Assembly: GCA_043817815.1 (NCBI GenBank)
Contig: JBDRGM010000024.1
Location: forward strand, 1-56,697
Length of the DNA stretch: 56,697 nucleotides
Origin: an archaeon
GTDB lineage: Archaea; Nanobdellota; Nanobdellia; Pacearchaeales; GW2011-AR1
Reading direction: 5' to 3'
Positions 1 through 56,697 of this stretch are shown here, piece by piece. The stretch's first letter is position 1. Each line of letters opens with the position of its first letter. Under the pieces are notes generated by a model. The model worked only from the letters and a program-made list of their open reading frames with translations, searched no databases and was not told the origin of the DNA. The position numbers and the translations under genes are program-made.

Positions 1-387
1 ACTTGGGTAGATTCCCCCAAAAATTTTAGGAACAGGAATATCTTTAATCGCATTCGCAAGTTCTAATCCTTGGTCATAAGTCATTTCTAAAATAGAAAAT
101 CCAATCAACCCAGGATGATAATCCCAAACAGCTTTTCTAAAATCTTCTTTAAGTTTTTCAGGACTCATCTTTATCCTCTTAACACCGTATTTTTCTAAAT
201 CAACTTTGATAACTTGCCCAGAATCTTCACGATAAAAATCTCCGGTCTCCTTACCTGTATCATAAAAAGTAGTATCATAAAGTTTCACCTCATGCCCTGC
301 TGCTTTAAGATGACTAGAAAGAACAGAAACCCCAACAGGAATTAAACTATCCATTCTATCGTTTGGGTAAACAAGCATAACTCTCAT
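1..387 (-). CDS. Partial B12-binding-domain radical SAM protein (N-terminal 129 aa only; the rest lies beyond the left window edge)
   Basis: Own translation of the minus strand from the ATG at 387 gives MRVMLVYPNDRMDSLIPVGVSVLSSHLKAAGHEVKLYDTTFYDTGKETG..., open to position 1. The N-terminal architecture matches the seven complete B12-type radical SAM ORFs in the window. CxxxCxxC is not visible because of truncation. Not in the supplied ORF track. Confidence 0.5.
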   Translation of the reverse strand, partial: MRVMLVYPNDRMDSLIPVGVSVLSSHLKAAGHEVKLYDTTFYDTGKETGDFYREDSGQVIKVDLEKYGVKRIKMSPEKLKEDFRKAVWDYHPGLIGFSILEMTYDQGLELANAIKDIPVPKIFGGIYPS

Positions 388-433
388 GATAAAATTGTAA
401 TCTCACTCTCTTTTAAAGATTATCAAAGTAAAC

Positions 434-1528
434 TCAACATATCCTCTTCAAAATCTCTCCCAACCCTTCCTCAGTCAACACTCTTGGATTATTCTCTAAT
501 CTCTCGGGATTATTAAATGCATTTTCAATTACAAATTCTGCGTCAACACCCAATTTTGATAATCTTGTCTCTAAATCAATTCCCTCAATCAAACTATTAA
601 TTATTTCCGAAGCTTCTTCAACACTTCCCACACCAATAATCTCAACTAATTCATCAATTGTTTTCTTAACATGCCCTGCACCTCTTTTATCATTACAATC
701 TTCTTGAGTTACCTTTGAATTATATTTTAACATTTCTCCTAAAGTCAAACCAACAGCATGTCCGTGAGGAACATCAAGATAAGATGTCATTGGATAAGCA
801 AGTGCATGACAAGCAGTTGTTTTTGAGATATTAATTGCTTTGCCCGCCAGATTAGACGCCAGCATCATCTTTTCTTTTGCGTTTTTATCCTCGCTGTTAA
901 CAGCTCTTTCTAAGTTTTCAAATACTAATCTAACTGATTCTTCTGCAAATCTTTTTGATTCATTTGTTGAATGAATTGACCAGTAAGATTCAATTGCCTG
1001 ACTCAAAGCATCCATACCATTAGAAGCTGCAATTTTTTTAGGAAGATTATAAACAAATTGTGGGTCGCAAATTGAATAATTTGGAAGAGTAATCTCCGGC
1101 TCTCCTTTAGATTGTTTTTCTTTTTCAATATAATAAACAATAAAATAAGTTGCTTCACTTCCTGAACCTGCTGTTGTTGGAATTGCAACCAAGGGAATTT
1201 TCTCACCAGTCTGCTGAAAATCAAAAAGCTTAATCGCTTTTGCAACATCAATTGCACTTCCACCACCAATACCCATAATACAATCATAATCTCTTTCATT
1301 GAATATTCCAAATCCCTTTTCTATTTCTTCTATTTTTGGATTAGGAGAAAAATCACAAAATCTTTCATAATCAACATCTTTTAAATTTTCTTCTATCCCT
1401 CTTTTTGCTCCACAAGTTTCATAAGAATTCCTTCCAGTAACAAGAAAAACATTTTTAGCATTTTCTCGTTCTAAAATATCTTTTAGATTCTTAATACTTC
1501 CGAAGCCGAAATGTTCTTGTTGAGTCAT
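434..1528 (-). CDS. Iron-containing (group III) alcohol dehydrogenase; by context phosphonoacetaldehyde reductase-like (FomC/PhpC type)
   Basis: 364 aa. Carries the GGGSAIDVAKAIK motif and the His-rich metal region CHALAYPMTSYLDVPHGHAVG typical of the Fe-ADH family. Its ATG overlaps the stop of the upstream Ppd-fusion gene (ATGA at 1525-1528). The substrate assignment is contextual inference. Confidence 0.75.
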   Translation of the reverse strand: MTQQEHFGFGSIKNLKDILERENAKNVFLVTGRNSYETCGAKRGIEENLKDVDYERFCDFSPNPKIEEIEKGFGIFNERDYDCIMGIGGGSAIDVAKAIKLFDFQQTGEKIPLVAIPTTAGSGSEATYFIVYYIEKEKQSKGEPEITLPNYSICDPQFVYNLPKKIAASNGMDALSQAIESYWSIHSTNESKRFAEESVRLVFENLERAVNSEDKNAKEKMMLASNLAGKAINISKTTACHALAYPMTSYLDVPHGHAVGLTLGEMLKYNSKVTQEDCNDKRGAGHVKKTIDELVEIIGVGSVEEASEIINSLIEGIDLETRLSKLGVDAEFVIENAFNNPERLENNPRVLTEEGLGEILKRIC

Positions 1529-4017
1529 TTTAATAAATTACTTGAGTATTCCACAAGTTCGTCCCATCCATTAACTTTTTTAATATTGGAGAGTACTTCA
1601 TTTTCACTTCCTCCAAAAAGCAAACAATTTACTTCCACTTGCTCATTAGGCATATGCCTAACATCATCATCAACAAATAAACAAGCATTATGGTATTTCG
1701 CAATACCCACCTTTTTTGAACCTGCAATTGGGTTGACATTTGCATATAGGGGGTCTTGTACAGAATAAATTCCTTTAAAACAATTGGATATATTATATTG
1801 CCTGCACCATTCTCTTAGGTTTTCTGTGTGGTCTTCTCTTCTCTGCGATACAAGATATAAATCCGCTATTTTCGACAAATTAAAGATTCCATTTAGTGCT
1901 CCTTCTTTTGGAGAAATTTGCAATGTGCCTTCCCTAGAATAAACATAAAAGCCCATTTGATCGTAAACTTTTTCTCCAATCATAGGAACAAGTTCTGGTT
2001 TGCTACATTGATAGGGTTTTAAATTCTCTAGAAATCTTCTGTCTTCTTGGAAATTTTCTTTGAGCCATTGAATTTTTTTTGCTCCAGTATCTAAAATAAC
2101 ATCATCCCCATCCAATAAAACTACTGGTTTGATTGTCCCAAAAGACCTCATAAACATTTCTTTATTTTCTTGAGGAGTAGAAGTTGGTCTTCCAAGGTCT
2201 TTTCTCGCACCCTTATTAACTTTAACAACAATCATATTAGGTCCTTCAAAATATTTCATTCCTTTTATTGAATTCACCAAATCTTGTTTCTTTTCAACTG
2301 TTTTAACATTATTATATCCGCAAGCTCTTGCAACTTCCCCAAAATCAACATTACTTGAATTTGTTGGCTGCCCCCCTGTTGAATCATAGGAACTATTATC
2401 AAAAATTATATGCGTAAAATTTTTTGGTTTGTAATTTCCTATTGTAGATAATGCTCCCATCTGCATCAGAACTGCTCCGTCTCCATCAAAACAATAAACT
2501 TTTTTATCTGGCTTTTGCAATGCTATTTCTGCAGCAATTGAAGCAGAACAACCCATGCTACCAACAGTCAAAAAATCTTTTGGAGTTTCTCCCCGATTAA
2601 TTCTTAGTTCAAATAATTCTCTTGAGGTTTTTCCAGTAGTGGATATAACTACCTCATTCCCTTGAAGATTGTCAATAACAGTTTTAATTGCATTTTCTCT
2701 TGACATTTCATAAGCGGTTCTAAAAATATTTCTTGGATTATATTCTTCAAAAGTTTTTTTTTTAATAATTATTGCAGATGCATAGTTATTTTGTTCTGCA
2801 GTTTCCTTAGCACGACTTATAACCTCTCTTGCTTCTTCAATATTACCTGGCAAGATTTCATAAGGAATTTCCAATGTCTTAAGCTGCGACTCCATAATTC
2901 TTCCCATCATTTTATGTTGTGGTTCATCTGGCTTTTCAGGTTCTCCTCTCCAACCAATCATCAAAACCATTGGAATAGCATAGACTTCTTTTGATGCTAA
3001 AGATGTTAAGGGGTTTACTATTTTTCCAAGTCCTGAATTCTGCATGTAAACAACACCTGTTTTTCCTGTTGAAAGATGATATCCTGTTGCATGAGCAACA
3101 GCTTCGCATTCATTACAAGCAACTCTGTTTATTAAGCCATTTCCATCTCCTAAAAATTTCATCCAATCTTTAAAAGTAGAATCAGGAACACCTGAAAAAA
3201 AAGTTAAATCATTTTCCTTAAATGCATTTGCTAACTCATGACAAGAAATTATAGCTTCTTTTTTGGGTTTTAAATATTCTTTTGCCTCTTCTAAATCTTC
3301 TGGATGATCTATCTCTGCGCATTCTCTTTTGGATAAAATAGAGTTGATGGTGTTTCCTTCTTCTATCAATCTCCGAAGAAGAAAAGAAGGTGAAGGAAAT
3401 TTAGAAATTTCTCCAGATTCAATTAAATTTTTTATTCTCCCAATAAATTCATTACTCCCTGTTTTTGAAAATTTTAAAATCCCAACAGTCTCTCCACTAG
3501 TCTCTTCAGGACCTAATTCTTTTGAAATTTTTTTAATAATGCCTCTTTCAATTAGAACTTTTGTTGAGCCTTTTTCAATTCTTTCTCCATGATAACTTTC
3601 GTAAGATTCTTCTATTCCATATTGAATTTTTTTAAAATTATCAACAACAATACAGAAATCATTATTATCCTGAAGGAGATTTTTGATAACTTCCTCTTCA
3701 ATATAGACATCACCCATGAGAAGAATAAACGGTGATTCTAATTCTTCTCTTGCACAATATAAACTTTCTAAAACTCCCGTTTCACTATATCTTGGATTTA
3801 AATAAAATTTTAAATTAAAATCTTTTGTGGCTTCTATAATCTTCTCTTTTTTGTAACCTACAACAACACTGATATCATTGATTCCATTTTTTTTCAAAAC
3901 TTCAACTTGATTTCTGATTATTGATTTCCCATTTATTTCTAAAAGACATTTTGGGTTATCTTTTGTCAATTCCCCCATTCTTGATCCAATTCCTGCAGAG
4001 AGTATTATCGCCTTCAT
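1525..4017 (-). CDS. Three-domain fusion: LicC/PntC-type nucleotidyltransferase + phosphonopyruvate decarboxylase (ThDP) + HAD-like phosphatase domain
   Basis: 830 aa. aa 1 to about 250: MKAIILSAGIGSRMGELTKDNPKCLLEING (NTP-transferase G-rich loop). aa about 255-625: FFSGVPDSTFKDW ... CFDGDGAVLMQMG ... IIFDNSSYDSTGGQ (Ppd-like with a ThDP GDG..N motif). aa about 635-830: VVLLDGDDVILDTG and ACLFVDDDVRH (HAD motifs I and IV). Confidence 0.8.
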   Translation of the reverse strand: MKAIILSAGIGSRMGELTKDNPKCLLEINGKSIIRNQVEVLKKNGINDISVVVGYKKEKIIEATKDFNLKFYLNPRYSETGVLESLYCAREELESPFILLMGDVYIEEEVIKNLLQDNNDFCIVVDNFKKIQYGIEESYESYHGERIEKGSTKVLIERGIIKKISKELGPEETSGETVGILKFSKTGSNEFIGRIKNLIESGEISKFPSPSFLLRRLIEEGNTINSILSKRECAEIDHPEDLEEAKEYLKPKKEAIISCHELANAFKENDLTFFSGVPDSTFKDWMKFLGDGNGLINRVACNECEAVAHATGYHLSTGKTGVVYMQNSGLGKIVNPLTSLASKEVYAIPMVLMIGWRGEPEKPDEPQHKMMGRIMESQLKTLEIPYEILPGNIEEAREVISRAKETAEQNNYASAIIIKKKTFEEYNPRNIFRTAYEMSRENAIKTVIDNLQGNEVVISTTGKTSRELFELRINRGETPKDFLTVGSMGCSASIAAEIALQKPDKKVYCFDGDGAVLMQMGALSTIGNYKPKNFTHIIFDNSSYDSTGGQPTNSSNVDFGEVARACGYNNVKTVEKKQDLVNSIKGMKYFEGPNMIVVKVNKGARKDLGRPTSTPQENKEMFMRSFGTIKPVVLLDGDDVILDTGAKKIQWLKENFQEDRRFLENLKPYQCSKPELVPMIGEKVYDQMGFYVYSREGTLQISPKEGALNGIFNLSKIADLYLVSQRREDHTENLREWCRQYNISNCFKGIYSVQDPLYANVNPIAGSKKVGIAKYHNACLFVDDDVRHMPNEQVEVNCLLFGGSENEVLSNIKKVNGWDELVEYSSNLLK

Positions 4018-5045
4018 TTTTTTCTTAACACTGGAAAAGTCTCCAAGATATTTTTATAATTTCCCATTACTATCCCAGAACCTTTTTTAATTAATTCTGG
4101 AATTTTTTCTTTGGGAATAAAAGGGGCGGGGCTTGAGCCAGCGATTCTGTATAATATTGTTGCTCCCGCATATTTAACCATTCTTCTTTCAATCCCTTCC
4201 AATCCAAGAGAAGTTATTTCATCCAGATATCCCTTGGCAATAGATTCAATTGCAGATTCTGTTATATTGTTATTTCCATTTAATAATGCAAATAAAAGAT
4301 AATGCCCTGTAGCAAGACCAATATCATAAGCAGGATCACCTATTCCTGAAGCAGTTTCAAAATCAACTATTCCAATACCTGCATTTGGTCTTTGAAAAAT
4401 ATTTTTAGGACAGCAATCAGCATTAATAAGGACATTATATTTATGTCTTGTATTAGCACTATCATAAAGCCTTCGCAATTCTCCCAACACTTTTTCATCT
4501 TTAACTTTTATTCCTGTTGTTCTTGCATTAAGCATGAGTTCCCAATTTTCTCTATCTTCCTTTTTCTTCCTAATATTATTTCTTTTTCCATATGTATGTT
4601 TGTGGGAAATTCCTAAAAACAATCCGATATTTCCAGCAACATCTTTCTTAAAATCCCCTTTTAAGAGGGCTTCTTGAAGTAGAACTCCCCCATCTCCTTT
4701 AACATCAGAAGTAATTAGGATATTGTTTAGAGAATCATAAGAAAAGACTTTCGGTATTCTAATCTCTTGAGGCATAATATTTTCAAGAGAGAGAAGAGCA
4801 TTCTTTTCAGATTCAATTCTCTGTGGAGGAAGAGATTGCAAATCATTTCCCACTTTTTCAGGATATTTTACTTGTTCGAGTGCTTGTTTAAAATAAACAT
4901 CTCCTTTATCTGTTCCTACCCGATATACAAAATTTAAAAGTCCTATATCAATAAACTCTGTTTCTTTTACTTCTGCATCTAGCAAATCTTTGCATTTATT
5001 AACAAAATATCTCTCTCTAAAATCTGGGTCTCTTAATTCTCTCAT
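4014..5045 (-). CDS. APH/choline-kinase/methylthioribose-kinase-fold small-molecule kinase
   Basis: 343 aa. Catalytic-loop-like INADCCPKNIF and metal-binding IGIVDFETAS (DFE equivalent of DFG). N-terminal FIDIGLLNFVYRV resembles the MTR/choline kinase nucleotide loop. Start and stop overlap neighbours (ATGA at 4014-4017). Substrate unknown. Confidence 0.6.
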   Translation of the reverse strand: MRELRDPDFRERYFVNKCKDLLDAEVKETEFIDIGLLNFVYRVGTDKGDVYFKQALEQVKYPEKVGNDLQSLPPQRIESEKNALLSLENIMPQEIRIPKVFSYDSLNNILITSDVKGDGGVLLQEALLKGDFKKDVAGNIGLFLGISHKHTYGKRNNIRKKKEDRENWELMLNARTTGIKVKDEKVLGELRRLYDSANTRHKYNVLINADCCPKNIFQRPNAGIGIVDFETASGIGDPAYDIGLATGHYLLFALLNGNNNITESAIESIAKGYLDEITSLGLEGIERRMVKYAGATILYRIAGSSPAPFIPKEKIPELIKKGSGIVMGNYKNILETFPVLRKK

Positions 5046-5054
5046 CTTAAGTTT

Positions 5055-6422
5055 TTATCTCCCTCCATGAATCAATTCTAAAATTTCTTTAATAGGCATG
5101 CAATCCCCCTCACATTCATGAGCTCTTCCATGAAGTAGTATTCCCTCAGCTGTCTTTTTCATTGCAGGATATGCACTTCTAAGAAGATGATTTGCATAAA
5201 TCACCATGTTCACCCCGACATCAATTAATTCTTCTTCTTTAATATGACTGTATGCAGAAGGAACCGCCACTAAAGGAACTTTGTTTTCAAATTTAGAATA
5301 CTCTTTGCAAAATTCAAAAATTTCTTTGCAATCCTTTTTTTTGCTGTGAATCATTATTGCATCTGCACCTGCTTTAATATATGCTTGTGCCCGAATCAAA
5401 GCATCATAAATCCCTTTGCCTAAAATCAAACTTTCAATTCTTGCTATAATCATGAAATCTTGTTCTAATTGTGCCCTTTTTCCATTAGAAATTTTTTCTG
5501 CAAATCTTGAAACCTCTTCTTGCACCTGCTCAACTTCAGTTCCAAATAAAGAATTTTTTTTCAGCCCGGTTTTATCTTCGATTATAACTGCAGATACTCC
5601 CAATCTTTCTAAGGTTCTAACCATAAATGTAAAATGTTCAATTTCTCCACCATTGTCTCCATCTAATATAATTGGTTTTGTTGTTGAATCTAAAACCTGT
5701 GTTATAGTATTAATTCTTGAAGTTAAATCAACAATTCCTGTATCTGGCTTACCTTTAGATACTGAATCAGTAAGACTACTTATCCAGACTCCATCAAATT
5801 CTTTTTTTGAATGGTCTTTTTTAACAACTGTTTTTTCAGCTATTAATGCAGTCAACCCATTATGAACCTCAAGAATCCTAATCATTGGTTTAAATTCAAA
5901 TAGTCTTCTTAATCTTTTCATTCTGACCTCTGAAGTTATCCCTATCTCTTTCATTCCTTCTTGTAATTTTGTTGAAGAAATATTTTTTGTGTAGGGCACT
6001 TCAATCATTTGCCCTCCCCATTCACTCAATGCATCTATCACTCTTTGCCGAATGTTTTGTTGAATACCTGTTCTCCAATCATCTCCGTGGACAACATAAT
6101 CTGGTCTGACTTTTCTCAAAGTTGGAACATAATCAAAATTTTCCTGTGGAACTACTTCCTTCACCCCCTTTATATTTTCCGCAATTATTCTTCTCTGTTC
6201 AAATGGAATCAAAGGAACTCTCTTATAACTTGCAATTGCTTCATCAGTTAGTAAACCAACAACAACATCCCCATATTTAACTGCTTCTCTTATAATATTA
6301 ATATGCCCATGGTGCAATAAATCTGCACATAATCCTACATAAACTTTCTTTCTACGCCCTTCGCTGAAATTGCCAATCTCTTCAGTATTTTCCAGGTTCA
6401 AATCTTTTTTCTCTTGTGTCAT
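5055..6422 (-). CDS. pepM: Bifunctional cytidylyltransferase - phosphoenolpyruvate mutase (Fom1-type fusion)
   Basis: N-terminal half: [23 protein letters not shown] (HxGH cytidylyltransferase motif). C-terminal half: [19 protein letters not shown], i.e. the EDKxxxxxNS signature that separates PEP mutase from other isocitrate-lyase-superfamily members. The track start 6464 is a TTG; the ATG at 6422 (MTQEKKDL...) is preferred. It still overlaps the upstream radical SAM gene by 41 nt. Confidence 0.85.
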
Positions 6423-7800
6423 TTTTATTATACTCTCTATTAAATTTAGCAGCAAGTTCTTCAACTTCTACTGATGTAAAGTCCTTTGTGTTAATATTCC
6501 CTAATTTGAATAACTGCTCATTCCAACCAGCACCCTTTCTCAAATAATCTTTTTTTTCGCATATATTTAACAATTCTGAACCTACTAATGGAGTTGCAGC
6601 AAAAAAACTTGAACTATCAAATCCACAATCACTCACAAAATTATATGTCTCATTCATATTTTCAATTGTTTCTCCAGGTAAACCACAAATAGCAAAAGAA
6701 TGAACCTTAATCCCAATTTCTTGGGCTTTTTTTACAAGGGGTTTCACCTTCGCTAAATCAAGTGGCTTCTTGACAATTTCATTTAAAACTCTTTGATTTC
6801 CACTTTCAACAGCAAATGTTAGCTGATAAAATCCAGCCTCCTTCATTTTTTCTAGCAATTCATTATCTAATGCCCACGCAGCAAGACCTTGCGGAGCACA
6901 CAAATGCAATCCAAAATCTTTAATTGCATCTAGAATTTCCATAGCTCTATTTTTATTTAATGTAAAATTATCGTCTGTAATCTGAATTTCATCTATATTA
7001 TATTTCTCTTTTAGTTCCTTTATTTCATTAATGACACTTTGTGCGCTTCTTCCCCTATAACGATTTCCCCAAAAATTTGTTGTTGTGCAAAAAACACATC
7101 TAGCAGAGCACCCTCTTGAAGTCATAATCTGAGCAATTCTTTTTCCTTTTGGGTATGGATTTTGAGGAGTATTTATCCTAAAATACATTTCCATATTTAA
7201 TAAATGTCTTGCAGGAAAAGACAGACTATTCAAATCCCCAATATACTGCTTTTTCGAATTAATGAATTTAATCCCTTCATATTTTCCAGCCAAGCCATCT
7301 ATTTCTGAAACATCTTTATCATTATTCAGAGCATCAAGTAATTGAGAAGTAGGAAGTTCCCCCTCTCCCAAAACAATAAAATTAACTATATCTAAAAAAT
7401 CTCCTACAGCATAAGTTGGATGTGAACCTCCAACTAATGTGATTATATCTTCATCAACTTCTTTAGTAATTTTTAAAACATGTTTCGCATTTCCCGCTTG
7501 CGAAGAAAATATGCAGGAAACACCAACAACGTCTGGTTTAAATCCATCAATTTTTTTCTTTACTGTTTCATCATCCAACCCATAAGTCACAAATTTCCCA
7601 TCATCACTTTCAACAGCATTATCATACCCCTCATTAGCAATATCTAAAATTTTAACTTCATAACCCTCTCTCTCCAAAAATCCTCCCAAATAAGCAAGAC
7701 CAATTGGTGTTATGCACCTCCTGACATCCTCCTTGAATAATGTATACCTCGGAACCATCAACATTACTTTTTGCACCTTTTTTACACAATCTTTTATCAT
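6382..7800 (-). CDS. B12-binding-domain (class B) radical SAM enzyme, Fom3-like by context
   Basis: 472 aa. N-terminal Rossmann-like B12-type domain (MLMVPRY...[22 protein letters not shown]; VGGSHPT). Radical SAM cluster motif [14 protein letters not shown] (CxxxCxxC). First gene of the phosphonate operon. Confidence 0.85.
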
Positions 7801-7861
7801 TACATATAATTATATACAATTACTTTTTAAAGATTGCTTAGTATTCTTAGGTAATAAAATT

Positions 7862-8083
7862 TTAGATATAACCCAATTTCTCTAACCGATTCTTAATCTC
7901 TCTCTCTGTTTTTTTATCTAAAACTTCTCCATCAATAGAATCAGGGGAAGAAAGAATCTGCCTCAAGATAAAACAAATATACGCAGAAACAGAATGCATA
8001 CCTGTTCCTTTAATTTTTTCCTTAATAGAATTTATCAAAGGCATAGGCAGTGAAACTGTACCATACTCTCTATCTTTTTCCAT
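7862..8083 (-). CDS. Ribbon-helix-helix (CopG-like) small DNA-binding protein
   Basis: 73 aa. GTVSLPMPLINSIKEKIKGTGMHSVSAYICFILRQIL fits a beta-strand/helix/helix RHH layout. The C-terminal tail RLEKLGYI is shared with ORF 9601..9885. Confidence 0.45.
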   Translation of the reverse strand: MEKDREYGTVSLPMPLINSIKEKIKGTGMHSVSAYICFILRQILSSPDSIDGEVLDKKTEREIKNRLEKLGYI

Positions 8084-8164
8084 AATTTATTTATGAGAAG
8101 ACTATATTAAAACATTTCTATTAATCCCATAAAAATTTAAAAATAGCTATAAACTACGAATTAA

Positions 8165-9598
8165 ATGCAAAAGAAAAATAATAAACCAAACATAATTTTT
8201 ATAACAATAGATGCCTTAAGGGCAAGAAACCTTGGCTGCTATGGTTATCACAGAAACACCTCCCCAAATTTAGACTCCTATGCAAAACAAGGAGTTTTGT
8301 TTGAGAAGTTTTTTTCCTCTTATAATTGTTCTCACAAATCATTTTTGTCAATTCTTAGTGGAAGACATGTGTTAGGACAGGACCTCGAGCACTATCCTTC
8401 AAAAAGAGAGATGAAATCCTTTTTTGATACAGGAGGAATTCTTTTGTCTGAAATACTTCAGAAAAATGGATATAAAACACATTTTTTAAGAAAACTATTT
8501 GGCTGGCAAAAGATTGGTTTTGATTACTCCCTTAAACAAGAGGCCCAAGAAGCATCTAAAAAGTGGAATATAATCAGATTTATTAAAAAAAGCAATAAGA
8601 TTTATAACATAGCACAATACGTCTTACATAACTCTTACGCTATTCCTGAAAAATTAGAAAGTAAAATAAGGTCGAATAACACTGGAGAAACAGCCACAAA
8701 TGAAGCAATAGAAATAATAAGGCAAAACAAAAAAAATAATTTTTTCTTATGGCTCCATTATACTGACGCTCATGTTCCCCACATTTTTCCACACTCATTT
8801 AGTGGCAAATTCACACCAAAAAAAGAAAGCAAGAGAATATTTGAAATCCCTGAATTCAATAAACGTAATAAAAAGGATATAGGTTTTTTAAAAGCCTGCT
8901 GGAAAGCTAAAGACACTGTTGAAGACATAATCGCAAAATATGATACAGCCATCTCATATGATGATTGCCTGATAAGTAAAATCGTAGATACTTTAAAAGA
9001 AGAAGATTTATTAAAAGACACAATTATATTCATTTTTGCAGACCATGGAGAAAGCCTAAAGGAGCATGGATTATATTTCACCCATTGCGGTTTTTATGAT
9101 ACTACTTTTCATATACCTTTAATCCTCTTTGGAAAAGGAATTTTAAAAAACAAAAGAATAAAGGCATTAACTCAATTAGAGGATATTACCCCCACTATCT
9201 TAGATTTAGCAAAGATAGAATATGATCCTGCTTTATTCGATGGTAAAAGTTTAGTTCCTCTAATGACTGAAGAAAAAGACAAGATAAGAGAATCTATTTT
9301 TATGGAAGAAAGGGCTTGTGGACTAATAAAAAGGGGAATAAGAACTGAAAAATATAAATACAGCGAATCACCTGAATCGGGATATTCAACATGCCTTCTT
9401 TGTAACACAAATCATGGAGGAACTGTTAATTTGTATGATTTGGAGAAAGACCCAGAAGAAAATATAAACCTTGCAAAAGAAGATAAAAAAATTTTAATTA
9501 AAATGAAATCAAAACTAAATAAAACAATAAAAGATTTGAAAACAACAGATGAGAAAAGAAGAATAAAAACTTTTATTAATAAGACTCTACATAGATAA
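8165..9598 (+). CDS. Alkaline-phosphatase/sulfatase-superfamily protein lacking the canonical formylglycine signature
   Basis: 477 aa. N-terminal NIIFITIDALRARNLGCYGY (metal-ligand Asp region) and IFADHGESLKEHG (sulfatase-family DHGE motif). The position where C/S-x-P-x-R is expected reads NCSHKSFLSILSGR. Confidence 0.7.
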   Translation: MQKKNNKPNIIFITIDALRARNLGCYGYHRNTSPNLDSYAKQGVLFEKFFSSYNCSHKSFLSILSGRHVLGQDLEHYPSKREMKSFFDTGGILLSEILQKNGYKTHFLRKLFGWQKIGFDYSLKQEAQEASKKWNIIRFIKKSNKIYNIAQYVLHNSYAIPEKLESKIRSNNTGETATNEAIEIIRQNKKNNFFLWLHYTDAHVPHIFPHSFSGKFTPKKESKRIFEIPEFNKRNKKDIGFLKACWKAKDTVEDIIAKYDTAISYDDCLISKIVDTLKEEDLLKDTIIFIFADHGESLKEHGLYFTHCGFYDTTFHIPLILFGKGILKNKRIKALTQLEDITPTILDLAKIEYDPALFDGKSLVPLMTEEKDKIRESIFMEERACGLIKRGIRTEKYKYSESPESGYSTCLLCNTNHGGTVNLYDLEKDPEENINLAKEDKKILIKMKSKLNKTIKDLKTTDEKRRIKTFINKTLHR

Positions 9599-9600
9599 AA

Positions 9601-9885
9601 ATGGAAGAAAAAATAACCCTTTTGATATCTAGAGAATTAAAAGAAAGAATAGAAGAAAAAATAAATAAAACAGAGTTTAAATCAGTTGAAAATTATCTCT
9701 TATATTTTCTAGAGCAGATTGTTTCTGAGGAGGAAGGAACTTGGGAACAAGGCTATACTGAAGAGGAAGAAAAAGATATTAGGGGTCCTGGAGCACTTTC
9801 CAGAGAAGATACCCAAAACTCTCCTTATAGTGAAGAAGATGAAGCTGCTCTGAAAAAAAATCTTGAAGACTTGGGTTACCTCTAA
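9601..9885 (+). CDS. Ribbon-helix-helix (CopG-like) small protein with acidic linker; paralogue of 7862..8083
   Basis: 94 aa. KITLLISRELKERIEEKINKTEFKSVENYLLYFLEQIV (RHH-like), an acidic Glu-rich linker, and a C-terminal NLEDLGYL matching RLEKLGYI of the other RHH ORF. Confidence 0.4.
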   Translation: MEEKITLLISRELKERIEEKINKTEFKSVENYLLYFLEQIVSEEEGTWEQGYTEEEEKDIRGPGALSREDTQNSPYSEEDEAALKKNLEDLGYL

Positions 9886-10125
9886 TTCCTATTAAATATT
9901 TTACTCTTTAGGAAGATAACAAGGATTTAAAAAAAGAGGTATATCTTAAAGAATGTTAAATATGAATAATTAAAAAATGGCGAATAAAGAATTAGTTTTA
10001 ATGGGCTTGTTTTTCCTTGATTTATTTGTAATATTCTATGCTGTTTTAATGGCCAGATTAAAAGTAAAACTCGATGTGGAATATATAAAGGGACAAAAGA
10101 AGAAACTGTGGGGGATGCAGTAAAT

Positions 10126-10617
10126 ATGAAAAAATTGAATTTTGGATGTGGGACAAATATTTTAGAAGGTTACGATAATATAGATATTCAGAAAGGAGAG
10201 GGAATAATCAAGAGTTTTGATTTTGATAAATTTCCTTATCCAATCAAAGACAATACTTATGATGAAATTCTCTTTGAGAATACAATCGAACACTTATATA
10301 AACCAGAGAAAGCATTATTAGAACTTCATAGGATTTGCAAGTCAGACGCAAAAATAATCATAAAGGTTGTTTATTACAACAATAAAGGAGCATATACAGA
10401 TATGACTCATAGAAGTTTTTTCTCAGAGAGGAGTTTTGTTAATTTTGTCAATGAGGTTAATGTTCCAGATAAACAAAAAATGTTTGAGTTAGTCTCCTTA
10501 AAATTAATTCCTTCAAAATTTGGAGGCATTTTTCCAAAACAATTCCGAAGAAGGTTAAGTTCAATCCTGTCAGGGGTAATCAAATTGATTCATTTGGAAT
10601 TGAAAGTAATCAAATAG
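10126..10617 (+). CDS. Class I SAM-dependent methyltransferase
   Basis: Motif I LNFGCGTNILEGYDNIDI. ILFENTIEHL (motif II/III region). The track start 10108 is a GTG; the ATG at 10126 (MKKLNFGCG) is preferred. Confidence 0.7.
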   Translation: MKKLNFGCGTNILEGYDNIDIQKGEGIIKSFDFDKFPYPIKDNTYDEILFENTIEHLYKPEKALLELHRICKSDAKIIIKVVYYNNKGAYTDMTHRSFFSERSFVNFVNEVNVPDKQKMFELVSLKLIPSKFGGIFPKQFRRRLSSILSGVIKLIHLELKVIK

Positions 10618-10618
10618 A

Positions 10619-11443
10619 TTATTTTTTCTTACAAATTATCATATAATTTATTATCCCTAATAGACCAAACTTGGCTAAAATTCTTTTAGGCAGGCTTTCT
10701 TGAGTTTCAATTAGTTTTTTTAATTCATCTATATTTTCATACAATCCAATATCTCTTCCAATCTCTTCTTTAACAGGAACAAAGTTTTTTGAAATTAAAA
10801 CTTGAATGTCGTTTAATGTAAACATATAAGGGTGATGGATATTAAATATCTCTCTAGTTAAAATTTCCTTCAATTTTCCGTAAATCTTCGCTATATAAAT
10901 AAATTTTTTTTGATAAATATAATTCTCAAGATGAAAAATCCCCTCGTTTTTTAAGACCCTTTTTATCTCAGAAAAAACTCTGTCTGGAAGTTCTGTGTGA
11001 TCCAAAACATTAATTAAGATAACCACATTAAAATATTCGTCGGGAAATGGGATTTCTTCACCCCTTCCTTTTTTGAGATTACTTGATTCATAATCAAACT
11101 TGAATCTTTTTTTATAAAAATCAGCCAAGGGGTCTATAGAATATCTTTCTCCTTCTTTAAAATAATTAATAACATCTTCAGGTCCACAACCAATTTGTAA
11201 AATTTTAGTATTTTTATCTGTTTTAGTAAAATGAGACCAGTCTTCTAATAAAATTTCAGCTTTTTTTGGATATCTATCTCTTGATTCATTTAAAAGTGAT
11301 TCAGTTGTGTAATCCTCCCAAAATTCTTCCTCAGAATTTTGTGCAATTTCCCAGCGCTTAGCATCTGTTTTTCCTTTTAATTTACTTCTACGAGTTTCAT
11401 TAGTTCCTTTTTTTAAGTCATTTAACAATTTTTTAGATATCAT
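10619..11443 (-). CDS. Class I SAM-dependent methyltransferase
   Basis: 274 aa. Motif I ILQIGCGPEDVINYF; VVILINVLDHTELP; GIFHLE. Only 1 nt from the upstream radical SAM gene. Confidence 0.7.
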   Translation of the reverse strand: MISKKLLNDLKKGTNETRRSKLKGKTDAKRWEIAQNSEEEFWEDYTTESLLNESRDRYPKKAEILLEDWSHFTKTDKNTKILQIGCGPEDVINYFKEGERYSIDPLADFYKKRFKFDYESSNLKKGRGEEIPFPDEYFNVVILINVLDHTELPDRVFSEIKRVLKNEGIFHLENYIYQKKFIYIAKIYGKLKEILTREIFNIHHPYMFTLNDIQVLISKNFVPVKEEIGRDIGLYENIDELKKLIETQESLPKRILAKFGLLGIINYMIICKKK

Positions 11444-11444
11444 C

Positions 11445-12854
11445 TTAACTGTTCTTAAAATTTCTCATCCCAATAAAGGGCAGTACAACACCATCTCTCC
11501 ATATTAAAAATCTTTTAGCACTTTTTAAAATATGTCTGTAATCACCAACATTTAACCAATACCTTAGTCTTTTAATTTTGTTTCTATGAAATCCCGTACT
11601 TATAATTTTTTGAATAGTTCTGATTATATGCTCATCAGGAATTTCACTGACTTTGTGTTTTACTTCTATCTTTAATGTGTTCCCAGTCCATTTAACCCAT
11701 TCTTCTAATGTTTCAGGTTTTGTAATCAAACTTCTTGAAACACAGTAGTCAAATAAGGGGGCTCCTGGAAGAGGCAGATATATCTTAGCATTCGGAAGGT
11801 CTGGCTTATATTTTTTCACAAAATTCAAAGTCATGTTTATTTCTTCAACAGTTTCAGTAGGAAGTCCAACCATGAAACTTGCATCGCAGGTTATACCATG
11901 TCTCATACATTTTTTAACAGCATCTATGTTTTGTTGTATTGTTGTTCTTTTATTTAAAAAATTTAAAACTCTCTGGCTTCCAGATTCTATTCCTATCTGA
12001 ATTGTATGACACCCCGCATCCTTCAACACCTTTAACACTTCATTATCCAAGTCATCTGCTCTTGCAAAACAAAAAAAGTGCACTCCTTTATTTTTTAAAT
12101 ATTTACAAACTTCAATTGTTTGTTCCCGATTAGATAAGAAATTATCATCTGCAATTGAAAAGGTTTTTATTTTGTATTTTTCAATTAATTTCCTAAAGAA
12201 TTCTATCATCTGTTCAGATGTATAGCTTCTAACACAAGGTTTCCCGTTTACCCCCCAGCTTCGTGTAGAACAGCAAAAAGTACAATTCCCACTACAACCT
12301 CTACTTAAAACAACATAGATATGACCATATTTTTTAAGTTCAAGTAAATCATAATTAGGAAGCTTGAGTTTGGCAACATCAATAAAGGGTCTTAAGGGAT
12401 TCTTATTGACATTTTTCAGTTTTCCTAATTTTTTCGGATTTTTATCAAATGTATCACAAAATTCTAAAAACGCTTCTTCACCCTCGCCCCTAATAATGTA
12501 ATCTATATAAGGCTCTTTTAAAACAGAGTCTGGGTCAACAGAAGCATGAATCCCCCCAACAACTATAATCGCTCCCTCCAAAACACTCTGGGTTAACTTC
12601 CCAAGATGCATTACATCGTGAAGCATCGGAGTGGTCATGCTTGTAAGACCAATTATGTCGGGTTTATATTCTTTCAAGAGTTTCGTATAATCCTCGTCAT
12701 GAGGGTAAATATTTCTATCATAGATTTTAACTTCATGCTTATCTTCTATTGCAGTTCCAAGATAAACTAAATTTATTGGAGTATTAATCCTTTCCCTTCT
12801 AAATTCATTATTTTTAAGGTCATCATGAGGTTCAATCAATAAAACTCTCGCCAT
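11445..12854 (-). CDS. B12-binding-domain (class B) radical SAM enzyme
   Basis: 469 aa. MARVLLIEPHD...NLVYLGTAIEDKHEVKIYD, VGGIHAS (B12-type domain). LSRGCSGNCTFCCS (CxxxCxxC). Confidence 0.85.
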   Translation of the reverse strand: MARVLLIEPHDDLKNNEFRRERINTPINLVYLGTAIEDKHEVKIYDRNIYPHDEDYTKLLKEYKPDIIGLTSMTTPMLHDVMHLGKLTQSVLEGAIIVVGGIHASVDPDSVLKEPYIDYIIRGEGEEAFLEFCDTFDKNPKKLGKLKNVNKNPLRPFIDVAKLKLPNYDLLELKKYGHIYVVLSRGCSGNCTFCCSTRSWGVNGKPCVRSYTSEQMIEFFRKLIEKYKIKTFSIADDNFLSNREQTIEVCKYLKNKGVHFFCFARADDLDNEVLKVLKDAGCHTIQIGIESGSQRVLNFLNKRTTIQQNIDAVKKCMRHGITCDASFMVGLPTETVEEINMTLNFVKKYKPDLPNAKIYLPLPGAPLFDYCVSRSLITKPETLEEWVKWTGNTLKIEVKHKVSEIPDEHIIRTIQKIISTGFHRNKIKRLRYWLNVGDYRHILKSAKRFLIWRDGVVLPFIGMRNFKNS

Positions 12855-12857
12855 TTT

Positions 12858-13649
12858 CTATTTTCCTAAACCTTTCTCATTTAATTCAGATATTTTTTTT
12901 GATTTATATTTTGATAAAAACTTAGCCACTTTTTCAAACAATTCAAAGTCATCCAAATATGCCATTGTTGCAGGATGGATCAATATTATACTTGGAACTT
13001 TATTTTTTTCATTTTCTTTCACTCTTTTCTTTAAAATTTCAAACCACTCTTCTACCTTTATCCTGCCTTTTGTGCATGAAGCAAAAGGGTCGCGATTTTC
13101 AGGTCTTAGTTCTCCATAGATAATTGTGTTTTGGTCTACAGGAATATTAATCGGTAAATGAATCATTCCCCCTGATTCAAAAGGCTTTTTATCTCCTAGT
13201 AAATCTGAAATATATAAAACCCCTTCTTTTTGTAAAATTTCAAAAGTTTTTCTATTAGAACCAAACGCATGAGTTCTCCATGAACTCATTTTCAAACCTT
13301 TCTTTTCAAAAGCTTCTTTTGTTTTTTTAATATCTTTTTTTTGAAACTCAGAAGAGCCATATATACAGCCATAAATTCTCCTGTAAATATAACTTTTAAT
13401 AATGTTCATTTTTCCGAAATTATCATAGGTATGCCCCCCTAATTGAATATCATATTCTAGCAATTCGTTTATCTCTTGAGATTCATTTTTATTATCTAAG
13501 CTTATGCCATTAACAAAAAGCGTGCAATTTAACCCATACTTTTTCAAAATATCAAGATACTTCTTAGATGCTTTAATTTCAGAACCTATTTTTTTTTGTT
13601 CCCATGTCTTCAATTTGTTTGAATGAACATCTCCTGTAATAAATATCAT
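12858..13649 (-). CDS. Putative polysaccharide deacetylase-like (CE4/NodB-like) protein, divergent
   Basis: 263 aa. FITGDVHS, LGGHTYDN and SWRTHAFGS sit in the order and spacing of CE4 motifs 1-3, but all are degenerate. Start overlaps the stop of the upstream gene (13646-13649). Confidence 0.35.
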   Translation of the reverse strand: MIFITGDVHSNKLKTWEQKKIGSEIKASKKYLDILKKYGLNCTLFVNGISLDNKNESQEINELLEYDIQLGGHTYDNFGKMNIIKSYIYRRIYGCIYGSSEFQKKDIKKTKEAFEKKGLKMSSWRTHAFGSNRKTFEILQKEGVLYISDLLGDKKPFESGGMIHLPINIPVDQNTIIYGELRPENRDPFASCTKGRIKVEEWFEILKKRVKENEKNKVPSIILIHPATMAYLDDFELFEKVAKFLSKYKSKKISELNEKGLGK

Positions 13650-16360
13650 TTTATATTTAAAATTCTCATCAAGCCTTCGTCTAAGCTAACTTTTGGCTCC
13701 CAGCCAAGAAATTCTCTCGCTTTATTTATATCTGCATAACTATTACTGTTTATAAAATTATTATCACTAAAATTTACTTGCTTTGTTCCTTTTACTATCT
13801 TTTCTACTAATTCCATAACACTATGACTCTCTCCTGAACCTACATTAAATATTTCAAAAGAATTTTTAGCAATGCTCTTTTTAATAGCATCTATCACGTC
13901 ATCAACATAAACGAGGTCTCTTTTTGGATAAGGATTACCTAAATTTATGCTTTCATTTTCTAATTGAGAAATTATGTCTGGAATTAAAAATCCTTTTTGT
14001 TGCCCTTTACCATAGGGATTAAAGAGCCTTAAGATAATTACATTTACCCCAAATTTTTTATTATAGTGTTCACATAATTTTTCAGCAATTGCTTTTGTTA
14101 ATCCATAGAATGATTTTGGATTAACAGGGGTGTCTTCTCTTATTTGGGAATCTGAATCTCCATACACTGATGCACTTGAAACAAAAACCAAACCATTCCC
14201 AGTCTTTTTGCAATACTCTAAAACATTCAAAGTACCATTAACATTAACATTAAACATCTCTAACTCATTGTCATTTTTTGTTAATGCAGCTAAGTGAATA
14301 ATCTTATCTGCAAATAATCCATCAAAATCACTCATATTTTCAATATTTTTTCCTTCATCTTTATCAAAAGTAATAATCTCATATTTCCTCCCTAATTCTT
14401 CAACTAATCTTTTCCCCAAAAATCCACTACTCCCTGTCACAATTATCCTCCCAAGTTTTTGCCATCTTGCTCTTGCTGCTTCAACAATCTCTTTGATTCT
14501 ATTTTTAGAGAGATTCTCTGTTTCAATTACCGGTTCACCTTTTTGCAGATAATCATCAAAATTTTTAGACAGAATTTTTATTCCATACATTTCAGGATTA
14601 TTCCAAATAGGACTTCCAGGAAAAGGAGTCAACGAATAAAAATCCGCAAAGCCTAATCCTTTATTTCTAAACTCTTCTGCAAATTCAATTGTTTTTCTCG
14701 CTGTTTCTTCAGTCTCTCCAGGCAAGCCAATAATAAAAAAACCTTTAACATGGAGATTATATCTACTAAATAATTCTATAGCATTTTTATTAGATTCAAC
14801 AGTTGTTCCTTTATTTATATTTTGTAAAATTTTATCATTCCCGCTTTCAATTCCCAATGCAACAGAGATGCATCCACTATTCTTTAGCCTCCTGACCACA
14901 TCCTCGTTAACATCAGTGCTCCTCATTTCAATTCTATACTTCATCTGTTCTTCTTTAAAAATATCTATAATTGTTTCAAAATGTTCTTTTTTCACAACAA
15001 AGTTTTCATCAAAAATATACACTGCTTCATAACCTTGCTGTTTTAATTTTTTCACCTCTTGCCTTACATTTTCAGGATTTCTAAATTGAACCTTTTTTTC
15101 ATGACTTGCGCAGAAAATACAACTAAAAGGACAACCTCTTGAAGTCATCATCGTAGCTGTTCTTAAATTTTTGCCTGTTTCATAATCTTGAGTATACATA
15201 GAATATTTATTTGAATCTAATTTATCTCTATCTGGAATAGCAAAATCATTTATATTAACTTCTTCAGAAATAATTCCTCTTACACCTTGTATTGCTTTAA
15301 TAGATCCAACCTCTCCATTCCCAACAATTATTGCATCTGCAATACCTTCAAAAGATTCTGGCATTGCAGTTACATGAGCTCCGCCAACCATTATTTTTGT
15401 TTTAGGAGAAATAATCTTTATTTTCTCCCCAAGTTCTCTCATTTGTTTATAACAAGGAGAACTTATTACACTTAATCCAATCCAGCCAGGCTTTTCTGAT
15501 TTAACTTTCTCTAAAAATACATTCACATCAAAATGATTCAAATCAAATATCTCATTATTTATATTATTCTTAGTTAGTGCACTTGAAATATACATAATCC
15601 CTAAGGGGGGCCTGTCTCCAGCATCACGCAAGAAATTTCTTTCATCTGGCGAGACTAAAAAAACGTTTATTTCTTCATTTATTCTGCATAATTCCTGCGC
15701 CTTTTCAAAATCATCAATTTTTCCAATGTCTATCCACTGACCTTCATGTAAAAATTCAACAACATTTCCCCCTTCTGAAATCACCTTCTTAACTAATTCA
15801 TCCATGTTATAAAATTCGTCTTCTGGAATATATCTTAGAACTCTTGGATTCAGCATATACATTCCAGTGCATATCTTAACTTCTATTGTGGGCTTTTCAG
15901 TCCAACCAGTAATTTTTTTATTTTCTGTTTCCATAACCCCATAATTTACAGGAACCTCAATCTTCCTCGTAACCAGACTAACATCTGCATTATTTTCTTT
16001 GTGATTTTTTTTCATCTCTTTTATATTCAAGTCTGTGATTAAATCCCCATTCATCACAAAAAAATCTTCATGAATTTTATCTTTAAGAAGTTTTAAAGGC
16101 CCTGCAGTGCCCAATGGCTTTGATTCTTTTAGGTAATTTATATTTAGGCCTATCTTTAACCCGTCGCCAAAAAGAGTTTCAAAAAGATAAGATTTGTAAT
16201 TTGTTGCTAAAGTAATATCTCTTATCCCTTGGTTCCTTAGATTCTCAAAAATTAATTCCAGTACTGGTTTGCCATTGATTGGCAATAATGGTTTAGGAAT
16301 TACTTGTGTGTATGGTCTTAGCCTTTTTCCCTCTCCCCCTGCTAAAATCACAGCCCTCAT
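13646..16360 (-). CDS. Three-domain fusion: sugar-phosphate nucleotidyltransferase + B12-binding radical SAM + extended-SDR NAD-dependent epimerase/dehydratase
   Basis: 904 aa. aa 1 to about 235 (about 16360-15656): MRAVILAGGEGKRLRPYTQVIPKPLLPING. aa about 240-640 (about 15643-14441): PPLGIMYISSAL..., VGGAHVT, TSRGCPFSCIFCAS. aa about 645-904 (about 14428-13649): RIIVTGSSGFLGKRLVEEL ... FYGLTKAIAEK (GxxGxxG plus YxxxK). Confidence 0.8.
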   Translation of the reverse strand: MRAVILAGGEGKRLRPYTQVIPKPLLPINGKPVLELIFENLRNQGIRDITLATNYKSYLFETLFGDGLKIGLNINYLKESKPLGTAGPLKLLKDKIHEDFFVMNGDLITDLNIKEMKKNHKENNADVSLVTRKIEVPVNYGVMETENKKITGWTEKPTIEVKICTGMYMLNPRVLRYIPEDEFYNMDELVKKVISEGGNVVEFLHEGQWIDIGKIDDFEKAQELCRINEEINVFLVSPDERNFLRDAGDRPPLGIMYISSALTKNNINNEIFDLNHFDVNVFLEKVKSEKPGWIGLSVISSPCYKQMRELGEKIKIISPKTKIMVGGAHVTAMPESFEGIADAIIVGNGEVGSIKAIQGVRGIISEEVNINDFAIPDRDKLDSNKYSMYTQDYETGKNLRTATMMTSRGCPFSCIFCASHEKKVQFRNPENVRQEVKKLKQQGYEAVYIFDENFVVKKEHFETIIDIFKEEQMKYRIEMRSTDVNEDVVRRLKNSGCISVALGIESGNDKILQNINKGTTVESNKNAIELFSRYNLHVKGFFIIGLPGETEETARKTIEFAEEFRNKGLGFADFYSLTPFPGSPIWNNPEMYGIKILSKNFDDYLQKGEPVIETENLSKNRIKEIVEAARARWQKLGRIIVTGSSGFLGKRLVEELGRKYEIITFDKDEGKNIENMSDFDGLFADKIIHLAALTKNDNELEMFNVNVNGTLNVLEYCKKTGNGLVFVSSASVYGDSDSQIREDTPVNPKSFYGLTKAIAEKLCEHYNKKFGVNVIILRLFNPYGKGQQKGFLIPDIISQLENESINLGNPYPKRDLVYVDDVIDAIKKSIAKNSFEIFNVGSGESHSVMELVEKIVKGTKQVNFSDNNFINSNSYADINKAREFLGWEPKVSLDEGLMRILNIK

Positions 16361-16421
16361 TTGATAATACTCCTATGAATATTAACACATGAATGAAAAA
16401 TTTTATATTTTATTTTCATTT

Positions 16422-17411
16422 TCAGATATTTTCTCTTTCCTCTTTATATTTATCAAAATTATTTCTTACATAATCTACAACTTCAGTCAAACCTTGTTCA
16501 AGGGAATATATAGGTTCCCATCCCAAGACGTTTTTTGCTTCTGAATTATCTCCTAATAACATCATCACCTCACTTTTTTCTGGTCGAATTCTTTCATCTT
16601 TTGTTTCAATTGTAAATTCTTTATTAATTATTGATTTAATTTTTTCAACAAGTTCTTCAATCGAGATAGTTTTACCAGAACTAATATTAATTGTTTTTCC
16701 AATTGACTCATCAGATTCAGCAACTTTGATAAATCCTCTGACAACATCTTTTACATAATTAAAATCTCTCTTTGGAGACAATGAACCTAGTTTTATCTTA
16801 TCATTTGTTAAAGCCTGATAAATAATTGTGGGTATAACTGCTCTCATTGATTGTCTTGGTCCATAGGTATTGAAAGGTCTAATTGTTGCTACAGGGAGAT
16901 TGTACGTCCTGTAAAAACTTTCAGCAAGTTTGTCTGCAGAAATTTTTGTAGCAGAATAAGGTGATTGTGCTTGCAAAGGGTGTTTCTCATTCATCGGAGA
17001 ATAAATAGCAGTCCCATAAACTTCAGATGTGGAAGTCACAACAACTTTTTTTACATCATATTCTCTAGAAGCTTGAAGTATATTTAATGTTCCTATTATA
17101 TTTGTCTCAACAAAATCGCGAGGGTCATCATAAGAATATGGAATTGAAATCAATGCTCCTAAATGAAAAACAACATCAACATCTTTCACAGCTCTTTTAA
17201 CACAATCATAATTCTTTAAATCTCCCCTAATTATCTCTATTTCATTGAGTATCTCTTTAGGGAGCTCCTTTAGATTTTTAATATTTCCGTCAGAATTATA
17301 TCTAACCAAAGCTCGTACCTTTGAACCCATCTTAACTAACTCCTCTGTCAGATGACTTCCAATAAATCCTCCAGCACCTGTAACCAGCACTCTTTTGCCT
17401 TTTAGTTCCAT
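16422..17411 (-). CDS. NAD-dependent NDP-sugar epimerase/dehydratase (extended SDR)
   Basis: 329 aa. VLVTGAGGFIGSHLTEEL (GxxGxxG), TSTSEVYG, SPYSATKISADK (YxxxK). Confidence 0.85.
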   Translation of the reverse strand: MELKGKRVLVTGAGGFIGSHLTEELVKMGSKVRALVRYNSDGNIKNLKELPKEILNEIEIIRGDLKNYDCVKRAVKDVDVVFHLGALISIPYSYDDPRDFVETNIIGTLNILQASREYDVKKVVVTSTSEVYGTAIYSPMNEKHPLQAQSPYSATKISADKLAESFYRTYNLPVATIRPFNTYGPRQSMRAVIPTIIYQALTNDKIKLGSLSPKRDFNYVKDVVRGFIKVAESDESIGKTINISSGKTISIEELVEKIKSIINKEFTIETKDERIRPEKSEVMMLLGDNSEAKNVLGWEPIYSLEQGLTEVVDYVRNNFDKYKEERENI

Positions 17412-17521
17412 AATTTTTGAACAAGTGCGAGGTATTTAAAGATTGTTAAGAAAGAATACATCATTTAGAAGTATTTTTAAAAAATACATAACTTCTTAAA
17501 TCTCTAATTTAGTCCTAAGAA

Positions 17522-18010
17522 ATGGAAAAAGTAAAATATCATGCATCAGGAACATTAGTTTTACCTAATGGTGAGTTTGATAGAACTTTGCTTTTATTTT
17601 ATGATATGGAATATCCTCTAAAAATTTTTAGAGATAACTTTAAACTCTGGGGAGGATTTTGTGAAGGGGATGATTCTCCACTCCAAACTTTAGAAAGAGA
17701 GTTTGTAGAGGAAATAAAAGAAGATACTAAAAACCAAAATTCAGAAAGAAAATATGCTAGAGAAAGTATAATGAAAAAATTTAGAGAAGATGTAATTAGC
17801 ACAGCTAAAGGAATTGAAGATTTTCACATTTCTGTAAAAAAGGGTTCTGCTACTAAAGAAGATTTCAATTGTCTTGTTAGTATATATTCTTCTCCAATAG
17901 ATTCTTCTTTATTTAATGAAGTATCTGATATTCTTTCAAAAGATAGACAATTAAACAACGAGGGTTTGGCAAGAGTAGTATCAATTGATGAGCTAAAAAA
18001 AGGGGGGTGA
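17522..18010 (+). CDS. Nudix-like hydrolase; reading frame probably continues to 18168 after a -1 shift
   Basis: 162 aa. WGGFCEGDDSPLQTLEREFVEEIKE fits G-x5-(E/D)-x7-RE-U-x-EE of the Nudix box. The ORF stops right after an A7G6 run, and the -1 frame stays open for 53 more codons. Confidence 0.6.
   Translation: MEKVKYHASGTLVLPNGEFDRTLLLFYDMEYPLKIFRDNFKLWGGFCEGDDSPLQTLEREFVEEIKEDTKNQNSERKYARESIMKKFREDVISTAKGIEDFHISVKKGSATKEDFNCLVSIYSSPIDSSLFNEVSDILSKDRQLNNEGLARVVSIDELKKGG
17995..18007 (+). promoter_or_regulatory. A7G6 homopolymer run containing an A_AAA_AAA -1 slippery heptamer at the end of the Nudix-like ORF
   Basis: Zero frame reads cta aaa aaa ggg ggg tga. The -1 frame from this point reads ...K K R G V R G A W G N A S M V G K V L G I K I P E Y D F I Q V M S L G Q K P L D S F R E Y K E N F I Y E M N P E K stop (TAG 18166-18168). 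Confidence 0.35.
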
Positions 18011-18174
18011 GAGGTGCTTGGGGAAATGCTTCAATGGTTGGAAAAGTTTTAGGAATAAAAATCCCAGAATATGATTTTATACAAGTGATGTCATTAGGAC
18101 AAAAACCATTAGATTCTTTTAGAGAATATAAAGAAAACTTTATTTATGAAATGAATCCTGAAAAATAGATAAAA

Positions 18175-18783
18175 TCAATTTATCCTCACAGAATAATCCT
18201 TTTTCAACTCTTTTCTTAACTGCTTAAGATTTTCAAACAAAATGCCTTTTCCCCCAATTTTATTAAATCCTTTAACAAACTCATTATTATCATCAGTAAA
18301 AAGAGCATTTTCTGCGTCGACACCCAATTTCTCCAAAATTCTTCTATATATCTTTGCTTCTGGTTTAACAGAATCTTCTAAGCAGGAAAAGACTTCTGCA
18401 TCAAAATATCTCTTATAATCCTTATCATAAAAATACCCTACAGTTGGTAAGGCAGTGTTAGATAAAAATCCTGTTTTATATCTATTATCTTTTAATTCTT
18501 GAACCAACGAAAAAATATATTCTCTTTTTGAAACAATTTCATCAAAACTTTCTCTCCACAATGAAGATGTTTTTGGTTCACCAACACCAAATTTATCACA
18601 TATATTTTTCCACAAATCTTTTTCTAAAATTCTTCCTCGCTCAAATTGTTCATTATATTTCATAAATTCTCTTTTAAGCTCATTATCTTTAATTCCAAGT
18701 TGTGTTCCACAATAAGAAATTAGTTTATCTAATGGATTGTCTATTAGAACATTTCCCCAATCAAATATTACTGCTTGAATCAT
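18175..18783 (-). CDS. HAD-superfamily phosphatase (YihX-like subfamily IA)
   Basis: 202 aa. AVIFDWGNVLID (DxGxV variant of motif I, as in sugar-phosphate phosphatases of the YihX type), GFLSNT (motif II), LFTDDNNEFV (motif IV). Confidence 0.7.
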   Translation of the reverse strand: MIQAVIFDWGNVLIDNPLDKLISYCGTQLGIKDNELKREFMKYNEQFERGRILEKDLWKNICDKFGVGEPKTSSLWRESFDEIVSKREYIFSLVQELKDNRYKTGFLSNTALPTVGYFYDKDYKRYFDAEVFSCLEDSVKPEAKIYRRILEKLGVDAENALFTDDNNEFVKGFNKIGGKGILFENLKQLRKELKKDYSVRIN

Positions 18784-18865
18784 CTATCAGCATAAAAAAT
18801 TTAAGTTATAAATCTTTTCAATTTTCTATAACAAAGCATATAAACCTCTCTTATGATAGAGAAAA

Positions 18866-19930
18866 ATGATTAAAAAAATCTGTTTTTTTAGTACTAGTTT
18901 TGCAATGCATAAGCAAGTTAGATTAAAATATGCTGAGAGATATTTGCCTAAAGACATACAGATTTTTCTTTTAACACCTGCAGCACACAATAAATACAAA
19001 TTAAAAAGAGCAGAGGTTATTGAGATATCTGGAAGCAAAATAAACTTTGTTTTAGAATTAAGAAGGTTCTGCAAAAAAAACAGAATAGACCTGCTGACTA
19101 ATCTTGGAACAATTAATGAATCTTTTGGAATGGTCTTTGCAACTTTTGGATTAAAGACAAAATACATAATTAACTTTATAGGAAATATATGGGATATTAC
19201 AAAATTGCAAAATAAATCAAAGAATTTGTTTTTATTTATCAAAAAGATTTTTCTTGCAATACCATTTATTTTTGCCAAGAAAATTATTCAACCCTCACCA
19301 GACCTCGCTGACAAAACAAAAAAATATTATCCCTTCACTAAAAGCAGAGTATTTCATACACCATTAATTGTTGATGAGAAATTATTCTCTCCAAAAGATA
19401 AAGCAAGTGCTAGGAAAAAATTAAAACTTCCAATTAAAAAAGACATCATACTATCTGTTGGAAGAGTCTCTTATCTTAAGGGTTCAGATATACTAATTGA
19501 ACTTGCTAAAAAAAATCCAGACAAATTATTCATAATTGTAGGAGAAATAATTGACAAAACTTATGAAAAAGAGAGATTACCAAACCTCGTGTTAATTCAT
19601 TCAGTAAAAGGAAAAGAGCTGGCAGATTATTATAACTCTGCTGATTTATTTATTTTTCCAAGTAGGATTGAGGCATATGGTATGGTTCATAGGGAAGCAA
19701 TGTCATGTGAAACACCGTCATTAATTTCAGACATTCCTGCATTAGGACTAACAGAACATGCTCTCAAATCAAAGCCAAATGCAGAAGAAATGCAAATACA
19801 ACTTGATAAATTCTTTTCAATGTCAGAGAAAGAAAGAAAAAAATTAGGAAAAATCAGCAGAGGCTATATCCTTAAAGAAAATTCTTATAATAGTCTCAAG
19901 GAGATCCATAAAGAACTCTTATTGAGCTAA
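18866..19930 (+). CDS. GT4-family (GT-B fold) glycosyltransferase
   Basis: 354 aa. SVGRVSYLKGSD, LFIFPSRIEAYGMVHREAMSCETPSLISD (E-x7-E motif). Confidence 0.8.
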   Translation: MIKKICFFSTSFAMHKQVRLKYAERYLPKDIQIFLLTPAAHNKYKLKRAEVIEISGSKINFVLELRRFCKKNRIDLLTNLGTINESFGMVFATFGLKTKYIINFIGNIWDITKLQNKSKNLFLFIKKIFLAIPFIFAKKIIQPSPDLADKTKKYYPFTKSRVFHTPLIVDEKLFSPKDKASARKKLKLPIKKDIILSVGRVSYLKGSDILIELAKKNPDKLFIIVGEIIDKTYEKERLPNLVLIHSVKGKELADYYNSADLFIFPSRIEAYGMVHREAMSCETPSLISDIPALGLTEHALKSKPNAEEMQIQLDKFFSMSEKERKKLGKISRGYILKENSYNSLKEIHKELLLS

Positions 19931-21112
19931 CTTTTTCATCCTAACTTTTTCATAAAATTTTTCTATATCTTTTACTATGTTACCTGTGCTAGATTCTTTT
20001 TGGAACTTTCTCACATTTTTTTGTAACTGGAGGTAATTTTGTGCTTCTAATATTTTTCTAAAATTTTTCAAATCTATTTCTTCTATTGAAAACCCAATCT
20101 TATATTTATTAATTATCTCTGCAGTATATTCATTTTGGGCACTTGTAATAGTAGGTAATCCTGCTTCAAGATAATTTGTCACTTTTGCAGCATTCTCTGT
20201 TTTTAAAATTCCAGGATTTTCTTCAACCTCTGATTTGTCTCTAAAATCAGGCAAAATACCATAAGTATATTCAGACGATTCCTCATTCAGATTATAAGGG
20301 CTTACTCTTTCGTGAAAATGATAATAAAGATTATTTCTTGATTCTTCTCTTAGTATCTGGTTGTCTCCTGCATCTTCAGAAGGACCATATGAATGAAGGT
20401 GTATTTTTTGTAGGGTGAAAATTTTTATCAAATCTAAAAAAGAGATAGTATTATTATTCCAGCTTGGAAATGGACTTCCGCCATAAACAATATGAATTTC
20501 ATTATTTTTCTTTTGTTTTGGAGGAAAAATCCATTCATCAAGCGGACAAGGGAGCAGAGCCATTTTAGGGGCATTAACCTTATAATTAAGTAATTCAAAT
20601 TGCCCAAGTGAATGTTTATTTAAGACACCATCAACCATCTTGAAACATATTCTCTCACAGATTCTTTGAAATTCTCCTTTCAACCCAAATCTTTTAAAAA
20701 GAGCTTTTCTTGTTTCAACACCCCACATATCATTTGAAAAATATATTTTAGTTATATCTTTTCTTGATAATGATAGAGCCATTAAGCTAAATACATCTGG
20801 ACCAGTAACTTGGAAAATATAGGGTCGCACTTCTCTAAGTTTTTTTAAAAAAATTCTTCCTCTCTCACTTAAAATAGTATTTAAAAAATTAATAAATATT
20901 CTAAAAAAATTACGATTCAATTTATGACTTAATTCAAGCTCAAAAATATGATTATATGCCTTCCCATAAAACTCTTTATCAACTTTTGAAAAACAAAAAA
21001 GAATTGTTTCATATTCTCCTGTTAGTTTTAAACTTCTAGCAATTCTATAATTCATTGCAGTTGGTTTTGGTTCAATAAAAATAATTTGTTTCTTTTCCAT
21101 CATCCCATCCAA
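19919..21112 (-). CDS. Hypothetical protein, possibly a GT-B-like glycosyltransferase
   Basis: 397 aa long clean ORF with a 13-nt overlap to the upstream gene. The C-terminal half (IHIVYGGSP..., VTNYLEAGLPTITSAQNEY) only loosely resembles GT-B donor-binding domains. Start uncertain (MDGMMEKK). Confidence 0.3.
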   Translation of the reverse strand: MDGMMEKKQIIFIEPKPTAMNYRIARSLKLTGEYETILFCFSKVDKEFYGKAYNHIFELELSHKLNRNFFRIFINFLNTILSERGRIFLKKLREVRPYIFQVTGPDVFSLMALSLSRKDITKIYFSNDMWGVETRKALFKRFGLKGEFQRICERICFKMVDGVLNKHSLGQFELLNYKVNAPKMALLPCPLDEWIFPPKQKKNNEIHIVYGGSPFPSWNNNTISFLDLIKIFTLQKIHLHSYGPSEDAGDNQILREESRNNLYYHFHERVSPYNLNEESSEYTYGILPDFRDKSEVEENPGILKTENAAKVTNYLEAGLPTITSAQNEYTAEIINKYKIGFSIEEIDLKNFRKILEAQNYLQLQKNVRKFQKESSTGNIVKDIEKFYEKVRMKKLAQ

Positions 21113-21630
21113 TTATACAAATCCTTCCTCTCAATAATTATTGCAGATCTTCCAGAACTCTTTGCTATTTCATAAGCACCAATTACTTCAAGAGGAGTTT
21201 TAGGTTCATAAACATCAATATTTTTTACAATTTTTTTAAAAATTTCACTGAAATCCTGTGTATGTTGCATCCCCGGGTCTAATGGTTTACTTGAACCCAC
21301 TGCCGCTCTTATTATAACAGGCATTTTAAATTGTCCTTCTGACATTGTTTCTAATTTATCTAAATGATTAACAATACCGTCGAGAGCAATTAACATAAAG
21401 TCATGCCTCTCAAAAAACAAAACAGGCTTAAATCCTTCTAAAGCCATTCCCATTGCAAGTCCAATCATTAAATTTTCTGCCAAAGGTGTTTCAAGTTTTT
21501 TTGATTCAGGAATATTTGCAAGAGTTCCATATCCTTTAGAACCATAGCTTATGTTATATCCTATGAAGATTGTTTTCTCATCTTGGGCTAAATTTTCCAT
21601 TGATAATTTTATTGCCTCACCGTATTTCAT
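21100..21630 (-). CDS. Small 2-oxoacid dehydrogenase E1 beta-like / transketolase pyrimidine-binding-domain protein
   Basis: 176 aa. FIGYNISYGSKGYGTLANIPESKKLETPLAENLMIGLAMGMALEGFKPVLFFERHDFMLIALDGIVNH resembles the Pyr domain of E1 beta. The start codon abuts the stop of the E1 alpha-like gene (21630). Confidence 0.6.
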   Translation of the reverse strand: MKYGEAIKLSMENLAQDEKTIFIGYNISYGSKGYGTLANIPESKKLETPLAENLMIGLAMGMALEGFKPVLFFERHDFMLIALDGIVNHLDKLETMSEGQFKMPVIIRAAVGSSKPLDPGMQHTQDFSEIFKKIVKNIDVYEPKTPLEVIGAYEIAKSSGRSAIIIERKDLYNWMG

Positions 21631-22259
21631 TAGAAACTCGCACCCCCTGCTTTCATTCCAGAAAAATCAACCCAGTTGCCAGTGCCAACATGAGGATATG
21701 TTGCTTCAAAATAATATCTTCTCACACAACTTGGCCAGTTCATCTCAGACTTATTATATCTTACATGTTTAGGTGTCTCAACAGAACGATTATTGTCTTC
21801 AATAATAAATGTGCACGGCAAATCATGTCCATCAACATACCTCACAGCTTCGTAAAAATGCCCTTCGTCTTCTGCACCATCCCCAATAAAACACCAAACG
21901 CGATTGCTACTGCCTTTTTTCTTTAAAGCCCATGCAGTTCCTGCTGCAATAGCAACACAACCTGCAACAATCGAGGACGTAACAAAATTAATACTCTTAT
22001 CATAAATATGCATACTATCTCCACGCATTATAAATTCCTTCAATCTCTCAAAAGAACCTCCTGCCAGCAAATAATGATAATGCCCTCGATGCGTTGAAAA
22101 AACATAATCACCTGGCTTCACATCCTTAAATATCTCAATCAACTGCTCCTCGTTTCCTCCACAAAGATGAACAGGATATGGAATCTTCGCGGCCTCCCAA
22201 AGTTCTGCAATGTCATTTTCAAAATCTTTTAATTTTCTAATAATCTCTTCTTTATCCAT
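21630..22259 (-). CDS. Small ThDP-binding E1 alpha-like protein
   Basis: 209 aa. FIGDGAEDEGHFYEAVRYVDGHDLPCTFIIEDNNRS is a ThDP GDG-x(25-30)-NN motif. STHRGHYHYL resembles the E1 alpha region. Confidence 0.65.
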   Translation of the reverse strand: MDKEEIIRKLKDFENDIAELWEAAKIPYPVHLCGGNEEQLIEIFKDVKPGDYVFSTHRGHYHYLLAGGSFERLKEFIMRGDSMHIYDKSINFVTSSIVAGCVAIAAGTAWALKKKGSSNRVWCFIGDGAEDEGHFYEAVRYVDGHDLPCTFIIEDNNRSVETPKHVRYNKSEMNWPSCVRRYYFEATYPHVGTGNWVDFSGMKAGGASF

Positions 22260-22330
22260 CTTAATCTCGAGATAGATTTATTTATAAAAATTTATGTAGT
22301 GGAGATATGTAATAGATAAATTTTTTATCT

Positions 22331-23572
22331 TTATTTGTTACCTAAATCTGCAATGAGAGCAGCATCAGGAAGCATGTTAAATTTGCTCAAAAAAAGAGGA
22401 AGGGTTTCAGGTTTGATACTAATCAAAATTGGATGTTCTCCAATAGCTTCTTCTCTTCCATAATTTTTTGTAGCAAGTTCTTCTGTTGAATAATTTGTAA
22501 TAATATTGGTTGAAAAGTATGGAAGTGTTCGCGAATTATCTCCTAGATGAATATGTGTAATCTTAAATTCATTTTCTTTTAAATCAAATTCTTCGCTCAT
22601 CTCTTTAGTGACTTCATCTTTATAAAATTTACCAAAGTTAAATCCTTCATTAAAAAATTCTTTCTTAAATGGTGGTGTTCCTCCAGTGGTAGCAATACAA
22701 TCTGAAGCAATACCCATTCCTTTAGCTTTTTTAACAAGACCAATCTCTTTTCTATTGTCTGAACCCATTGAAAATCCTAGTGCTATATATCTTGCTCTAT
22801 CTTCATTAGTAATACCTAATTCCGGCATTAATTCTTCTACTGTTTTTCCCGTAGAATACCCTGCTTTCATTAACCCCTGTATTTCTTTTGTTTCAATACC
22901 AAATGCTCTTGATAATGCATCATAATCCTTTTCAAATAGTTGTCCTATATTGTTTGTCTTAAATTTTTGAATAATATCTGGAGAAAATCTCTTAGTACTT
23001 AAAAATTCTCCAACAGATTTTGCAGTGAACCTATCTTTTAATTCTGGATTATATCTTGCCATAAATTTCTCAATAGTATCTGCCGCTCCAAAAGTATTGA
23101 TAAACAAATCTATAGGTTTGCTTTGTAATATTGTTTCTAATAAATCTGCTGGTCCCGTAGGCTCACCAGGTTCAGACCAAAGCTTTGTTGCTTTAAAATC
23201 ATAATACCCTCCTTCACAAATGTTTATAGGAGGATTAGCATCTCCAACAATTGCAGTAGGTCCATTAAACATTGTTTTATCCCAAATAATACGTCCAGCA
23301 TTTCTATAAGCCATTAATGCTGCAGGAACTTGATATTTCTCTTTTAAAGGTTTTACTCTGACTTCATCAAAAGAATCAAAACGAGCAATAACAGAAGTAT
23401 CTTTTCTTAATTCTTCTAAACCAGGTCGAGAATCTCCTCTGTGAGAATAAACAATTTCTTTTAATTTTTTTTTATCCATTCCTGGAACAATTGAATAAAA
23501 TTCTGCATATTGTTCATGTCCTGTTTCATCTTTCCCTAAAGAATGTTGATAATGTGCAGGTCTTTCTTTCAT
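22331..23572 (-). CDS. Hypothetical protein (413 aa), function unknown
   Basis: Long uninterrupted ORF in an AT-rich background. No motif recognised with confidence; GGTPPFKKEF...KDEVTKEMSEEFDL is only a very loose Nudix-box-like string. Confidence 0.5.
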   Translation of the reverse strand: MKERPAHYQHSLGKDETGHEQYAEFYSIVPGMDKKKLKEIVYSHRGDSRPGLEELRKDTSVIARFDSFDEVRVKPLKEKYQVPAALMAYRNAGRIIWDKTMFNGPTAIVGDANPPINICEGGYYDFKATKLWSEPGEPTGPADLLETILQSKPIDLFINTFGAADTIEKFMARYNPELKDRFTAKSVGEFLSTKRFSPDIIQKFKTNNIGQLFEKDYDALSRAFGIETKEIQGLMKAGYSTGKTVEELMPELGITNEDRARYIALGFSMGSDNRKEIGLVKKAKGMGIASDCIATTGGTPPFKKEFFNEGFNFGKFYKDEVTKEMSEEFDLKENEFKITHIHLGDNSRTLPYFSTNIITNYSTEELATKNYGREEAIGEHPILISIKPETLPLFLSKFNMLPDAALIADLGNK

Positions 23573-23670
23573 AAAATATTTCCGACAACTTAATTTATAA
23601 GTATTGTTGTAATTTTTTATAAGTATTTGAGATATATTAAATTTTTAAAGAGAAGTCCTTTTTAATTAAA

Positions 23671-24441
23671 ATGGAACAATTTAATCTTGAAACTTATAAC
23701 CCAATTAACTACAATGGATGGATTCTCGGAGATGAAGCAAGAAAAGGAGTTAATATCAAAAGATTAGGAATTTTTAATCCGAATGAAATAAAATTGTTTG
23801 ATTTTTTAATACCTTATCAAGATCAGAGAAATGATCCAGGACAAGGAGAATTAGTCGCTTATATCACAGAAAAATCTCGTATTTATTATCCAGGGATTAT
23901 TAGGGAAGTTGCAAACCCTGCAGCGATGGGACATGATACTGGCTTTTGGGGGGGAGATCCAACTGCATGGAAAAAGTTAGTTGATTCAGGAAGTGATACA
24001 GAGGGCGAACTTAATCGCAGACCCCATCAAAATAGAGGATGTTTAATAATGGGTAAGGCTGTTCAAGCAGTTGGTTATCCTTCAGAAGAATATCATAATG
24101 AAATTGCAGATATTATTGGAGACCACGATACAAGAAAACTTCCTGCAACAAATAATGGAAAATTAGTTCGTATGGCTGATTTAGATTGGAGAGTTACATA
24201 TCCTTGCATACAAATATACAAACAAAATTCAAATCCAGAACAGATTATAAAGGAAGCAGAAAGAGCTTGTTTAAATGAAGAATTTTTACCTCACTTAGGA
24301 AAAGTTGGAGAGGGAATAGCAAGAGCCGAATTAGCAAACACCATCTTCTTTAAATTTGGAGAAGAACAAGCAAGAGTTCTTGAAAAAGATTATGCTCCAG
24401 AATTCCAAAGAGTTAAAGGATTTTATGAATCTCTTCGATAA
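23671..24441 (+). CDS. Hypothetical protein with HD-like motifs (possible metal-dependent phosphohydrolase/oxygenase fold)
   Basis: 256 aa. AAMGHDTGFWGG, IADIIGDHDTRKL and LVRMADLDW give an H/HD/D pattern, but the spacing was not verified against an HD-domain model. Confidence 0.3.
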   Translation: MEQFNLETYNPINYNGWILGDEARKGVNIKRLGIFNPNEIKLFDFLIPYQDQRNDPGQGELVAYITEKSRIYYPGIIREVANPAAMGHDTGFWGGDPTAWKKLVDSGSDTEGELNRRPHQNRGCLIMGKAVQAVGYPSEEYHNEIADIIGDHDTRKLPATNNGKLVRMADLDWRVTYPCIQIYKQNSNPEQIIKEAERACLNEEFLPHLGKVGEGIARAELANTIFFKFGEEQARVLEKDYAPEFQRVKGFYESLR

Positions 24442-24457
24442 TTAATAAATCAAAGTC

Positions 24458-25594
24458 TTACAAATACCTCTTCCCAAATCCAACATCACCAATTGTCATA
24501 GAATTTCCCCCATTCATACATGCACTTAAACCTCTATCCAAAACTATGTTCTGACCGGTTAGACTATTAAGATCATCTGATGCAAGAATAACAACTCCTC
24601 TTGCAAAATTTTCAGGAGTATCTAAACCAATTGGAGTGTTTTCATCACCAAATTTTGTAAAATCCTCTTCAGGCAATAATCTAAAATGTTCAACAACTGA
24701 GACCCCTCCAGGATTTATAGAATTAACTCTTATTCCTCTTGGAGCTAACTCAATTGCAAGAACCCTTGAGGCAGAGGTTACTCCTCCTTTTGTTCCAGCA
24801 TAAACAGAATGACCTGCCTGAGCCCTTATAGCATGATTAGAAGCCATGTTAAGTATAACTCCTCCTTTTGGCATATGTGGAACAACTTTTTGTGTAACAA
24901 AATAATTTCCTCCTTCATTAACTTTTTTTAAAATTTCAAAATCTTGAGGAGTCACTTCTAAAAAAGGTTTGTTTAATGTAATCCCCGCATTGTTCACAAG
25001 AACATCCACATGCCCTAAATAGCCAACAGCATCTTGTGTAAATCTCTCAATCTCTTCATATTCTCTAAAATCCCCTTGAAATGCTTCTGCCTTCCCTCCA
25101 GATTCTTTAATTAAGTCTACTGCAGAGAAAGCTCCTCTTGAAAATTTTTCATAAGGATAATGCAATGCAACTTTCGCGCCTCTTCTTGCAAACTCCAAAG
25201 CAACCGCTCTTCCTATTCCAGTCTCAGAGCCAGTCACAATAGCATTCTTACCTTCAAACAAAACAGTATTCGATTTTGGGTTCATATAATTTCCTTCTGC
25301 CAAACTTAATGCTCTTCCTAACCCCCTGTCTGCCACATTTTTAATAAAGTAAAGTTCTCCTTGCTCTTCTAAATTCCCAATATATCTTCCTATTCCTTCA
25401 TTTAATTGAGGGCTACTTGATAAACGATGTTCAATAGATTTCTGAAGAGCATCTTTCATAAAACCATAACCTATTCCAAAACACTCATTTAATCTAAAAA
25501 ATTCAGTCACATCCACCCCATTAAAATGTCCACTATATTTTCCATCGTCAGAATAAACACAATCAATTAGTCCTCTCCAAACAATCTCTTTCAT
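24458..25594 (-). CDS. Classical short-chain dehydrogenase/reductase with an approximately 110-aa N-terminal extension of unknown function
   Basis: 378 aa. NAIVTGSETGIGRAVALEFARRGAKV (TGxxxGxG), VLVNNAGI, SVYAGTKGG (YxxxK). Confidence 0.8.
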   Translation of the reverse strand: MKEIVWRGLIDCVYSDDGKYSGHFNGVDVTEFFRLNECFGIGYGFMKDALQKSIEHRLSSSPQLNEGIGRYIGNLEEQGELYFIKNVADRGLGRALSLAEGNYMNPKSNTVLFEGKNAIVTGSETGIGRAVALEFARRGAKVALHYPYEKFSRGAFSAVDLIKESGGKAEAFQGDFREYEEIERFTQDAVGYLGHVDVLVNNAGITLNKPFLEVTPQDFEILKKVNEGGNYFVTQKVVPHMPKGGVILNMASNHAIRAQAGHSVYAGTKGGVTSASRVLAIELAPRGIRVNSINPGGVSVVEHFRLLPEEDFTKFGDENTPIGLDTPENFARGVVILASDDLNSLTGQNIVLDRGLSACMNGGNSMTIGDVGFGKRYL

Positions 25595-25610
25595 AAATAT
25601 TTATAACACA

Positions 25611-26660
25611 TCAAACAAAATTATCATGCCCTAATGGATTTGTCAATCTATGAAGATATCTGTTAATAGAGTCTAATCTGCATCCATGCCTGCAACTTTC
25701 AACACCAATTTCATTTAACTTTCTCACAACCTTTCTCCTCCTCTCACTTTCCCAGATTTCGCTAAAACTCTTTTCATATAAATTACCATAACTAAATTCT
25801 TTTTTACCATAAAATAAATTACAAGGGATTATATTTCCATTTGCATCTATCAAAGCAAAAAATGGCAATCCATGGCATTTTTTATAAGTTGCACCCTCGT
25901 GAATTCTTTGTGCAGTAGCTTTTCTAAAAAATATTTTAAATTCATCAGTCTCAAGTTCTTTCAAAGGAGCTTCAAGAGAATTATATTCATCTAAATCAAC
26001 AACCAACCTATTCACACTATCTGGATGTTGAGAATATGGTTTTATCTGCAAATTGTCAACTCCAATCTCCTTCAACATCCCAGCAAGTTTCACAGCCTCG
26101 CCCATATTTTGAGGAATCACTAAAAACTGCGTCCCAATTACTACATTAAGCCCAAGTTCTCTCTTCACCCTAACGCACTCTCTCAAATTTTCAACTAATC
26201 TATTAAAATCATCAGAAGAAGTTCCATGAACTAAGGCATAATTTTCAGGACTTCCAGAATCAATGCTAAATCTTATCCAGGACAAATGAGGAAGGCAATC
26301 TTCAATTTTAGATTTCGTTAAAAGAACTCCATTTGTCGTCATTGAAATATCTAATCCAAACTGTTTTGCTTTCTGCACAAATAATCCTATGTCTTTATGA
26401 AGAGCAGGTTCTCCCTCACCAGCAAACATAATTGACTTCACGCCTTTCTCACCCATTTCTTTTAGTAAAGATAACATCACATCTCTATCAAAAAAATCAG
26501 AACTCTTCTCTAAAAAATCAAGCGCACAAAAAACACATTTATGATTGCACAAATTTGTCGGCGCTATCTCAACATAAATAGGATAACAATCACCCTTTTC
26601 ATACCACTCACCAACTCTCCTAGGATGATACATTAATTTGTGGTGATCAACATCTTCCAT
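25611..26660 (-). CDS. Radical SAM enzyme with Cys-rich SPASM/twitch-like C-terminus
   Basis: 349 aa. IAPTNLCNHKCVFCALD (CxxxCxxC), MFAGEGEPAL (SAM-binding GGE-like). C-terminal KKCHGLPFFALIDANGNIIPCN ... ESCRHGCRLD. Confidence 0.8.
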   Translation of the reverse strand: MEDVDHHKLMYHPRRVGEWYEKGDCYPIYVEIAPTNLCNHKCVFCALDFLEKSSDFFDRDVMLSLLKEMGEKGVKSIMFAGEGEPALHKDIGLFVQKAKQFGLDISMTTNGVLLTKSKIEDCLPHLSWIRFSIDSGSPENYALVHGTSSDDFNRLVENLRECVRVKRELGLNVVIGTQFLVIPQNMGEAVKLAGMLKEIGVDNLQIKPYSQHPDSVNRLVVDLDEYNSLEAPLKELETDEFKIFFRKATAQRIHEGATYKKCHGLPFFALIDANGNIIPCNLFYGKKEFSYGNLYEKSFSEIWESERRRKVVRKLNEIGVESCRHGCRLDSINRYLHRLTNPLGHDNFV

Positions 26661-26737
26661 TTAATCCTCCTTTGTTTTTCATTAAGCTTTCAATCAAAAA
26701 GTCTTTTAAAAGAATTTATGTAGTTGAGTTATATAGA

Positions 26738-28363
26738 TTAAGGAATAAACCAATAATAATCTCCAGTATAACCAGCCTCACTAAACAACTTCTTCCAATC
26801 ATCAACATGCATATATGTTTCTGCAGTTAGATTCCAGTCAATCATTCTCCTCTTCTCCTCTTCATTTCTCCATGCGTCAACTGTGATGAACACATTCTTG
26901 CCAATCCTTTGCATCTCTTGCAAAGCCTTCTTACACTCACTTCTTGAAAGATTGTGAATAGTAGTTATAGAAATAACTAGATCAAATTCCTTATCCTTAA
27001 ATTTACTCAAATCTCTTGCATCACCAACACTCAAAAATTGTTTTACTTCTGGTTTAGAATTTTCAATCGCATAATCAGATATATCAATTCCCTCAACACT
27101 AATCCCTGGCATTGCTTCTTTAAGGTCATGCAACATAAATCCTTTTGCACATCCAACATCCAACACCTTGCTCTCAGAAGTAAGACCATAATGTTTAATC
27201 ATGTCCTGAACAACTCCTGAAAAAAATCTAGGATTATAACTATATCCTCCATAACCCTGCCTTCTTTCACCATCAAAAAACTTTCTCCCAAATTTCTTAG
27301 CAGTGACTATATCCTCCCATGTTTTCTCAACACCTTTTTTAGTAACATCTCGATTTGCCCTTGGATATTTTTCCATCAAATTTATTTCACCAGAAGTTTT
27401 TGTCGGTTCATGAATCCAAGAAGAATTATTCTGAACCCCTCCAATCAACTCTTTTTTAATCATATTAACAATATTTTCTGGAGAAAAACCCATGTTCTCA
27501 CAATTTTTTTTATATCCACAATATCTTCTTACATATTTTTCCCCAAGATTTATCGAAGAATATTTTACCTCTAAATTTTTAGAAGCCTTCAAAACATCAT
27601 CAAATATCCCCCCATGAATACTATGCTCTTCAATTACAAGACACTTTTTTGTTTTAGACAAACTTTTAATAACAATTTCATTATCAAATGGTTTTATTGT
27701 GTGAATGTAAATTATCTCCACATCTATTCCATCATTTTTCAACAACTCTACAGAATCTATCGCGTTTTTTAACTGAGGACCTGTAGCAATAATTGTAACA
27801 TCTTTGCCTTCTCTCACAAGAATCCCTTTTCCAAATTTAATCTGCTCGTCACTAAACTCAACACCATGTGAATTTGCAGGAACCCTAAAATAATTTGGAG
27901 TTCCTTTATCATAGATTTGTTTAAACAATAAATTAAATTCTTTTGGGCTTCCAGGATAAATTATTTGAGAACCCTCAACATTTTTTAAAAGTGCAAAATC
28001 ATCATAACAATGATGTGTAGAACCAAGTGTACCATAGTCAAATCCTGCTCCAATCGAAACAAGGTTGGCTTTTAATTTTTGATAACCAAAGCCAAGTTTA
28101 ATTTGTTCAAAAGACCTTTCAATTAAAAATGGGGCTATTGTGTGAATAACAGGGATAAATCCTATCTTAGATAATCCTGCAGCAATATTTGTCATTGTTG
28201 GTTCACAAACTCCAACATTGTAAAATCTTCCAGGACATGCTTGAGCAAAAGGCTGGAGAGCAAAATGACTTATATCTGCAACCATCGCAACAATTCTAGG
28301 GTCCTGCTTTCCAACTTCAAGTACTGTATCTGCAAATTCCTGTCTTATCTGTTTAGTTTCCAT
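26738..28363 (-). CDS. Fusion: transketolase C-terminal half (Pyr + C-terminal domains) + class I SAM methyltransferase
   Basis: 541 aa. aa 1 to about 310: IVAMVADISHFALQPFAQACPGRFYNVGVCEPTMTNIAAGLSKIGFIPV (transketolase Pyr domain). aa about 330-541: YGGYSYNPRFF...KVLDVGCAKGFMLHDL...DLVISITTIHNL (MT motifs I-III). Confidence 0.8.
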   Translation of the reverse strand: METKQIRQEFADTVLEVGKQDPRIVAMVADISHFALQPFAQACPGRFYNVGVCEPTMTNIAAGLSKIGFIPVIHTIAPFLIERSFEQIKLGFGYQKLKANLVSIGAGFDYGTLGSTHHCYDDFALLKNVEGSQIIYPGSPKEFNLLFKQIYDKGTPNYFRVPANSHGVEFSDEQIKFGKGILVREGKDVTIIATGPQLKNAIDSVELLKNDGIDVEIIYIHTIKPFDNEIVIKSLSKTKKCLVIEEHSIHGGIFDDVLKASKNLEVKYSSINLGEKYVRRYCGYKKNCENMGFSPENIVNMIKKELIGGVQNNSSWIHEPTKTSGEINLMEKYPRANRDVTKKGVEKTWEDIVTAKKFGRKFFDGERRQGYGGYSYNPRFFSGVVQDMIKHYGLTSESKVLDVGCAKGFMLHDLKEAMPGISVEGIDISDYAIENSKPEVKQFLSVGDARDLSKFKDKEFDLVISITTIHNLSRSECKKALQEMQRIGKNVFITVDAWRNEEEKRRMIDWNLTAETYMHVDDWKKLFSEAGYTGDYYWFIP

Positions 28364-29183
28364 TTAATAGCTCCTGTTTTATTTCATGTAATTCCGGTTC
28401 ATTAGGAACCTTTGAATGCCATGCTCCATTATTCTCCATAAAGCTCACACCCTTACCTTTCACAGTGTTGGCAATAATAACTTTCGGCCTTGAGTCATAA
28501 TCAAATGAAATATTATTCAATGCTCTTAGTATCTCTTGTTCAGAATGCCCATCAACCTCATAAGTCTCCCACCCAAAAGCTTCCCATTTTTTTTTCATAT
28601 CTGGGACAGGAGATACCGCAGATTTATTATTATCAACAATAACACACAAATTTCCCAACTTCAAATTTGGAGCTAAAAGAGCAGTCTCCCAAACAGTTCC
28701 TTCATTACTCTCTCCATCTCCAATCAGCGTTATAACCTTGTTTCTCTTTTTCTTTATCTTTAATCCAAGCGCAACTCCTGCTGCGTAGCCAATACCATTT
28801 CCTAATGAACCAGTTGAAGCTTCAACTCCAGGAACCTTTGTCCAATCAGGATGTCCTCCTAAAATCCTTTCACCAATACAGTTTGAACTTAACCTCTCTT
28901 TATCAATAAAACCATACTTTTCTAATATAACATAAAGAGCCATACAACCATGCCCCTTGCTTTGTATAAAATAATCTCTGTCTTCCCATTCTGGATTTTT
29001 AGAATCATACTTCAAAAAACTCCCATACAATGCTGAAAGAATGTCTATTATTGAAAAAGCACTTGGAATATGTCCCTCATTAAAATCATAAGCCAATTCA
29101 GCAATTTTAATTCGAAGCTCCTGATTCATATTTTCCCAAGAGAATTTTCCTTTAAATTTATATCTGTGATATTGTATATACAT
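28353..29183 (-). CDS. Transketolase N-terminal half (ThDP-binding PP domain)
   Basis: 276 aa. SKGHGCMALY, GSLGNGIGYAAGVAL, LIGDGESNEGTVWETALLAPNLKLGNLCVIVDNNKS (ThDP motif). Overlaps the C-terminal-half gene by 11 nt. An internal ATG at 29129 (MNQELRIK) is an alternative start. Confidence 0.8.
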   Translation of the reverse strand: MYIQYHRYKFKGKFSWENMNQELRIKIAELAYDFNEGHIPSAFSIIDILSALYGSFLKYDSKNPEWEDRDYFIQSKGHGCMALYVILEKYGFIDKERLSSNCIGERILGGHPDWTKVPGVEASTGSLGNGIGYAAGVALGLKIKKKRNKVITLIGDGESNEGTVWETALLAPNLKLGNLCVIVDNNKSAVSPVPDMKKKWEAFGWETYEVDGHSEQEILRALNNISFDYDSRPKVIIANTVKGKGVSFMENNGAWHSKVPNEPELHEIKQELLNGN

Positions 29184-29216
29184 TAATTATTTAAATCAAG
29201 AATATTACAAATTTTA

Positions 29217-30248
29217 ATGTTATCAAAAGTATATTTTTCTAAAAAATTTGATTCAGATTCAATTATAAATTTATTTGAAAGAGTTCATAATGATTTAAGT
29301 CAGATTACTCCCAACGAGAGAGTTGCGATTAAGGTTCATTTTGGAGAAAAAGGGAATACGCGATTTGTTTCTCCGAGATATATAAAACCAATAATTGATT
29401 CACTGAACAAATTCAACAGTAATTATTTCATTACAGATGCAAACACCTTGTATAAGGGAATGAGAGTTAATGCAACAGACCATAAGCAGGTTGCAAAAGA
29501 ACATGGGTTTTATGACTTAAATTCTGAAATAACAATCGCCGATGGGGAATTAGGAGAAAATGAAGAACTTGTAAAAATTCCTGGCAGAATTTTTTCAGAA
29601 GTTAAAATAGGAAAAGCAATTGCTGATTCAAGCACAATAATTGCTATATCCCATTTTAAAGGACACAATCTTTTTAGTTTTGCAGGGGCAATAAAAAATT
29701 TAGGCATGGGTTGTGCTTCAAAAGCAGGAAAACAATCCCAGCATTCAAATTTTAAACCTGCAGTAAATGAAAACTGTATACTTTGCAGAATGTGTATTAA
29801 TGAATGTCCTGTCAGCGCAATTATAGAAGAAAATTCAAAAGCAGTAATTAACCAATCCATCTGTATTGGATGTGCAAAGTGCATTGCAGTTTGTAATAAC
29901 AAAGCAATAAGAACACACTGGCTTGGAACCGAAGAAACACAAAAAAGAACAGCTGAATATGCTCTCGGGGCAATGAATAATAAAAAAGGAATTTTCTTTA
30001 ACTTCATAAATAATGTCACAGAACAATGTGATTGTGCAAAAGAGGACTCCAGAATAATCTGCAAAGACATCGGAATTGTAGCATCAACAGACCCTGTTGC
30101 CTGTGACAAAGCATCATATGATTTAGTAATTAAAGAATCGGGAAAGGATATATTTAAAGAATTACACGAATGTGATGGAACACTCTTATTTGATTATGCT
30201 CAGGATATTGGATTAGGTAAAAAAGAGTATGAGTTGGTTGAATTATGA
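29217..30248 (+). CDS. DUF362-like protein with an inserted 2x[4Fe-4S] ferredoxin domain
   Basis: 343 aa. VAIKVHFGEKGNTRFVSPRYIKPIID (DUF362-like N-terminus). Two CxxCxxCxxxC motifs: CILCRMCINECP and CIGCAKCIAVCN. Confidence 0.7.
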   Translation: MLSKVYFSKKFDSDSIINLFERVHNDLSQITPNERVAIKVHFGEKGNTRFVSPRYIKPIIDSLNKFNSNYFITDANTLYKGMRVNATDHKQVAKEHGFYDLNSEITIADGELGENEELVKIPGRIFSEVKIGKAIADSSTIIAISHFKGHNLFSFAGAIKNLGMGCASKAGKQSQHSNFKPAVNENCILCRMCINECPVSAIIEENSKAVINQSICIGCAKCIAVCNNKAIRTHWLGTEETQKRTAEYALGAMNNKKGIFFNFINNVTEQCDCAKEDSRIICKDIGIVASTDPVACDKASYDLVIKESGKDIFKELHECDGTLLFDYAQDIGLGKKEYELVEL

Positions 30249-31721
30249 TTCCCTATTAACTTTTCTTCTAAAGTTATATCTTATAATTTTTAGTCTATTG
30301 AATAAAAGTGATTCCATAGTCGGTGAAACTTTAAATATTCCTTTAGAAATTTTGGCAACAAATAAATCAGCACCATTCAAAATTACCTTCAAATAATTAA
30401 TCTTCATTGGACTAATCCTTTTGAATGTAAAATAATAATCTATCATTGCTTTCTGAGTCTCTTTTGGAAAATTGAAGAAATTTCTGTTAATTGTCTCAAA
30501 CATTTGTGAATCAAGAACTCTCGCAAAATATGTTCTTGACAATTCATAATCTTTCCCCTTCAAATACCATTTTTTAATATTAGGGTAATTATCATAGTAA
30601 ATAGTTGCAGGAATTGGAGTAAGTATTGAAAGATGCAAATCTTTTGTATATTTTGTTAGTTCTAAAAAAAGTTTCTTTTCCTCTTTTAATAATGCAGGTG
30701 TCTCAAAAGGAAAACCAACCATCATAAAAATAGAAATATTAATGTCATTCTTCTTCATTGACTTAAAAATTTTATGGGCGTTTTCTATTGGTTGCTCTTT
30801 GTTTATTTTCTTTAGTGAAAAAGAGGTTAGTCTTTCTAAACCAAAAATAACTTTATTAAATCCTGCTTTTTTCATTAATTTTATCAGATTATCATCAATA
30901 GGAAATCTTATTGTTGTTTGGCACGAAAGGGATATCTTTTTGTTTAAACCTGATTCTATCATCTTATTGCAAAAATCTCTTAATCTTTTTGGGAAAATAG
31001 TTATGTTATTGTCTGCAATAAATAAATCTCCAATTCCATATTTATTATATAAATCCTTAATATTAGAAAACATCCACCCCGCTGAAGCAACTCTTTTATC
31101 TTTTCTTTGAATTTTATCAGAACAAAATGTGCATTTAAAAGGACATCCTCTCTGTCCTGTCAAATCGAACAATCCTTGCTCTGTCAAGTCATAATCTTCA
31201 AGGTTAAACAAATCATAATTCACTATTGGTACATCATCAAGATTGTCTAAAACAGGAAACTCTTTTGCAAAATGAAAACTTCCATTTGATTTTTTATATG
31301 ATACACCTTTAACTTTATTAAGATTTTCTATATTTTCCAACAAAGGCAAAATAACTTTTTCCCCTTCCCTATTAATAACAATATCCACTCCATACTCCAA
31401 TGCTTCTTCGAAACAATGTTTCATATGTATTCCCCCTGCAATAACTTTCAATTTAGGGAACTCTCTTTTAACTTTCTTTATTTGCTCATAAGTTGGATAA
31501 GCATTATAAAGAGTAATTGAATAAGCAAGAACATCTGGCTTAAACTCTTCAATAATATTAATTATTTCCTCATCCTTATAAAATCTTAATTGTGAATTAT
31601 TATCTAAAATCTTTACTTTATGCCCCGCATCATGAACTATCGTCGCTATAATACCCATTCCATTATTCAATCTTGAATTTGATATTTGTCCTGACGAATT
31701 TCTAATAAAAAGAACTTTCAT
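30243..31721 (-). CDS. B12-binding-domain (class B) radical SAM enzyme
   Basis: 492 aa. MKVLFIRNS...GMGIIATIVHDAGHKVKILD, AGGIHMK. GQRGCPFKCTFCSD (CxxxCxxC). Confidence 0.85.
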   Translation of the reverse strand: MKVLFIRNSSGQISNSRLNNGMGIIATIVHDAGHKVKILDNNSQLRFYKDEEIINIIEEFKPDVLAYSITLYNAYPTYEQIKKVKREFPKLKVIAGGIHMKHCFEEALEYGVDIVINREGEKVILPLLENIENLNKVKGVSYKKSNGSFHFAKEFPVLDNLDDVPIVNYDLFNLEDYDLTEQGLFDLTGQRGCPFKCTFCSDKIQRKDKRVASAGWMFSNIKDLYNKYGIGDLFIADNNITIFPKRLRDFCNKMIESGLNKKISLSCQTTIRFPIDDNLIKLMKKAGFNKVIFGLERLTSFSLKKINKEQPIENAHKIFKSMKKNDINISIFMMVGFPFETPALLKEEKKLFLELTKYTKDLHLSILTPIPATIYYDNYPNIKKWYLKGKDYELSRTYFARVLDSQMFETINRNFFNFPKETQKAMIDYYFTFKRISPMKINYLKVILNGADLFVAKISKGIFKVSPTMESLLFNRLKIIRYNFRRKVNRES

Positions 31722-31856
31722 TTCCCAACCTCCAATATTTTTAATTCCCCTTCTAATCCATTTAAATGAGCGAATAGATTTGTTTCCATCTTTATTATAA
31801 CTATCTGGTAACTATTCCTTAAATATGTCTTTTAAGTTTTTTGGTAACTTTATCAT

Positions 31857-32123
31857 ATGAAAAAGGTAACTAAATGGGAAGATGTAAGTTTTATCATTTC
31901 AAGTGATTACAGAAAGAAAGTTTTAAGCAATTTAGAAAATCAGAGGATGCCTTTTAGCATAAGCAAGAAATTGAATATAAATAAAACACACATAAGTCGG
32001 GCATTAAAAGAATTAGAAGGGAAAAAGATGCTTCTGTGTTTAACCCCCAATTCTAATAAAGGGAAGTTATTTGTTATTTCTGAATATGGGAAAAAGATTT
32101 TAGAAGAGATTAAAAAATTATAG
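31857..32123 (+). CDS. Small winged-helix-turn-helix transcription regulator (ArsR/MarR-like)
   Basis: 88 aa. RKKVLSNLENQRMPFSISKKLNINKTHISRALKELEGKKML is a typical HTH plus recognition-helix layout. Confidence 0.5.
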   Translation: MKKVTKWEDVSFIISSDYRKKVLSNLENQRMPFSISKKLNINKTHISRALKELEGKKMLLCLTPNSNKGKLFVISEYGKKILEEIKKL

Positions 32124-32201
32124 AAAATCTTGGTTGTATTGAAAATTCATATTTGATTTAAGTAAAATCTATAGATAATATTCTTTCCAATTTCCTCTTA
32201 T

Positions 32202-33218
32202 TTATTCAATTTTATTCTTCTTCTCCAACTCAAAAACTTCATAAGCATCTAATGGTTTTGGTCTGCTAACATATGGTTCTATACATTTATTAAAAAATTC
32301 TTTGTCTTCCCCGCAAAGACATTTTGTATGTTTGCCGTCAAACCATTTGTTCTTTAGTAAATCATCTCGCATCTTTTTTATACTTTTGTCCGCAACATTT
32401 CCAAGCGAATATTGTAAAAATACACAAGGTGTAACATTTCCGTCGACAGTAATATATATTGTCTCCCATCCTGCCCTGCACCTGTCTCCGTCGGGTTTGT
32501 ATAAATCTCTTTTTATTATCGGATGCCCATCAGACGCAGTAATATTATCAAGAGAGAGTTGTTTAAGATAGGCAGTATCTTCTGGTGTAAGTAAAACATC
32601 TCTTCTGCCATCCCATTCCCCAACAGGCATTGCAATATCAATTTGCAGTCTAACCCCTTTTTCCTTAGCATATTCTATGAGTTTTCTAAATCCTTCAGAA
32701 TATAAACTCTTATGCGTTGGAACAGCTGTCACACTTGCAAAAAGTCCAGCCTTCATAACATTATCAACTGCTTCTACAACGCGTTTATATGAACCTAGCA
32801 TTCTGTTCTTGTCATGTTCCTCTTCTATCCCTGAATCAAGGCTAAAACAAATCTTGTCAACTTTTAATTCTTTAAGTTTTTGTATCATTTCAGGAGTCAT
32901 GTTCCATCCGTTGCTTAAAACATTAATGTAACTCTCGTCAGGATGCGCCATCTCAATCATCTTCTCTAATCTCTCAAAATCCATAATTGGCTCCCCCCCT
33001 CCAAAAATAAAGTGAGACACTCCCATATCATACAACTCAGAAAAAGCTTTTTCAAGTTTTTCTAAAGGAATCGGTTGTGTATGACGAAAAGTTCTGAAAT
33101 AGCAATGAGGGCAATTCATCCCGCACAAATTAGTCGCATCCCAAACCACTGTCTTCAAATCTCCATCTTTCTGTTTTTTCTGGCGCTCATGCAATTTTTG
33201 TTTTTCTGAATATACCAT
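32202..33218 (-). CDS. Radical SAM enzyme with SPASM-type C-terminal domain
   Basis: 338 aa. DATNLCGMNCPHCYF (CxxxCxxC), IFGGGEPI. C-terminal DGDRCRAGWETIYITVDGNVTPCVF ... KCLCGEDKEF. Confidence 0.8.
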   Translation of the reverse strand: MVYSEKQKLHERQKKQKDGDLKTVVWDATNLCGMNCPHCYFRTFRHTQPIPLEKLEKAFSELYDMGVSHFIFGGGEPIMDFERLEKMIEMAHPDESYINVLSNGWNMTPEMIQKLKELKVDKICFSLDSGIEEEHDKNRMLGSYKRVVEAVDNVMKAGLFASVTAVPTHKSLYSEGFRKLIEYAKEKGVRLQIDIAMPVGEWDGRRDVLLTPEDTAYLKQLSLDNITASDGHPIIKRDLYKPDGDRCRAGWETIYITVDGNVTPCVFLQYSLGNVADKSIKKMRDDLLKNKWFDGKHTKCLCGEDKEFFNKCIEPYVSRPKPLDAYEVFELEKKNKIE

Positions 33219-34055
33219 TTACTCTACCTTAATTTCATTTCCTGTTCTTCTTAATTTATACATATTTAGATTAGACATTAAAGTTTCAGCTAATTTGTCA
33301 TTTCCCCATTTGTCATAAACCACTGAAAAATTCCTCCCCCCACAAGTCTGCCTTCCTTTTTCACATAACCATTCAATGCAGCCAAAAATATCTTCCATGC
33401 TTGTGCCCTCTTCTTTCCCCATAAACTCTGCAGTTTTATTATAATTCTCTTCGCCAGATTTTTCTCTTCCTTCACTAAGTGTTTCATAATGCATTTTTGT
33501 TTTTGTCATCCCTGGACCAATAATAAAGACATTCAAATCTTCAGCTTCAGAATCTATTAATTCACACATTTTAATTAACATTATTTTTGAAACAGTGTAT
33601 GCAGAATAATTTGGAAATGCATTGTTAGTTCCTCCACCTGCAAAAAATACAACATTAGAAACCTTGTCTTGATTTCTAAGAGGATATAATCCATGAAGAG
33701 CACGCAATTGTTCTATAGAATTTATGTGAACAGAGTCGCTCCATTCATTAAAATTACAATTAAAAAACTTTCCAATGGGCTTTTGTGTTCCAGGGCATGA
33801 AATAAAAATGTTCCAATTCAAATCCAGCTTTTTATAATTTTTAATAAAATCATCAACACTCTTTTTATTTAACATATCGCAGTAAAAAAAGTGGCAATTT
33901 GGAATCTTCTTCAACTCATCGAGTCTTCCTTTTGATTTATACGTCCCTACAACATTATACCCTTTTTCAGAATATTTTTTTGCAAGTGCTGTTCCAATAT
34001 CGCTTGTTATAGAGATTATCACAACATTTTTTTTACAATTTCTTAAAAACTCCAT
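33219..34055 (-). CDS. Short-chain dehydrogenase/reductase
   Basis: VVIISITSDIGTALAKKY (degenerate TGxxxGxG), FFAGGGTN, SAYTVSKIMLIKM (YxxxK). The ATG at 34055 (MEFLRNCKK) is preferred over the track start 34163, which would overlap the divergent gene. Its stop codon (33219-33221) directly abuts the start codon of the downstream radical SAM gene 32202..33218, with no intergenic gap. Confidence 0.65.
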   Translation of the reverse strand: MEFLRNCKKNVVIISITSDIGTALAKKYSEKGYNVVGTYKSKGRLDELKKIPNCHFFYCDMLNKKSVDDFIKNYKKLDLNWNIFISCPGTQKPIGKFFNCNFNEWSDSVHINSIEQLRALHGLYPLRNQDKVSNVVFFAGGGTNNAFPNYSAYTVSKIMLIKMCELIDSEAEDLNVFIIGPGMTKTKMHYETLSEGREKSGEENYNKTAEFMGKEEGTSMEDIFGCIEWLCEKGRQTCGGRNFSVVYDKWGNDKLAETLMSNLNMYKLRRTGNEIKVE

Positions 34056-34151
34056 TTTATTAAGGAGAGATTTTAATTTATAAAGATATATGTAAGACAA
34101 ATCTATTTTTAATACATAAATTTTTATAAAGGGACTGCACATGAATTTTTC

Positions 34152-35264
34152 ATGATCACTCAAAGATATGGTGGGTTGAAAATATTACATCATCCAGAAA
34201 AACTCGTTTCACTTCGGGACGGAAAAATTACTGCCCCTATTTATGTACGTTTCAAGCCAACTAATAAATGCAACCATCACTGCAGTTTTTGTTCATATGA
34301 CCCAAGTGAAGGCGATGTTGGAGTTCGTGATAAACTGAACAGAATTGATGAGATTCCTATAAAGAAAATTCTAGAAATATTAGATGACTTTAAAGAGATG
34401 GGAGTAAAAGCAATAACTTTTTCCGGGGGAGGAGAACCACTTGTTCATCCTCACATTGAAGAAGCAATTCAAAAGACGTTTGACAATGGAATCAAACTTT
34501 CCATGATAACAAACGGACAAGAATTAAGAGGACGAAAAGCAATTGTACTAACAAATGCAAATTGGGTAAGAGTATCTGCAAATGCTTGCACGCCAGAATC
34601 TTTTTCTTTAATAAGAGGAGTCCCTGAAAAATGCTTTTACGAATTATCAGAAAATATCAGAAATTTTGCAAAGATGAAAAGAAAAGAATGCGAATTTGGA
34701 ATTAATTATGTTGTTCAAAAAGAAAATGCAGACCAGGTTTATGATTCTGTAAAGTACTTTAAGGATTTAGGAGTAAACCACATTAAAATTACTCCAATGT
34801 GGAATCAGACTTTTAGAGAATATCACGCACCAATAAAAGAAAAAGTTCTAAGTCAGATTAAAAAAGCTAAAGAGGATTTTGAAGAAGAAGGTTTTGCAGT
34901 TTATGATACATATAAAGGGGACTTTTCAGGAGCAAGTGTTTCAGAGAGGCATTACCCTCAATGTTATGTGATGCAGACAGTTCCTGTAATTGGTGCAGAT
35001 TGTAATGTTTATTTTTGTCATGATAAAGCTTATGCAGATTCTGGAAAACTTGGCTCTATAAAAAACAGAACATTCAAAGACTTATGGTTCAGTAAAGAAG
35101 CACAAGAAATTTTTAAAAACTTTGACCCTAGGGAAAGTTGCAAACACCATTGTGCAAATGATACTAAAAACAAACACATTAAAGGAATTATCAACAGAGA
35201 ACAGGATTATGAACTCTGTCATGATGCATTAGACTGCTATGGTGATGATGTGAGTTTTGTTTGA
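34152..35264 (+). CDS. Radical SAM enzyme with Cys-rich C-terminus
   Basis: 370 aa. FKPTNKCNHHCSFCSYD (CxxxCxxC), TFSGGGEPLV. C-terminal YPQCYVMQTVPVIGADCNVYFCHD ... CKHHCAND. Confidence 0.8.
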   Translation: MITQRYGGLKILHHPEKLVSLRDGKITAPIYVRFKPTNKCNHHCSFCSYDPSEGDVGVRDKLNRIDEIPIKKILEILDDFKEMGVKAITFSGGGEPLVHPHIEEAIQKTFDNGIKLSMITNGQELRGRKAIVLTNANWVRVSANACTPESFSLIRGVPEKCFYELSENIRNFAKMKRKECEFGINYVVQKENADQVYDSVKYFKDLGVNHIKITPMWNQTFREYHAPIKEKVLSQIKKAKEDFEEEGFAVYDTYKGDFSGASVSERHYPQCYVMQTVPVIGADCNVYFCHDKAYADSGKLGSIKNRTFKDLWFSKEAQEIFKNFDPRESCKHHCANDTKNKHIKGIINREQDYELCHDALDCYGDDVSFV

Positions 35265-35284
35265 ATTTTATCTATATAATATTC

Positions 35285-36202
35285 TCAATTTCTAATATCT
35301 TTAATCTTTACGCTAGTATGCCCTAATTCTTGCTTATAATTTGTTTTTACCTTTACATCACATGGATGGCAATCTCCATATTTAGAACACTCTCGAAAAT
35401 CATCATTTATCTGAAATTCTGGATGAATCAAAGTTCCAACAGGAAACTCTTCTGAAAACAAATCTCTATGGCATCTGTAAATTTTTGCATCCGGACCAAT
35501 CAACAATTCAGTGGTTTTGCATAAACATTCTTTTGTGGTTGGTTGTAATATTGAATTCCTATACTTTGAATAATTACCATGTAAGATTGAAAATTTATTT
35601 CCAGAATCATCTGTTCCTTGAAATTTTCCTGTAAACGACTTTGGTCTGAAACTTATTCCATTATTCTTGCATTTCAGTGCCATTTGCTCTATTGCCTCAA
35701 TAATTTGCGGATGAGGATACATCACAGATTCTATCCCAATGCTAAATCCAGCATCTTGTAGTGCTTTAACATTTTCAACAAGCTTTTGCCCATTTCCCAT
35801 TTGTTCTGAATGATAAGAAACGCGAATAGAAGGATAAGGAACATTTCTCTTTATTCTATTAGGATTAACTTCAGAAATAAATTTCTTTATTCCAAATTCC
35901 CCCCACTGGAGGTTTGTCAATATATCTATGTTTAATTCTGGTTTTATATTATTTAATATATAAAAAAAATCCCTATGTAATGAGGGCTCTCCTCCCGATA
36001 AAGTAACAGGAACATCTTCTCTTGATTCAATCTTGTTCAAAGCATCCACCCACTCTCTTCCGGATATCTCTCTAAATCTAATTCTGTTAAAATCCTGAGA
36101 ATTTTTTAAATTATTAAGACAAAATCCGCAATTGAGATTACATCTCATTGTTAAAAACACTCCAATGTATTTGTAAGTATCTGGAATTATTATTGGCCTC
36201 AT
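35285..36202 (-). CDS. Radical SAM enzyme with Cys-rich C-terminus
   Basis: 305 aa. FLTMRCNLNCGFCLNN (CxxxCxxC), TLSGGEPSL. C-terminal KECLCKTTELLIGPDAKIYRCHRD ... CSKYGDCHPCD. Confidence 0.75.
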   Translation of the reverse strand: MRPIIIPDTYKYIGVFLTMRCNLNCGFCLNNLKNSQDFNRIRFREISGREWVDALNKIESREDVPVTLSGGEPSLHRDFFYILNNIKPELNIDILTNLQWGEFGIKKFISEVNPNRIKRNVPYPSIRVSYHSEQMGNGQKLVENVKALQDAGFSIGIESVMYPHPQIIEAIEQMALKCKNNGISFRPKSFTGKFQGTDDSGNKFSILHGNYSKYRNSILQPTTKECLCKTTELLIGPDAKIYRCHRDLFSEEFPVGTLIHPEFQINDDFRECSKYGDCHPCDVKVKTNYKQELGHTSVKIKDIRN

Positions 36203-36250
36203 TTTGAATAAAGAAACCTAATGAATCTTATTTAAAAAGATTGTGAATAT

Positions 36251-37327
36251 TTAGTACCTATATTGGTTTTGTATTGCGTCACTAAATGGGATTGTTCTTT
36301 TAGTAACTACCCCCTTGTCCTTATCTGCTGGAATAAATGCTTCTGAAACCAAAAATTTCTTATGAGCAATCTTTTTCAATTTTCCACCTTCAATCTCAAA
36401 AATTTCCGGAACCATCATCTCCTTATCATTTAACTTAATCAATTTTAATCCATATCTGTAAAGAAAAGTATCCATCCCTTCTTCATCTCTATATTTATCT
36501 TCTGCATGAAAGATAAAATCAATATTTTTGATAGTGGTCTGAACACAGGTGACTATCTGATAACAGTTATTTGGAGAATCAAAATAAATTCCTACATTTT
36601 CTCCTAAGAATTTCGGTTCTGCACCTTCTGTTTGAGTAGCGCTCATAACGGGAAATGGACTTAAATTTACTAAACATTCTAATTTTCCTTCCATTGGAGT
36701 CACTTCGTAACCTATATCTGAGGTATATCTAAATCCGGCATTTTCAAATGGCGCAAAACTTACTGGGTCAGCATTCTTCACTATCTTTACGCTTCCTTTT
36801 AATATCTCTTTACCCCTAACTACACTGAATTCTTCCAAAATCTTTTTGCATTCTCTTGATATATCAAAATTATTGACCACATTTACTTCTTCTAAACTTT
36901 CTATTGCAGATGTTCTTAATATTGAATCTGCCACATTAATGTCTTTGGGAACCCTGTCCTCTTGCTCAAGGCATCCTCCAACTCCATTACCATAATAGCC
37001 ATTAATTAACGCTAAAGTGTTTTGGCCTCTTTTACAAGTTGCTACCAAAAATCTATTATCTCTATATGTCAGAACTTCTGCAACTCCCAACCCCCTGTTA
37101 GCAAACTGTAAACCAGGAGCACTATGTAAGCCAGAATACATTCTTCCAGGACTAATACCTTTTCTCTGGTTCATCATTTCTGAAAAAGACCTATAATTCC
37201 CTCCATGGTCCCATATATATACTTCCCCTTTCTTTTCATCTATTCTTGCATAAGCAGGTTTTACTATCAGATGTTTTTTAGAACCATCAATTTTTCTTCC
37301 ATCTTCAAATAAATTTTCTTTAACCAT
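36251..37327 (-). CDS. Hypothetical protein (358 aa), possibly a divergent Nudix-fold protein
   Basis: Long clean ORF. GVGGCLEQEDRV...SILRTSAIESLEEVNV resembles a Nudix box with an insertion. FLVATCKRGQN resembles YLVLLQVRGKN of ORF 44864..45679. Confidence 0.4.
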   Translation of the reverse strand: MVKENLFEDGRKIDGSKKHLIVKPAYARIDEKKGEVYIWDHGGNYRSFSEMMNQRKGISPGRMYSGLHSAPGLQFANRGLGVAEVLTYRDNRFLVATCKRGQNTLALINGYYGNGVGGCLEQEDRVPKDINVADSILRTSAIESLEEVNVVNNFDISRECKKILEEFSVVRGKEILKGSVKIVKNADPVSFAPFENAGFRYTSDIGYEVTPMEGKLECLVNLSPFPVMSATQTEGAEPKFLGENVGIYFDSPNNCYQIVTCVQTTIKNIDFIFHAEDKYRDEEGMDTFLYRYGLKLIKLNDKEMMVPEIFEIEGGKLKKIAHKKFLVSEAFIPADKDKGVVTKRTIPFSDAIQNQYRY

Positions 37328-37383
37328 TTTGTATTATCTACATTGGTTTTAAAAGGATTATGGATATTGAATATATAATCCCC

Positions 37384-38394
37384 TCAACTACTATAATCTG
37401 TTGAAATTCTTTCAAGAGCATATTCTCTTCTTTTTATCACATCCATCTTTTCCAAGAGGGAAATTGTTTCATTATAAACTTTTTCTAAAGAAATTTCTCC
37501 CATGCAATTTTTTTCCCTTTTACATTTTCCTTCAAAACAAGGCATGCAATCAGGGATAAACTCTGGAAGAATAGCTATTCCTCTTCCATGAAAATATACT
37601 TCTCTGTGGGGTGTGGGGCCAAATAATCCAAAAACTTTTTTTCCAAGTGCAAGACTCAGATGTAGCCCAAGACTATCGCAACTAATAATTAATTTACAAG
37701 AATTTATCCAGTCCATATATTCATAAAGGTTTTCTAAAACTTTAGGTCCTTGCTTATCTTGCCTGCTGACTTTATACCCTTTTTCTATTAGCATACTTTC
37801 TAGTTTATCCCAATATTCTTTTGGCCATAATTTTGTCGGCCATTTTTCTCCAACATGAATATTCAATCCAACATCATAAATCTCAACTGTTCTTGGTCGA
37901 TAACCTAAAATAATTTCTTCTTTTTCCCATTTTTTATCAACCATTTCAAATAAGAGTTCATGAAAGATTTTTAGATTCCCCTTCTTCACTTCTGGACTTG
38001 CGCCAACTGCAAGAACCTCAACAGCCTTATCCAATGCTTCTGCTGTTCCTGTTTGGGTATTAAATGTAAAGCCATACCTTGCTCTTCTTGCGCGAATCTT
38101 ATCAGACAGCGCACATATACCTGGAATTTTTTCTAAATTAATAACTCTGTCAAATTCTTCAGATTGCAACTGCAACGCTGTTGTGAAATCATATTCCAAT
38201 AGGCGGTTAATATAAGGATTTTCTTTTAGAAGTGGAAATGCTTTTTTATCAGTAACCCAAGTAACATGGTCCCCCTTGTATTTATGCAGTAACGGAGTAA
38301 CTCTCAAAACATCGCCATAACTTACCTTTCTTGAATTATTTTCGCCTTCTAAAAATTCAGTGTAACCTGTTTTTATAATCAATATTTTTTCCAT
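37384..38394 (-). CDS. GT9-family glycosyltransferase (heptosyltransferase-like)
   Basis: 336 aa. MEKILIIKTGY...GDVLRVTPLL; LIISCDSLGLHLSLALGKKVFGLFGPT (GT9 signature region). Confidence 0.75.
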   Translation of the reverse strand: MEKILIIKTGYTEFLEGENNSRKVSYGDVLRVTPLLHKYKGDHVTWVTDKKAFPLLKENPYINRLLEYDFTTALQLQSEEFDRVINLEKIPGICALSDKIRARRARYGFTFNTQTGTAEALDKAVEVLAVGASPEVKKGNLKIFHELLFEMVDKKWEKEEIILGYRPRTVEIYDVGLNIHVGEKWPTKLWPKEYWDKLESMLIEKGYKVSRQDKQGPKVLENLYEYMDWINSCKLIISCDSLGLHLSLALGKKVFGLFGPTPHREVYFHGRGIAILPEFIPDCMPCFEGKCKREKNCMGEISLEKVYNETISLLEKMDVIKRREYALERISTDYSS

Positions 38395-38416
38395 TTTAAA
38401 TTCGATCTCTTTTAAT

Positions 38417-39844
38417 CTAAGGATTAGCCCTCTTCAAGGTATCCTTTCTAATCTCATCTAATCTTTCTTCACTAATTCCCATCATCCTTGCAATATTCTT
38501 TCTTTTTTCAGGACTTGAAAAATTAATTCTATCCCATTCATAAGCTCTTAAAACCTTCAAGTCTTGAGGACGAAATTCAGAACTTTTTATCCATCCGTCT
38601 GTCCACAAATGTTTGTTAAATTCAAAACCCTCCTTAAGATAACCTCCCTCTTTTGTTATCCTATAAAGTTCTGTATTTGGAAGAGGAGTCGCAATAAATA
38701 TCTTAGCATAATCAACATCTATCTCCTCTGCAAATTTAATTGTCTCCCGTATCTCTTCCCATGTTTCTCCTGGAAATCCAATTATAAAATTAACTGACAA
38801 GTCAATACCCCTCTGTTTTATTTTTTCTATCATTTCTTTTGCTTGTACTAAATCAATTGGCTTGTGAATAATATCTTTTAGCACTCTCTGATTACCACTT
38901 TCAATTGCAACTCCTAAAAACTGGCAACCACTCTCTTTCATCAAGTCAAGTATCTCATCATCTAATGTAAAAAGTCCTACTGCAGAATTATACCATTTTA
39001 AATTATATTTTCTGTCAATCATTATTCTAAATAACTCTTTAGCTCTTTCTCTGTTTGCAGTAAGATTATCATCATCAAAAGATAAAGCCTTTATGCCATA
39101 GTCTCTGATTAACCACTCTATCTCCTCAGTGATGCTCTTTAAACTCCTGAATCTTATTTTCTTTCCAGAGATAGATTCAACTTCACAAAAACAACACCCA
39201 TATGGGCATCCTCTTGAAGTAAGAACTCTCGCATAAGGCATCGCTCTTGGTCTGTCAACGCTTTCTCTTTGTATTTGGTTTGTATATTTCGTAAGATCAA
39301 CAAGGTGATATGCCGGCAAAGGGAGTGCATCAAGATCCTCAATAAAATCAACTCTTCCACCTCCCCTAATTTGTCCATGTTCTTTATATAACACGCCTCT
39401 TTCTGGGAAGTTCCCTTTTTCACTTAAAAAATCACAAAGCTGTTTAAATGCATATTCCCCTTCCCCCACAACAACACAGTCAACATAAGGGCTTTGAATA
39501 AATGGTTTATGATCAGAAATTACACTAACTCCTCCAAGAACAACTTTTGTGTTTGGACTGGTTTCCTTTATAGTTTTAGCTGCTATCAATGCAGAAGCAG
39601 TGTATTCATTTGTAATTGTAGATATTCCCACAATATCTGGCTGCATATTTCTTATTGATTCAGAAAAATCTTCGACAGATAAATTATCTAAATTAGCATC
39701 GATGATTTTTACATCATAATCTTTTTCAACCATCGCTGCAATAAGACATAAATTATAAGGGTGCATTATCCAACTTGTTCTTTCCATGAATTCTGCCCAT
39801 TTGGGATTTGGATACATTAAAACCACTTTCTTTTTTTCATTCAT
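38417..39844 (-). CDS. B12-binding-domain (class B) radical SAM enzyme
   Basis: 475 aa. KKVVLMYPNP...NLCLIAAMVEKDYDVKIID, LGGVSV. TSRGCPYGCCFCEV (CxxxCxxC). Confidence 0.85.
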   Translation of the reverse strand: MNEKKKVVLMYPNPKWAEFMERTSWIMHPYNLCLIAAMVEKDYDVKIIDANLDNLSVEDFSESIRNMQPDIVGISTITNEYTASALIAAKTIKETSPNTKVVLGGVSVISDHKPFIQSPYVDCVVVGEGEYAFKQLCDFLSEKGNFPERGVLYKEHGQIRGGGRVDFIEDLDALPLPAYHLVDLTKYTNQIQRESVDRPRAMPYARVLTSRGCPYGCCFCEVESISGKKIRFRSLKSITEEIEWLIRDYGIKALSFDDDNLTANRERAKELFRIMIDRKYNLKWYNSAVGLFTLDDEILDLMKESGCQFLGVAIESGNQRVLKDIIHKPIDLVQAKEMIEKIKQRGIDLSVNFIIGFPGETWEEIRETIKFAEEIDVDYAKIFIATPLPNTELYRITKEGGYLKEGFEFNKHLWTDGWIKSSEFRPQDLKVLRAYEWDRINFSSPEKRKNIARMMGISEERLDEIRKDTLKRANP

Positions 39845-39892
39845 ATTTGATAAATCTATTATTTGTTTATAAGTATTATTGAGGTATTTTAC

Positions 39893-41062
39893 CTACATCT
39901 CCTCATAATCCTTAACTGTATCATCAATAATCTTCTCCCATCTATACCTTTCTGCATATTTTTTCACATTCTTTTTCTTCCACTTTAAAATTCCTTTAAC
40001 TGCCTTAACAATTTCCTCCGAATTTTTCTTTTTTATTAATAGTCCTTCTTGGTTGTTTTTTATCACAAGAGGCATTCCCGCAACATCTGTAGACACAATA
40101 GGCAAATTTCTTGCCATAGCTTCCATCACTGTTACAGAAGCCCCTTCTTTTGCCGCTGAAGGTAATATAAACGCGTCTGCCGCACTAAAATATGGAAGTT
40201 TTTCCTTATCAAAAATAGGCCCTAAAAATTCAACATTTTTTAGTTCTCTTAATTTAGTTTCTTCTTCATATTTTTCTTGTTCTCCCCACCCAATTATTTT
40301 CAATTCAATATCTGGAAGTTCTTTCATAGCATCTAATAAATATGGAATCCCCTTAAATTTGTTTATCCTTCCCAGATATAAAAGAATTTTTTTGTTCAAG
40401 GGCCATCCAACTTTTTTGCGAGCAAGTTTCTTATCCATATAATCAAAATAATAATCATCAATTCCCATTGTTTGGAATTTTATTTTGGAATTTGGGGCCC
40501 TTTTTGTCAAGTATTCAATTTCAAAAGAACTAAGTGGGTAAAAGATTTTCACATTTTTCAAAACACGATTTTCCCATAATTGACCTAGCAAAAATGCAGG
40601 AAAAAACAATCTGTATTCTTTAATCTCTCTCACAAGTTTTAATGGCCAACTCCCTCCATGATGTTGGGCAATTATATTTTGATTTTTGAAGAGAGTGGAA
40701 ATAAGAAGCCCATGCAGATTATGATATTCATGCAAATGAAAAATTAATTTATAACCTTCTTTTTCACTTTTTTTAACCTCTTTTTTTAATTCTTTTAACA
40801 TAGATATTGAAAAATCAAGCCCATACATTGGGGAGAAAGTTGTAGGAAATTGCCTATATCTAACACCCGATTCATTAAATTCCATATTCTTTTTTATCTT
40901 TTCAGGACACCAACACTCCACTTCAATCTTAGGATAAAATCTCTTAATCTGTTTAGCAGTCAGTGAAAACCAATCTCCCACAATCATCTCTCTAGGTGTT
41001 TTTTGGCATACTGCCCAGACAGCATGTGAAGCATGAGCAATTAATACTGTTTTAATCTTCAT
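39893..41062 (-). CDS. GT4-family (GT-B fold) glycosyltransferase
   Basis: 389 aa. LYLGRINKFKGI, FILPSAAKEGASVTVMEAMARNLPIVSTD (E-x7-E). Start overlaps the stop of the upstream radical SAM gene (41059-41062). Confidence 0.8.
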   Translation of the reverse strand: MKIKTVLIAHASHAVWAVCQKTPREMIVGDWFSLTAKQIKRFYPKIEVECWCPEKIKKNMEFNESGVRYRQFPTTFSPMYGLDFSISMLKELKKEVKKSEKEGYKLIFHLHEYHNLHGLLISTLFKNQNIIAQHHGGSWPLKLVREIKEYRLFFPAFLLGQLWENRVLKNVKIFYPLSSFEIEYLTKRAPNSKIKFQTMGIDDYYFDYMDKKLARKKVGWPLNKKILLYLGRINKFKGIPYLLDAMKELPDIELKIIGWGEQEKYEEETKLRELKNVEFLGPIFDKEKLPYFSAADAFILPSAAKEGASVTVMEAMARNLPIVSTDVAGMPLVIKNNQEGLLIKKKNSEEIVKAVKGILKWKKKNVKKYAERYRWEKIIDDTVKDYEEM

Positions 41063-42597
41063 TTTCCAGACCTAAATTTAAACCTATAACTGAATTTTTT
41101 AATTCTCTCCATAAGTTTTCTTTCTAAATTTGGAGAAAGACTATGCAACAATATTGAGATATTACTTAACACAAACAATCCCTGATAAACAATCTGAACT
41201 GAAATCAAATTCTTAAATCTCCTTTTTGTGAAAATATACAAATTCCATTTTCCCATAATTTTGTATAATTTATCTATCTCTCTGAAATATTTTTTATCAA
41301 ATTTAAAAAAATTATTATGCAAGTGGTCCCAATACTGATGATAATAAGACATAAAAAAAGGTCTGTAATCATCTTTGAATAAAGGCTTTTTATCAATCCA
41401 CCATTTTTCAAATCCATATTCTTTTGCATACTTATCATACATATCTGTCCCTGGCTGAGGCTGAAGTATCCCCCCATAAAACCCTTGAGTAATATTATGT
41501 TTAATTCGATGAATATATTTTTGCATCTCTTTCATATCTTCTGGATTTTCCCAAGGAAACCCACACAGAATATTAGTTCCCACTCTTACATCAAATTCCC
41601 CGCACCATTTTAAAATATCATCCGCACGTTTAGTATATTCTTCAGGCGTTGTCACGCCATTAGCCCCAATTACTTTATTCATTCCTAACAAGGTCTTAGG
41701 CACAGAATTTTCAATTCCTAAAATTATTAACTCACACCCTGCCTGTTTCATCTTCTTAATCATATCTCTATCTAAAAAATCAACCCTTGTTCCACATGAC
41801 CACTTTAATTTAGATTTTGATTCTACAAATAAATCACAAAGTTCTATCACTCTTTTCTTGTTAATAGTAAATGCATCATCAATAAAATTAATAAAATCAA
41901 CACCATACTCTTTTTGAAGATATGTAATCTCTTCAAAAACTTTTTTAGCAGACATAATTCTAAATCGTTTTTCAAATAGAGTAAAGCAATAAGTACACTT
42001 GCCAGGACAACCTCTTGTAGATAAAATCTGTCCAAAATTATTTATTTCATTTTTAATTCTAACATAATCAGACTTTCTGTTTATCTTTTTATCAGGAAGA
42101 GGGATACTATCCAAATCATTAACAATCTCTGCATTTCCAGTGTTTATAATTTTTCCTTTATCTTTATATGCCAGGCCTTTAATTTTTTTAAAACTTTTTT
42201 TTGAATCAACTGCCTCTAAAAATTTCTTAAATGAAATTTCAGCCTCTCCAATAAAAGCAATATCAGCCCCCCTTTCCAAAACCTCTTCAGGACATGCTGT
42301 TGAATGAGGTCCACCAACAATAAGAAGCTCACAATAAGGTTTAATATCTTTCATTAATTTATAGGAATATCTTGCAGCATTTGTAAAAACATGCACACCA
42401 ACAATTGAAGGCTTTTCTTTCTTAATCAACTCAACAATATCTTCGTTTGTTTTCTCATTATATTGTGCATTAAGATTTTCAACTAACACTTCATAACCTT
42501 TATCCTCTGCAATCCTGCCAAGAAAACTAAATGACATCGGAGGAGACGGATCATCCATTCCCGTTCGCGCTTTCAAAAATAATATCTTTTTTGTCAT
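41059..42597 (-). CDS. B12-binding-domain (class B) radical SAM enzyme
   Basis: 512 aa. KKILFLKART...FSFLGRIAEDKGYEVLVEN, VGGPHST. STRGCPGKCTYCFT (CxxxCxxC). Confidence 0.85.
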   Translation of the reverse strand: MTKKILFLKARTGMDDPSPPMSFSFLGRIAEDKGYEVLVENLNAQYNEKTNEDIVELIKKEKPSIVGVHVFTNAARYSYKLMKDIKPYCELLIVGGPHSTACPEEVLERGADIAFIGEAEISFKKFLEAVDSKKSFKKIKGLAYKDKGKIINTGNAEIVNDLDSIPLPDKKINRKSDYVRIKNEINNFGQILSTRGCPGKCTYCFTLFEKRFRIMSAKKVFEEITYLQKEYGVDFINFIDDAFTINKKRVIELCDLFVESKSKLKWSCGTRVDFLDRDMIKKMKQAGCELIILGIENSVPKTLLGMNKVIGANGVTTPEEYTKRADDILKWCGEFDVRVGTNILCGFPWENPEDMKEMQKYIHRIKHNITQGFYGGILQPQPGTDMYDKYAKEYGFEKWWIDKKPLFKDDYRPFFMSYYHQYWDHLHNNFFKFDKKYFREIDKLYKIMGKWNLYIFTKRRFKNLISVQIVYQGLFVLSNISILLHSLSPNLERKLMERIKKFSYRFKFRSGK

Positions 42598-42707
42598 GAT
42601 TAATTTAATACCCTAATTCACATTTAAAAGAATTTATGTATCAAGGTTATACTAATATTCAATCTTCCCTCAATAATCTTTAAATACCTCTCAATTTTTT
42701 TCTTTCA

Positions 42708-43841
42708 ATGCCAACAATGCCCTTCTCGCATAAGATTAAGCTTTTATCTCATTTTGTATTTGAAAGACGATTCAGAGAAATCTATAATATGTTTTGGGTT
42801 TATCCCTTGTGGTGGAATCGAAGATGGTCCTCATTCATATTAAACAAGTTCTTACCTAAGATTGGAATTGATTTATTCCCGCCTTTTTTAGAAATAGAAC
42901 CAACAACTGTTTGTAATTTGAAATGTGTTTGTTGTGAGCATACATATTGGAAAGAGCCTTCAAAAAACATGACTTTTGAACAATTTAAAAAAATCTTTGA
43001 TGATTTTGGAAAACCAAAATGGCTTGGCTTAACAGGAATTGGTTCATCTTATCTCAATAAAGATTATCACAAAATGCTCGCATATGCAAAAAGCAAAGGA
43101 ACACTCATTGAAGTATTTGACCATTTCACCCATTTTGAAGATGATTCCAAAATAAAAGAACTAATAGAGATTGGCCCTGATTTTCAATTTGTCTCAACTT
43201 ATGGAGCAACAAAAAAATCTTTTGAAAAAGTATGCCAAGGAAGTGACTATGAATTAATTGAAAAGAATATCAAAAGATTTGTAGAGCTAAAAAAACAAAT
43301 GAAAAAAAGATTTCCAATATTGAGTTTTCACTACATTATCACAAGCGAATCAAAAGACGAACTACTAAAATTCTTAGACTTTGTGCATTCACTTAATACA
43401 GAAATTGGAGAAATACTTGTAACACCCATGATTCATAGTTTTAAAGAAGCAGAAAAATATGCTGTTGATATTGACAAAGATTATGTTAATAGAATTAGAG
43501 AAAAGGCAGAAAAATATAAAATACCTATTACAATAAATATGAATTCTAAAAAAGAAACAGAGTCTCTTGAAAGAAAACCTCCTATGAGCAACTGCAAAGA
43601 ACTTATCATGCCTTTTATTTTTGTAACAGGTCATGTGACTCCTTGTTGTGGTCAAAACGAAGCAAATCAGCGAGAGTGGCAAAAAAAGATGTCATTAGGA
43701 AATGCTTTAGAAAAGCCCTTTAGAGAAATATGGTATTCACCAAAATACATTATGATGAGGAAGATGATTAGAAGAAATGAATGCCCAGAGGAGTGTAGGT
43801 TGTGTCCTGCTTATGAGAAGAGGGTTGATATAAAAAAATAA
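42708..43841 (+). CDS. Radical SAM enzyme with SPASM-type C-terminal domain
   Basis: 377 aa. EPTTVCNLKCVCCEHT (CxxxCxxC). C-terminal MSNCKELIMPFIFVTGHVTPCCGQ ... CPEECRLCPAY. N-terminal start uncertain (several in-frame Met). Confidence 0.75.
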   Translation: MPTMPFSHKIKLLSHFVFERRFREIYNMFWVYPLWWNRRWSSFILNKFLPKIGIDLFPPFLEIEPTTVCNLKCVCCEHTYWKEPSKNMTFEQFKKIFDDFGKPKWLGLTGIGSSYLNKDYHKMLAYAKSKGTLIEVFDHFTHFEDDSKIKELIEIGPDFQFVSTYGATKKSFEKVCQGSDYELIEKNIKRFVELKKQMKKRFPILSFHYIITSESKDELLKFLDFVHSLNTEIGEILVTPMIHSFKEAEKYAVDIDKDYVNRIREKAEKYKIPITINMNSKKETESLERKPPMSNCKELIMPFIFVTGHVTPCCGQNEANQREWQKKMSLGNALEKPFREIWYSPKYIMMRKMIRRNECPEECRLCPAYEKRVDIKK

Positions 43842-43842
43842 A

Positions 43843-44823
43843 ATGAAAACAGATTACATATATGCAATAGAAAATATTTTACCCTCAAAGAAATTAAGAA
43901 GAGTTATACTTTCTGTCACAAATCTATGCAATTCAAGATGTAAAACTTGTTCTCTTTGGAAAAATAAAGATAGAGTTGAACCGAGTTTTGAAGATTTAGA
44001 AAAACTTGCAAAATCAAGATTATTCAAAGAGGTAAGATTTCTTGTGTTGACAGGTGGAGAGCCTTTTTTAAGAAAAGATTTAGATGAGGTTGTAAACATG
44101 TTCAAGAAACAAAATCCCAAACTTCATATAACTATTTTATCCAATGCACTTCTTCCAGAAACAATTATTAAAAAGGTAATGAATATGCCAAGAGATGTAT
44201 TGATAACAATGTCATTTAATGGAAAAGAAGAGACTCATGATGAGACAAGAGGCGTAAAAGGAAACTTCAAAAAATTGCTAAAGACAATTGAAGGGTTAAA
44301 AAACATCAATCAGAATATAAACTTAATTTTCACAGTAACAAAAGAAAATCATGACCAGTTATTATGGGCATGGGATTTCGCAAAAAAACAAAATCTGAAT
44401 ATTTTGCTTAATCCAGAAATGGATTATGGAAGACTTGAAACAGAAAAAGGAAGGGGATTAAATGAAACTCAAAAACAAAAAGTTCTCGAGCAATTAAAAA
44501 AAATTTATTCAGAAAGAAAAAGACCCTTTTTCGACGACACTTACCTTCTGTTTTTCAAAAAAGTTTACAATAATCAGACAGTAACAGATAGATGCTATGC
44601 AGGAACAAATTCAATTTACATAGATTTTACAGGAGACGTTTATCCATGTGAAAACCTTGTTGGAATAATAAAACCTTTTGGGAACATAAATGGTAAAATA
44701 GCAATCCCAAAAAACTATACTAAAAAAATAAAGGAAATGGATTGTTATGAACATTGCTACCTCCTCTGTGAGATGGTTAGGAATTTAAGAAAACACCCTT
44801 TGAAGACACTGGGGGAACGGTGA
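43843..44823 (+). CDS. Radical SAM enzyme with SPASM/twitch-like C-terminus
   Basis: 326 aa. SVTNLCNSRCKTCSLW (CxxxCxxC), LTGGEPFL. C-terminal DRCYAGTNSIYIDFTGDVYPCEN ... CYEHCYLLC. Starts 1 nt after the preceding radical SAM gene. Confidence 0.75.
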   Translation: MKTDYIYAIENILPSKKLRRVILSVTNLCNSRCKTCSLWKNKDRVEPSFEDLEKLAKSRLFKEVRFLVLTGGEPFLRKDLDEVVNMFKKQNPKLHITILSNALLPETIIKKVMNMPRDVLITMSFNGKEETHDETRGVKGNFKKLLKTIEGLKNINQNINLIFTVTKENHDQLLWAWDFAKKQNLNILLNPEMDYGRLETEKGRGLNETQKQKVLEQLKKIYSERKRPFFDDTYLLFFKKVYNNQTVTDRCYAGTNSIYIDFTGDVYPCENLVGIIKPFGNINGKIAIPKNYTKKIKEMDCYEHCYLLCEMVRNLRKHPLKTLGER

Positions 44824-44863
44824 AATTGATTACAATAATATTTTTAAACTTAGGGGAAGAGAT

Positions 44864-45679
44864 ATGTTCATGCAAATCCAGACAGAACAGGACATGATCA
44901 ATTTCTGTAACGAAGTAAATACTAGTGGAAAACCTTTTGATATTAAAATTTCAGATGATTTAACTCCTTCTGAAGTTGAGAACTGGGAAAAATTGAGAGA
45001 ACAATATGATAATTTTCCTGGAGCACAATTAAAACAAGGAATAAAAGAAATAACTCTTTCCAATTCTTCTCCTGCTGGAAAGGCTTTGGAATTAAACACA
45101 ATCCCTTATCTTCACCCTTTTGCTAAAACCCCAGAGGGCAAACCTGAACTAAAATGCTCAATGACTGGAGTTTTTGTTAATTGTGTTGATACTTCAAGAT
45201 ATTTAGTACTACTCCAAGTAAGAGGAAAAAATATTGAATCAGAATATTCCTTCCAAAATGCTGCTTCTGGTTTTGGAAAGTTTAGAGTGCCTTTACTTGA
45301 AACTGCAAGAACAGAATTATTTGAAGAAGCAGGAATTGAATATGCTCGATTTTTATTTGATGGAAGAGCAGTTGATTTTCTTCCATTTAAGGCAGGAGAT
45401 TATTACCCGCCATTAGCAAGTTTTACGTGCGAAAATGTTCTTTCAGATTTTCCTTATTTTGAAAACTTAGAAAGTATATTAGAATTTAGAGAAAAAGTTA
45501 TAATGGGCATCAAAGAAGGAGCAATTAAAGAGAAGGAAGGCCATCATTTTACAGTTCCTTATAGAAGTCTTGAAAAAATTGCAGGAGAATTAAATAACCA
45601 AGGAAGATTCTACGGTCCTGTCTATGATTCAATTATTAATTCTATGAGAGCTTTAAAAAATAACAAAATGTTAGGTTAA
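44864..45679 (+). CDS. Nudix-like protein (degenerate Nudix box)
   Basis: 271 aa. SGFGKFRVPLLETARTELFEEAGIEY matches G-x5-x-x7-(T)E-L-x-EE-x-G-I. An ATG two codons downstream (44870) is an alternative start. Confidence 0.45.
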   Translation: MFMQIQTEQDMINFCNEVNTSGKPFDIKISDDLTPSEVENWEKLREQYDNFPGAQLKQGIKEITLSNSSPAGKALELNTIPYLHPFAKTPEGKPELKCSMTGVFVNCVDTSRYLVLLQVRGKNIESEYSFQNAASGFGKFRVPLLETARTELFEEAGIEYARFLFDGRAVDFLPFKAGDYYPPLASFTCENVLSDFPYFENLESILEFREKVIMGIKEGAIKEKEGHHFTVPYRSLEKIAGELNNQGRFYGPVYDSIINSMRALKNNKMLG

Positions 45680-47605
45680 TTATTCCTTATACATTTTCCA
45701 AGCATACATATAAGCCTGAACCATTTTATCAGTAAAGGCTTTCCAGCTTAAGTTATCTTTAACAAACATTGCACCTTTCTTTGCTTTCTCCTTATATTCC
45801 TTCTTGTGCTTATGAATATCTAATAAGAATTTTGAATAATCGCTTGTAACAATTCCCAATTCTTTTTTCTTCATCAATGATGCGGTTTCAATTTCTAGAG
45901 ATACAATCACAGGAAGTTCTGCACACAATGCTTCAAGAGGAACAAGTATTCCCCCCTGTTTTTTAGTTGGAAAAAGCCCAACATCTGCTGCTTTATACAA
46001 ATCTCTTAATTCATTTCTTGTCTTAAGATAACCAGCAAATAAAACATGCTTTTCCAATTTCTTCTCTTTCACATACTTTTCGAGTTTTTCCTTATATTCA
46101 GAATCTTCTCTTCCTGTAAAAATAAGTAAGATATTAGGAATCTTGTCTTTTACTTTTTCAACTGCTTTTATGCTCTCAAACTGATTTTTGACATCACATA
46201 AAATTCCAGACTGAACAACAACAAATTTATTTTTCAAATTGAAACTCTTAATAGCCTTCTCAGCATTTCCTCCTGAAAAAAAATCATAATCTATTCCAAA
46301 ATCAATTAACTTAGCATTTCTTCCATATCTCTCTCTTGCTCTAATCTGATTTAATTCTTCTGCAACAGTAATTACATCCATACTTCTTCTGATGATAAAT
46401 CTATCTACCCATACCCTTATTTTGTGCAGTGTCTTATAAAAAAATCCTGCATCTGGTTTACTAAATAAACTTGGAGGTAGATTCATAAACCACACAGCAG
46501 GTTTTTTCTTTGGCCATAAAGTCCAAGTAACAGGAAAATCATGAAAATTAATTACATCATAATTATCTTTTATTTCACTAAGTTTTTTTCTAAAGGCTTT
46601 TATTGCATCAAGAATATCCAGCATATTCTTATAACCAGGAGGATTCAAATCTATATTGTTTTTTGGAATTATAACTTCTGTATTCAACAACTGAGTTTCA
46701 ACTTCCTTAGAACTTGATAAAGCAAGAATATCATTTTTTATCCCTCTTCTTGTAAGTTCATTTGCTAATTCCACAATTAACAACTCTCCTCCGCCATAAT
46801 ACTTCATTTGATTATGAACAATCAATACTTTCGGATTACTCTCCCTAATCATTTCTTTTGCATAATGTAAATCCTCATAGGTGTTTATGTTAATATAACC
46901 TTCTGCAATAGTATACACTTTTACTTTCTTTCCATCATCAATTGCACACTGAATCATATCTACCATCTCTTTCTGATTTCGATACATGTTAATAGGAGTT
47001 TTTTCAATATACTCCAAAATTTCATTTCTAAAAATACAATGGCCTGTCCCCTTTAAGTTATTAATCGGAAACCTTGGTTTCTCTACTAATCTAAAAGTCC
47101 TACCTAAATCATTTATCATTACAGAATACGTTTTTTTAATGCTTGATTTATCCTCCTCACGCACAACTCCACAAACTGCAAATAACTCTTCTCTCTTAAA
47201 TTTCCTTAGCATCCCTTTCATATCTGGCTTAACCATGACCTCGTCTCCAAGCATCAATATAAAATCACTCTTTCCAATTGCTTCTTTTGCATTCTTAATG
47301 GCATTAACTATCCCCTCTCCTCTTTTTTCGAGTACATAAGTCACCTTAACTTCCTTATATTTCTCACCTATTTTTTTAATAATTTCCTCGGGCTTATAAC
47401 AAAGAACAAGTATTATCTCAGTAACTTCTGCATCTATTGCCCTGTCAAGATTATTTTCTAATAATGTTTTATCATAAATTTCAAGCATTGCCTTGTTCTT
47501 CTCCTTAGTCATTTCCTCTAATCTAATCCCTTTTCCACCTGCAATTACAACGGCCTTCATACCTCTCAATCCCCCACTTTCATTTAAAGCATTTATATAA
47601 CTCAA
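45680..47605 (-). CDS. Fusion: sugar-phosphate nucleotidyltransferase + GT4-type glycosyltransferase
   Basis: 641 aa. N-terminus MKAVVIAGGKGIRLEEMTKEKNKAMLEI (an ATG at 47560 may be the true start). C-terminal half LIVHNQMKYYGGGE ... FTGRED ... LFPTKKQGGILVPLEALCAELPVIVS (GT-B donor domain). Its stop codon directly abuts the stop of the convergent gene 44864..45679. Confidence 0.8.
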   Translation of the reverse strand: MSYINALNESGGLRGMKAVVIAGGKGIRLEEMTKEKNKAMLEIYDKTLLENNLDRAIDAEVTEIILVLCYKPEEIIKKIGEKYKEVKVTYVLEKRGEGIVNAIKNAKEAIGKSDFILMLGDEVMVKPDMKGMLRKFKREELFAVCGVVREEDKSSIKKTYSVMINDLGRTFRLVEKPRFPINNLKGTGHCIFRNEILEYIEKTPINMYRNQKEMVDMIQCAIDDGKKVKVYTIAEGYININTYEDLHYAKEMIRESNPKVLIVHNQMKYYGGGELLIVELANELTRRGIKNDILALSSSKEVETQLLNTEVIIPKNNIDLNPPGYKNMLDILDAIKAFRKKLSEIKDNYDVINFHDFPVTWTLWPKKKPAVWFMNLPPSLFSKPDAGFFYKTLHKIRVWVDRFIIRRSMDVITVAEELNQIRARERYGRNAKLIDFGIDYDFFSGGNAEKAIKSFNLKNKFVVVQSGILCDVKNQFESIKAVEKVKDKIPNILLIFTGREDSEYKEKLEKYVKEKKLEKHVLFAGYLKTRNELRDLYKAADVGLFPTKKQGGILVPLEALCAELPVIVSLEIETASLMKKKELGIVTSDYSKFLLDIHKHKKEYKEKAKKGAMFVKDNLSWKAFTDKMVQAYMYAWKMYKE

Positions 47606-47674
47606 ATATACTTTTCTAAAATATATGTCGCACTTCTACATAATACTTAAAAGTAAATTCATTTTACAATTTTA

Positions 47675-48319
47675 ATGAAAAAGATAATTGGAATTGGTGG
47701 AGCAGTAATAAAAACAGGTATTGGAGAGGATTTAAAGAAAAACATAGACCAGATAGAAATGATAATTTATAATGGCGGGGCAATATTTCATGATTTTCAA
47801 TTAGCTCTTGAAGGATACACTTCAGTTCCAATAAGCGAATTAGTAAACACTCACGAAAGAATAAAGTTTTCAAGTTTATATCTCTTAGAATGGTTAAAAG
47901 GAAATAAAGAACCTCCAGAAGGCTCTCTTGCGAAATTTTGTAAAGACCGGGGAATTCCTGTTCTTTTATTTACTGCCTTAGGATGCGATTACTGGCAGTT
48001 ATTTTCTGATGACTGGGGAGTTTTAGGAAGAAAGTCCCAAAGAGATTTCGAGATTCTAAAAAAAAGGTTTAATGAAAAACCATTCCATTACATTAACATG
48101 GGTTCTGCAGTTATACATCCAGAAGTATTCCTAAAAGCAATTTCAGGAGTCAAGCATAAATTCAGAGCAGACGTTGTGGATTTTTTAGACATGTACCGCC
48201 CAAGAACAAGAGTAGCAGTCTACGGCAAATATTTTAAAATGACTTTCAAAGAATATATGGACAACGAATTCAATAAAAATGAAAATAACTTTAATCTCCC
48301 CCGCGACATTTCCATCTGA
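47675..48319 (+). CDS. Hypothetical protein; weak resemblance to the deoxyhypusine-synthase-like Rossmann fold
   Basis: 214 aa. IIGIGGAVIKTGIGEDLKKNIDQIEMIIYNGGAIFHDF, RGIPVLLFTALGCDYW and YINMGSAVIHPEVFLKA line up by eye with the DHS blocks GxxSNLISSGIRE...VTTAGGxEED, IPVFxPALTDGS and ILGGGVxKHH. Much shorter than a canonical DHS. The 3-prime end overlaps the next gene by 41 nt. Confidence 0.25.
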   Translation: MKKIIGIGGAVIKTGIGEDLKKNIDQIEMIIYNGGAIFHDFQLALEGYTSVPISELVNTHERIKFSSLYLLEWLKGNKEPPEGSLAKFCKDRGIPVLLFTALGCDYWQLFSDDWGVLGRKSQRDFEILKKRFNEKPFHYINMGSAVIHPEVFLKAISGVKHKFRADVVDFLDMYRPRTRVAVYGKYFKMTFKEYMDNEFNKNENNFNLPRDISI

Positions 48320-49817
48320 CCAGGGAATCAGGACAATCTCTGCAGTTTTAAAAAAAGCAGGGCATAATGTGAAAACAGTTTTTATGTCATTAAGCGAAGA
48401 CTATTCAAGGAATTATACAAGACAAGAGCTCAACAAACTCTTGATGATGTGTAAAGACTCTCAGTTGATAGGAATAAATTCTTTTGCATCAACTTCAAAG
48501 AGAGCAGCAAGAATAATCTCATTTTTAAAATCACGCGTAAGTGCTCCAATAGTATATGGAGGAGTACACGCAACAATTTCACCAGAGGATTGCATAAGAT
48601 ATTCAGATATTGTTTGTGTTGGTGAAGGCGAAGGAGCAATTCTAGATTTAGTAAAAGCAATTGAAGAAAACAAACCAATCAACAAAATAAAAAACTTATG
48701 GATTAAAGAAGATAATCAAACAGTCAAAAATCCAGTAAGACCAGTAATAGACAATCTAGATAAATTACCAATCCCAGACTTTGACATAAAGGATCATTAC
48801 ATCTTAGAAAGCGGGGGAATAAGAAAATTTATTGAACAAGATTTAGCAGGACAAATATTCTTCTTAACAGGAAGAGGATGTCCTTATGGATGTGATTATT
48901 GTAGTAACTCTTTTTTCAACAAGCTCTATGAAGGAAAAAGAAAGCAAATAATGAGGTGGAACTCTCCAGAATACATAATAAATGGAATCTTAGAATTAAA
49001 GAAGAAATTTCCAAATTCTCTAGGTTATTTTGATATTCGCGACGACACTTTCTCATTAAGACCTTTGGAAGACATTAAAAAATTCTGTAAATTATACAGA
49101 GAAAAGGTAAACATGCGTTTCAAATGTTTAGGAGACCCGCGGACAATTTCAGATGAAAAAATAAAACTTCTTGTTGATGCAGGTTGCACAGATATTATAA
49201 TTGGTATTCAAGGAGCAGAAAGAGCAAACAAAGAAATTTATCACAGAAATCAGACAGACACGCATGTCATAAACGCTGCAAATATCCTCAACAAATACAA
49301 AGATAAACTAGCTACCATGTACGATGTTATAACATGTAATCCTTATGAAAAACCAGAGGACATCATAAACATGATAAGACTTCTTCAAAAACTTCCAAAA
49401 CCATTTTACCTCTCAGTAAACAACTTAGTTTTCTTTCCAGGCTCACAACTTTACAGAAAAGCAAAATCAGATGGAACAATCAAAACAGAAAAAGACACAG
49501 CAGCAGAGTTAAACTACTGGGACAGAAGCAAACACATCCGCCTCAAAAGAAAAAACATATACCTCAATCTAATCCTCAATATGATGCGTGGACCTGCAAC
49601 AGAATCCAGATTTGGATTAATGCCAAACACACTAATCAATTATTTATTAGAACCAGAAAGAGTAAGAAAAAATTTGAGTAACTCAAATTCTTCGTTAATT
49701 GTTTTAAGACTCGTCGCTGTTCAGGATTTAATCAGAGAAAGAATAATGAAACCAACTTTCAGAAGCATGCCTATCTCATTTAAAATTTGGTATGATAAAA
49801 TGAGGTATAGGGCTTAA
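48279..49817 (+). CDS. B12-binding-domain (class B) radical SAM enzyme
   Basis: 512 aa. MKITLISPATF...IRTISAVLKKAGHNVKTVF, YGGVHAT. TGRGCPYGCDYCSN (CxxxCxxC). Confidence 0.85.
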   Translation: MKITLISPATFPSDQGIRTISAVLKKAGHNVKTVFMSLSEDYSRNYTRQELNKLLMMCKDSQLIGINSFASTSKRAARIISFLKSRVSAPIVYGGVHATISPEDCIRYSDIVCVGEGEGAILDLVKAIEENKPINKIKNLWIKEDNQTVKNPVRPVIDNLDKLPIPDFDIKDHYILESGGIRKFIEQDLAGQIFFLTGRGCPYGCDYCSNSFFNKLYEGKRKQIMRWNSPEYIINGILELKKKFPNSLGYFDIRDDTFSLRPLEDIKKFCKLYREKVNMRFKCLGDPRTISDEKIKLLVDAGCTDIIIGIQGAERANKEIYHRNQTDTHVINAANILNKYKDKLATMYDVITCNPYEKPEDIINMIRLLQKLPKPFYLSVNNLVFFPGSQLYRKAKSDGTIKTEKDTAAELNYWDRSKHIRLKRKNIYLNLILNMMRGPATESRFGLMPNTLINYLLEPERVRKNLSNSNSSLIVLRLVAVQDLIRERIMKPTFRSMPISFKIWYDKMRYRA

Positions 49818-49819
49818 AA

Positions 49820-50320
49820 ATGGTAAAAGATTTGATAAATCAATTAAATATTGTTAAGGTAATTAAAAAAGGAGACATTGTTCTAAGTCATGGTGAAGAG
49901 ACAAATTTTTATATAGATATAAAAAAAGCATATGGTTATCCTTCTGCTAGAAAATTAATTTGCGATTATTTGTGTGAGTCTTTAGATAAGAGAGTTAATT
50001 GTGTTGCAGGCTCAGGTCATGGAGGGATTTCACCCGCCTCTATTATTGCGGATAGACTAGGAATTCACCTAACTTTAATAAGGAAACAAACAAAAGGATA
50101 TGGTCTTGATTCAATTATTGATGGCTATGTGCCAACTCCTTCTGATTTTGTTTCGATAATTGATGATGTTTTTACTACTGGAGGAACTTTGAGAGGAATA
50201 ATCGAAGTTTTAGAACCTACAGGAACAGATATTTTAGATTGTTTAGTTATTGTTAAAAGAGGAGAGGGCGAATTAAATATTCCTTTAAAATATTTAATTA
50301 AGGGAACTGATTTAACCTAA
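49820..50320 (+). CDS. Type I phosphoribosyltransferase, orotate-PRTase-like
   Basis: 166 aa. GEETNFYIDIKKAYGYP (OPRT-like N-terminal block) and FVSIIDDVFTTGGTLRG (PRPP-binding motif). The pyrE assignment is not secure given the context. Confidence 0.65.
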   Translation: MVKDLINQLNIVKVIKKGDIVLSHGEETNFYIDIKKAYGYPSARKLICDYLCESLDKRVNCVAGSGHGGISPASIIADRLGIHLTLIRKQTKGYGLDSIIDGYVPTPSDFVSIIDDVFTTGGTLRGIIEVLEPTGTDILDCLVIVKRGEGELNIPLKYLIKGTDLT

Positions 50321-50578
50321 TTCTTTCTCAACCCTTTCATGCACTTCAAAATCATAATCCTCTCCATATTTTTCGTTTAAGAAATTCTCATAAGTATGAA
50401 TCATTGCCATTACAACTCTTTTTTCTTCCTTAGTTAAATCACACATACATGCAGAACATAAAGGACATTTGAAATCTCCACACTTTTTACACTGCTCAAC
50501 TTTTTGTTTCTCTTTATCAAACCATTCAAAACATTTGAAACATCTAACTTTATTTGGCCTACACATTTTCATACACAC
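50312..50578 (-). CDS. Small Cys-rich (zinc-ribbon-like) protein
   Basis: 88 aa (or 84 aa from the ATG at 50566). CRPNKVRCFKCFEWF...CKKCGDFKCPLCSACMCD gives several CxxC pairs. Overlaps the queC stop and the PRTase stop. Confidence 0.4.
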   Translation of the reverse strand: MCMKMCRPNKVRCFKCFEWFDKEKQKVEQCKKCGDFKCPLCSACMCDLTKEEKRVVMAMIHTYENFLNEKYGEDYDFEVHERVEKELG

Positions 50579-51263
50579 TCACATCTTCAACCTCACAAAA
50601 TCTAAACGCCTTCTTACGTGATTTACATCCTGCACAAACACCGCAATGAACAGGGACTCCATCCTCAAACCCTCTTCCAACATAACAACTACAAGTCTGC
50701 TTTAAGTCAACCCCAAGTTCTTTTGCTAACTCAATAACTTCTTCTTTATCTTTTTCTAAAAAAGGAGCTTTGAACTTAAGATTCCCCTCTTGAGTACAAA
50801 AGCCAGAAGTTTTATTCATCTGTTCTAGAAATTCAGGAGTTGTGTCTTTAAATTGCAACTCACCTTCGTGTTTTATCCCAATATAAACATCGTACTTTTC
50901 ACCTTTTGAAATTAATTCAGATTCTGCAAAACTAAGACCAATCAACAAAAACAAAGCATTTCTACAAGGAACATACCATGAAACTAAATCATCATCTTCA
51001 ACCTTCTTAACATCTTCGTCTCTAACCTCTTTGTTTATCAAAGAAGTACTAACTTCACCTAACCATTTAACATCAACAACCTTCAACTCAGCATCTAACT
51101 CACGAGCAACTTTCTTAACACAATATAGTTCTTCTTCTAAAGACTTCTGTCCGTAATCAAAGAAAACAAATTTCAGTTTGTCAACTTTCTCAACTTTTTT
51201 CAGATAATGTGCCAAAACAACACTATCTAATCCTCCTGACACAAGTACTATCGCATTAGTCAT
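50559..51263 (-). CDS. queC: 7-cyano-7-deazaguanine (preQ0) synthase QueC
   Basis: AIVLVSGGLDSVVLAHYL (SGGxDS PP-loop). C-terminal TCSCYVG...VHCGVCAGCKSRKKAF (QueC zinc Cys cluster). The ATG at 51263 (MTNAIVLVSGG) is preferred over the track start 51314. Confidence 0.8.
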   Translation of the reverse strand: MTNAIVLVSGGLDSVVLAHYLKKVEKVDKLKFVFFDYGQKSLEEELYCVKKVARELDAELKVVDVKWLGEVSTSLINKEVRDEDVKKVEDDDLVSWYVPCRNALFLLIGLSFAESELISKGEKYDVYIGIKHEGELQFKDTTPEFLEQMNKTSGFCTQEGNLKFKAPFLEKDKEEVIELAKELGVDLKQTCSCYVGRGFEDGVPVHCGVCAGCKSRKKAFRFCEVEDVSVYENV

Positions 51264-51432
51264 GTTTTTACATAATCCCTTTTCTTTAAAATCTATTGGA
51301 GCATTGATAGTCACTTTATATCTTAACTAACATCGTCCATTAACAAAATCTTTTCTATTAACTACATCACATCAATCTGCGTTAGCACGTATTTTGGGAG
51401 GAGGGGGAAGTATACTTCACATCTACACAAAC

Positions 51433-51440
51433 TTTATATA
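51433..51440 (+). promoter_or_regulatory. TATA-like element TTTATATA upstream of the IF5A-like mini ORF
   Basis: 21 nt separate the element from the ATG at 51462. Confidence 0.3.
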
Positions 51441-51461
51441 AACTGCTCTTTGAAATATTTT

Positions 51462-51665
51462 ATGCCAAAAAAGAAAGCAAGTGAAGTAAAAGAAGGAGAT
51501 GTTATAACTGTTTATGGAGAAAAGTCTGTTGTAAAAAAAGTTGAGACCTCTGGAAAAGGGATAAAGCAGGGCAAAGTAAAGTACAGAATAGAAGCAGAAA
51601 CCATAGGCAGTAAAAAAAATATAGTGGTGATAAGACTTGCAGAAGATTTAATTGAAACAGAATAA
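51462..51665 (+). CDS. Mini protein resembling the N-terminal (KOW/SH3-like) domain of aIF5A/EF-P
   Basis: 67 aa from the ATG at 51462 (the track start 51450 is a TTG). EVKEGDVITVYGEKSVVKKVETSGKGIKQGKVKYRIEAETIGSKK aligns by eye with the IF5A block xGxxVxIDGxPCxIVExSTSKTGKHGHAKxxxVGIDIFTGKK. No C-terminal OB domain is present. Confidence 0.35.
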   Translation: MPKKKASEVKEGDVITVYGEKSVVKKVETSGKGIKQGKVKYRIEAETIGSKKNIVVIRLAEDLIETE

Positions 51666-51666
51666 A

Positions 51667-52551
51667 ATGATTGATGTAATTATCACCTCTTACAAAGAAC
51701 CAGAATCCACCCTAAAGTGTGTTGGCTCATTTCTAAATCAAGACATAGAAGAAAAATTAAGAATCACTGTTATTGACCCTTTTCCTGAAGTTGAAAAATT
51801 ACTAAAAAACAAATACAAAAATAAAATTGATTTCTTCTTAGACCCTGGAGAAGGAAAAAGCTATGCGCTAAATATTTTCTTAGAAAACATCTATTCTCAA
51901 AACAAAGACGACTTAATCATTTTTACAGACGGAGATGTTTATGTCTCAGAAAATACAGTAAGTGAAATAGTAAACGCATTCAAAGACAAAAACGTAGGAT
52001 GTGTAACAGGCAAACCAGTTGCACTTGATTCAAAAGATAATATTATGGGATTCTGGAGCAACCTTGTCTTTGAAGGAATCCACAAAGTCAGAGAAAGACT
52101 TTCTGAACAGGAAAAATTCTTTGAATGTTCTGGATATTTATTTGGAATCCGAAATGGAGTTCTCAAAGGATTTCCAATGGAAGCTTCTGAAGACGGAATA
52201 ATTCCTTATTTGTTCTGGAAAGAAAGTTATAATATAAAGTACTTGCCAAAAGCAGAAGTTTATGTATTGAACAATTACAACTATAAAAAATGGCTCAAAC
52301 AAAAAATACGAAACATTAAAGGTCATGAGAATTATAACTCTCTTGCTCCAGACATGCCAAGAACAAAATCATTTGTCAATGAAATAAAACAAGGGACATT
52401 TTTTGCCTTAGCATATCCACAAACACTAAAACAAACTTACTGGACAATACTTTTATTTGGAGCACGACTTCATATCTACTTGAAAGCATTTTACGATATT
52501 AGAATAAAAAAGCGAAAATATGATGATGGTTGGAGGGGGAGTGATCATTGA
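51667..52551 (+). CDS. GT2-family (GT-A fold) glycosyltransferase
   Basis: MIDVIITSYKEPE (GT2 N-terminal strand), IFTDGDVYV (DxD). The ATG at 51667, 1 nt after the preceding stop, is preferred over the track start 51652. Confidence 0.75.
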   Translation: MIDVIITSYKEPESTLKCVGSFLNQDIEEKLRITVIDPFPEVEKLLKNKYKNKIDFFLDPGEGKSYALNIFLENIYSQNKDDLIIFTDGDVYVSENTVSEIVNAFKDKNVGCVTGKPVALDSKDNIMGFWSNLVFEGIHKVRERLSEQEKFFECSGYLFGIRNGVLKGFPMEASEDGIIPYLFWKESYNIKYLPKAEVYVLNNYNYKKWLKQKIRNIKGHENYNSLAPDMPRTKSFVNEIKQGTFFALAYPQTLKQTYWTILLFGARLHIYLKAFYDIRIKKRKYDDGWRGSDH

Positions 52552-52571
52552 AGGGTTTAACATCAGAATTT

Positions 52572-52594
52572 AACGAAGTCGTGAGCGTAGCGAA
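52572..52594 (+). repeat. Partial module copy (AACGAAG + GTGAGCGTAGCGAA)
   Basis: AACGAAG at 52572-52578 and GTGAGCGTAGCGAA at 52581-52594. The 14-mer is identical to those in copies A and B except for the variable 8th base (t/a/g). Confidence 0.55.
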
Positions 52595-52629
52595 CGATTT
52601 GAGGAACGGAGAGGTAAATATAAGGCGAC

Positions 52630-52643
52630 GTATTTATAAATAC
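52630..52643 (+). promoter_or_regulatory. TATA-like element inside a perfect 14-bp palindrome GTATTTATAAATAC
   Basis: TTTATAAA (52633-52640) ends 25 nt upstream of the ATG at 52666. There is no SD-like sequence, consistent with an archaeal leaderless transcript. Confidence 0.35.
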
Positions 52644-52665
52644 AAGAAGATCTCTAATGTAATAA

Positions 52666-53226
52666 ATGTCAAATATAATTAAAGTTCCCAATGTTGTAAT
52701 TGATTCAAGTGAACCTCCAACTAATCTTTCACCTAAATATTTTAATCGAGAAGCTCAAATTGAAAGAGAATATTTGAGATGTGCAAAAAAAGTGAAAAGA
52801 CTTTGGCCAGCAATTAGTTCAAACAAATTGCTAGGAATATTTTGTGGAGGTTCTCAAACTCATGGAGATTATTCAGATGATTCAGATGTTGATTTTGTAG
52901 TATATAGGGTGGGCAAACCAATGCAAATTCATGCTGAGTATTCTGGACTTGTTGATGGTCTAAAAGATGAGTTTGATATCTATGTTAGACATTGGTGGGG
53001 TGCTGAAGGATCAAAAGGAGGATCAATTGATTTTGTAATCACATCAATGCCATTTGGAATTCTATTTGATTTATTAGACTGTAGATGGAAACAGTCAAAC
53101 ATGTCTCGTAATCCTATGATAAAAGAGTGGAGTTCTTTATTAGATGATCTTCCACCAGATTACCAAACATTAAAACAAGACATGGGTTTTCTAAATTATT
53201 GTTTAAATCAACGAACAATACATTAA
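52666..53226 (+). CDS. Minimal Pol-beta-superfamily nucleotidyltransferase (MNT/KNTase-like)
   Basis: 186 aa. GIFCGGSQTHGDYSDDSDVDFVVY (GS-x(n)-DxD), then GGSIDFVITS (third acidic residue). No HEPN partner ORF is visible. Confidence 0.65.
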   Translation: MSNIIKVPNVVIDSSEPPTNLSPKYFNREAQIEREYLRCAKKVKRLWPAISSNKLLGIFCGGSQTHGDYSDDSDVDFVVYRVGKPMQIHAEYSGLVDGLKDEFDIYVRHWWGAEGSKGGSIDFVITSMPFGILFDLLDCRWKQSNMSRNPMIKEWSSLLDDLPPDYQTLKQDMGFLNYCLNQRTIH

Positions 53227-53351
53227 GCCGCCTTATATTTATTGAACATCGCGATTAAACAACCCATAGGGCTCGAGGTGTAGAAATTTTTCCCTCGTGA
53301 AACAGAGCTGGAAAAATTGCGGAACACTCGAGTGTTTTTGCGAAGCAAAAA

Positions 53352-53465
53352 TATGGGAAAAATGTGTCCCGAAAAAAGAGGGTGAGCGAAGCGAAAACAT
53401 TTTTCTGTTTAATCTGCTGTTCCCAGACCCGAAGGGCACGAGCTGAAACACAAAGTTTCCTCGTG
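53352..53465 (+). repeat. G+C-rich hairpin module, copy A
   Basis: TGGG + stem GAAAAATGT (53357-53365) / ACATTTTTC (53397-53405) enclosing GTGAGCGAAGCGAA, then TGTTTAA. This is followed by hairpin CACGAG-CT-GAAAC-acaaa-GTTTC-CTCGTG (53437-53465). Confidence 0.7.
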
Positions 53466-53590
53466 AGTTTAAAATTTCATTTTAGGGTGGGGGAGGAGGA
53501 TGGTTGTTTCCGACGACCAAAAAATTAGAGAGAAAAGCCTGCCCTTTTTGTTTCTTTTTTCTAAAAAGAAAATGAGGGGTTCTTTTGTTT

Positions 53591-54088
53591 TTATTTTTTC
53601 TTTAAAATACTTTTTGGAATAACTAATGGATATATCCATCTAAGAATATAGTAAAAACCAATAACAATTATAACTGAAAGAATTAAATTTAACGGAGTTG
53701 AGATTAGACCCAAAATTAGACTCAGAACTCCTAATAAAAAAATGCTTAGATTAGAAAATATTTTTTTATAAAAAGGGATACTATTTTCTAAATTTTCATA
53801 TTCTTGTCTTAATTCTTCTTTATATTTTATTTTCATAATTTCAAAATCTTCGGTTTTTTTGAAATCTTCCCAATACTCATTGAATCTTTCATCGGAAACA
53901 CCATATTCCTCTTGATATTTCTCAGACATATTGTTTCTAGTATTATCTATCATATTTTGATAAGAAGATTCAAGATAATTTTCTAAATATCTTTCTTGCT
54001 GAATGTTGTAATTCCATAAAGATATAATCAAAAATAAAACTAAAAATCCTAAGATAAAGTAAGTCTTTCTAAATGCCTTTTCATTCAT
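53591..54088 (-). CDS. Hypothetical membrane protein (1 N-terminal + 2 C-terminal predicted TM helices, acidic Tyr/Glu-rich middle)
   Basis: 165 aa. TYFILGFLVLFLIISLW, then IFSNLSIFLLGVLSLILGLI and LILSVIIVIGFYYIL. Overlaps the upstream ORF by 4 nt. Confidence 0.45.
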   Translation of the reverse strand: MNEKAFRKTYFILGFLVLFLIISLWNYNIQQERYLENYLESSYQNMIDNTRNNMSEKYQEEYGVSDERFNEYWEDFKKTEDFEIMKIKYKEELRQEYENLENSIPFYKKIFSNLSIFLLGVLSLILGLISTPLNLILSVIIVIGFYYILRWIYPLVIPKSILKKK

Positions 54089-54552
54089 TTTAATTTTCCT
54101 TCAAAAGTAATTTTAATTTCATTTTTCTCTTTTGGGTTTTTTGGCTTTGGGTTTTTTGAAATAAATTTGTTTATCTCTTCATAAATTTTACTTTTTTGTT
54201 CTCCAGAGAGATTTGCTAAACCAGCAATATTTTTTACATCTACCGCTTGCGTTTGTATGACTCCTTTTTCAGTTAGTTCAAATTTTAAAGTAAATTTTTC
54301 AGATTTCTCCTCTGAAAAATTATAAATTACCTTTCCTTTTAATTTTGTCTTTCCTATTGCTTCTCTGTTTTCTTTTGCTTGTTTTCTTCTTTCTCGTTCA
54401 AATTTGTTAGCTTGTTCTAATGCTTCTTGCATATTTGAAGTTTTGACAGGCTCCTCTTTCATGCCTGCTTTTTTAAGATAATAGTCTCTATTCTTATCTT
54501 CCTGGCTTTTGAATTTCTTTTTCTTACCAAATATCTTTTTTAAAAAGTTCAT
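54085..54552 (-). CDS. Hypothetical basic, Lys-rich protein
   Basis: The ATG at 54552 (MNFLKKIFGKKKK...) is preferred over the track start 54594. A TATA-like TTTTATAT lies about 20 nt upstream on the minus strand. No recognisable domain. Confidence 0.4.
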   Translation of the reverse strand: MNFLKKIFGKKKKFKSQEDKNRDYYLKKAGMKEEPVKTSNMQEALEQANKFERERRKQAKENREAIGKTKLKGKVIYNFSEEKSEKFTLKFELTEKGVIQTQAVDVKNIAGLANLSGEQKSKIYEEINKFISKNPKPKNPKEKNEIKITFEGKLK

Positions 54553-54597
54553 AAAATAAATAGAAAAAGAGAATATAAAAAAGTATCTGTGCATTAA

Positions 54598-54606
54598 TTA
54601 TATAAA
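54598..54606 (+). promoter_or_regulatory. TATA-like element TTATATAAA upstream of the small 2-TM ORF
   Basis: 22 nt separate the element from the ATG at 54629. It lies in a 76-nt divergent intergenic region shared with ORF 54085..54552. Confidence 0.3.
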
Positions 54607-54628
54607 GATTGAAACTTCTATAATTAAA

Positions 54629-54847
54629 ATGGCAAAAAAAGATTTACCAACAATAAAACAAAAAAATATGTTTTGGTGTGGTGCATTAGTGGGTCTCGTG
54701 GGAGGTGTATTTGGAGGATTATTTGCAAATTCATTTTATGATTATCTTAAGGATTTATTGGGAGGAGGGATTACAACAATTTTGTCAGGTTTGGTTTTTT
54801 TGGGAATTATTTATTTCGCATCTAAACAAATTACAAAGATAATCTAA
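54629..54847 (+). CDS. Small Gly-rich two-TM membrane protein
   Basis: 72 aa. MFWCGALVGLVGGVFGGLFA and ITTILSGLVFLGIIYFA. Its TATA-like element ends 22 nt upstream of the ATG. Confidence 0.4.
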   Translation: MAKKDLPTIKQKNMFWCGALVGLVGGVFGGLFANSFYDYLKDLLGGGITTILSGLVFLGIIYFASKQITKII

Positions 54848-55157
54848 CTAATTCTCGAAGTGAGACAGGCAAATTGTCCGTAGGACTAAGAACCCCTCAA
54901 AGTAAATGAAAAATTTGGGTGTAACGAAGTGAAACCTTTTACCCCTTGTTATACAAAGTGCGAAGCATTTTGTTGGTTTTCTCGTCGGTCGGGTAAAAGA
55001 AGTTTTTCTCTGAAAACAAAGTTTTCAGCTATCTGTCCGAAGGACGCAGGATTTTTTCTCCTATCTCGGGTGGGCAAAAAATGAAATTTTAAATTTGGTC
55101 GGCTTTGCCGACGCTGGGAACATCGGGCTTAAACGAAGTTGCGACCGTAGGGAGCAA

Positions 55158-55195
55158 TTTGGGAAAATGCCGAGCTGAGGCATTTTCCGTTTAAG
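55158..55195 (+). repeat. G+C-rich hairpin module, short copy C
   Basis: TTTG + stem GGAAAATGCC (55162-55171), loop GAGCTGA, GGCATTTTCC (55179-55188), then GTTTAAG. It has the same flanks as stem 1 of copies A and B but lacks the internal insert. A GTGAGC-CGAAG-GCGAA variant lies at 55211-55226. Confidence 0.6.
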
Positions 55196-55280
55196 CCCTG
55201 TTAAGTGAGGGTGAGCCGAAGGCGAAAGCGCAGCGTCCCCCAAGCGACTGAAAGGAGTGCAGAGTTCCTGTGGTCGCCCC

Positions 55281-56048
55281 CTATCTAATAATTGATTCTC
55301 GTATAACATCTAAAATAGAATTAAGAGCTTGTTTTTTCTGTTCGGCAGAGGCAATTCTGTAATCAGATTCTGAATAGCGTTTATCCTTTACATCAAGTAA
55401 AGCAACTGCTGGAATTCCAAAAAGTCTGCTACATGCCAATACAGAAGCACTTTCATATTCTCCAGAATCACAATCTTGTTCACCAATTTCAGCAAGAGAA
55501 ATCTTCCACCACATTGCTTCATCCATCAACTGAGTTGGTTCTGTAAAATCAGGTAAATATCCTGGTGTGATACAGCAGTAAACTTTACTTGGTCTAAAAT
55601 CTAAGGATTTCTCTTGCGCAATACCTAGAACTCTTTCCAGCAGTTGCGGATTTGGTTGAGTGACATCATTAACGCCTCTGCCCCTGGCATTTTGATAAAT
55701 GCTTTGTTCAAAGCTATCGGGTGAAAATGTGTCTCTTGCAAAAACAAGATTGCCGGGCTCTAATTCAGAATTCCTGAAAGCATATACACTACCTACAAAG
55801 TATACTTCTGGTTTTTGGTCGGTTGGTAAATATTCTGAGGCATATTCAATCATGGCTTGCCCAGCAACAGCTCCAGAATATCCAGTAAACAATACTTTGG
55901 TTAAACCATCCAATCCCTCATACAATGAGTCATTAAAATTGCCATGCCAAAACCGACCATCAGATTTTGGAACTTTGTGCAAATCTAATTTTTCAGTAAA
56001 TGCTTTCAGGACTTTTTCAGTTGTTTTTGGACTAATTATCAAAGACAT
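55281..56048 (-). CDS. Nucleoside phosphorylase/nucleosidase superfamily protein (PNP_UDP_1-like)
   Basis: VLFTGYSGAVAGQAMIEYA, VYFVGSVYAF and DCDSGEYESASVLACSRLFGIPAVALLDVKD resemble the phosphate-loop, core and D/E-M/Y-E-S/T-A blocks of MTA/purine/uridine phosphorylase-type enzymes. The ATG at 56048 is preferred over the TTG at 56063. Visibly more G+C-rich than the rest of the window. Confidence 0.6.
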   Translation of the reverse strand: MSLIISPKTTEKVLKAFTEKLDLHKVPKSDGRFWHGNFNDSLYEGLDGLTKVLFTGYSGAVAGQAMIEYASEYLPTDQKPEVYFVGSVYAFRNSELEPGNLVFARDTFSPDSFEQSIYQNARGRGVNDVTQPNPQLLERVLGIAQEKSLDFRPSKVYCCITPGYLPDFTEPTQLMDEAMWWKISLAEIGEQDCDSGEYESASVLACSRLFGIPAVALLDVKDKRYSESDYRIASAEQKKQALNSILDVIRESIIR

Positions 56049-56070
56049 AATAAAGAGAATCAATTGTAAT

Positions 56071-56078
56071 TATATAAA
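56071..56078 (-). promoter_or_regulatory. TATA-like element TTTATATA upstream of the PNP-like gene
   Basis: On the minus strand, 22 nt separate the element from the ATG at 56048. It lies inside the IR bracket. Confidence 0.35.
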
Positions 56079-56153
56079 CATTATTGTTCTTGGGGCGACC
56101 ACAGGAATTGCACATAACAATTAGTTAAACAAAGTTTTTTCTGAAAGAAAAAA

Positions 56154-56269
56154 TTTGGGAAAATTCTGTAGCCCTAAAGGGCGTGAGCGGAGCGAAGGAA
56201 TTTTCTGTTTAACGGATGTTCGCCGACCGAACGAAGTGAGGCACGAGCTGACGCTACAGCGTCCTCGTG
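56154..56269 (+). repeat. G+C-rich hairpin module, copy B
   Basis: TTTGGG + stem GAAAATTC (56159-56166) / GAATTTTC (56198-56205) enclosing GTGAGCGGAGCGAA, then TGTTTAA. This is followed by hairpin CACGAG-CT-GACGC-taca-GCGTC-CTCGTG (56242-56269). Same order and strand as copy A. Confidence 0.7.
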
Positions 56270-56302
56270 AGAAAAAATCTGTTCACATCCGATTTTACGC
56301 GT

Positions 56303-56346
56303 AATTGTCGACATTTTATTTTTTAATTATTTTGTCGTCGACAATT
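56303..56346. repeat. Perfect 10-bp stem hairpin AATTGTCGAC ... GTCGACAATT with a 24-nt A/T-only loop
   Basis: Arms at 56303-56312 and 56337-56346. Pairing extends by CG after one mismatch. Confidence 0.6.
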
Positions 56347-56471
56347 TCGTTTAATCAGCGAGGTTATGCGACAATTTTAATTTCGCATTTGAGTGTTAAA
56401 CGAAGCTTAAAATCTTAAAGGATGTGAATTTACCGACGGAGAAGGCAGATTTTTATTTTGGCGAACACGAA

Positions 56472-56497
56472 GTTATCATAAATAAACTTATGATAAC
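56472..56497. repeat. Perfect 10-bp stem hairpin GTTATCATAA-ataaac-TTATGATAAC
   Basis: Arms at 56472-56481 and 56488-56497. It lies about 90 nt downstream of the stop of the partial minus-strand gene, beyond oligo-T tracts. Confidence 0.55.
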
Positions 56498-56585
56498 ATT
56501 CCAAAGGAGGGCATAAAAAGATGAATTATTAATAAAAGAAATAGGAAAAAACATTAAAAAAAATAAAAATAAAAATAAAATAATC

Positions 56586-56697
56586 TTAGTTTTTAATTAC
56601 TGCTAGGACTACGCTAAGCAATGTAGTTATAACAACTACCCAACCGACAATCATTGCCAGAGTTGCTCCGCCAAGCCAGGATGGTAGTGTTAGTGGT
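56586..56697 (-). CDS. Partial CDS: C-terminal hydrophobic anchor of a protein whose N-terminus lies beyond the right window edge
   Basis: Own minus-strand translation: ...PLTLPSWLGGATLAMIVGWVVVITTLLSVVLAVIKN stop (TAA = tta at 56586-56588), followed by long oligo-T/A tracts. Not in the ORF track. Confidence 0.35.
   Translation of the reverse strand, partial: PLTLPSWLGGATLAMIVGWVVVITTLLSVVLAVIKN

Follow-up and report, generated by a model that had tools for sequence, protein, structure and literature searches.

The region 52561-56498 of the window (the whole stretch of DNA that was analysed, 56,697 nt, from an uncultivated archaeon) is best explained as an integron-type, site-specific-recombination cassette array, which has no adjacent integrase, runs along the minus strand and begins at a distance of 4 nt from a dif-like (chromosome dimer-resolution) site; we give this reading a probability of about 0.72. 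It is well supported that the units of the array are mobile gene cassettes. Their order from the dif-like site is: an ORF-less cassette X, unit 3, unit 2 and unit 1, four in total (Table 1). The preliminary description of this DNA had reported units 1 to 3, each bracketed by a perfect inverted repeat. All six arms have been located, together with the GTGCA/TGCAC extension of the 16-nt repeat of unit 3, and the repeat indeed lies 0 nt (unit 3) and 2 nt (unit 1) from the stop codon. These repeats are the arms of the cassettes. Cassette X, the fourth unit, and a second, outer arm pair of unit 2 had been overlooked.

Table 1. Features of the cassette array, listed from the dif-like site onwards
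Feature	Position	Strand	Details
dif-like site	56471..56498		AGTTATCATAA-ATAAAC-TTATGATAACA; 11-6-11, 10/11 complementary
Cassette X	56118..56465	-	no ORF; 5' end TTCGCC
X, arms	56420-56428 / 56282-56290		plus CAGAT/ATCTG
X, attC-like element	56118-56281	-	R'' = rc 56218-56224; L boxes 56207-56213, 56124-56130; R' G at 56118
Cassette unit 3	55121..56117	-	5' end TTATGTG-caa, 5' arm, TATA-like promoter, PNP-like gene, 3' arm, attC-like element
Unit 3, 5' arm	56092..56107	-	GGGGCGACCACAGGAA; 3 nt past R' box
Unit 3, PNP-like gene	55281-56048		cargo
Unit 3, 3' arm	55265..55280	-	TTCCTGTGGTCGCCCC; adjoins stop codon
Unit 3, attC-like element	55121..55264	-	conserved 57-nt region; R'' = rc of 55200-55207, GTTAAGTG; spacer cccgat; L boxes 55189-55195, 55128-55134; R' G at 55121
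Cassette unit 2	53247..55120	-	5' end TTCCCAG; two arm pairs; three small ORFs
Unit 2, outer arms	53468-53483 / 55078-55093		16 nt, perfect
Unit 2, inner arms	53573-53584 / 54888-54899		12 nt, perfect
Unit 2, ORF	54629-54847	+	small
Unit 2, ORF	54085-54594	-	small
Unit 2, ORF	53591-54088	-	small
Unit 2, attC-like element	53247-53467	-	R'' = rc 53419-53426; L boxes 53407-53413, 53254-53260; R' G at 53247
Cassette unit 1	52561..53246	-	last of array; 5' end TTCAAT-AA
Unit 1, arms	52615-52627 / 53229-53241		13 nt, perfect
Unit 1, cargo	52666-53226	+	nucleotidyltransferase-like orphan gene
Unit 1, truncated attC-like end	52561-52614	-	cgacttc-GTTAAATT-ctgat-G

The cassettes are built in a sequential order: (i) a 5' end G|TTxxxxx, in which TTxxxxx is what remains, on the 3' side, of an R' box after cutting at G|TT; (ii) 2-3 A-rich bases; (iii) one or two specific 5' arms; (iv) cargo in either orientation, with its own promoter; (v) the matching 3' arm or arms; (vi) an attC-like element. 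The latter, 150-230 nt long, consists of a conserved region of 55-70 nt, R''(..AAC), about 6 nt, L'', a variable multi-hairpin loop, L', about 6 nt, and the terminal G|. Beyond GTT/AAC, the R boxes of the window depart from the GTTRRRY/RYYYAAC consensus, and once integrated, an element has just 3-4 bp of pairing between its R'' and R'. The 5' end of a cassette matches its own R'': GTTCGCC of cassette X is complementary to GGCGAAC at 7/7 positions, and GTTCCCAG of unit 2 to CTGGGAAC at 8/8. An nhmmer profile of the attC-like family matches the element of unit 3 (55264-55116, E 4e-35) and finds copies outside its training set in the window (cassette X, 56231-56125, minus strand, E 6e-6) and in the loci L024, L025, L031 and L033; all recovered copies are oriented away from dif. 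Strand polarity is displayed by the C-GNA-G mini-hairpin motifs, 21 of which lie on the bottom strand of the window and none on the top strand; for CGAAG the bottom:top counts in four other arrays are 10:0, 13:1, 4:0 and 12:0. The cassette sites probably fold as single-stranded bottom-strand DNA.

Comparison with other loci revealed the PNP-like unit in eight differing genomic contexts, the window and seven others (L001/L010, L002, L003, L007, L008 and L009). Homology between the window and L001 (56120-55197, 94.5% identity) has one limit at G|TT and the other 3 nt beyond R''; that with L008 (56137-55119) covers the cassette and its attC-like element, ending at the next G|TT. The breaks thus fall no more than 2-3 nt from the G|TT positions predicted. 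Both ends of unit 3, GTTAAGTG-aaa-arm and arm...CACTTAAC, are kept across the homologues, and the attC-like element moves with the cassette in L008, L007 and L009. L002 is a canonical integron attC array (ACCTAAC...GTTAGGT and similar sites) in which the PNP-like cassette sits in register. In the near-identical strain L009, identity is 98.6% through unit 3 and the shell of unit 2, and different cargo was found between the same repeats, as a strain comparison proposed in the preliminary description might reveal: both unit 2 arm pairs are kept, with a flank identity of 89-98%, and a 146-aa protein and a 258-aa HEPN protein replace the three ORFs.

The first account had also offered mobile insertion cassettes with terminal inverted repeats, mobilised in trans, and of its three readings this came closest. 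Mobilised cassettes are borne out by the eight contexts, the sharp breakpoints and the cargo swap of unit 2; the transposon appearance is not. Non-autonomous transposons of this kind, or MITE-like elements, whose repeats would be read by a DDE or HUH transposase elsewhere, do share with the units inverted repeats at both ends of transposase-free passenger genes, and a DDE transposase gene adjoins the PNP unit in L001/L010. The IS of L001 is, however, a separate insertion that divides the unit 3 attC-like element, leaving profile positions 1-68 and 78-153 on either side. No target-site duplications flank the PNP-like unit in the four contexts inspected, and the arm sequences vary between cassettes, so that there is no shared terminal repeat and no common transposase site. 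The ends obey G|TT...AAC, one cassette fits a canonical integron array, and the units, parted by long attC-like separators, occur only in arrays polar from the dif-like site, not dispersed. A transposon is therefore highly improbable. Even less credence is given to invertons, flipped by a recombinase between the inverted repeats: promoter-plus-gene units are flanked by such repeats and cargo occurs in both orientations within arrays, but the orientation of the PNP gene relative to arms and attC-like element is identical in all loci keeping them, and flipping a self-contained promoter-plus-gene unit would change nothing obvious.

Pairing of the arms in a long read-through RNA, for mRNA processing or looping-out after the manner of archaeal rRNA processing stems, had been proposed as well and is not upheld; we consider it improbable, if slightly less so than a transposon. 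The intergenic regions fold better than shuffles (z -3.0 to -3.8), and strict strand polarity of the motifs would suit a transcript too. Against this, each unit's TATA-like promoter is its own and lies downstream of the 5' arm, cargo genes are encoded on either strand with respect to the arms, and the between-genome breakpoints are at the DNA level. The helices pair perfectly and lack a bulge-helix-bulge motif, and Rfam gave no matching family. As RNA, only 3/14 CGAAG motifs would form a cUUCGg tetraloop; as DNA, every one of them fits a C-GAA-G triloop.

The window's dif-like site has its architecture and inner bases in common with the dif sites of six related lineages, where these precede xerA by 55-85 nt. 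In these six xerA lineages of small archaea comparable arrays begin 2-4 nt from dif, beside the housekeeping xerA, and the loci examined carry one 11-6-11 site each. Alongside the dif-like site of the window there is no xerA; the contig ends at 56697. The earlier statement that no transposase or integrase is present holds for the 30 window ORFs scanned, and neither the window nor any related locus was found to contain an integron integrase (IntI). The sole neighbouring recombinase is the XerA of L008, without the IntI extra domain. The cassettes may be recombined by the host XerA, or by an IntI acting in trans.

That the brackets are not a chance occurrence had been concluded from an expectation which proved too optimistic. 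Across the window, 52 perfect inverted repeats of at least 12 nt (arms 100-3000 nt apart) were counted versus 43 +/- 7 in dinucleotide shuffles, so repeats at this spacing are common, and only the GC-rich unit 3 repeat is rare on its own, its 36 bits being reached in 1/100 shuffles. The conclusion itself stands on position: for the three units, the longest repeat that the two intergenic flanks share is 13, 16 and 16 nt, compared with shuffle means of 7.5-8.6 nt, and 0/300 shuffles reach the observed value for any unit. Arm conservation across other genomes settles the non-chance origin. The arms are unit-specific inside the window, as first described; elsewhere identical arms enclose other cargo (L009 vs the window; L025 c1 vs L033 c4). 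Perfect arms of 9-18 nt, often nested, occur in 14/14 cassettes of six loci (four xerA lineages and the window), whose matched ends are exactly complementary over 13 nt on average (range 8-18) outside the R box, versus a mean of 7 nt (95th percentile 9) for mismatched ends.

The arms lengthen the R''/R' stem toward the cargo, with a constant gap of 2-3 nt between arm and R' box. Once a cassette is excised as a circle, its 3' arm and R'' would come to adjoin R' and the 5' arm; a long hairpin with interruptions, enclosing the crossover point, could then form from the stacked arm helix, R box and L box, and integration would cut it at G|TT, so that the outer part of the hairpin would bracket the cargo. 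Folding of the two unit 3 ends, joined and treated as DNA, gives a single hairpin of about -52 kcal/mol with arm-arm and L box-L box pairing. The arms may serve as a clamp that stabilises the AT-rich R box or pairs the cassette ends. The earlier idea that genes were inserted into hairpin loops matches this excised-cassette topology and, as an account of origin, is possible.

In that account the arms would be relics of cassette building, cargo having been loaded into pre-existing palindromic chassis and the perfect repeat decaying neutrally thereafter, which is a minority possibility of some weight; it is compatible with the cassette explanation of what the units are. The 3' arm of unit 3 is kept in L001, L007, L008, L009, L003 and L002, and the 5' arm in L001, L008, L003 and L002; L007 has lost the latter and its cassette persists. 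The arms of the PNP cassette, complementary at 16/16 positions, are so at only about 11/15 and 10/14 in copies that have diverged; this decay has roughly the rate expected for two independently diverging sequences, and no compensatory changes were found among the copies compared; strong pairing constraint is therefore not demonstrated. Identical arms around other cargo also agree with relics. Perfect arms in every one of the 14 cassettes are nevertheless hard to keep without selection or frequent renewal, and their fixed spacing from the R' box is unfavourable to relics too.

A described system with this layout was said to be unknown. Integron cassette arrays, such as archaeal integrons and CALINs (Ghaly et al. 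2022, PMC9668308), are in fact the known relative; the clamp arms and the dif/xerA-anchored array layout could not be found in the literature searched. Integrons likewise carry small, often orphan or toxin-antitoxin/defence-type genes between imperfect-palindrome R''(..AAC)-spacer-L''...L'-spacer-R'(GTT..) sites, which are more similar within a lineage than between lineages; the breakpoints fall at G|TT, each cassette begins with bases complementary to the R'' that it carries, and one cassette is common to the canonical array L002. The differences relate to the recombinase (no IntI, and a housekeeping-type XerA where one is seen), the anchor (a dif-type 11-6-11 site in place of attI), the sites (150-230 nt, with an extra conserved region and R boxes departing from GTTRRRY), the own promoters and either orientation of the cassettes, and the clamp arms outside the R box, which the 7 other cassettes of the L002 array do not have. 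In Xer-dependent elements (IMEX at dif, Acinetobacter pdif modules), gene modules without their own recombinase, bracketed by inverted sequences, similarly gather at or beside a Xer recombination site, and the same module occurs in different contexts. In contrast to the cassettes, pdif modules have between them full dif-like XerC/XerD sites that alternate in orientation; here the inter-cassette sites are long attC-like hairpin elements of single orientation, and the repeats that bracket the cargo do not copy the Xer site but differ from cassette to cassette.

For unit 1, mobility is suggested by its layout. The nucleotidyltransferase-like gene has no homologue in the protein collection searched, and the terminal element of the unit is similar to the truncated last element of the L008 array.

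The three repeat-bracketed gene units of the window and a fourth, ORF-less one (cassette X) are recombination cassettes whose ends lie at G|TT. The cassette-specific inverted repeats bracketing their cargo (the arms) represent complementarity between the two ends of a cassette, and the arrays are polar from a dif site. The array was parsed manually and is read on the minus strand, the arms being named 5' and 3' in that direction.

Features of the cassette array and its surroundings in the window, in plus-strand coordinates
Feature	Position	Strand	Remarks
dif-like site, AGTTATCATAA-ATAAAC-TTATGATAACA	56471-56498		array head
Cassette X	56465-56118	minus	opens G|TTCGCC, 4 nt past the dif-like site
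Arms of cassette X	56282-56290 / 56420-56428
Unit 3 (PNP cassette)	56117-55121	minus	opens G|TTATGTG
Arms of unit 3	55265-55280 / 56092-56107
Unit 2	55120-53247	minus	opens G|TTCCCAG
Arms of unit 2, first pair	53573-53584 / 54888-54899
Arms of unit 2, second pair	53468-53483 / 55078-55093		perfect, 16 nt
Unit 1	53246-52561	minus	opens G|TTCAAT
Arms of unit 1	52615-52627 / 53229-53241
Direct repeat	53331-53467 and 56133-56271		two copies of the attC-like element
Truncated distal element	52561-52614
Hairpin GTCC-(T/G)(T/A)(C/G)-GGAC	54876-54886
Nucleotidyltransferase-like protein	52666-53226
Mini-ORF ATG AAT TAT TAA	56521-56532	plus	beyond the dif-like site
Glycan-type gene cluster	25611-49817

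The cassettes are joined by attC-like elements; the window has three complete ones on the minus strand, at about 56118-56281, 55121-55264 and 53247-53467, and one truncated. Past the 3' arm, each complete element starts with a conserved region (ctctgc... or ctcacgagg...) and an R'' box ending in AAC, continues with a 4-6-nt spacer, L'' (xTTAAAC) and a multi-hairpin loop containing cccaaatt and acttc, and closes with L' (GTTTAAx), a 5-6-nt spacer (cccgat, cgcgat or taatt) and G. The same parse holds in L007, L008, L025, L029 and L033, five of the related loci fetched from other genomes or contigs (L001-L034). The direct repeat of the window consists of two copies of this element, 72% identical, in which the hairpins are preserved through paired changes. 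An nhmmer profile built from eight elements finds copies on which it had not been trained, at 56231-56125 in the window and in L024, L025, L031 and L033; a crude scan for AAC...GTT box pairs gave 218 matches per strand and was far too unspecific. The first bases of a cassette pair with its own R'' at 7/7 positions in cassette X, 7/8 in unit 3 and 8/8 in unit 2. The R' boxes of the window (GTTCGCC, GTTATGT, GTTCCCA and GTTCAAT) depart from the consensus GTTRRRY / RYYYAAC and are invariant only in GTT/AAC, and some related cassettes fit it, e.g. GTTAAGT and GTTAGGC. Four elements lie within 3.9 kb, which agrees with the CALIN criterion (at least two attC sites less than 4 kb apart, PMC9668308), provided that the elements count as attC.

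The truncated element closes unit 1 and lies 10 nt away from a glycosyltransferase stop codon. The distal element is cut down alike in L008 (6611-6758); in both arrays acttc-GTTAAATT-spacer-G|TT remains, and R'' and L'' are absent. These matching last elements suggest a common structure of the distal array end.

The product of unit 3 is a 255-aa PNP/UDP-phosphorylase-like protein (weak PF01048 matches in homologues; JGI names) with 41 homologues, and the neighbourhoods of its close relatives are unrelated. The PNP unit adjoins a tRNA-synthetase-like gene and an IS in L001/L010, lies within an array of small same-strand ORFs in L002, is flanked by SnoaL and PIN/MazE genes in L003, and stands between an unknown gene and ksgA in L008; further contexts are L007 and L009. 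Its ends are kept in all close relatives, as GTTAAGTG-aaa-arm and arm...CACTTAAC. The window and L001 are 94.5% identical over 56120-55197; one end of this homology is no more than 2 nt away from the R' box G|TT, and the other is 3 nt beyond R''. Compared with L008, the identity is 88.6% over 56137-55119, a match that takes in the cassette with the 145-nt element after it and ends at the G|TT that comes next. The homology breakpoints, at 56120/56118 and 55119/55121, match a crossover between the G and TT of R'. The bracket is absent from distant PNP homologues in a Methanosarcinales MAG and a Saccharibacteria MAG, and a genome-collection scan returned only three PNP loci, none with the bracket. 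Exact-protein look-ups of the PNP-like and nucleotidyltransferase proteins of the window gave no match; the latter is an orphan, and unit 1 is assigned as a putative mobile cassette from its layout.

L002 is a canonical integron array with attC sites such as ACCTAAC-agcgtc...gaaac-GTTAGGT, and the PNP cassette in it starts with G|TTAAGT and ends with ACTTAAC and a short attC. The sharing of one cassette by a window-type and a canonical integron array shows an exchange of cassettes between these two array types. In L001 the element is complete, but an IS divides it, with profile positions 1-68 and 78-153 on opposite sides of the IS. This IS (1521-3065 in L001, 770-2320 in L010) encodes a 495-aa DDE transposase (DDE_Tnp_1/DUF772), separates R'' from L'' in the PNP cassette's attC-like element, into which it is inserted, and may target attC-like sites.

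The cargo is exchanged as well. Over a stretch that begins with the PNP gene, includes the next element and takes in the 230-nt 5' shell of unit 2, L009 and the window are 98.6% identical; in the 3' shell of that unit the identity is 89-95%. L009 keeps both arm pairs of unit 2, and where the window has three small ORFs between them, L009 has 1.25 kb coding for two proteins, a membrane protein of 146 aa and a HEPN-domain protein of 258 aa. In this strain comparison different cargo therefore stands between the same repeats, one of the signs to look for that the preliminary description had named. Likewise, the 12-nt arm TCAGAAGTCGGC is common to cassette 1 of L025 (the first from dif) and cassette 4 of L033, which belong to different lineages, and it brackets a 197-aa unknown protein in one of them and an M23 peptidase in the other. 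The same arms around different genes imply that the arms belong to the chassis and that the cargo within can vary. Several cassettes have a conserved small GTCC...GGAC hairpin after their inner 5' arm, with equivalents in L001, L008 and L009; the cargo starts to diverge right behind this hairpin, which may mark a cargo-loading boundary.

Several cargo proteins are of the defence or toxin-antitoxin type: the HEPN protein (L009, 1143-2350), the orphan nucleotidyltransferase-like protein of the window, a GmrSD-family protein (L033, 4443-6101) and a PIN/MazE pair (L003, 10892-11480). Bacterial chromosomal integrons carry cargo of the same type. The arrays are a strain-variable hotspot in small archaeal genomes, with such cargo.

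All six arms named in the preliminary description are present exactly as tabulated, and its placing of repeats next to stop codons is accurate, as no gap separates the unit-3 arm from the stop codon of its minus-strand gene and the unit-1 arm lies 2 nt past that of its own. It missed the second arm pair of unit 2 and the ORF-less fourth unit. Its statement that three such repeats in a row are not chance stood in a test restricted to the intergenic flanks: the longest match between the two flanks of each unit is 13, 16 and 16 nt, against shuffle means of 7.5-8.6 nt, and the observed length was reached in 0/300 shuffles for any unit. The estimate behind the statement was too generous, as the window holds 52 perfect inverted repeats of at least 12 nt spaced 100-3000 nt apart, compared with 43 +/- 7 in dinucleotide shuffles. 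The GC content of the window is 32%, with GC-rich islands almost confined to the last 4 kb, and of the brackets just that of unit 3, GC-rich and scoring 36 bits, is rare on its own, being reached in 1/100 shuffles. Judged from sequence comparison, it is conservation in other genomes that settles the non-chance nature of the repeats.

The 5' arm starts 2-3 nt beyond the R' box in every cassette, and the 3' arm directly precedes the conserved region leading to R''; by position, the arms thus prolong the R''/R' stem outward, on its cargo side. When the joined ends of unit 3 are folded as DNA, the arms (16 bp) and L boxes form one interrupted hairpin of about -52 kcal/mol; the folded junction had 3 extra nt, which leave the picture unchanged. 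Arms are present in 14/14 cassettes from six loci (window, L007, L008, L025, L029 and L033). The longest exact complementarity between the own two ends of these 14 cassettes, R box excluded, averages 13.0 nt (range 8-18); for mismatched cassette ends the mean is 7.0 nt and the 95th percentile 9. Many cassettes have nested arms, e.g. 14 + 18 nt in L029 and 13 + 13 nt in L008. In the canonical L002 array, the end complementarity of the other seven cassettes is 5-8 nt, nothing above chance, and so the arms are a trait of this variant and not of integron cassettes generally. Such cassettes can be searched for by their clamp arms, which form a simple sequence signature.

Related arrays in other small archaea are anchored at dif sites beside xerA. 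The L008 array starts 85 nt from the start of a divergent 268-aa tyrosine recombinase, which passes the archaeal XerA model (252.7 bits, cut-off 220) and fails the integron-integrase model (219 vs 265). As the latter match is below the cut-off and falls into two stretches, the L008 recombinase is without the IntI extra domain. Homologues with 62-77% identity are annotated in Aenigmarchaeota, Pacearchaeota, Woesearchaeota and Nanoarchaeota MAGs. Six xerA lineages were compared: L008, L024, L025-27, L028-30, L031-32 and L033-34. In 6/6, a near-perfect 11-6-11 site, e.g. TCATATCATAA-CTTTAG-TTATGATATGA, lies 55-85 nt upstream of xerA. The 11-6-11 arrangement is the published dif architecture (PMC2958812, PMC8371274), and dif is already known to lie close to xerA in Sulfolobales (PMC2958812). 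Five of the six lineages have G|TTxxxxx and the first cassette 2-4 nt beyond dif; L024 has no G|TT beside dif and an attC-like element further out. Contigs with the same xerA and dif part exactly at xxxAAC|AT (L028 vs L029 vs L030; L031 vs L032). Matches to the attC-like profile occur in all six lineages and all point outward, and in L033 at least four cassettes are built in this way, one with GmrSD. The window array starts 4 nt from a weaker dif-like 11-6-11 site without xerA beside it, the contig ending 200 nt further on. On the plus strand beyond this site there is a strong Shine-Dalgarno-like AAGGAGG with a 3-codon mini-ORF.

In agreement with the claim made for the window, no integrase was found: the 30 window ORFs tested, from one complete 56,697-bp contig of an archaeal MAG, include no tyrosine recombinase or integron integrase, and an integrase may be encoded elsewhere in the genome. 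An adjacent intI with the IntI-specific extra domain is absent from the ORFs of L001-L023, and a search with the L008 recombinase of the loci fetched to that point gave no second recombinase.

The non-coding DNA of the array has a pronounced strand polarity. Between 52552 and 56470 all 21 C-GNA-G motifs of the window lie on the plus strand, which is the array's bottom strand, against 0 on the minus strand, with a further flanking base pair in 15/21. Relative to array direction, the bias recurs in L007, L008, L029 and L033; the bottom:top counts of CGAAG in four other arrays are 10:0, 13:1, 4:0 and 12:0. GNA triloops of the d(GCGAAGC) type are unusually stable DNA mini-hairpins, and integron recombination works on the folded bottom strand. 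A cUUCGg RNA tetraloop is possible for only 3/14 CGAAG motifs. The motif bias and the scarcity of RNA-tetraloop candidates favour a putative role in single-stranded DNA.

The preliminary description had also considered mobile insertion cassettes mobilised in trans, and its idea of mobilisation in trans was right in spirit. The cassettes are of the integron type rather than mobile insertion cassettes or MITEs: the arms are cassette-specific and do not form a shared IS-type terminal repeat, and target-site duplications are absent around the PNP unit in the four contexts inspected for them. A transposon with a TTAA target was rejected for the PNP unit, because the other cassettes end in TTCCCAG, TTCGCC or TTCAAT. 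An inverton is contradicted by the orientation of the PNP cassette, identical in all loci examined. The suggestion that the repeats are RNA processing stems was not supported by the sequence, because the helices are perfect over 12-16 bp without the 3-nt bulges of a bulge-helix-bulge motif and the promoter of each unit is located downstream of its 5' arm. The transposon-type, RNA-processing and inverton readings thus each fail at least one tested feature. For a large gene-interrupted structured RNA in the GC-rich intergenic DNA, or an archaeal replication origin with ORB repeats, the cassette breakpoints and the attC-like parse are the better explanation; Rfam (gathering and E-value thresholds) and ARAGORN returned no known RNA family or tRNA.

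Within the cassette reading, the arms may be relics of cargo loading into a palindromic chassis. The arm complementarity of the PNP cassette falls from 16/16 in the window through 15/16 (L008), 14/16 (L001) and 11/15 (L003) to about 10/14 (L002), no compensatory changes were seen among the loci compared, and the L007 PNP cassette has lost its 5' arm; this decay argues against a strong pairing constraint and is what a relic would leave. In the reading preferred here, the arms would have a function. A tyrosine recombinase, putatively XerA or else IntI acting in trans, would excise and insert the cassettes at folded bottom-strand sites. The R boxes are AT-rich and pair over just 3-4 bp in the integrated state, and in the excised cassette the arms would clamp the hairpin base. 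Alternatively, they could pair both cassette ends and draw the flanking sites together. An example of a predicted circle junction is ...GTTTAAGcccgatG|TTATGTGcaaTTCCTG.

Of the known systems, integron arrays come closest, archaeal CALINs among them (PMC9668308); several of their defining features are shared, and the array is best classed as an integron variant. In contrast to integrons, neither an IntI with the extra domain nor the GTTRRRY consensus was found, whereas clamp arms, long composite sites and dif/xerA anchoring are additional. The dependence on a dif site is shared with pdif modules and IMEX. However, pdif modules are bounded by full dif-like sites, whereas the 11-6-11 scans gave one dif-like site per array-bearing locus (and one unrelated match in L006), and the inter-cassette sites share just a TAA-N6-TTA-like core. 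In the literature searched, with partial coverage of subscription papers, neither a link of XerA/dif to archaeal attC-like arrays nor arms outside the R box were found.

The arrays follow integron cassette rules with no IntI in the DNA examined. Integron integrases are close kin of Xer recombinases, and the origin of integrons and the making of cassettes are open questions in the field. We tentatively propose, at a probability of about 0.4, an IntI-less integron analogue in DPANN-type archaea, in which arrays with a clamp stem beyond the R box of each cassette extend outward from dif by xerA and the housekeeping XerA is the likely recombinase, working on attC-like sites of the folded bottom strand. 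If so, dimer resolution by Xer/dif and integrons would be linked by a living intermediate. As arrays without IntI start by dif near xerA, the link between Xer and integrons becomes testable with defined DNA substrates. The arrays offer a credible, though unproven, lead to an IntI-less, Xer/dif-based cassette system widespread in small archaea.

In the remainder of the contig lies a glycan-type cluster with an unusual wealth of radical SAM enzymes, namely at least five SPASM or plain radical SAM proteins and two 512-aa proteins of the B12-binding type. Glycosyltransferases, a GDP-mannose dehydratase-like gene and QueC are located beside the radical SAM genes.

Follow-up and report, generated by a model that had tools for sequence, protein, structure and literature searches.

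What might explain why the spacers near one end of this archaeal DNA (the window, the whole stretch of 56,697 nt that was analysed) contain homologous, G+C-rich modules whose stems keep pairing through different sequences? A preliminary description had recognised three such copies, A, B and C, and had proposed either a structured RNA or processing signal, or single-stranded DNA recombination sites with a REP/attC-like logic that could organise the cassette-like units. All three copies are present, with every string where it had been placed, and a fourth, truncated copy lies at the outer end of the series. The statement that the window has no other G+C-rich non-coding DNA holds approximately: 80-nt windows with at least 50% GC occur in the inter-ORF spacers at three places, 53364-53445, most of 55090-55310, and 56154-56304. 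The modules are probably parts of attC-like sites delimiting gene cassettes in an Xer-type integron-like array that occupies 52555-56498 of the window. Of the two readings first proposed, the recombination-site branch gains support from co-oriented arrays, complementary unit ends, AAC/GTT breakpoints and a tyrosine recombinase gene at the array end, and the RNA branch is not favoured.

Anatomy of the sites and of the window array

The modules are fragments of larger elements, 84-183 nt when complete, which were delimited with an element finder (Table 1). Each element is an imperfect palindrome. It opens with N6-AAC and a bulge of 2-3 nt; a closing stem of 10 bp (..TTAAAC/GTTTAA..) then encloses two to five internal hairpins, and GTT-N6 follows. 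The bulge, on one arm, separates the outer R box (N6-AAC/GTT-N6) from the inner 10-bp box, and together the boxes close the hairpin junction. The GTTTAA flank of stem 1 is half of this longer closing stem, with its TTAAAC partner 60-150 nt upstream; stem 1 itself is the last internal hairpin of a site, and stem 2 opens the adjoining cassette end-region as its first hairpin and extends the palindrome outward. Copies A and B are real as modules, but their limits are not those of a unit, since both straddle a cassette junction: each joins the end of one element (its last hairpin, L' and R') to the first hairpin of the cassette next to it.

Table 1. Features of the candidate cassette array, in window coordinates
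Feature	Position	Strand	Content and basis
Truncated element	52555-52614	+	Array end far from the recombinase side; model R1 26 bits, E 2e-4, left half alone aligns; GTTTAAC (AAC 52559-52561), ATC, L''-like AGAATTTAAC 52565-52574; hairpin 1 AAGTCG 52576-52581 with CGATTT 52595-52600, loop TGAGCGTAGCGAA; lacks hairpin 2, L' and R'; begins 4 nt past the stop codon of a GT2 gene (51652-52551)
Cassette body 4	52615-53244	-	Farthest from the recombinase side; ORF 52666-53226 (+), nucleotidyltransferase, NTP_transf_2 (Pfam match); brackets TAAATATAAGGCGAC 52615-52629 and GCCGCCTTATATTTA 53227-53241 (inverted repeat read in the sequence)
Element A	53245-53421	+	177 nt, long type (element finder, DNA fold); AAC 53245-53247, ATC, L'' GCGATTAAAC 53251-53260, four internal hairpins, L' GTTTAATCTGC 53407-53417, GTT 53419-53421
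Stem 1, copy A	53355-53406		One of the four internal hairpins of element A; GGGAAAAATGT 53355-53365 paired with ACATTTTTCT 53397-53406
Cassette body 3	53422-55118	-	CCCAG after GTT, CTGGG before AAC; ORFs 53591-54088 (-), 54085-54594 (-), 54629-54847 (+)
End-regions of body 3	53422-53599, 54849-55118		Conserved, structured; the first holds stem 2, copy A
Stem 2, copy A	53437-53465		CACGAG 53437-53442 with CTCGTG 53460-53465; inner helix GAAAC/GTTTC
Inverted repeat of body 3, 16 bp	53468-53483, 55078-55093		TTTAAAATTTCATTTT with AAAATGAAATTTTAAA
Element C	55119-55202	+	84 nt, short type; R1 110 bits, E 1.5e-27; AAC, ATC, GGGCTTAAAC, hairpin 1 AAGTTGC/GCAATTT, hairpin 2 GGGAAAATGCC/GGCATTTTCC (copy C), GTTTAAGCCC, T, GTT
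Cassette body 2	55203-56115	-	ORF 55281-56048 (-), 255 aa, protein family match sought and none found; brackets TTCCTGTGGTCGCCCC 55264-55279 and GGGGCGACCACAGGAA 56092-56107; outer ends GTT-AAGTG and CACAT-AAC match imperfectly
Element B	56116-56220	+	105 nt; R1 40.8 bits, E 1.5e-8; DNA fold; AAC 56116-56118, L'' GTTAAAC, hairpin 1 GTTTTTTC-TGAAA-GAAAAAAT, hairpin 2 (stem 1, copy B), L' GTTTAAC 56207-56213, GTT 56218-56220
Cassette body 1	56221-56463	.	About 245 nt, no ORF; CGCC after GTT, GGCG before AAC; inverted L'-R'-like module GTTTAATCAGCGAGGTT 56349-56365
Stem 2, copy B	56242-56269		Within cassette body 1; arms 56242-56247 and 56264-56269, inner helix GACGC/GCGTC
Terminal site, attI-like	56464-56498	+	AAC 56464-56466, ACG, 11-6-11 palindrome AGTTATCATAA-ATAAAC-TTATGATAACA 56471-56498, arm symmetry 10/11

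The string GTGAGCGNAGCGAA occurs exactly three times in the window (52581, 53382 and 56183) against 0.22 expected, with 0 of 100 shuffles reaching three, and the composite TGGGAAAA-N10-40-TTTTCYGTTTAA has three occurrences against 0.00 expected. AAC and GTT are invariant in the 16-sequence alignment, but their presence in the finder set and in the set used for the pair test is not independent evidence, because the finder required them and the pair-test search located them. The attC consensus RYYYAAC/GTTRRRY is matched only sometimes, as by GCCTAAC with GTTAAAT in locus L062, and the window has GTTCCCA. Matches to the covariance model R1 are confined to 52554-52651, 55114-55207 and 56111-56222, with none in the other 52 kb. 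The best reading of 52555-56498 is a four-cassette array with a terminal site and no recombinase gene, akin to an attC cluster lacking an integrase.

A family of folded sites with strand bias

Of the 117 loci returned by a pattern scan of GTDB genomes, about 95 are true matches, and most of these come from Woese-, Pace- and Nanoarchaeota MAGs. Searching 584 kb of related loci with the covariance model R1 gives 129 copies (E <= 1e-3), co-oriented within loci and sometimes dense (seven copies in 8 kb in L038, six in L057). Non-coding DNA of other MAGs matches whole spacers of the window at 92-98% identity, and the ORFs between these spacers differ. Element A is 92-97% identical to non-coding DNA in L050, L031, L092 and L100; the end-regions of cassette body 3 enclose different cargo in L050, L031 and L073; and copies of element C, 95-100% identical, occur in 15 or more other MAGs.

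Does selection act on the fold? Both stems had been said to co-vary between copies, and they do so across the family. For stem 1, among 45 distinct copies, 96.2% of cells are paired, 57 cells are changed on both sides against 18.3 +/- 3.8 after shuffling (0/500), and the covariation score is 0.367, compared with at most 0.074 for slid partners. For stem 2 (10 distinct related copies) all cells are paired (100%), with 14 double changes against 3.5 +/- 1.4 shuffled (0/500) and a score of 0.392, slid partners giving at most 0.089. In the RNAalifold consensus of 16 short elements, 14 of the 32 pairs show compensatory change. The + strand gives the more stable fold in 54/56 elements with RNA parameters and in 47/56 with DNA parameters, it carries 97 GNA triloop hairpins against three on the - strand, and the longest ORF lies opposite the folding strand in 43/56 units. 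C-GNA-G triloops are a hallmark of DNA hairpins. Compensatory changes in the internal hairpins, the folding asymmetry between strands and the GNA loops together argue for selection on a single strand. The junction of a circularised cassette 3 (55120 joined to 53247) folds at -70.0 kcal/mol (z = -9.3), compared with -49.9 for a wrong partner and -51.7 kcal/mol for the linear context.

Could that single strand be RNA? The elements might act as + strand transcripts, either structured non-coding RNAs or signals such as terminators, processing sites or insulators, and owe their conservation to regulation of cassette expression. Covariation and tolerance of G-U pairs are as compatible with RNA as with DNA, several loops are GNRA-like (GAAA, GCAA), and T-rich runs in the cassette end-regions could be archaeal terminators. 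We consider this very improbable nonetheless: the folding strand is antisense to the longest ORF in those 43 units, the triloops are of DNA type, and the complementary cassette ends, the AAC/GTT breakpoints and the recombinase gene at the array end would be left unexplained. Nor does any Rfam family match. Comparison of the whole window with Rfam 15 at gathering thresholds gave no matches, and relaxing to E <= 1 for 52400-56697 gave only two chance-level matches, of 29 and 22 bits, far below cutoffs.

Cassette ends and homology breakpoints

The DNA between elements opens with GTT-N6 and closes with a complementary N6-AAC. In 18/54 consecutive pairs, the 4-6 nt after GTT (mostly 6 nt) are the reverse complement of those before the AAC of the next element, against a control rate of 5.2% (binomial p = 1.1e-10); in the window the pair is GTTCCCAG (53419-53426) with CTGGGAAC (55114-55121). 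Such complementary GTT-N6/N6-AAC ends are an integron cassette signature; that exact N6 complementarity is found in only a third of consecutive pairs counts against an attC-like reading.

Homology between loci also breaks at the triplets: AAC marks its start in 178 cases and GTT its stop in 178, and it runs more than 30 nt past GTT 138 times and past AAC only 14 times. Across the window, L050, L073 and L031, one cassette end (..GACGCTGGGAAC) adjoins four different element bodies. Cassette body 1 is 98.7% and 95% identical to L103, with divergence exactly after GGCGAAC, and in L066 and L137 its homologous sequence lies upstream of the recombinase gene. Element bodies are themselves mosaic, with a further class of breakpoints at the junction of hairpin 1 and hairpin 2; a single crossover point is insufficient as an explanation of this, which too weighs against an attC-like reading.

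High-copy, near-identical, palindromic and intergenic sequences built of mosaic modules and present in many genomes could also be selfish REP/BIME- or MITE-type repeats that a transposase, or a REP-associated tyrosine transposase, had spread and that happened to build up between accessory genes. Such repeats would be expected to scatter, but the elements form one co-oriented array per locus beside a recombinase gene, and the 52 kb of the window outside the array are free of them. Their flanks show cassette-type complementarity rather than target-site duplications, and, judged by the list of recurrent protein families with an uncharacterised ~190-aa family set aside, no other nuclease, transposase or HUH-type family stands out in the loci. 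We rate this as the least probable explanation.

The recombinase and the terminal site

A tyrosine recombinase gene lies at one array end in 11/12 related loci, the exception, L068, having the opposite arrangement. This exception, and a window with no recombinase gene of its own (none by IntI1 tblastn, the window ending at 56697), are points against an attC-like reading. The same IntI1 search finds the gene in 9-10 of about 95 loci, within 1-4 kb of an element. Recurrent protein families of the loci include the ~190-aa family, a methyltransferase, a radical SAM protein and the tyrosine recombinase, which is one of the two most recurrent. Of long contigs picked by recombinase homology alone, 3/3 carry R1 elements upstream on the same strand and none downstream of the recombinase gene, where housekeeping genes begin. 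Cassette ORFs lie on the strand opposite the recombinase gene in 43/56 units.

What kind of recombinase is it? The proteins of related loci (266-284 aa) score 205-229 bits in two stretches against TIGR02249 (cutoff 265) and 216-237 bits against NF040815 (XerA_Arch; cutoff 220). Their best solved relative is P. abyssi XerA (4a8e, E = 4e-47), and comparison with VchIntIA (2a3v) leaves residues 176-247 of IntI4 unmatched; these proteins lack the additional domain that IntI has near patch III. By these comparisons the enzyme is of Xer type, closest to archaeal XerA and not a canonical IntI. The missing insert, scores below integron-integrase cutoffs and XerA as best match count against an attC-like reading, and the enzyme may simply be the chromosome-dimer resolvase of the host.

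An affinity to XerA would also suit double-stranded Xer-type sites bounding modules, like Acinetobacter pdif or the Xer-exploiting elements stacked at dif. The recombinase would then act on duplex ..GTTTAAGCCC-N-GTTA-N6 in alternating orientation, and the hairpins would be incidental or have another role. Both ends of every element are indeed the same sequence of roughly 20 bp, inverted, and the terminal site of the window is an 11-6-11 palindrome with dif architecture. Such duplex sites are an unlikely explanation, one that is opposed by compensatory changes in the hairpins between the putative sites, by strand-asymmetric folding and by the GNA loops. Duplex integration would give direct overlap repeats, but the cassette ends are inverted N6 repeats. 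The dif-like palindrome is found upstream of no recombinase gene in a search of the related loci; its sole other match among them, in L081, is not placed relative to one. In the relatives the terminal site (N6-AAC, 3-4 nt, hairpin) lies directly upstream of the recombinase gene.

Discussion

How might attC-like sites with an Xer-type enzyme work? The + strand of the window would fold as single-stranded DNA; integron convention would make it the bottom strand, as the majority of cassette genes are on its complement and are directed away from the recombinase. This enzyme would recognise the folded stem and exchange strands at the AAC/GTT triplet. Cassettes would leave as circles, in which the two ends pair and complete the R box, and the circles would re-insert at the terminal site beside the recombinase gene. 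This reading is comparative, and recombination products, circles and empty sites were not observed.

It is quite possible, if not yet probable, that DPANN archaea, and possibly CPR bacteria with which they share habitats, carry a distinct and very common integron-like capture lineage, in which an XerA-type recombinase without the IntI domain acts on cloverleaf-like folded single-stranded DNA sites. If so, the platform would be a living intermediate between Xer/dif and integrons that standard integron finders might miss. It might also let cassettes pass between the two domains of ultra-small symbionts; the 84-nt element is 95-100% identical in MAGs labelled archaeal and MAGs labelled bacterial. 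No description of this DPANN site family was found in the literature searched.

Several features are shared with integrons. Integron attC sites are also imperfect palindromes in which AAC and GTT form the closing triplets, a second box is paired further in, and only one arm has unpaired bases; they too form co-oriented arrays separating short, mostly accessory ORFs that mostly point away from the recombinase gene. In both systems the start of each cassette is the complement of the R'' flank at the end of that cassette, the triplets are where homology breaks, and one end of the array has a tyrosine recombinase gene and, next to it, a terminal site. In both, too, the better-folding strand is the one opposite the coding strand. 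Some integron clusters lack an integrase gene, as the window does.

Other features differ. The recombinase, at about 275 aa, is without the insert specific to IntI. The R box measures 9-10 bp (N6 + AAC) rather than 7 bp; inner and outer boxes share one polarity (..TAAC then ..TTAAAC) where attC has an L box of inverted polarity, and there is no symmetric unpaired central spacer, both of which tell against a canonical attC. In place of one variable stem in a site of 57-141 bp there is a junction of two to five hairpins in 84-183 nt. Long conserved, structured end-regions around variable cargo, not a feature of bacterial integron cassettes, are a further point against. The nine archaeal attCs in Data S9 of Ghaly et al. 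2022 (PMC9668308) are canonical; GTTTAA and TTAAAC are absent from all of them.

The Xer/dif system shares with the present loci an Xer-family recombinase partner, and the window terminal site has one palindrome resembling the 28-bp dif architecture of two 11-nt arms and a 6-nt spacer (PMC8371274); such a palindrome is not conserved in the other loci here. Unlike Xer-exploiting elements, which are few and phage- or island-sized, the arrays consist of many short cassettes, each with its own palindromic site. Precedents for a folded single strand presenting a duplex target, for one-strand exchange and for tandem stacking beside a chromosomal site exist among Xer systems, and CTX phage exploits Xer to integrate as a single strand at dif. 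In Acinetobacter plasmids, pdif sites of Xer type and alternating orientation bound small gene modules that are shuffled between replicons. The bounding of small modules by alternating sites is similar here, but the sites are not of the 28-bp XerC/D type, inverted site pairs enclose conserved, covarying hairpin junctions, and module ends are complementary N6 repeats. The present sites belong to a widespread DPANN family that is paired with a simpler, Xer-type recombinase.

Elements and their setting

The window has a G+C content of ~32%, its main coding content is one large cluster of sugar-nucleotide and surface-glycan enzymes (1-52000), and it holds at least six B12-binding radical SAM paralogues. 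On the 3' side of the stop codon of the GT2 glycosyltransferase gene the character of the sequence shifts: five short ORFs follow on both strands, one of which has a family match (nucleotidyltransferase), and the spacers between them measure 110-450 nt and reach 45-55% G+C. No database record was found for the 260-aa or the 255-aa product of 55281-56063. At the other end of the GT2 gene, a 71-aa small ORF (MKYFMPKKKASEVKEGDVITVYGEK..., 51450-51665) overlaps the gene start by 14 nt; it has no match in Pfam, and presumably resembles the N-terminal domain of the translation factor aIF5A or EF-P.

What are the structured modules that fill these spacers? Every string quoted for them in the preliminary description was found where it had been placed, GTGAGCGNAGCGAA occurring three times in the window against 0.22 expected and the composite stem-1 pattern three times against 0.00. 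The GTTTAA that had been taken as a mere flank of stem 1 is present, but it pairs with a TTAAAC found upstream of every stem 1, and a second pair, AAC with GTT, lies further out. Folding with DNA parameters gave this same closing-box architecture, an inner L box (TTAAAC/GTTTAA) within an outer R box (AAC/GTT), in all three copies A, B and C. Copies A and B exist as modules, but their limits had been misplaced: both cross a GTT triplet into the adjoining unit, whose first hairpin is what had been called stem 2. The alternative that TTAAAC/GTTTAA is itself the canonical attC R''/R' was ruled out, because the variable flanks start outside the additional AAC/GTT pair. Elsewhere in the window, AACATCTGGCTTAAAC (31530-31545) exactly reproduces the R''-L'' half that elements have in two related loci, L032 and L070. 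It sits within a B12-binding radical SAM gene (30243-31721, minus strand) and has neither a partner half nor hairpins nearby; being unpartnered and inside a gene it is probably a chance match, though a 16-nt identity is unusual.

Coordinates of elements, genes and matched regions in the window
Feature	Position	Description
Element A	53245-53421	Four internal hairpins
Element B	56116-56220	
Element C	55119-55202	AAC, ATC, GGGCTTAAAC, hairpin 1, hairpin 2, GTTTAAGCCC, T, GTT
Half-element	52555-52614	Left half only
Terminal site	56464-56498	
Region matched in related loci	55119-55208	L017, L019, L032, L038, L041, L042, L053, L062, L071, L114, L118, L119
Fusion gene	1525-4017	Nucleotidyltransferase fused to TPP enzyme
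Sulfatase	8165-9598	
Fusion gene	13646-16360	Nucleotidyltransferase, B12 radical SAM and epimerase (three-part)
Fusion gene	26738-28363	Transketolase-methyltransferase
GT2 glycosyltransferase gene	51652-52551	

Covariation and distribution

The compensatory changes claimed for both stems are borne out by relatives. Among 45 distinct copies of stem 1, 96.2% of cells pair and variation affects both partners in four of the ten pairs; double-changed cells total 57, where shuffles give 18.3 +/- 3.8 (0/500), and the covariation score is 0.367, against at most 0.074 with slid partners. Copies of stem 2 were collected by requiring complementary outer arms and leaving the inner helix unconstrained; in the 10 distinct copies, which carry seven different inner helices, 100% of cells pair, with 14 double changes compared with 3.5 +/- 1.4 in shuffles (0/500). 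Compensatory change is seen in 14 of the 32 pairs in the consensus of 16 distinct short elements, whose hairpin 1 has an invariant G-T pair.

A scan with the stem-1 pattern, covering one genome per GTDB species, returned at least 117 loci. About 95 of those listed are true matches that share the surrounding architecture, mainly in MAGs of Woesearchaeota, Pacearchaeota and Nanoarchaeota, other labels among the matches listed being Patescibacteria, Dojkabacteria, Saccharibacteria, Gracilibacteria and Methanosarcinales. About 22 of the listed genome matches were set aside as chance, such as one in a conserved Flavobacterium gene, as were all 15 matches in viral contigs; both sets fall in coding DNA. 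The window spacers recur whole, at 92-98% identity, in non-coding DNA of these MAGs, with unrelated ORFs in between; conservation covers 53242-53599, 54849-55140, 55119-55244 and 56107-56300. The 84-nt element type of copy C (matches to 55119-55208) is 95-100% identical in MAGs labelled as archaea and as CPR bacteria (Patescibacteria, Peregrinibacteria, Dojkabacteria, Saccharibacteria and Gracilibacteria), which reflects either cross-domain cassette exchange or binning errors. When the whole window was compared with Rfam, as had been suggested, no known RNA family matched at gathering thresholds, and at E <= 1 the part 52400-56697 gave two chance-level matches only. We found no prior description of the element family in the literature, of which our coverage was incomplete, and the family looks far commoner in DPANN archaea than previously reported archaeal integrons.

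Cassette ends and the point of exchange

A covariance model built from the short elements (R1) scores element C at 110 bits, element B at 41 bits and the half-element at 26 bits, and finds nothing significant in the other 52 kb of the window. In the related loci R1 yielded 129 copies (E <= 1e-3), co-oriented within each locus and 0.2-3 kb apart. In 18 of 54 consecutive pairs the hexamer right after GTT is the reverse complement of the nucleotides before the next element's AAC, compared with 5.2% in controls (p = 1.1e-10), and complementary cassette ends are also seen in a smaller set of consecutive elements; the window provides an example in GTTCCCAG (53419-53426) and CTGGGAAC (55114-55121). 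Integron cassettes leave ends of this kind when a circle with one palindromic site integrates through a crossover within the outer box. A cassette would circularise by joining its own end to its own site, for instance ...GACGCTGGGAA to CATCGCGATTAAAC.... The circle made in silico by joining 55120 to 53247 folds at -70.0 kcal/mol (z = -9.3), compared with -49.9 kcal/mol for a wrong partner and -51.7 kcal/mol for the linear context, and the fold pairs the R box plus a further 16-17 bp of the cassette end-regions.

All-against-all comparison places breakpoints at the outer box. At 178 ends homology starts at AAC, most often on the first A, and at another 178 it stops at GTT, most often one base past the triplet; it runs more than 30 nt past GTT 138 times and more than 30 nt past AAC 14 times. 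This asymmetry suggests that what moves is the element together with the DNA on its GTT side, and that the point of exchange is at AAC. One cassette end, ...GACGCTGGGAAC, is joined to four different element bodies in four genomes, and the homology between the window and the related locus L103 ends exactly after GGCGAAC. An additional class of breakpoints at the junction of hairpin 1 and hairpin 2 indicates that element bodies are mosaics, which may have arisen by homologous exchange between near-identical repeats.

The region 53600-54848 is flanked by two conserved end-regions, and three related loci (L050, L031 and L073) have equivalent end-regions around different genes. These end-regions (53422-53599 and 54849-55118 in the window) repeat the module order of the element body: a CCC-GNA-GGG hairpin, a C(A/T)CGAG hairpin, a long A/T stem, TTTGG and a short hairpin; the long stem carries the cargo genes in its loop. 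In this way the cassette 53422-55118 resembles an enlarged version of the site, a nesting explained by no current model. L103, which begins within element B and belongs to a different genome that has only non-coding DNA in common with the window, is 95-99% identical to the window over the ORF-less last cassette, apart from a 62-nt stretch present only in the window (56302-56363, against L103 151-157) that holds the palindrome GTCGACATTTTATTTTTTAATTATTTTGTCGTCGAC.

Partner recombinase and terminal site

A tblastn search with an IntI1 query located a tyrosine recombinase gene 1-4 kb from an element in 9-10 of the ~95 loci listed, making it the joint most recurrent protein family in the related loci. 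The protein has 266-284 aa, RKHRHY catalytic residues and a C-terminal SPLD like that of integron integrases. It scores 216-237 bits with the NCBIfam XerA_Arch model (cutoff 220) and 205-229 bits, in two pieces and under the cutoff of 265, with the integron-integrase model. Among solved structures it matches P. abyssi XerA best, along its whole length (E = 4e-47); the alignment with VchIntIA is in two pieces and leaves residues 176-247 of VchIntIA, the IntI-specific region, unmatched. At E <= 1e-30 the recombinase has more than 4,600 close homologues, under generic names, and it may also serve as chromosome resolvase.

In all three long contigs that were selected by recombinase protein similarity alone, R1 elements (one, three and four copies) lie upstream of the recombinase gene on the same strand, and none lies downstream, where housekeeping genes begin (aminoacyl-tRNA synthetases, ABCE1, eIF2-gamma and primase). 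The layout of array and recombinase, in which the gene heads the array and is directed away from it, is shared by 11 of 12 loci, these contigs included; L068 is the exception. Directly 5' of the gene is a terminal site composed of N6-AAC, 3-4 nt and a hairpin, without a GTT partner. The window has such a site, and tblastn detects no recombinase gene in the remaining 200 nt past it or elsewhere in the window.

The stretch 56471-56498, at the end of the array that in relatives holds the recombinase gene, is built like an Xer dif site: it forms a near-perfect 11-6-11 palindrome, AGTTATCATAA-ATAAAC-TTATGATAACA. As a general feature the palindrome was rejected, there being a single other example in all related loci. 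As frequent as the recombinase is a ~190-aa protein family (MKKENLKRVSVYIDGANFYYG...), present in L044 and seven other loci (eight in total), which by its sequence looks like an NYN/LabA-like nuclease; it could be cargo that many cassettes carry, or a partner in function. In L071, a group II intron reverse transcriptase/maturase gene (3370-4371) lies within an 8-kb stretch that holds two elements; in bacterial integrons, attC sites serve as targets of group IIC introns.

Folding strand and the nature of the elements

Among 56 distinct elements, the strand that corresponds to the plus strand of the window folds more stably than the opposite one in 54 under RNA parameters and in 47 under DNA parameters (p ~1e-9 to 1e-10). 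Hairpins with three-base GNA loops, mostly closed by C-G, number 97 on the plus strand versus 3 on the minus strand, and all four middle bases are present. Loops of the GNA type are unusually stable in DNA, as in mini-hairpins such as d(GCGAAGC). The longest ORF of the unit is on the strand opposite to the folding strand in 43 of 56 units. An orientation considered first, with crossover at the GTT after L' and the site belonging to the left-hand ORF, was dropped on linkage asymmetry, recombinase position and ORF strand; the same three observations make the minus strand of the window the conventional top (coding) strand. By analogy with integrons, the better-folding strand would then be the bottom strand, which in bacterial integrons is the recombinogenic one.

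A structured RNA, or an RNA signal, is compatible with the folding taken by itself but is a highly improbable identity for the elements: its action would need to be antisense to the majority of cassette genes, and it leaves the complementary cassette ends, the breakpoints and the linkage to a recombinase unexplained. Those three lines of evidence support the other branch of the preliminary description, a recombination site resembling attC. On sequence comparison, there is a good probability that the spacer modules are parts of attC-like recombination sites delimiting cassettes in an integron-like array.

Comparison with known systems

Integrons are the main known machine for the capture and shuffling of single genes. 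The best reading of the system described here is an integron-like cassette platform of DPANN archaea that would use a Xer-type recombinase and cloverleaf-like sites. CTX phage is a precedent for Xer recombination of a folded single strand. If confirmed, the platform would explain how genome-reduced symbionts retain a variable accessory gene pool, would offer a testable model in which integron recombination evolves from Xer recombination of folded DNA, and would provide engineering with a new set of structure-specific recombination sites. That copy C is nearly identical in bacterial- and archaeal-labelled MAGs would bear on cross-domain gene flow, if binning errors are excluded.

The logic follows that of integrons: the folded sites are bounded by triplets, the cassette ends are shifted, the array is polar and has the recombinase and the insertion site on one side, and clusters that lack an integrase occur. 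The window terminal site has dif architecture (PMC8371274), which is not general among related loci. A 2022 study was the first to report integrons in Archaea; it found them in 75 genomes, with attC sites of canonical type, and counted six IntI genes, whose products carry the IntI-specific domain (PMC9668308). Unlike the elements here, the nine archaeal attC sites of Data S9 in that report contain neither GTTTAA nor TTAAAC (PMC9668308). Two defining features that were examined place the system outside the integron family proper. The present recombinase lacks the IntI-specific domain, the hallmark used to recognise integron integrases, and the interior of the site differs from that of known attC: inner and outer boxes share one polarity, there is no symmetric spacer, and multiple hairpins make up the interior.
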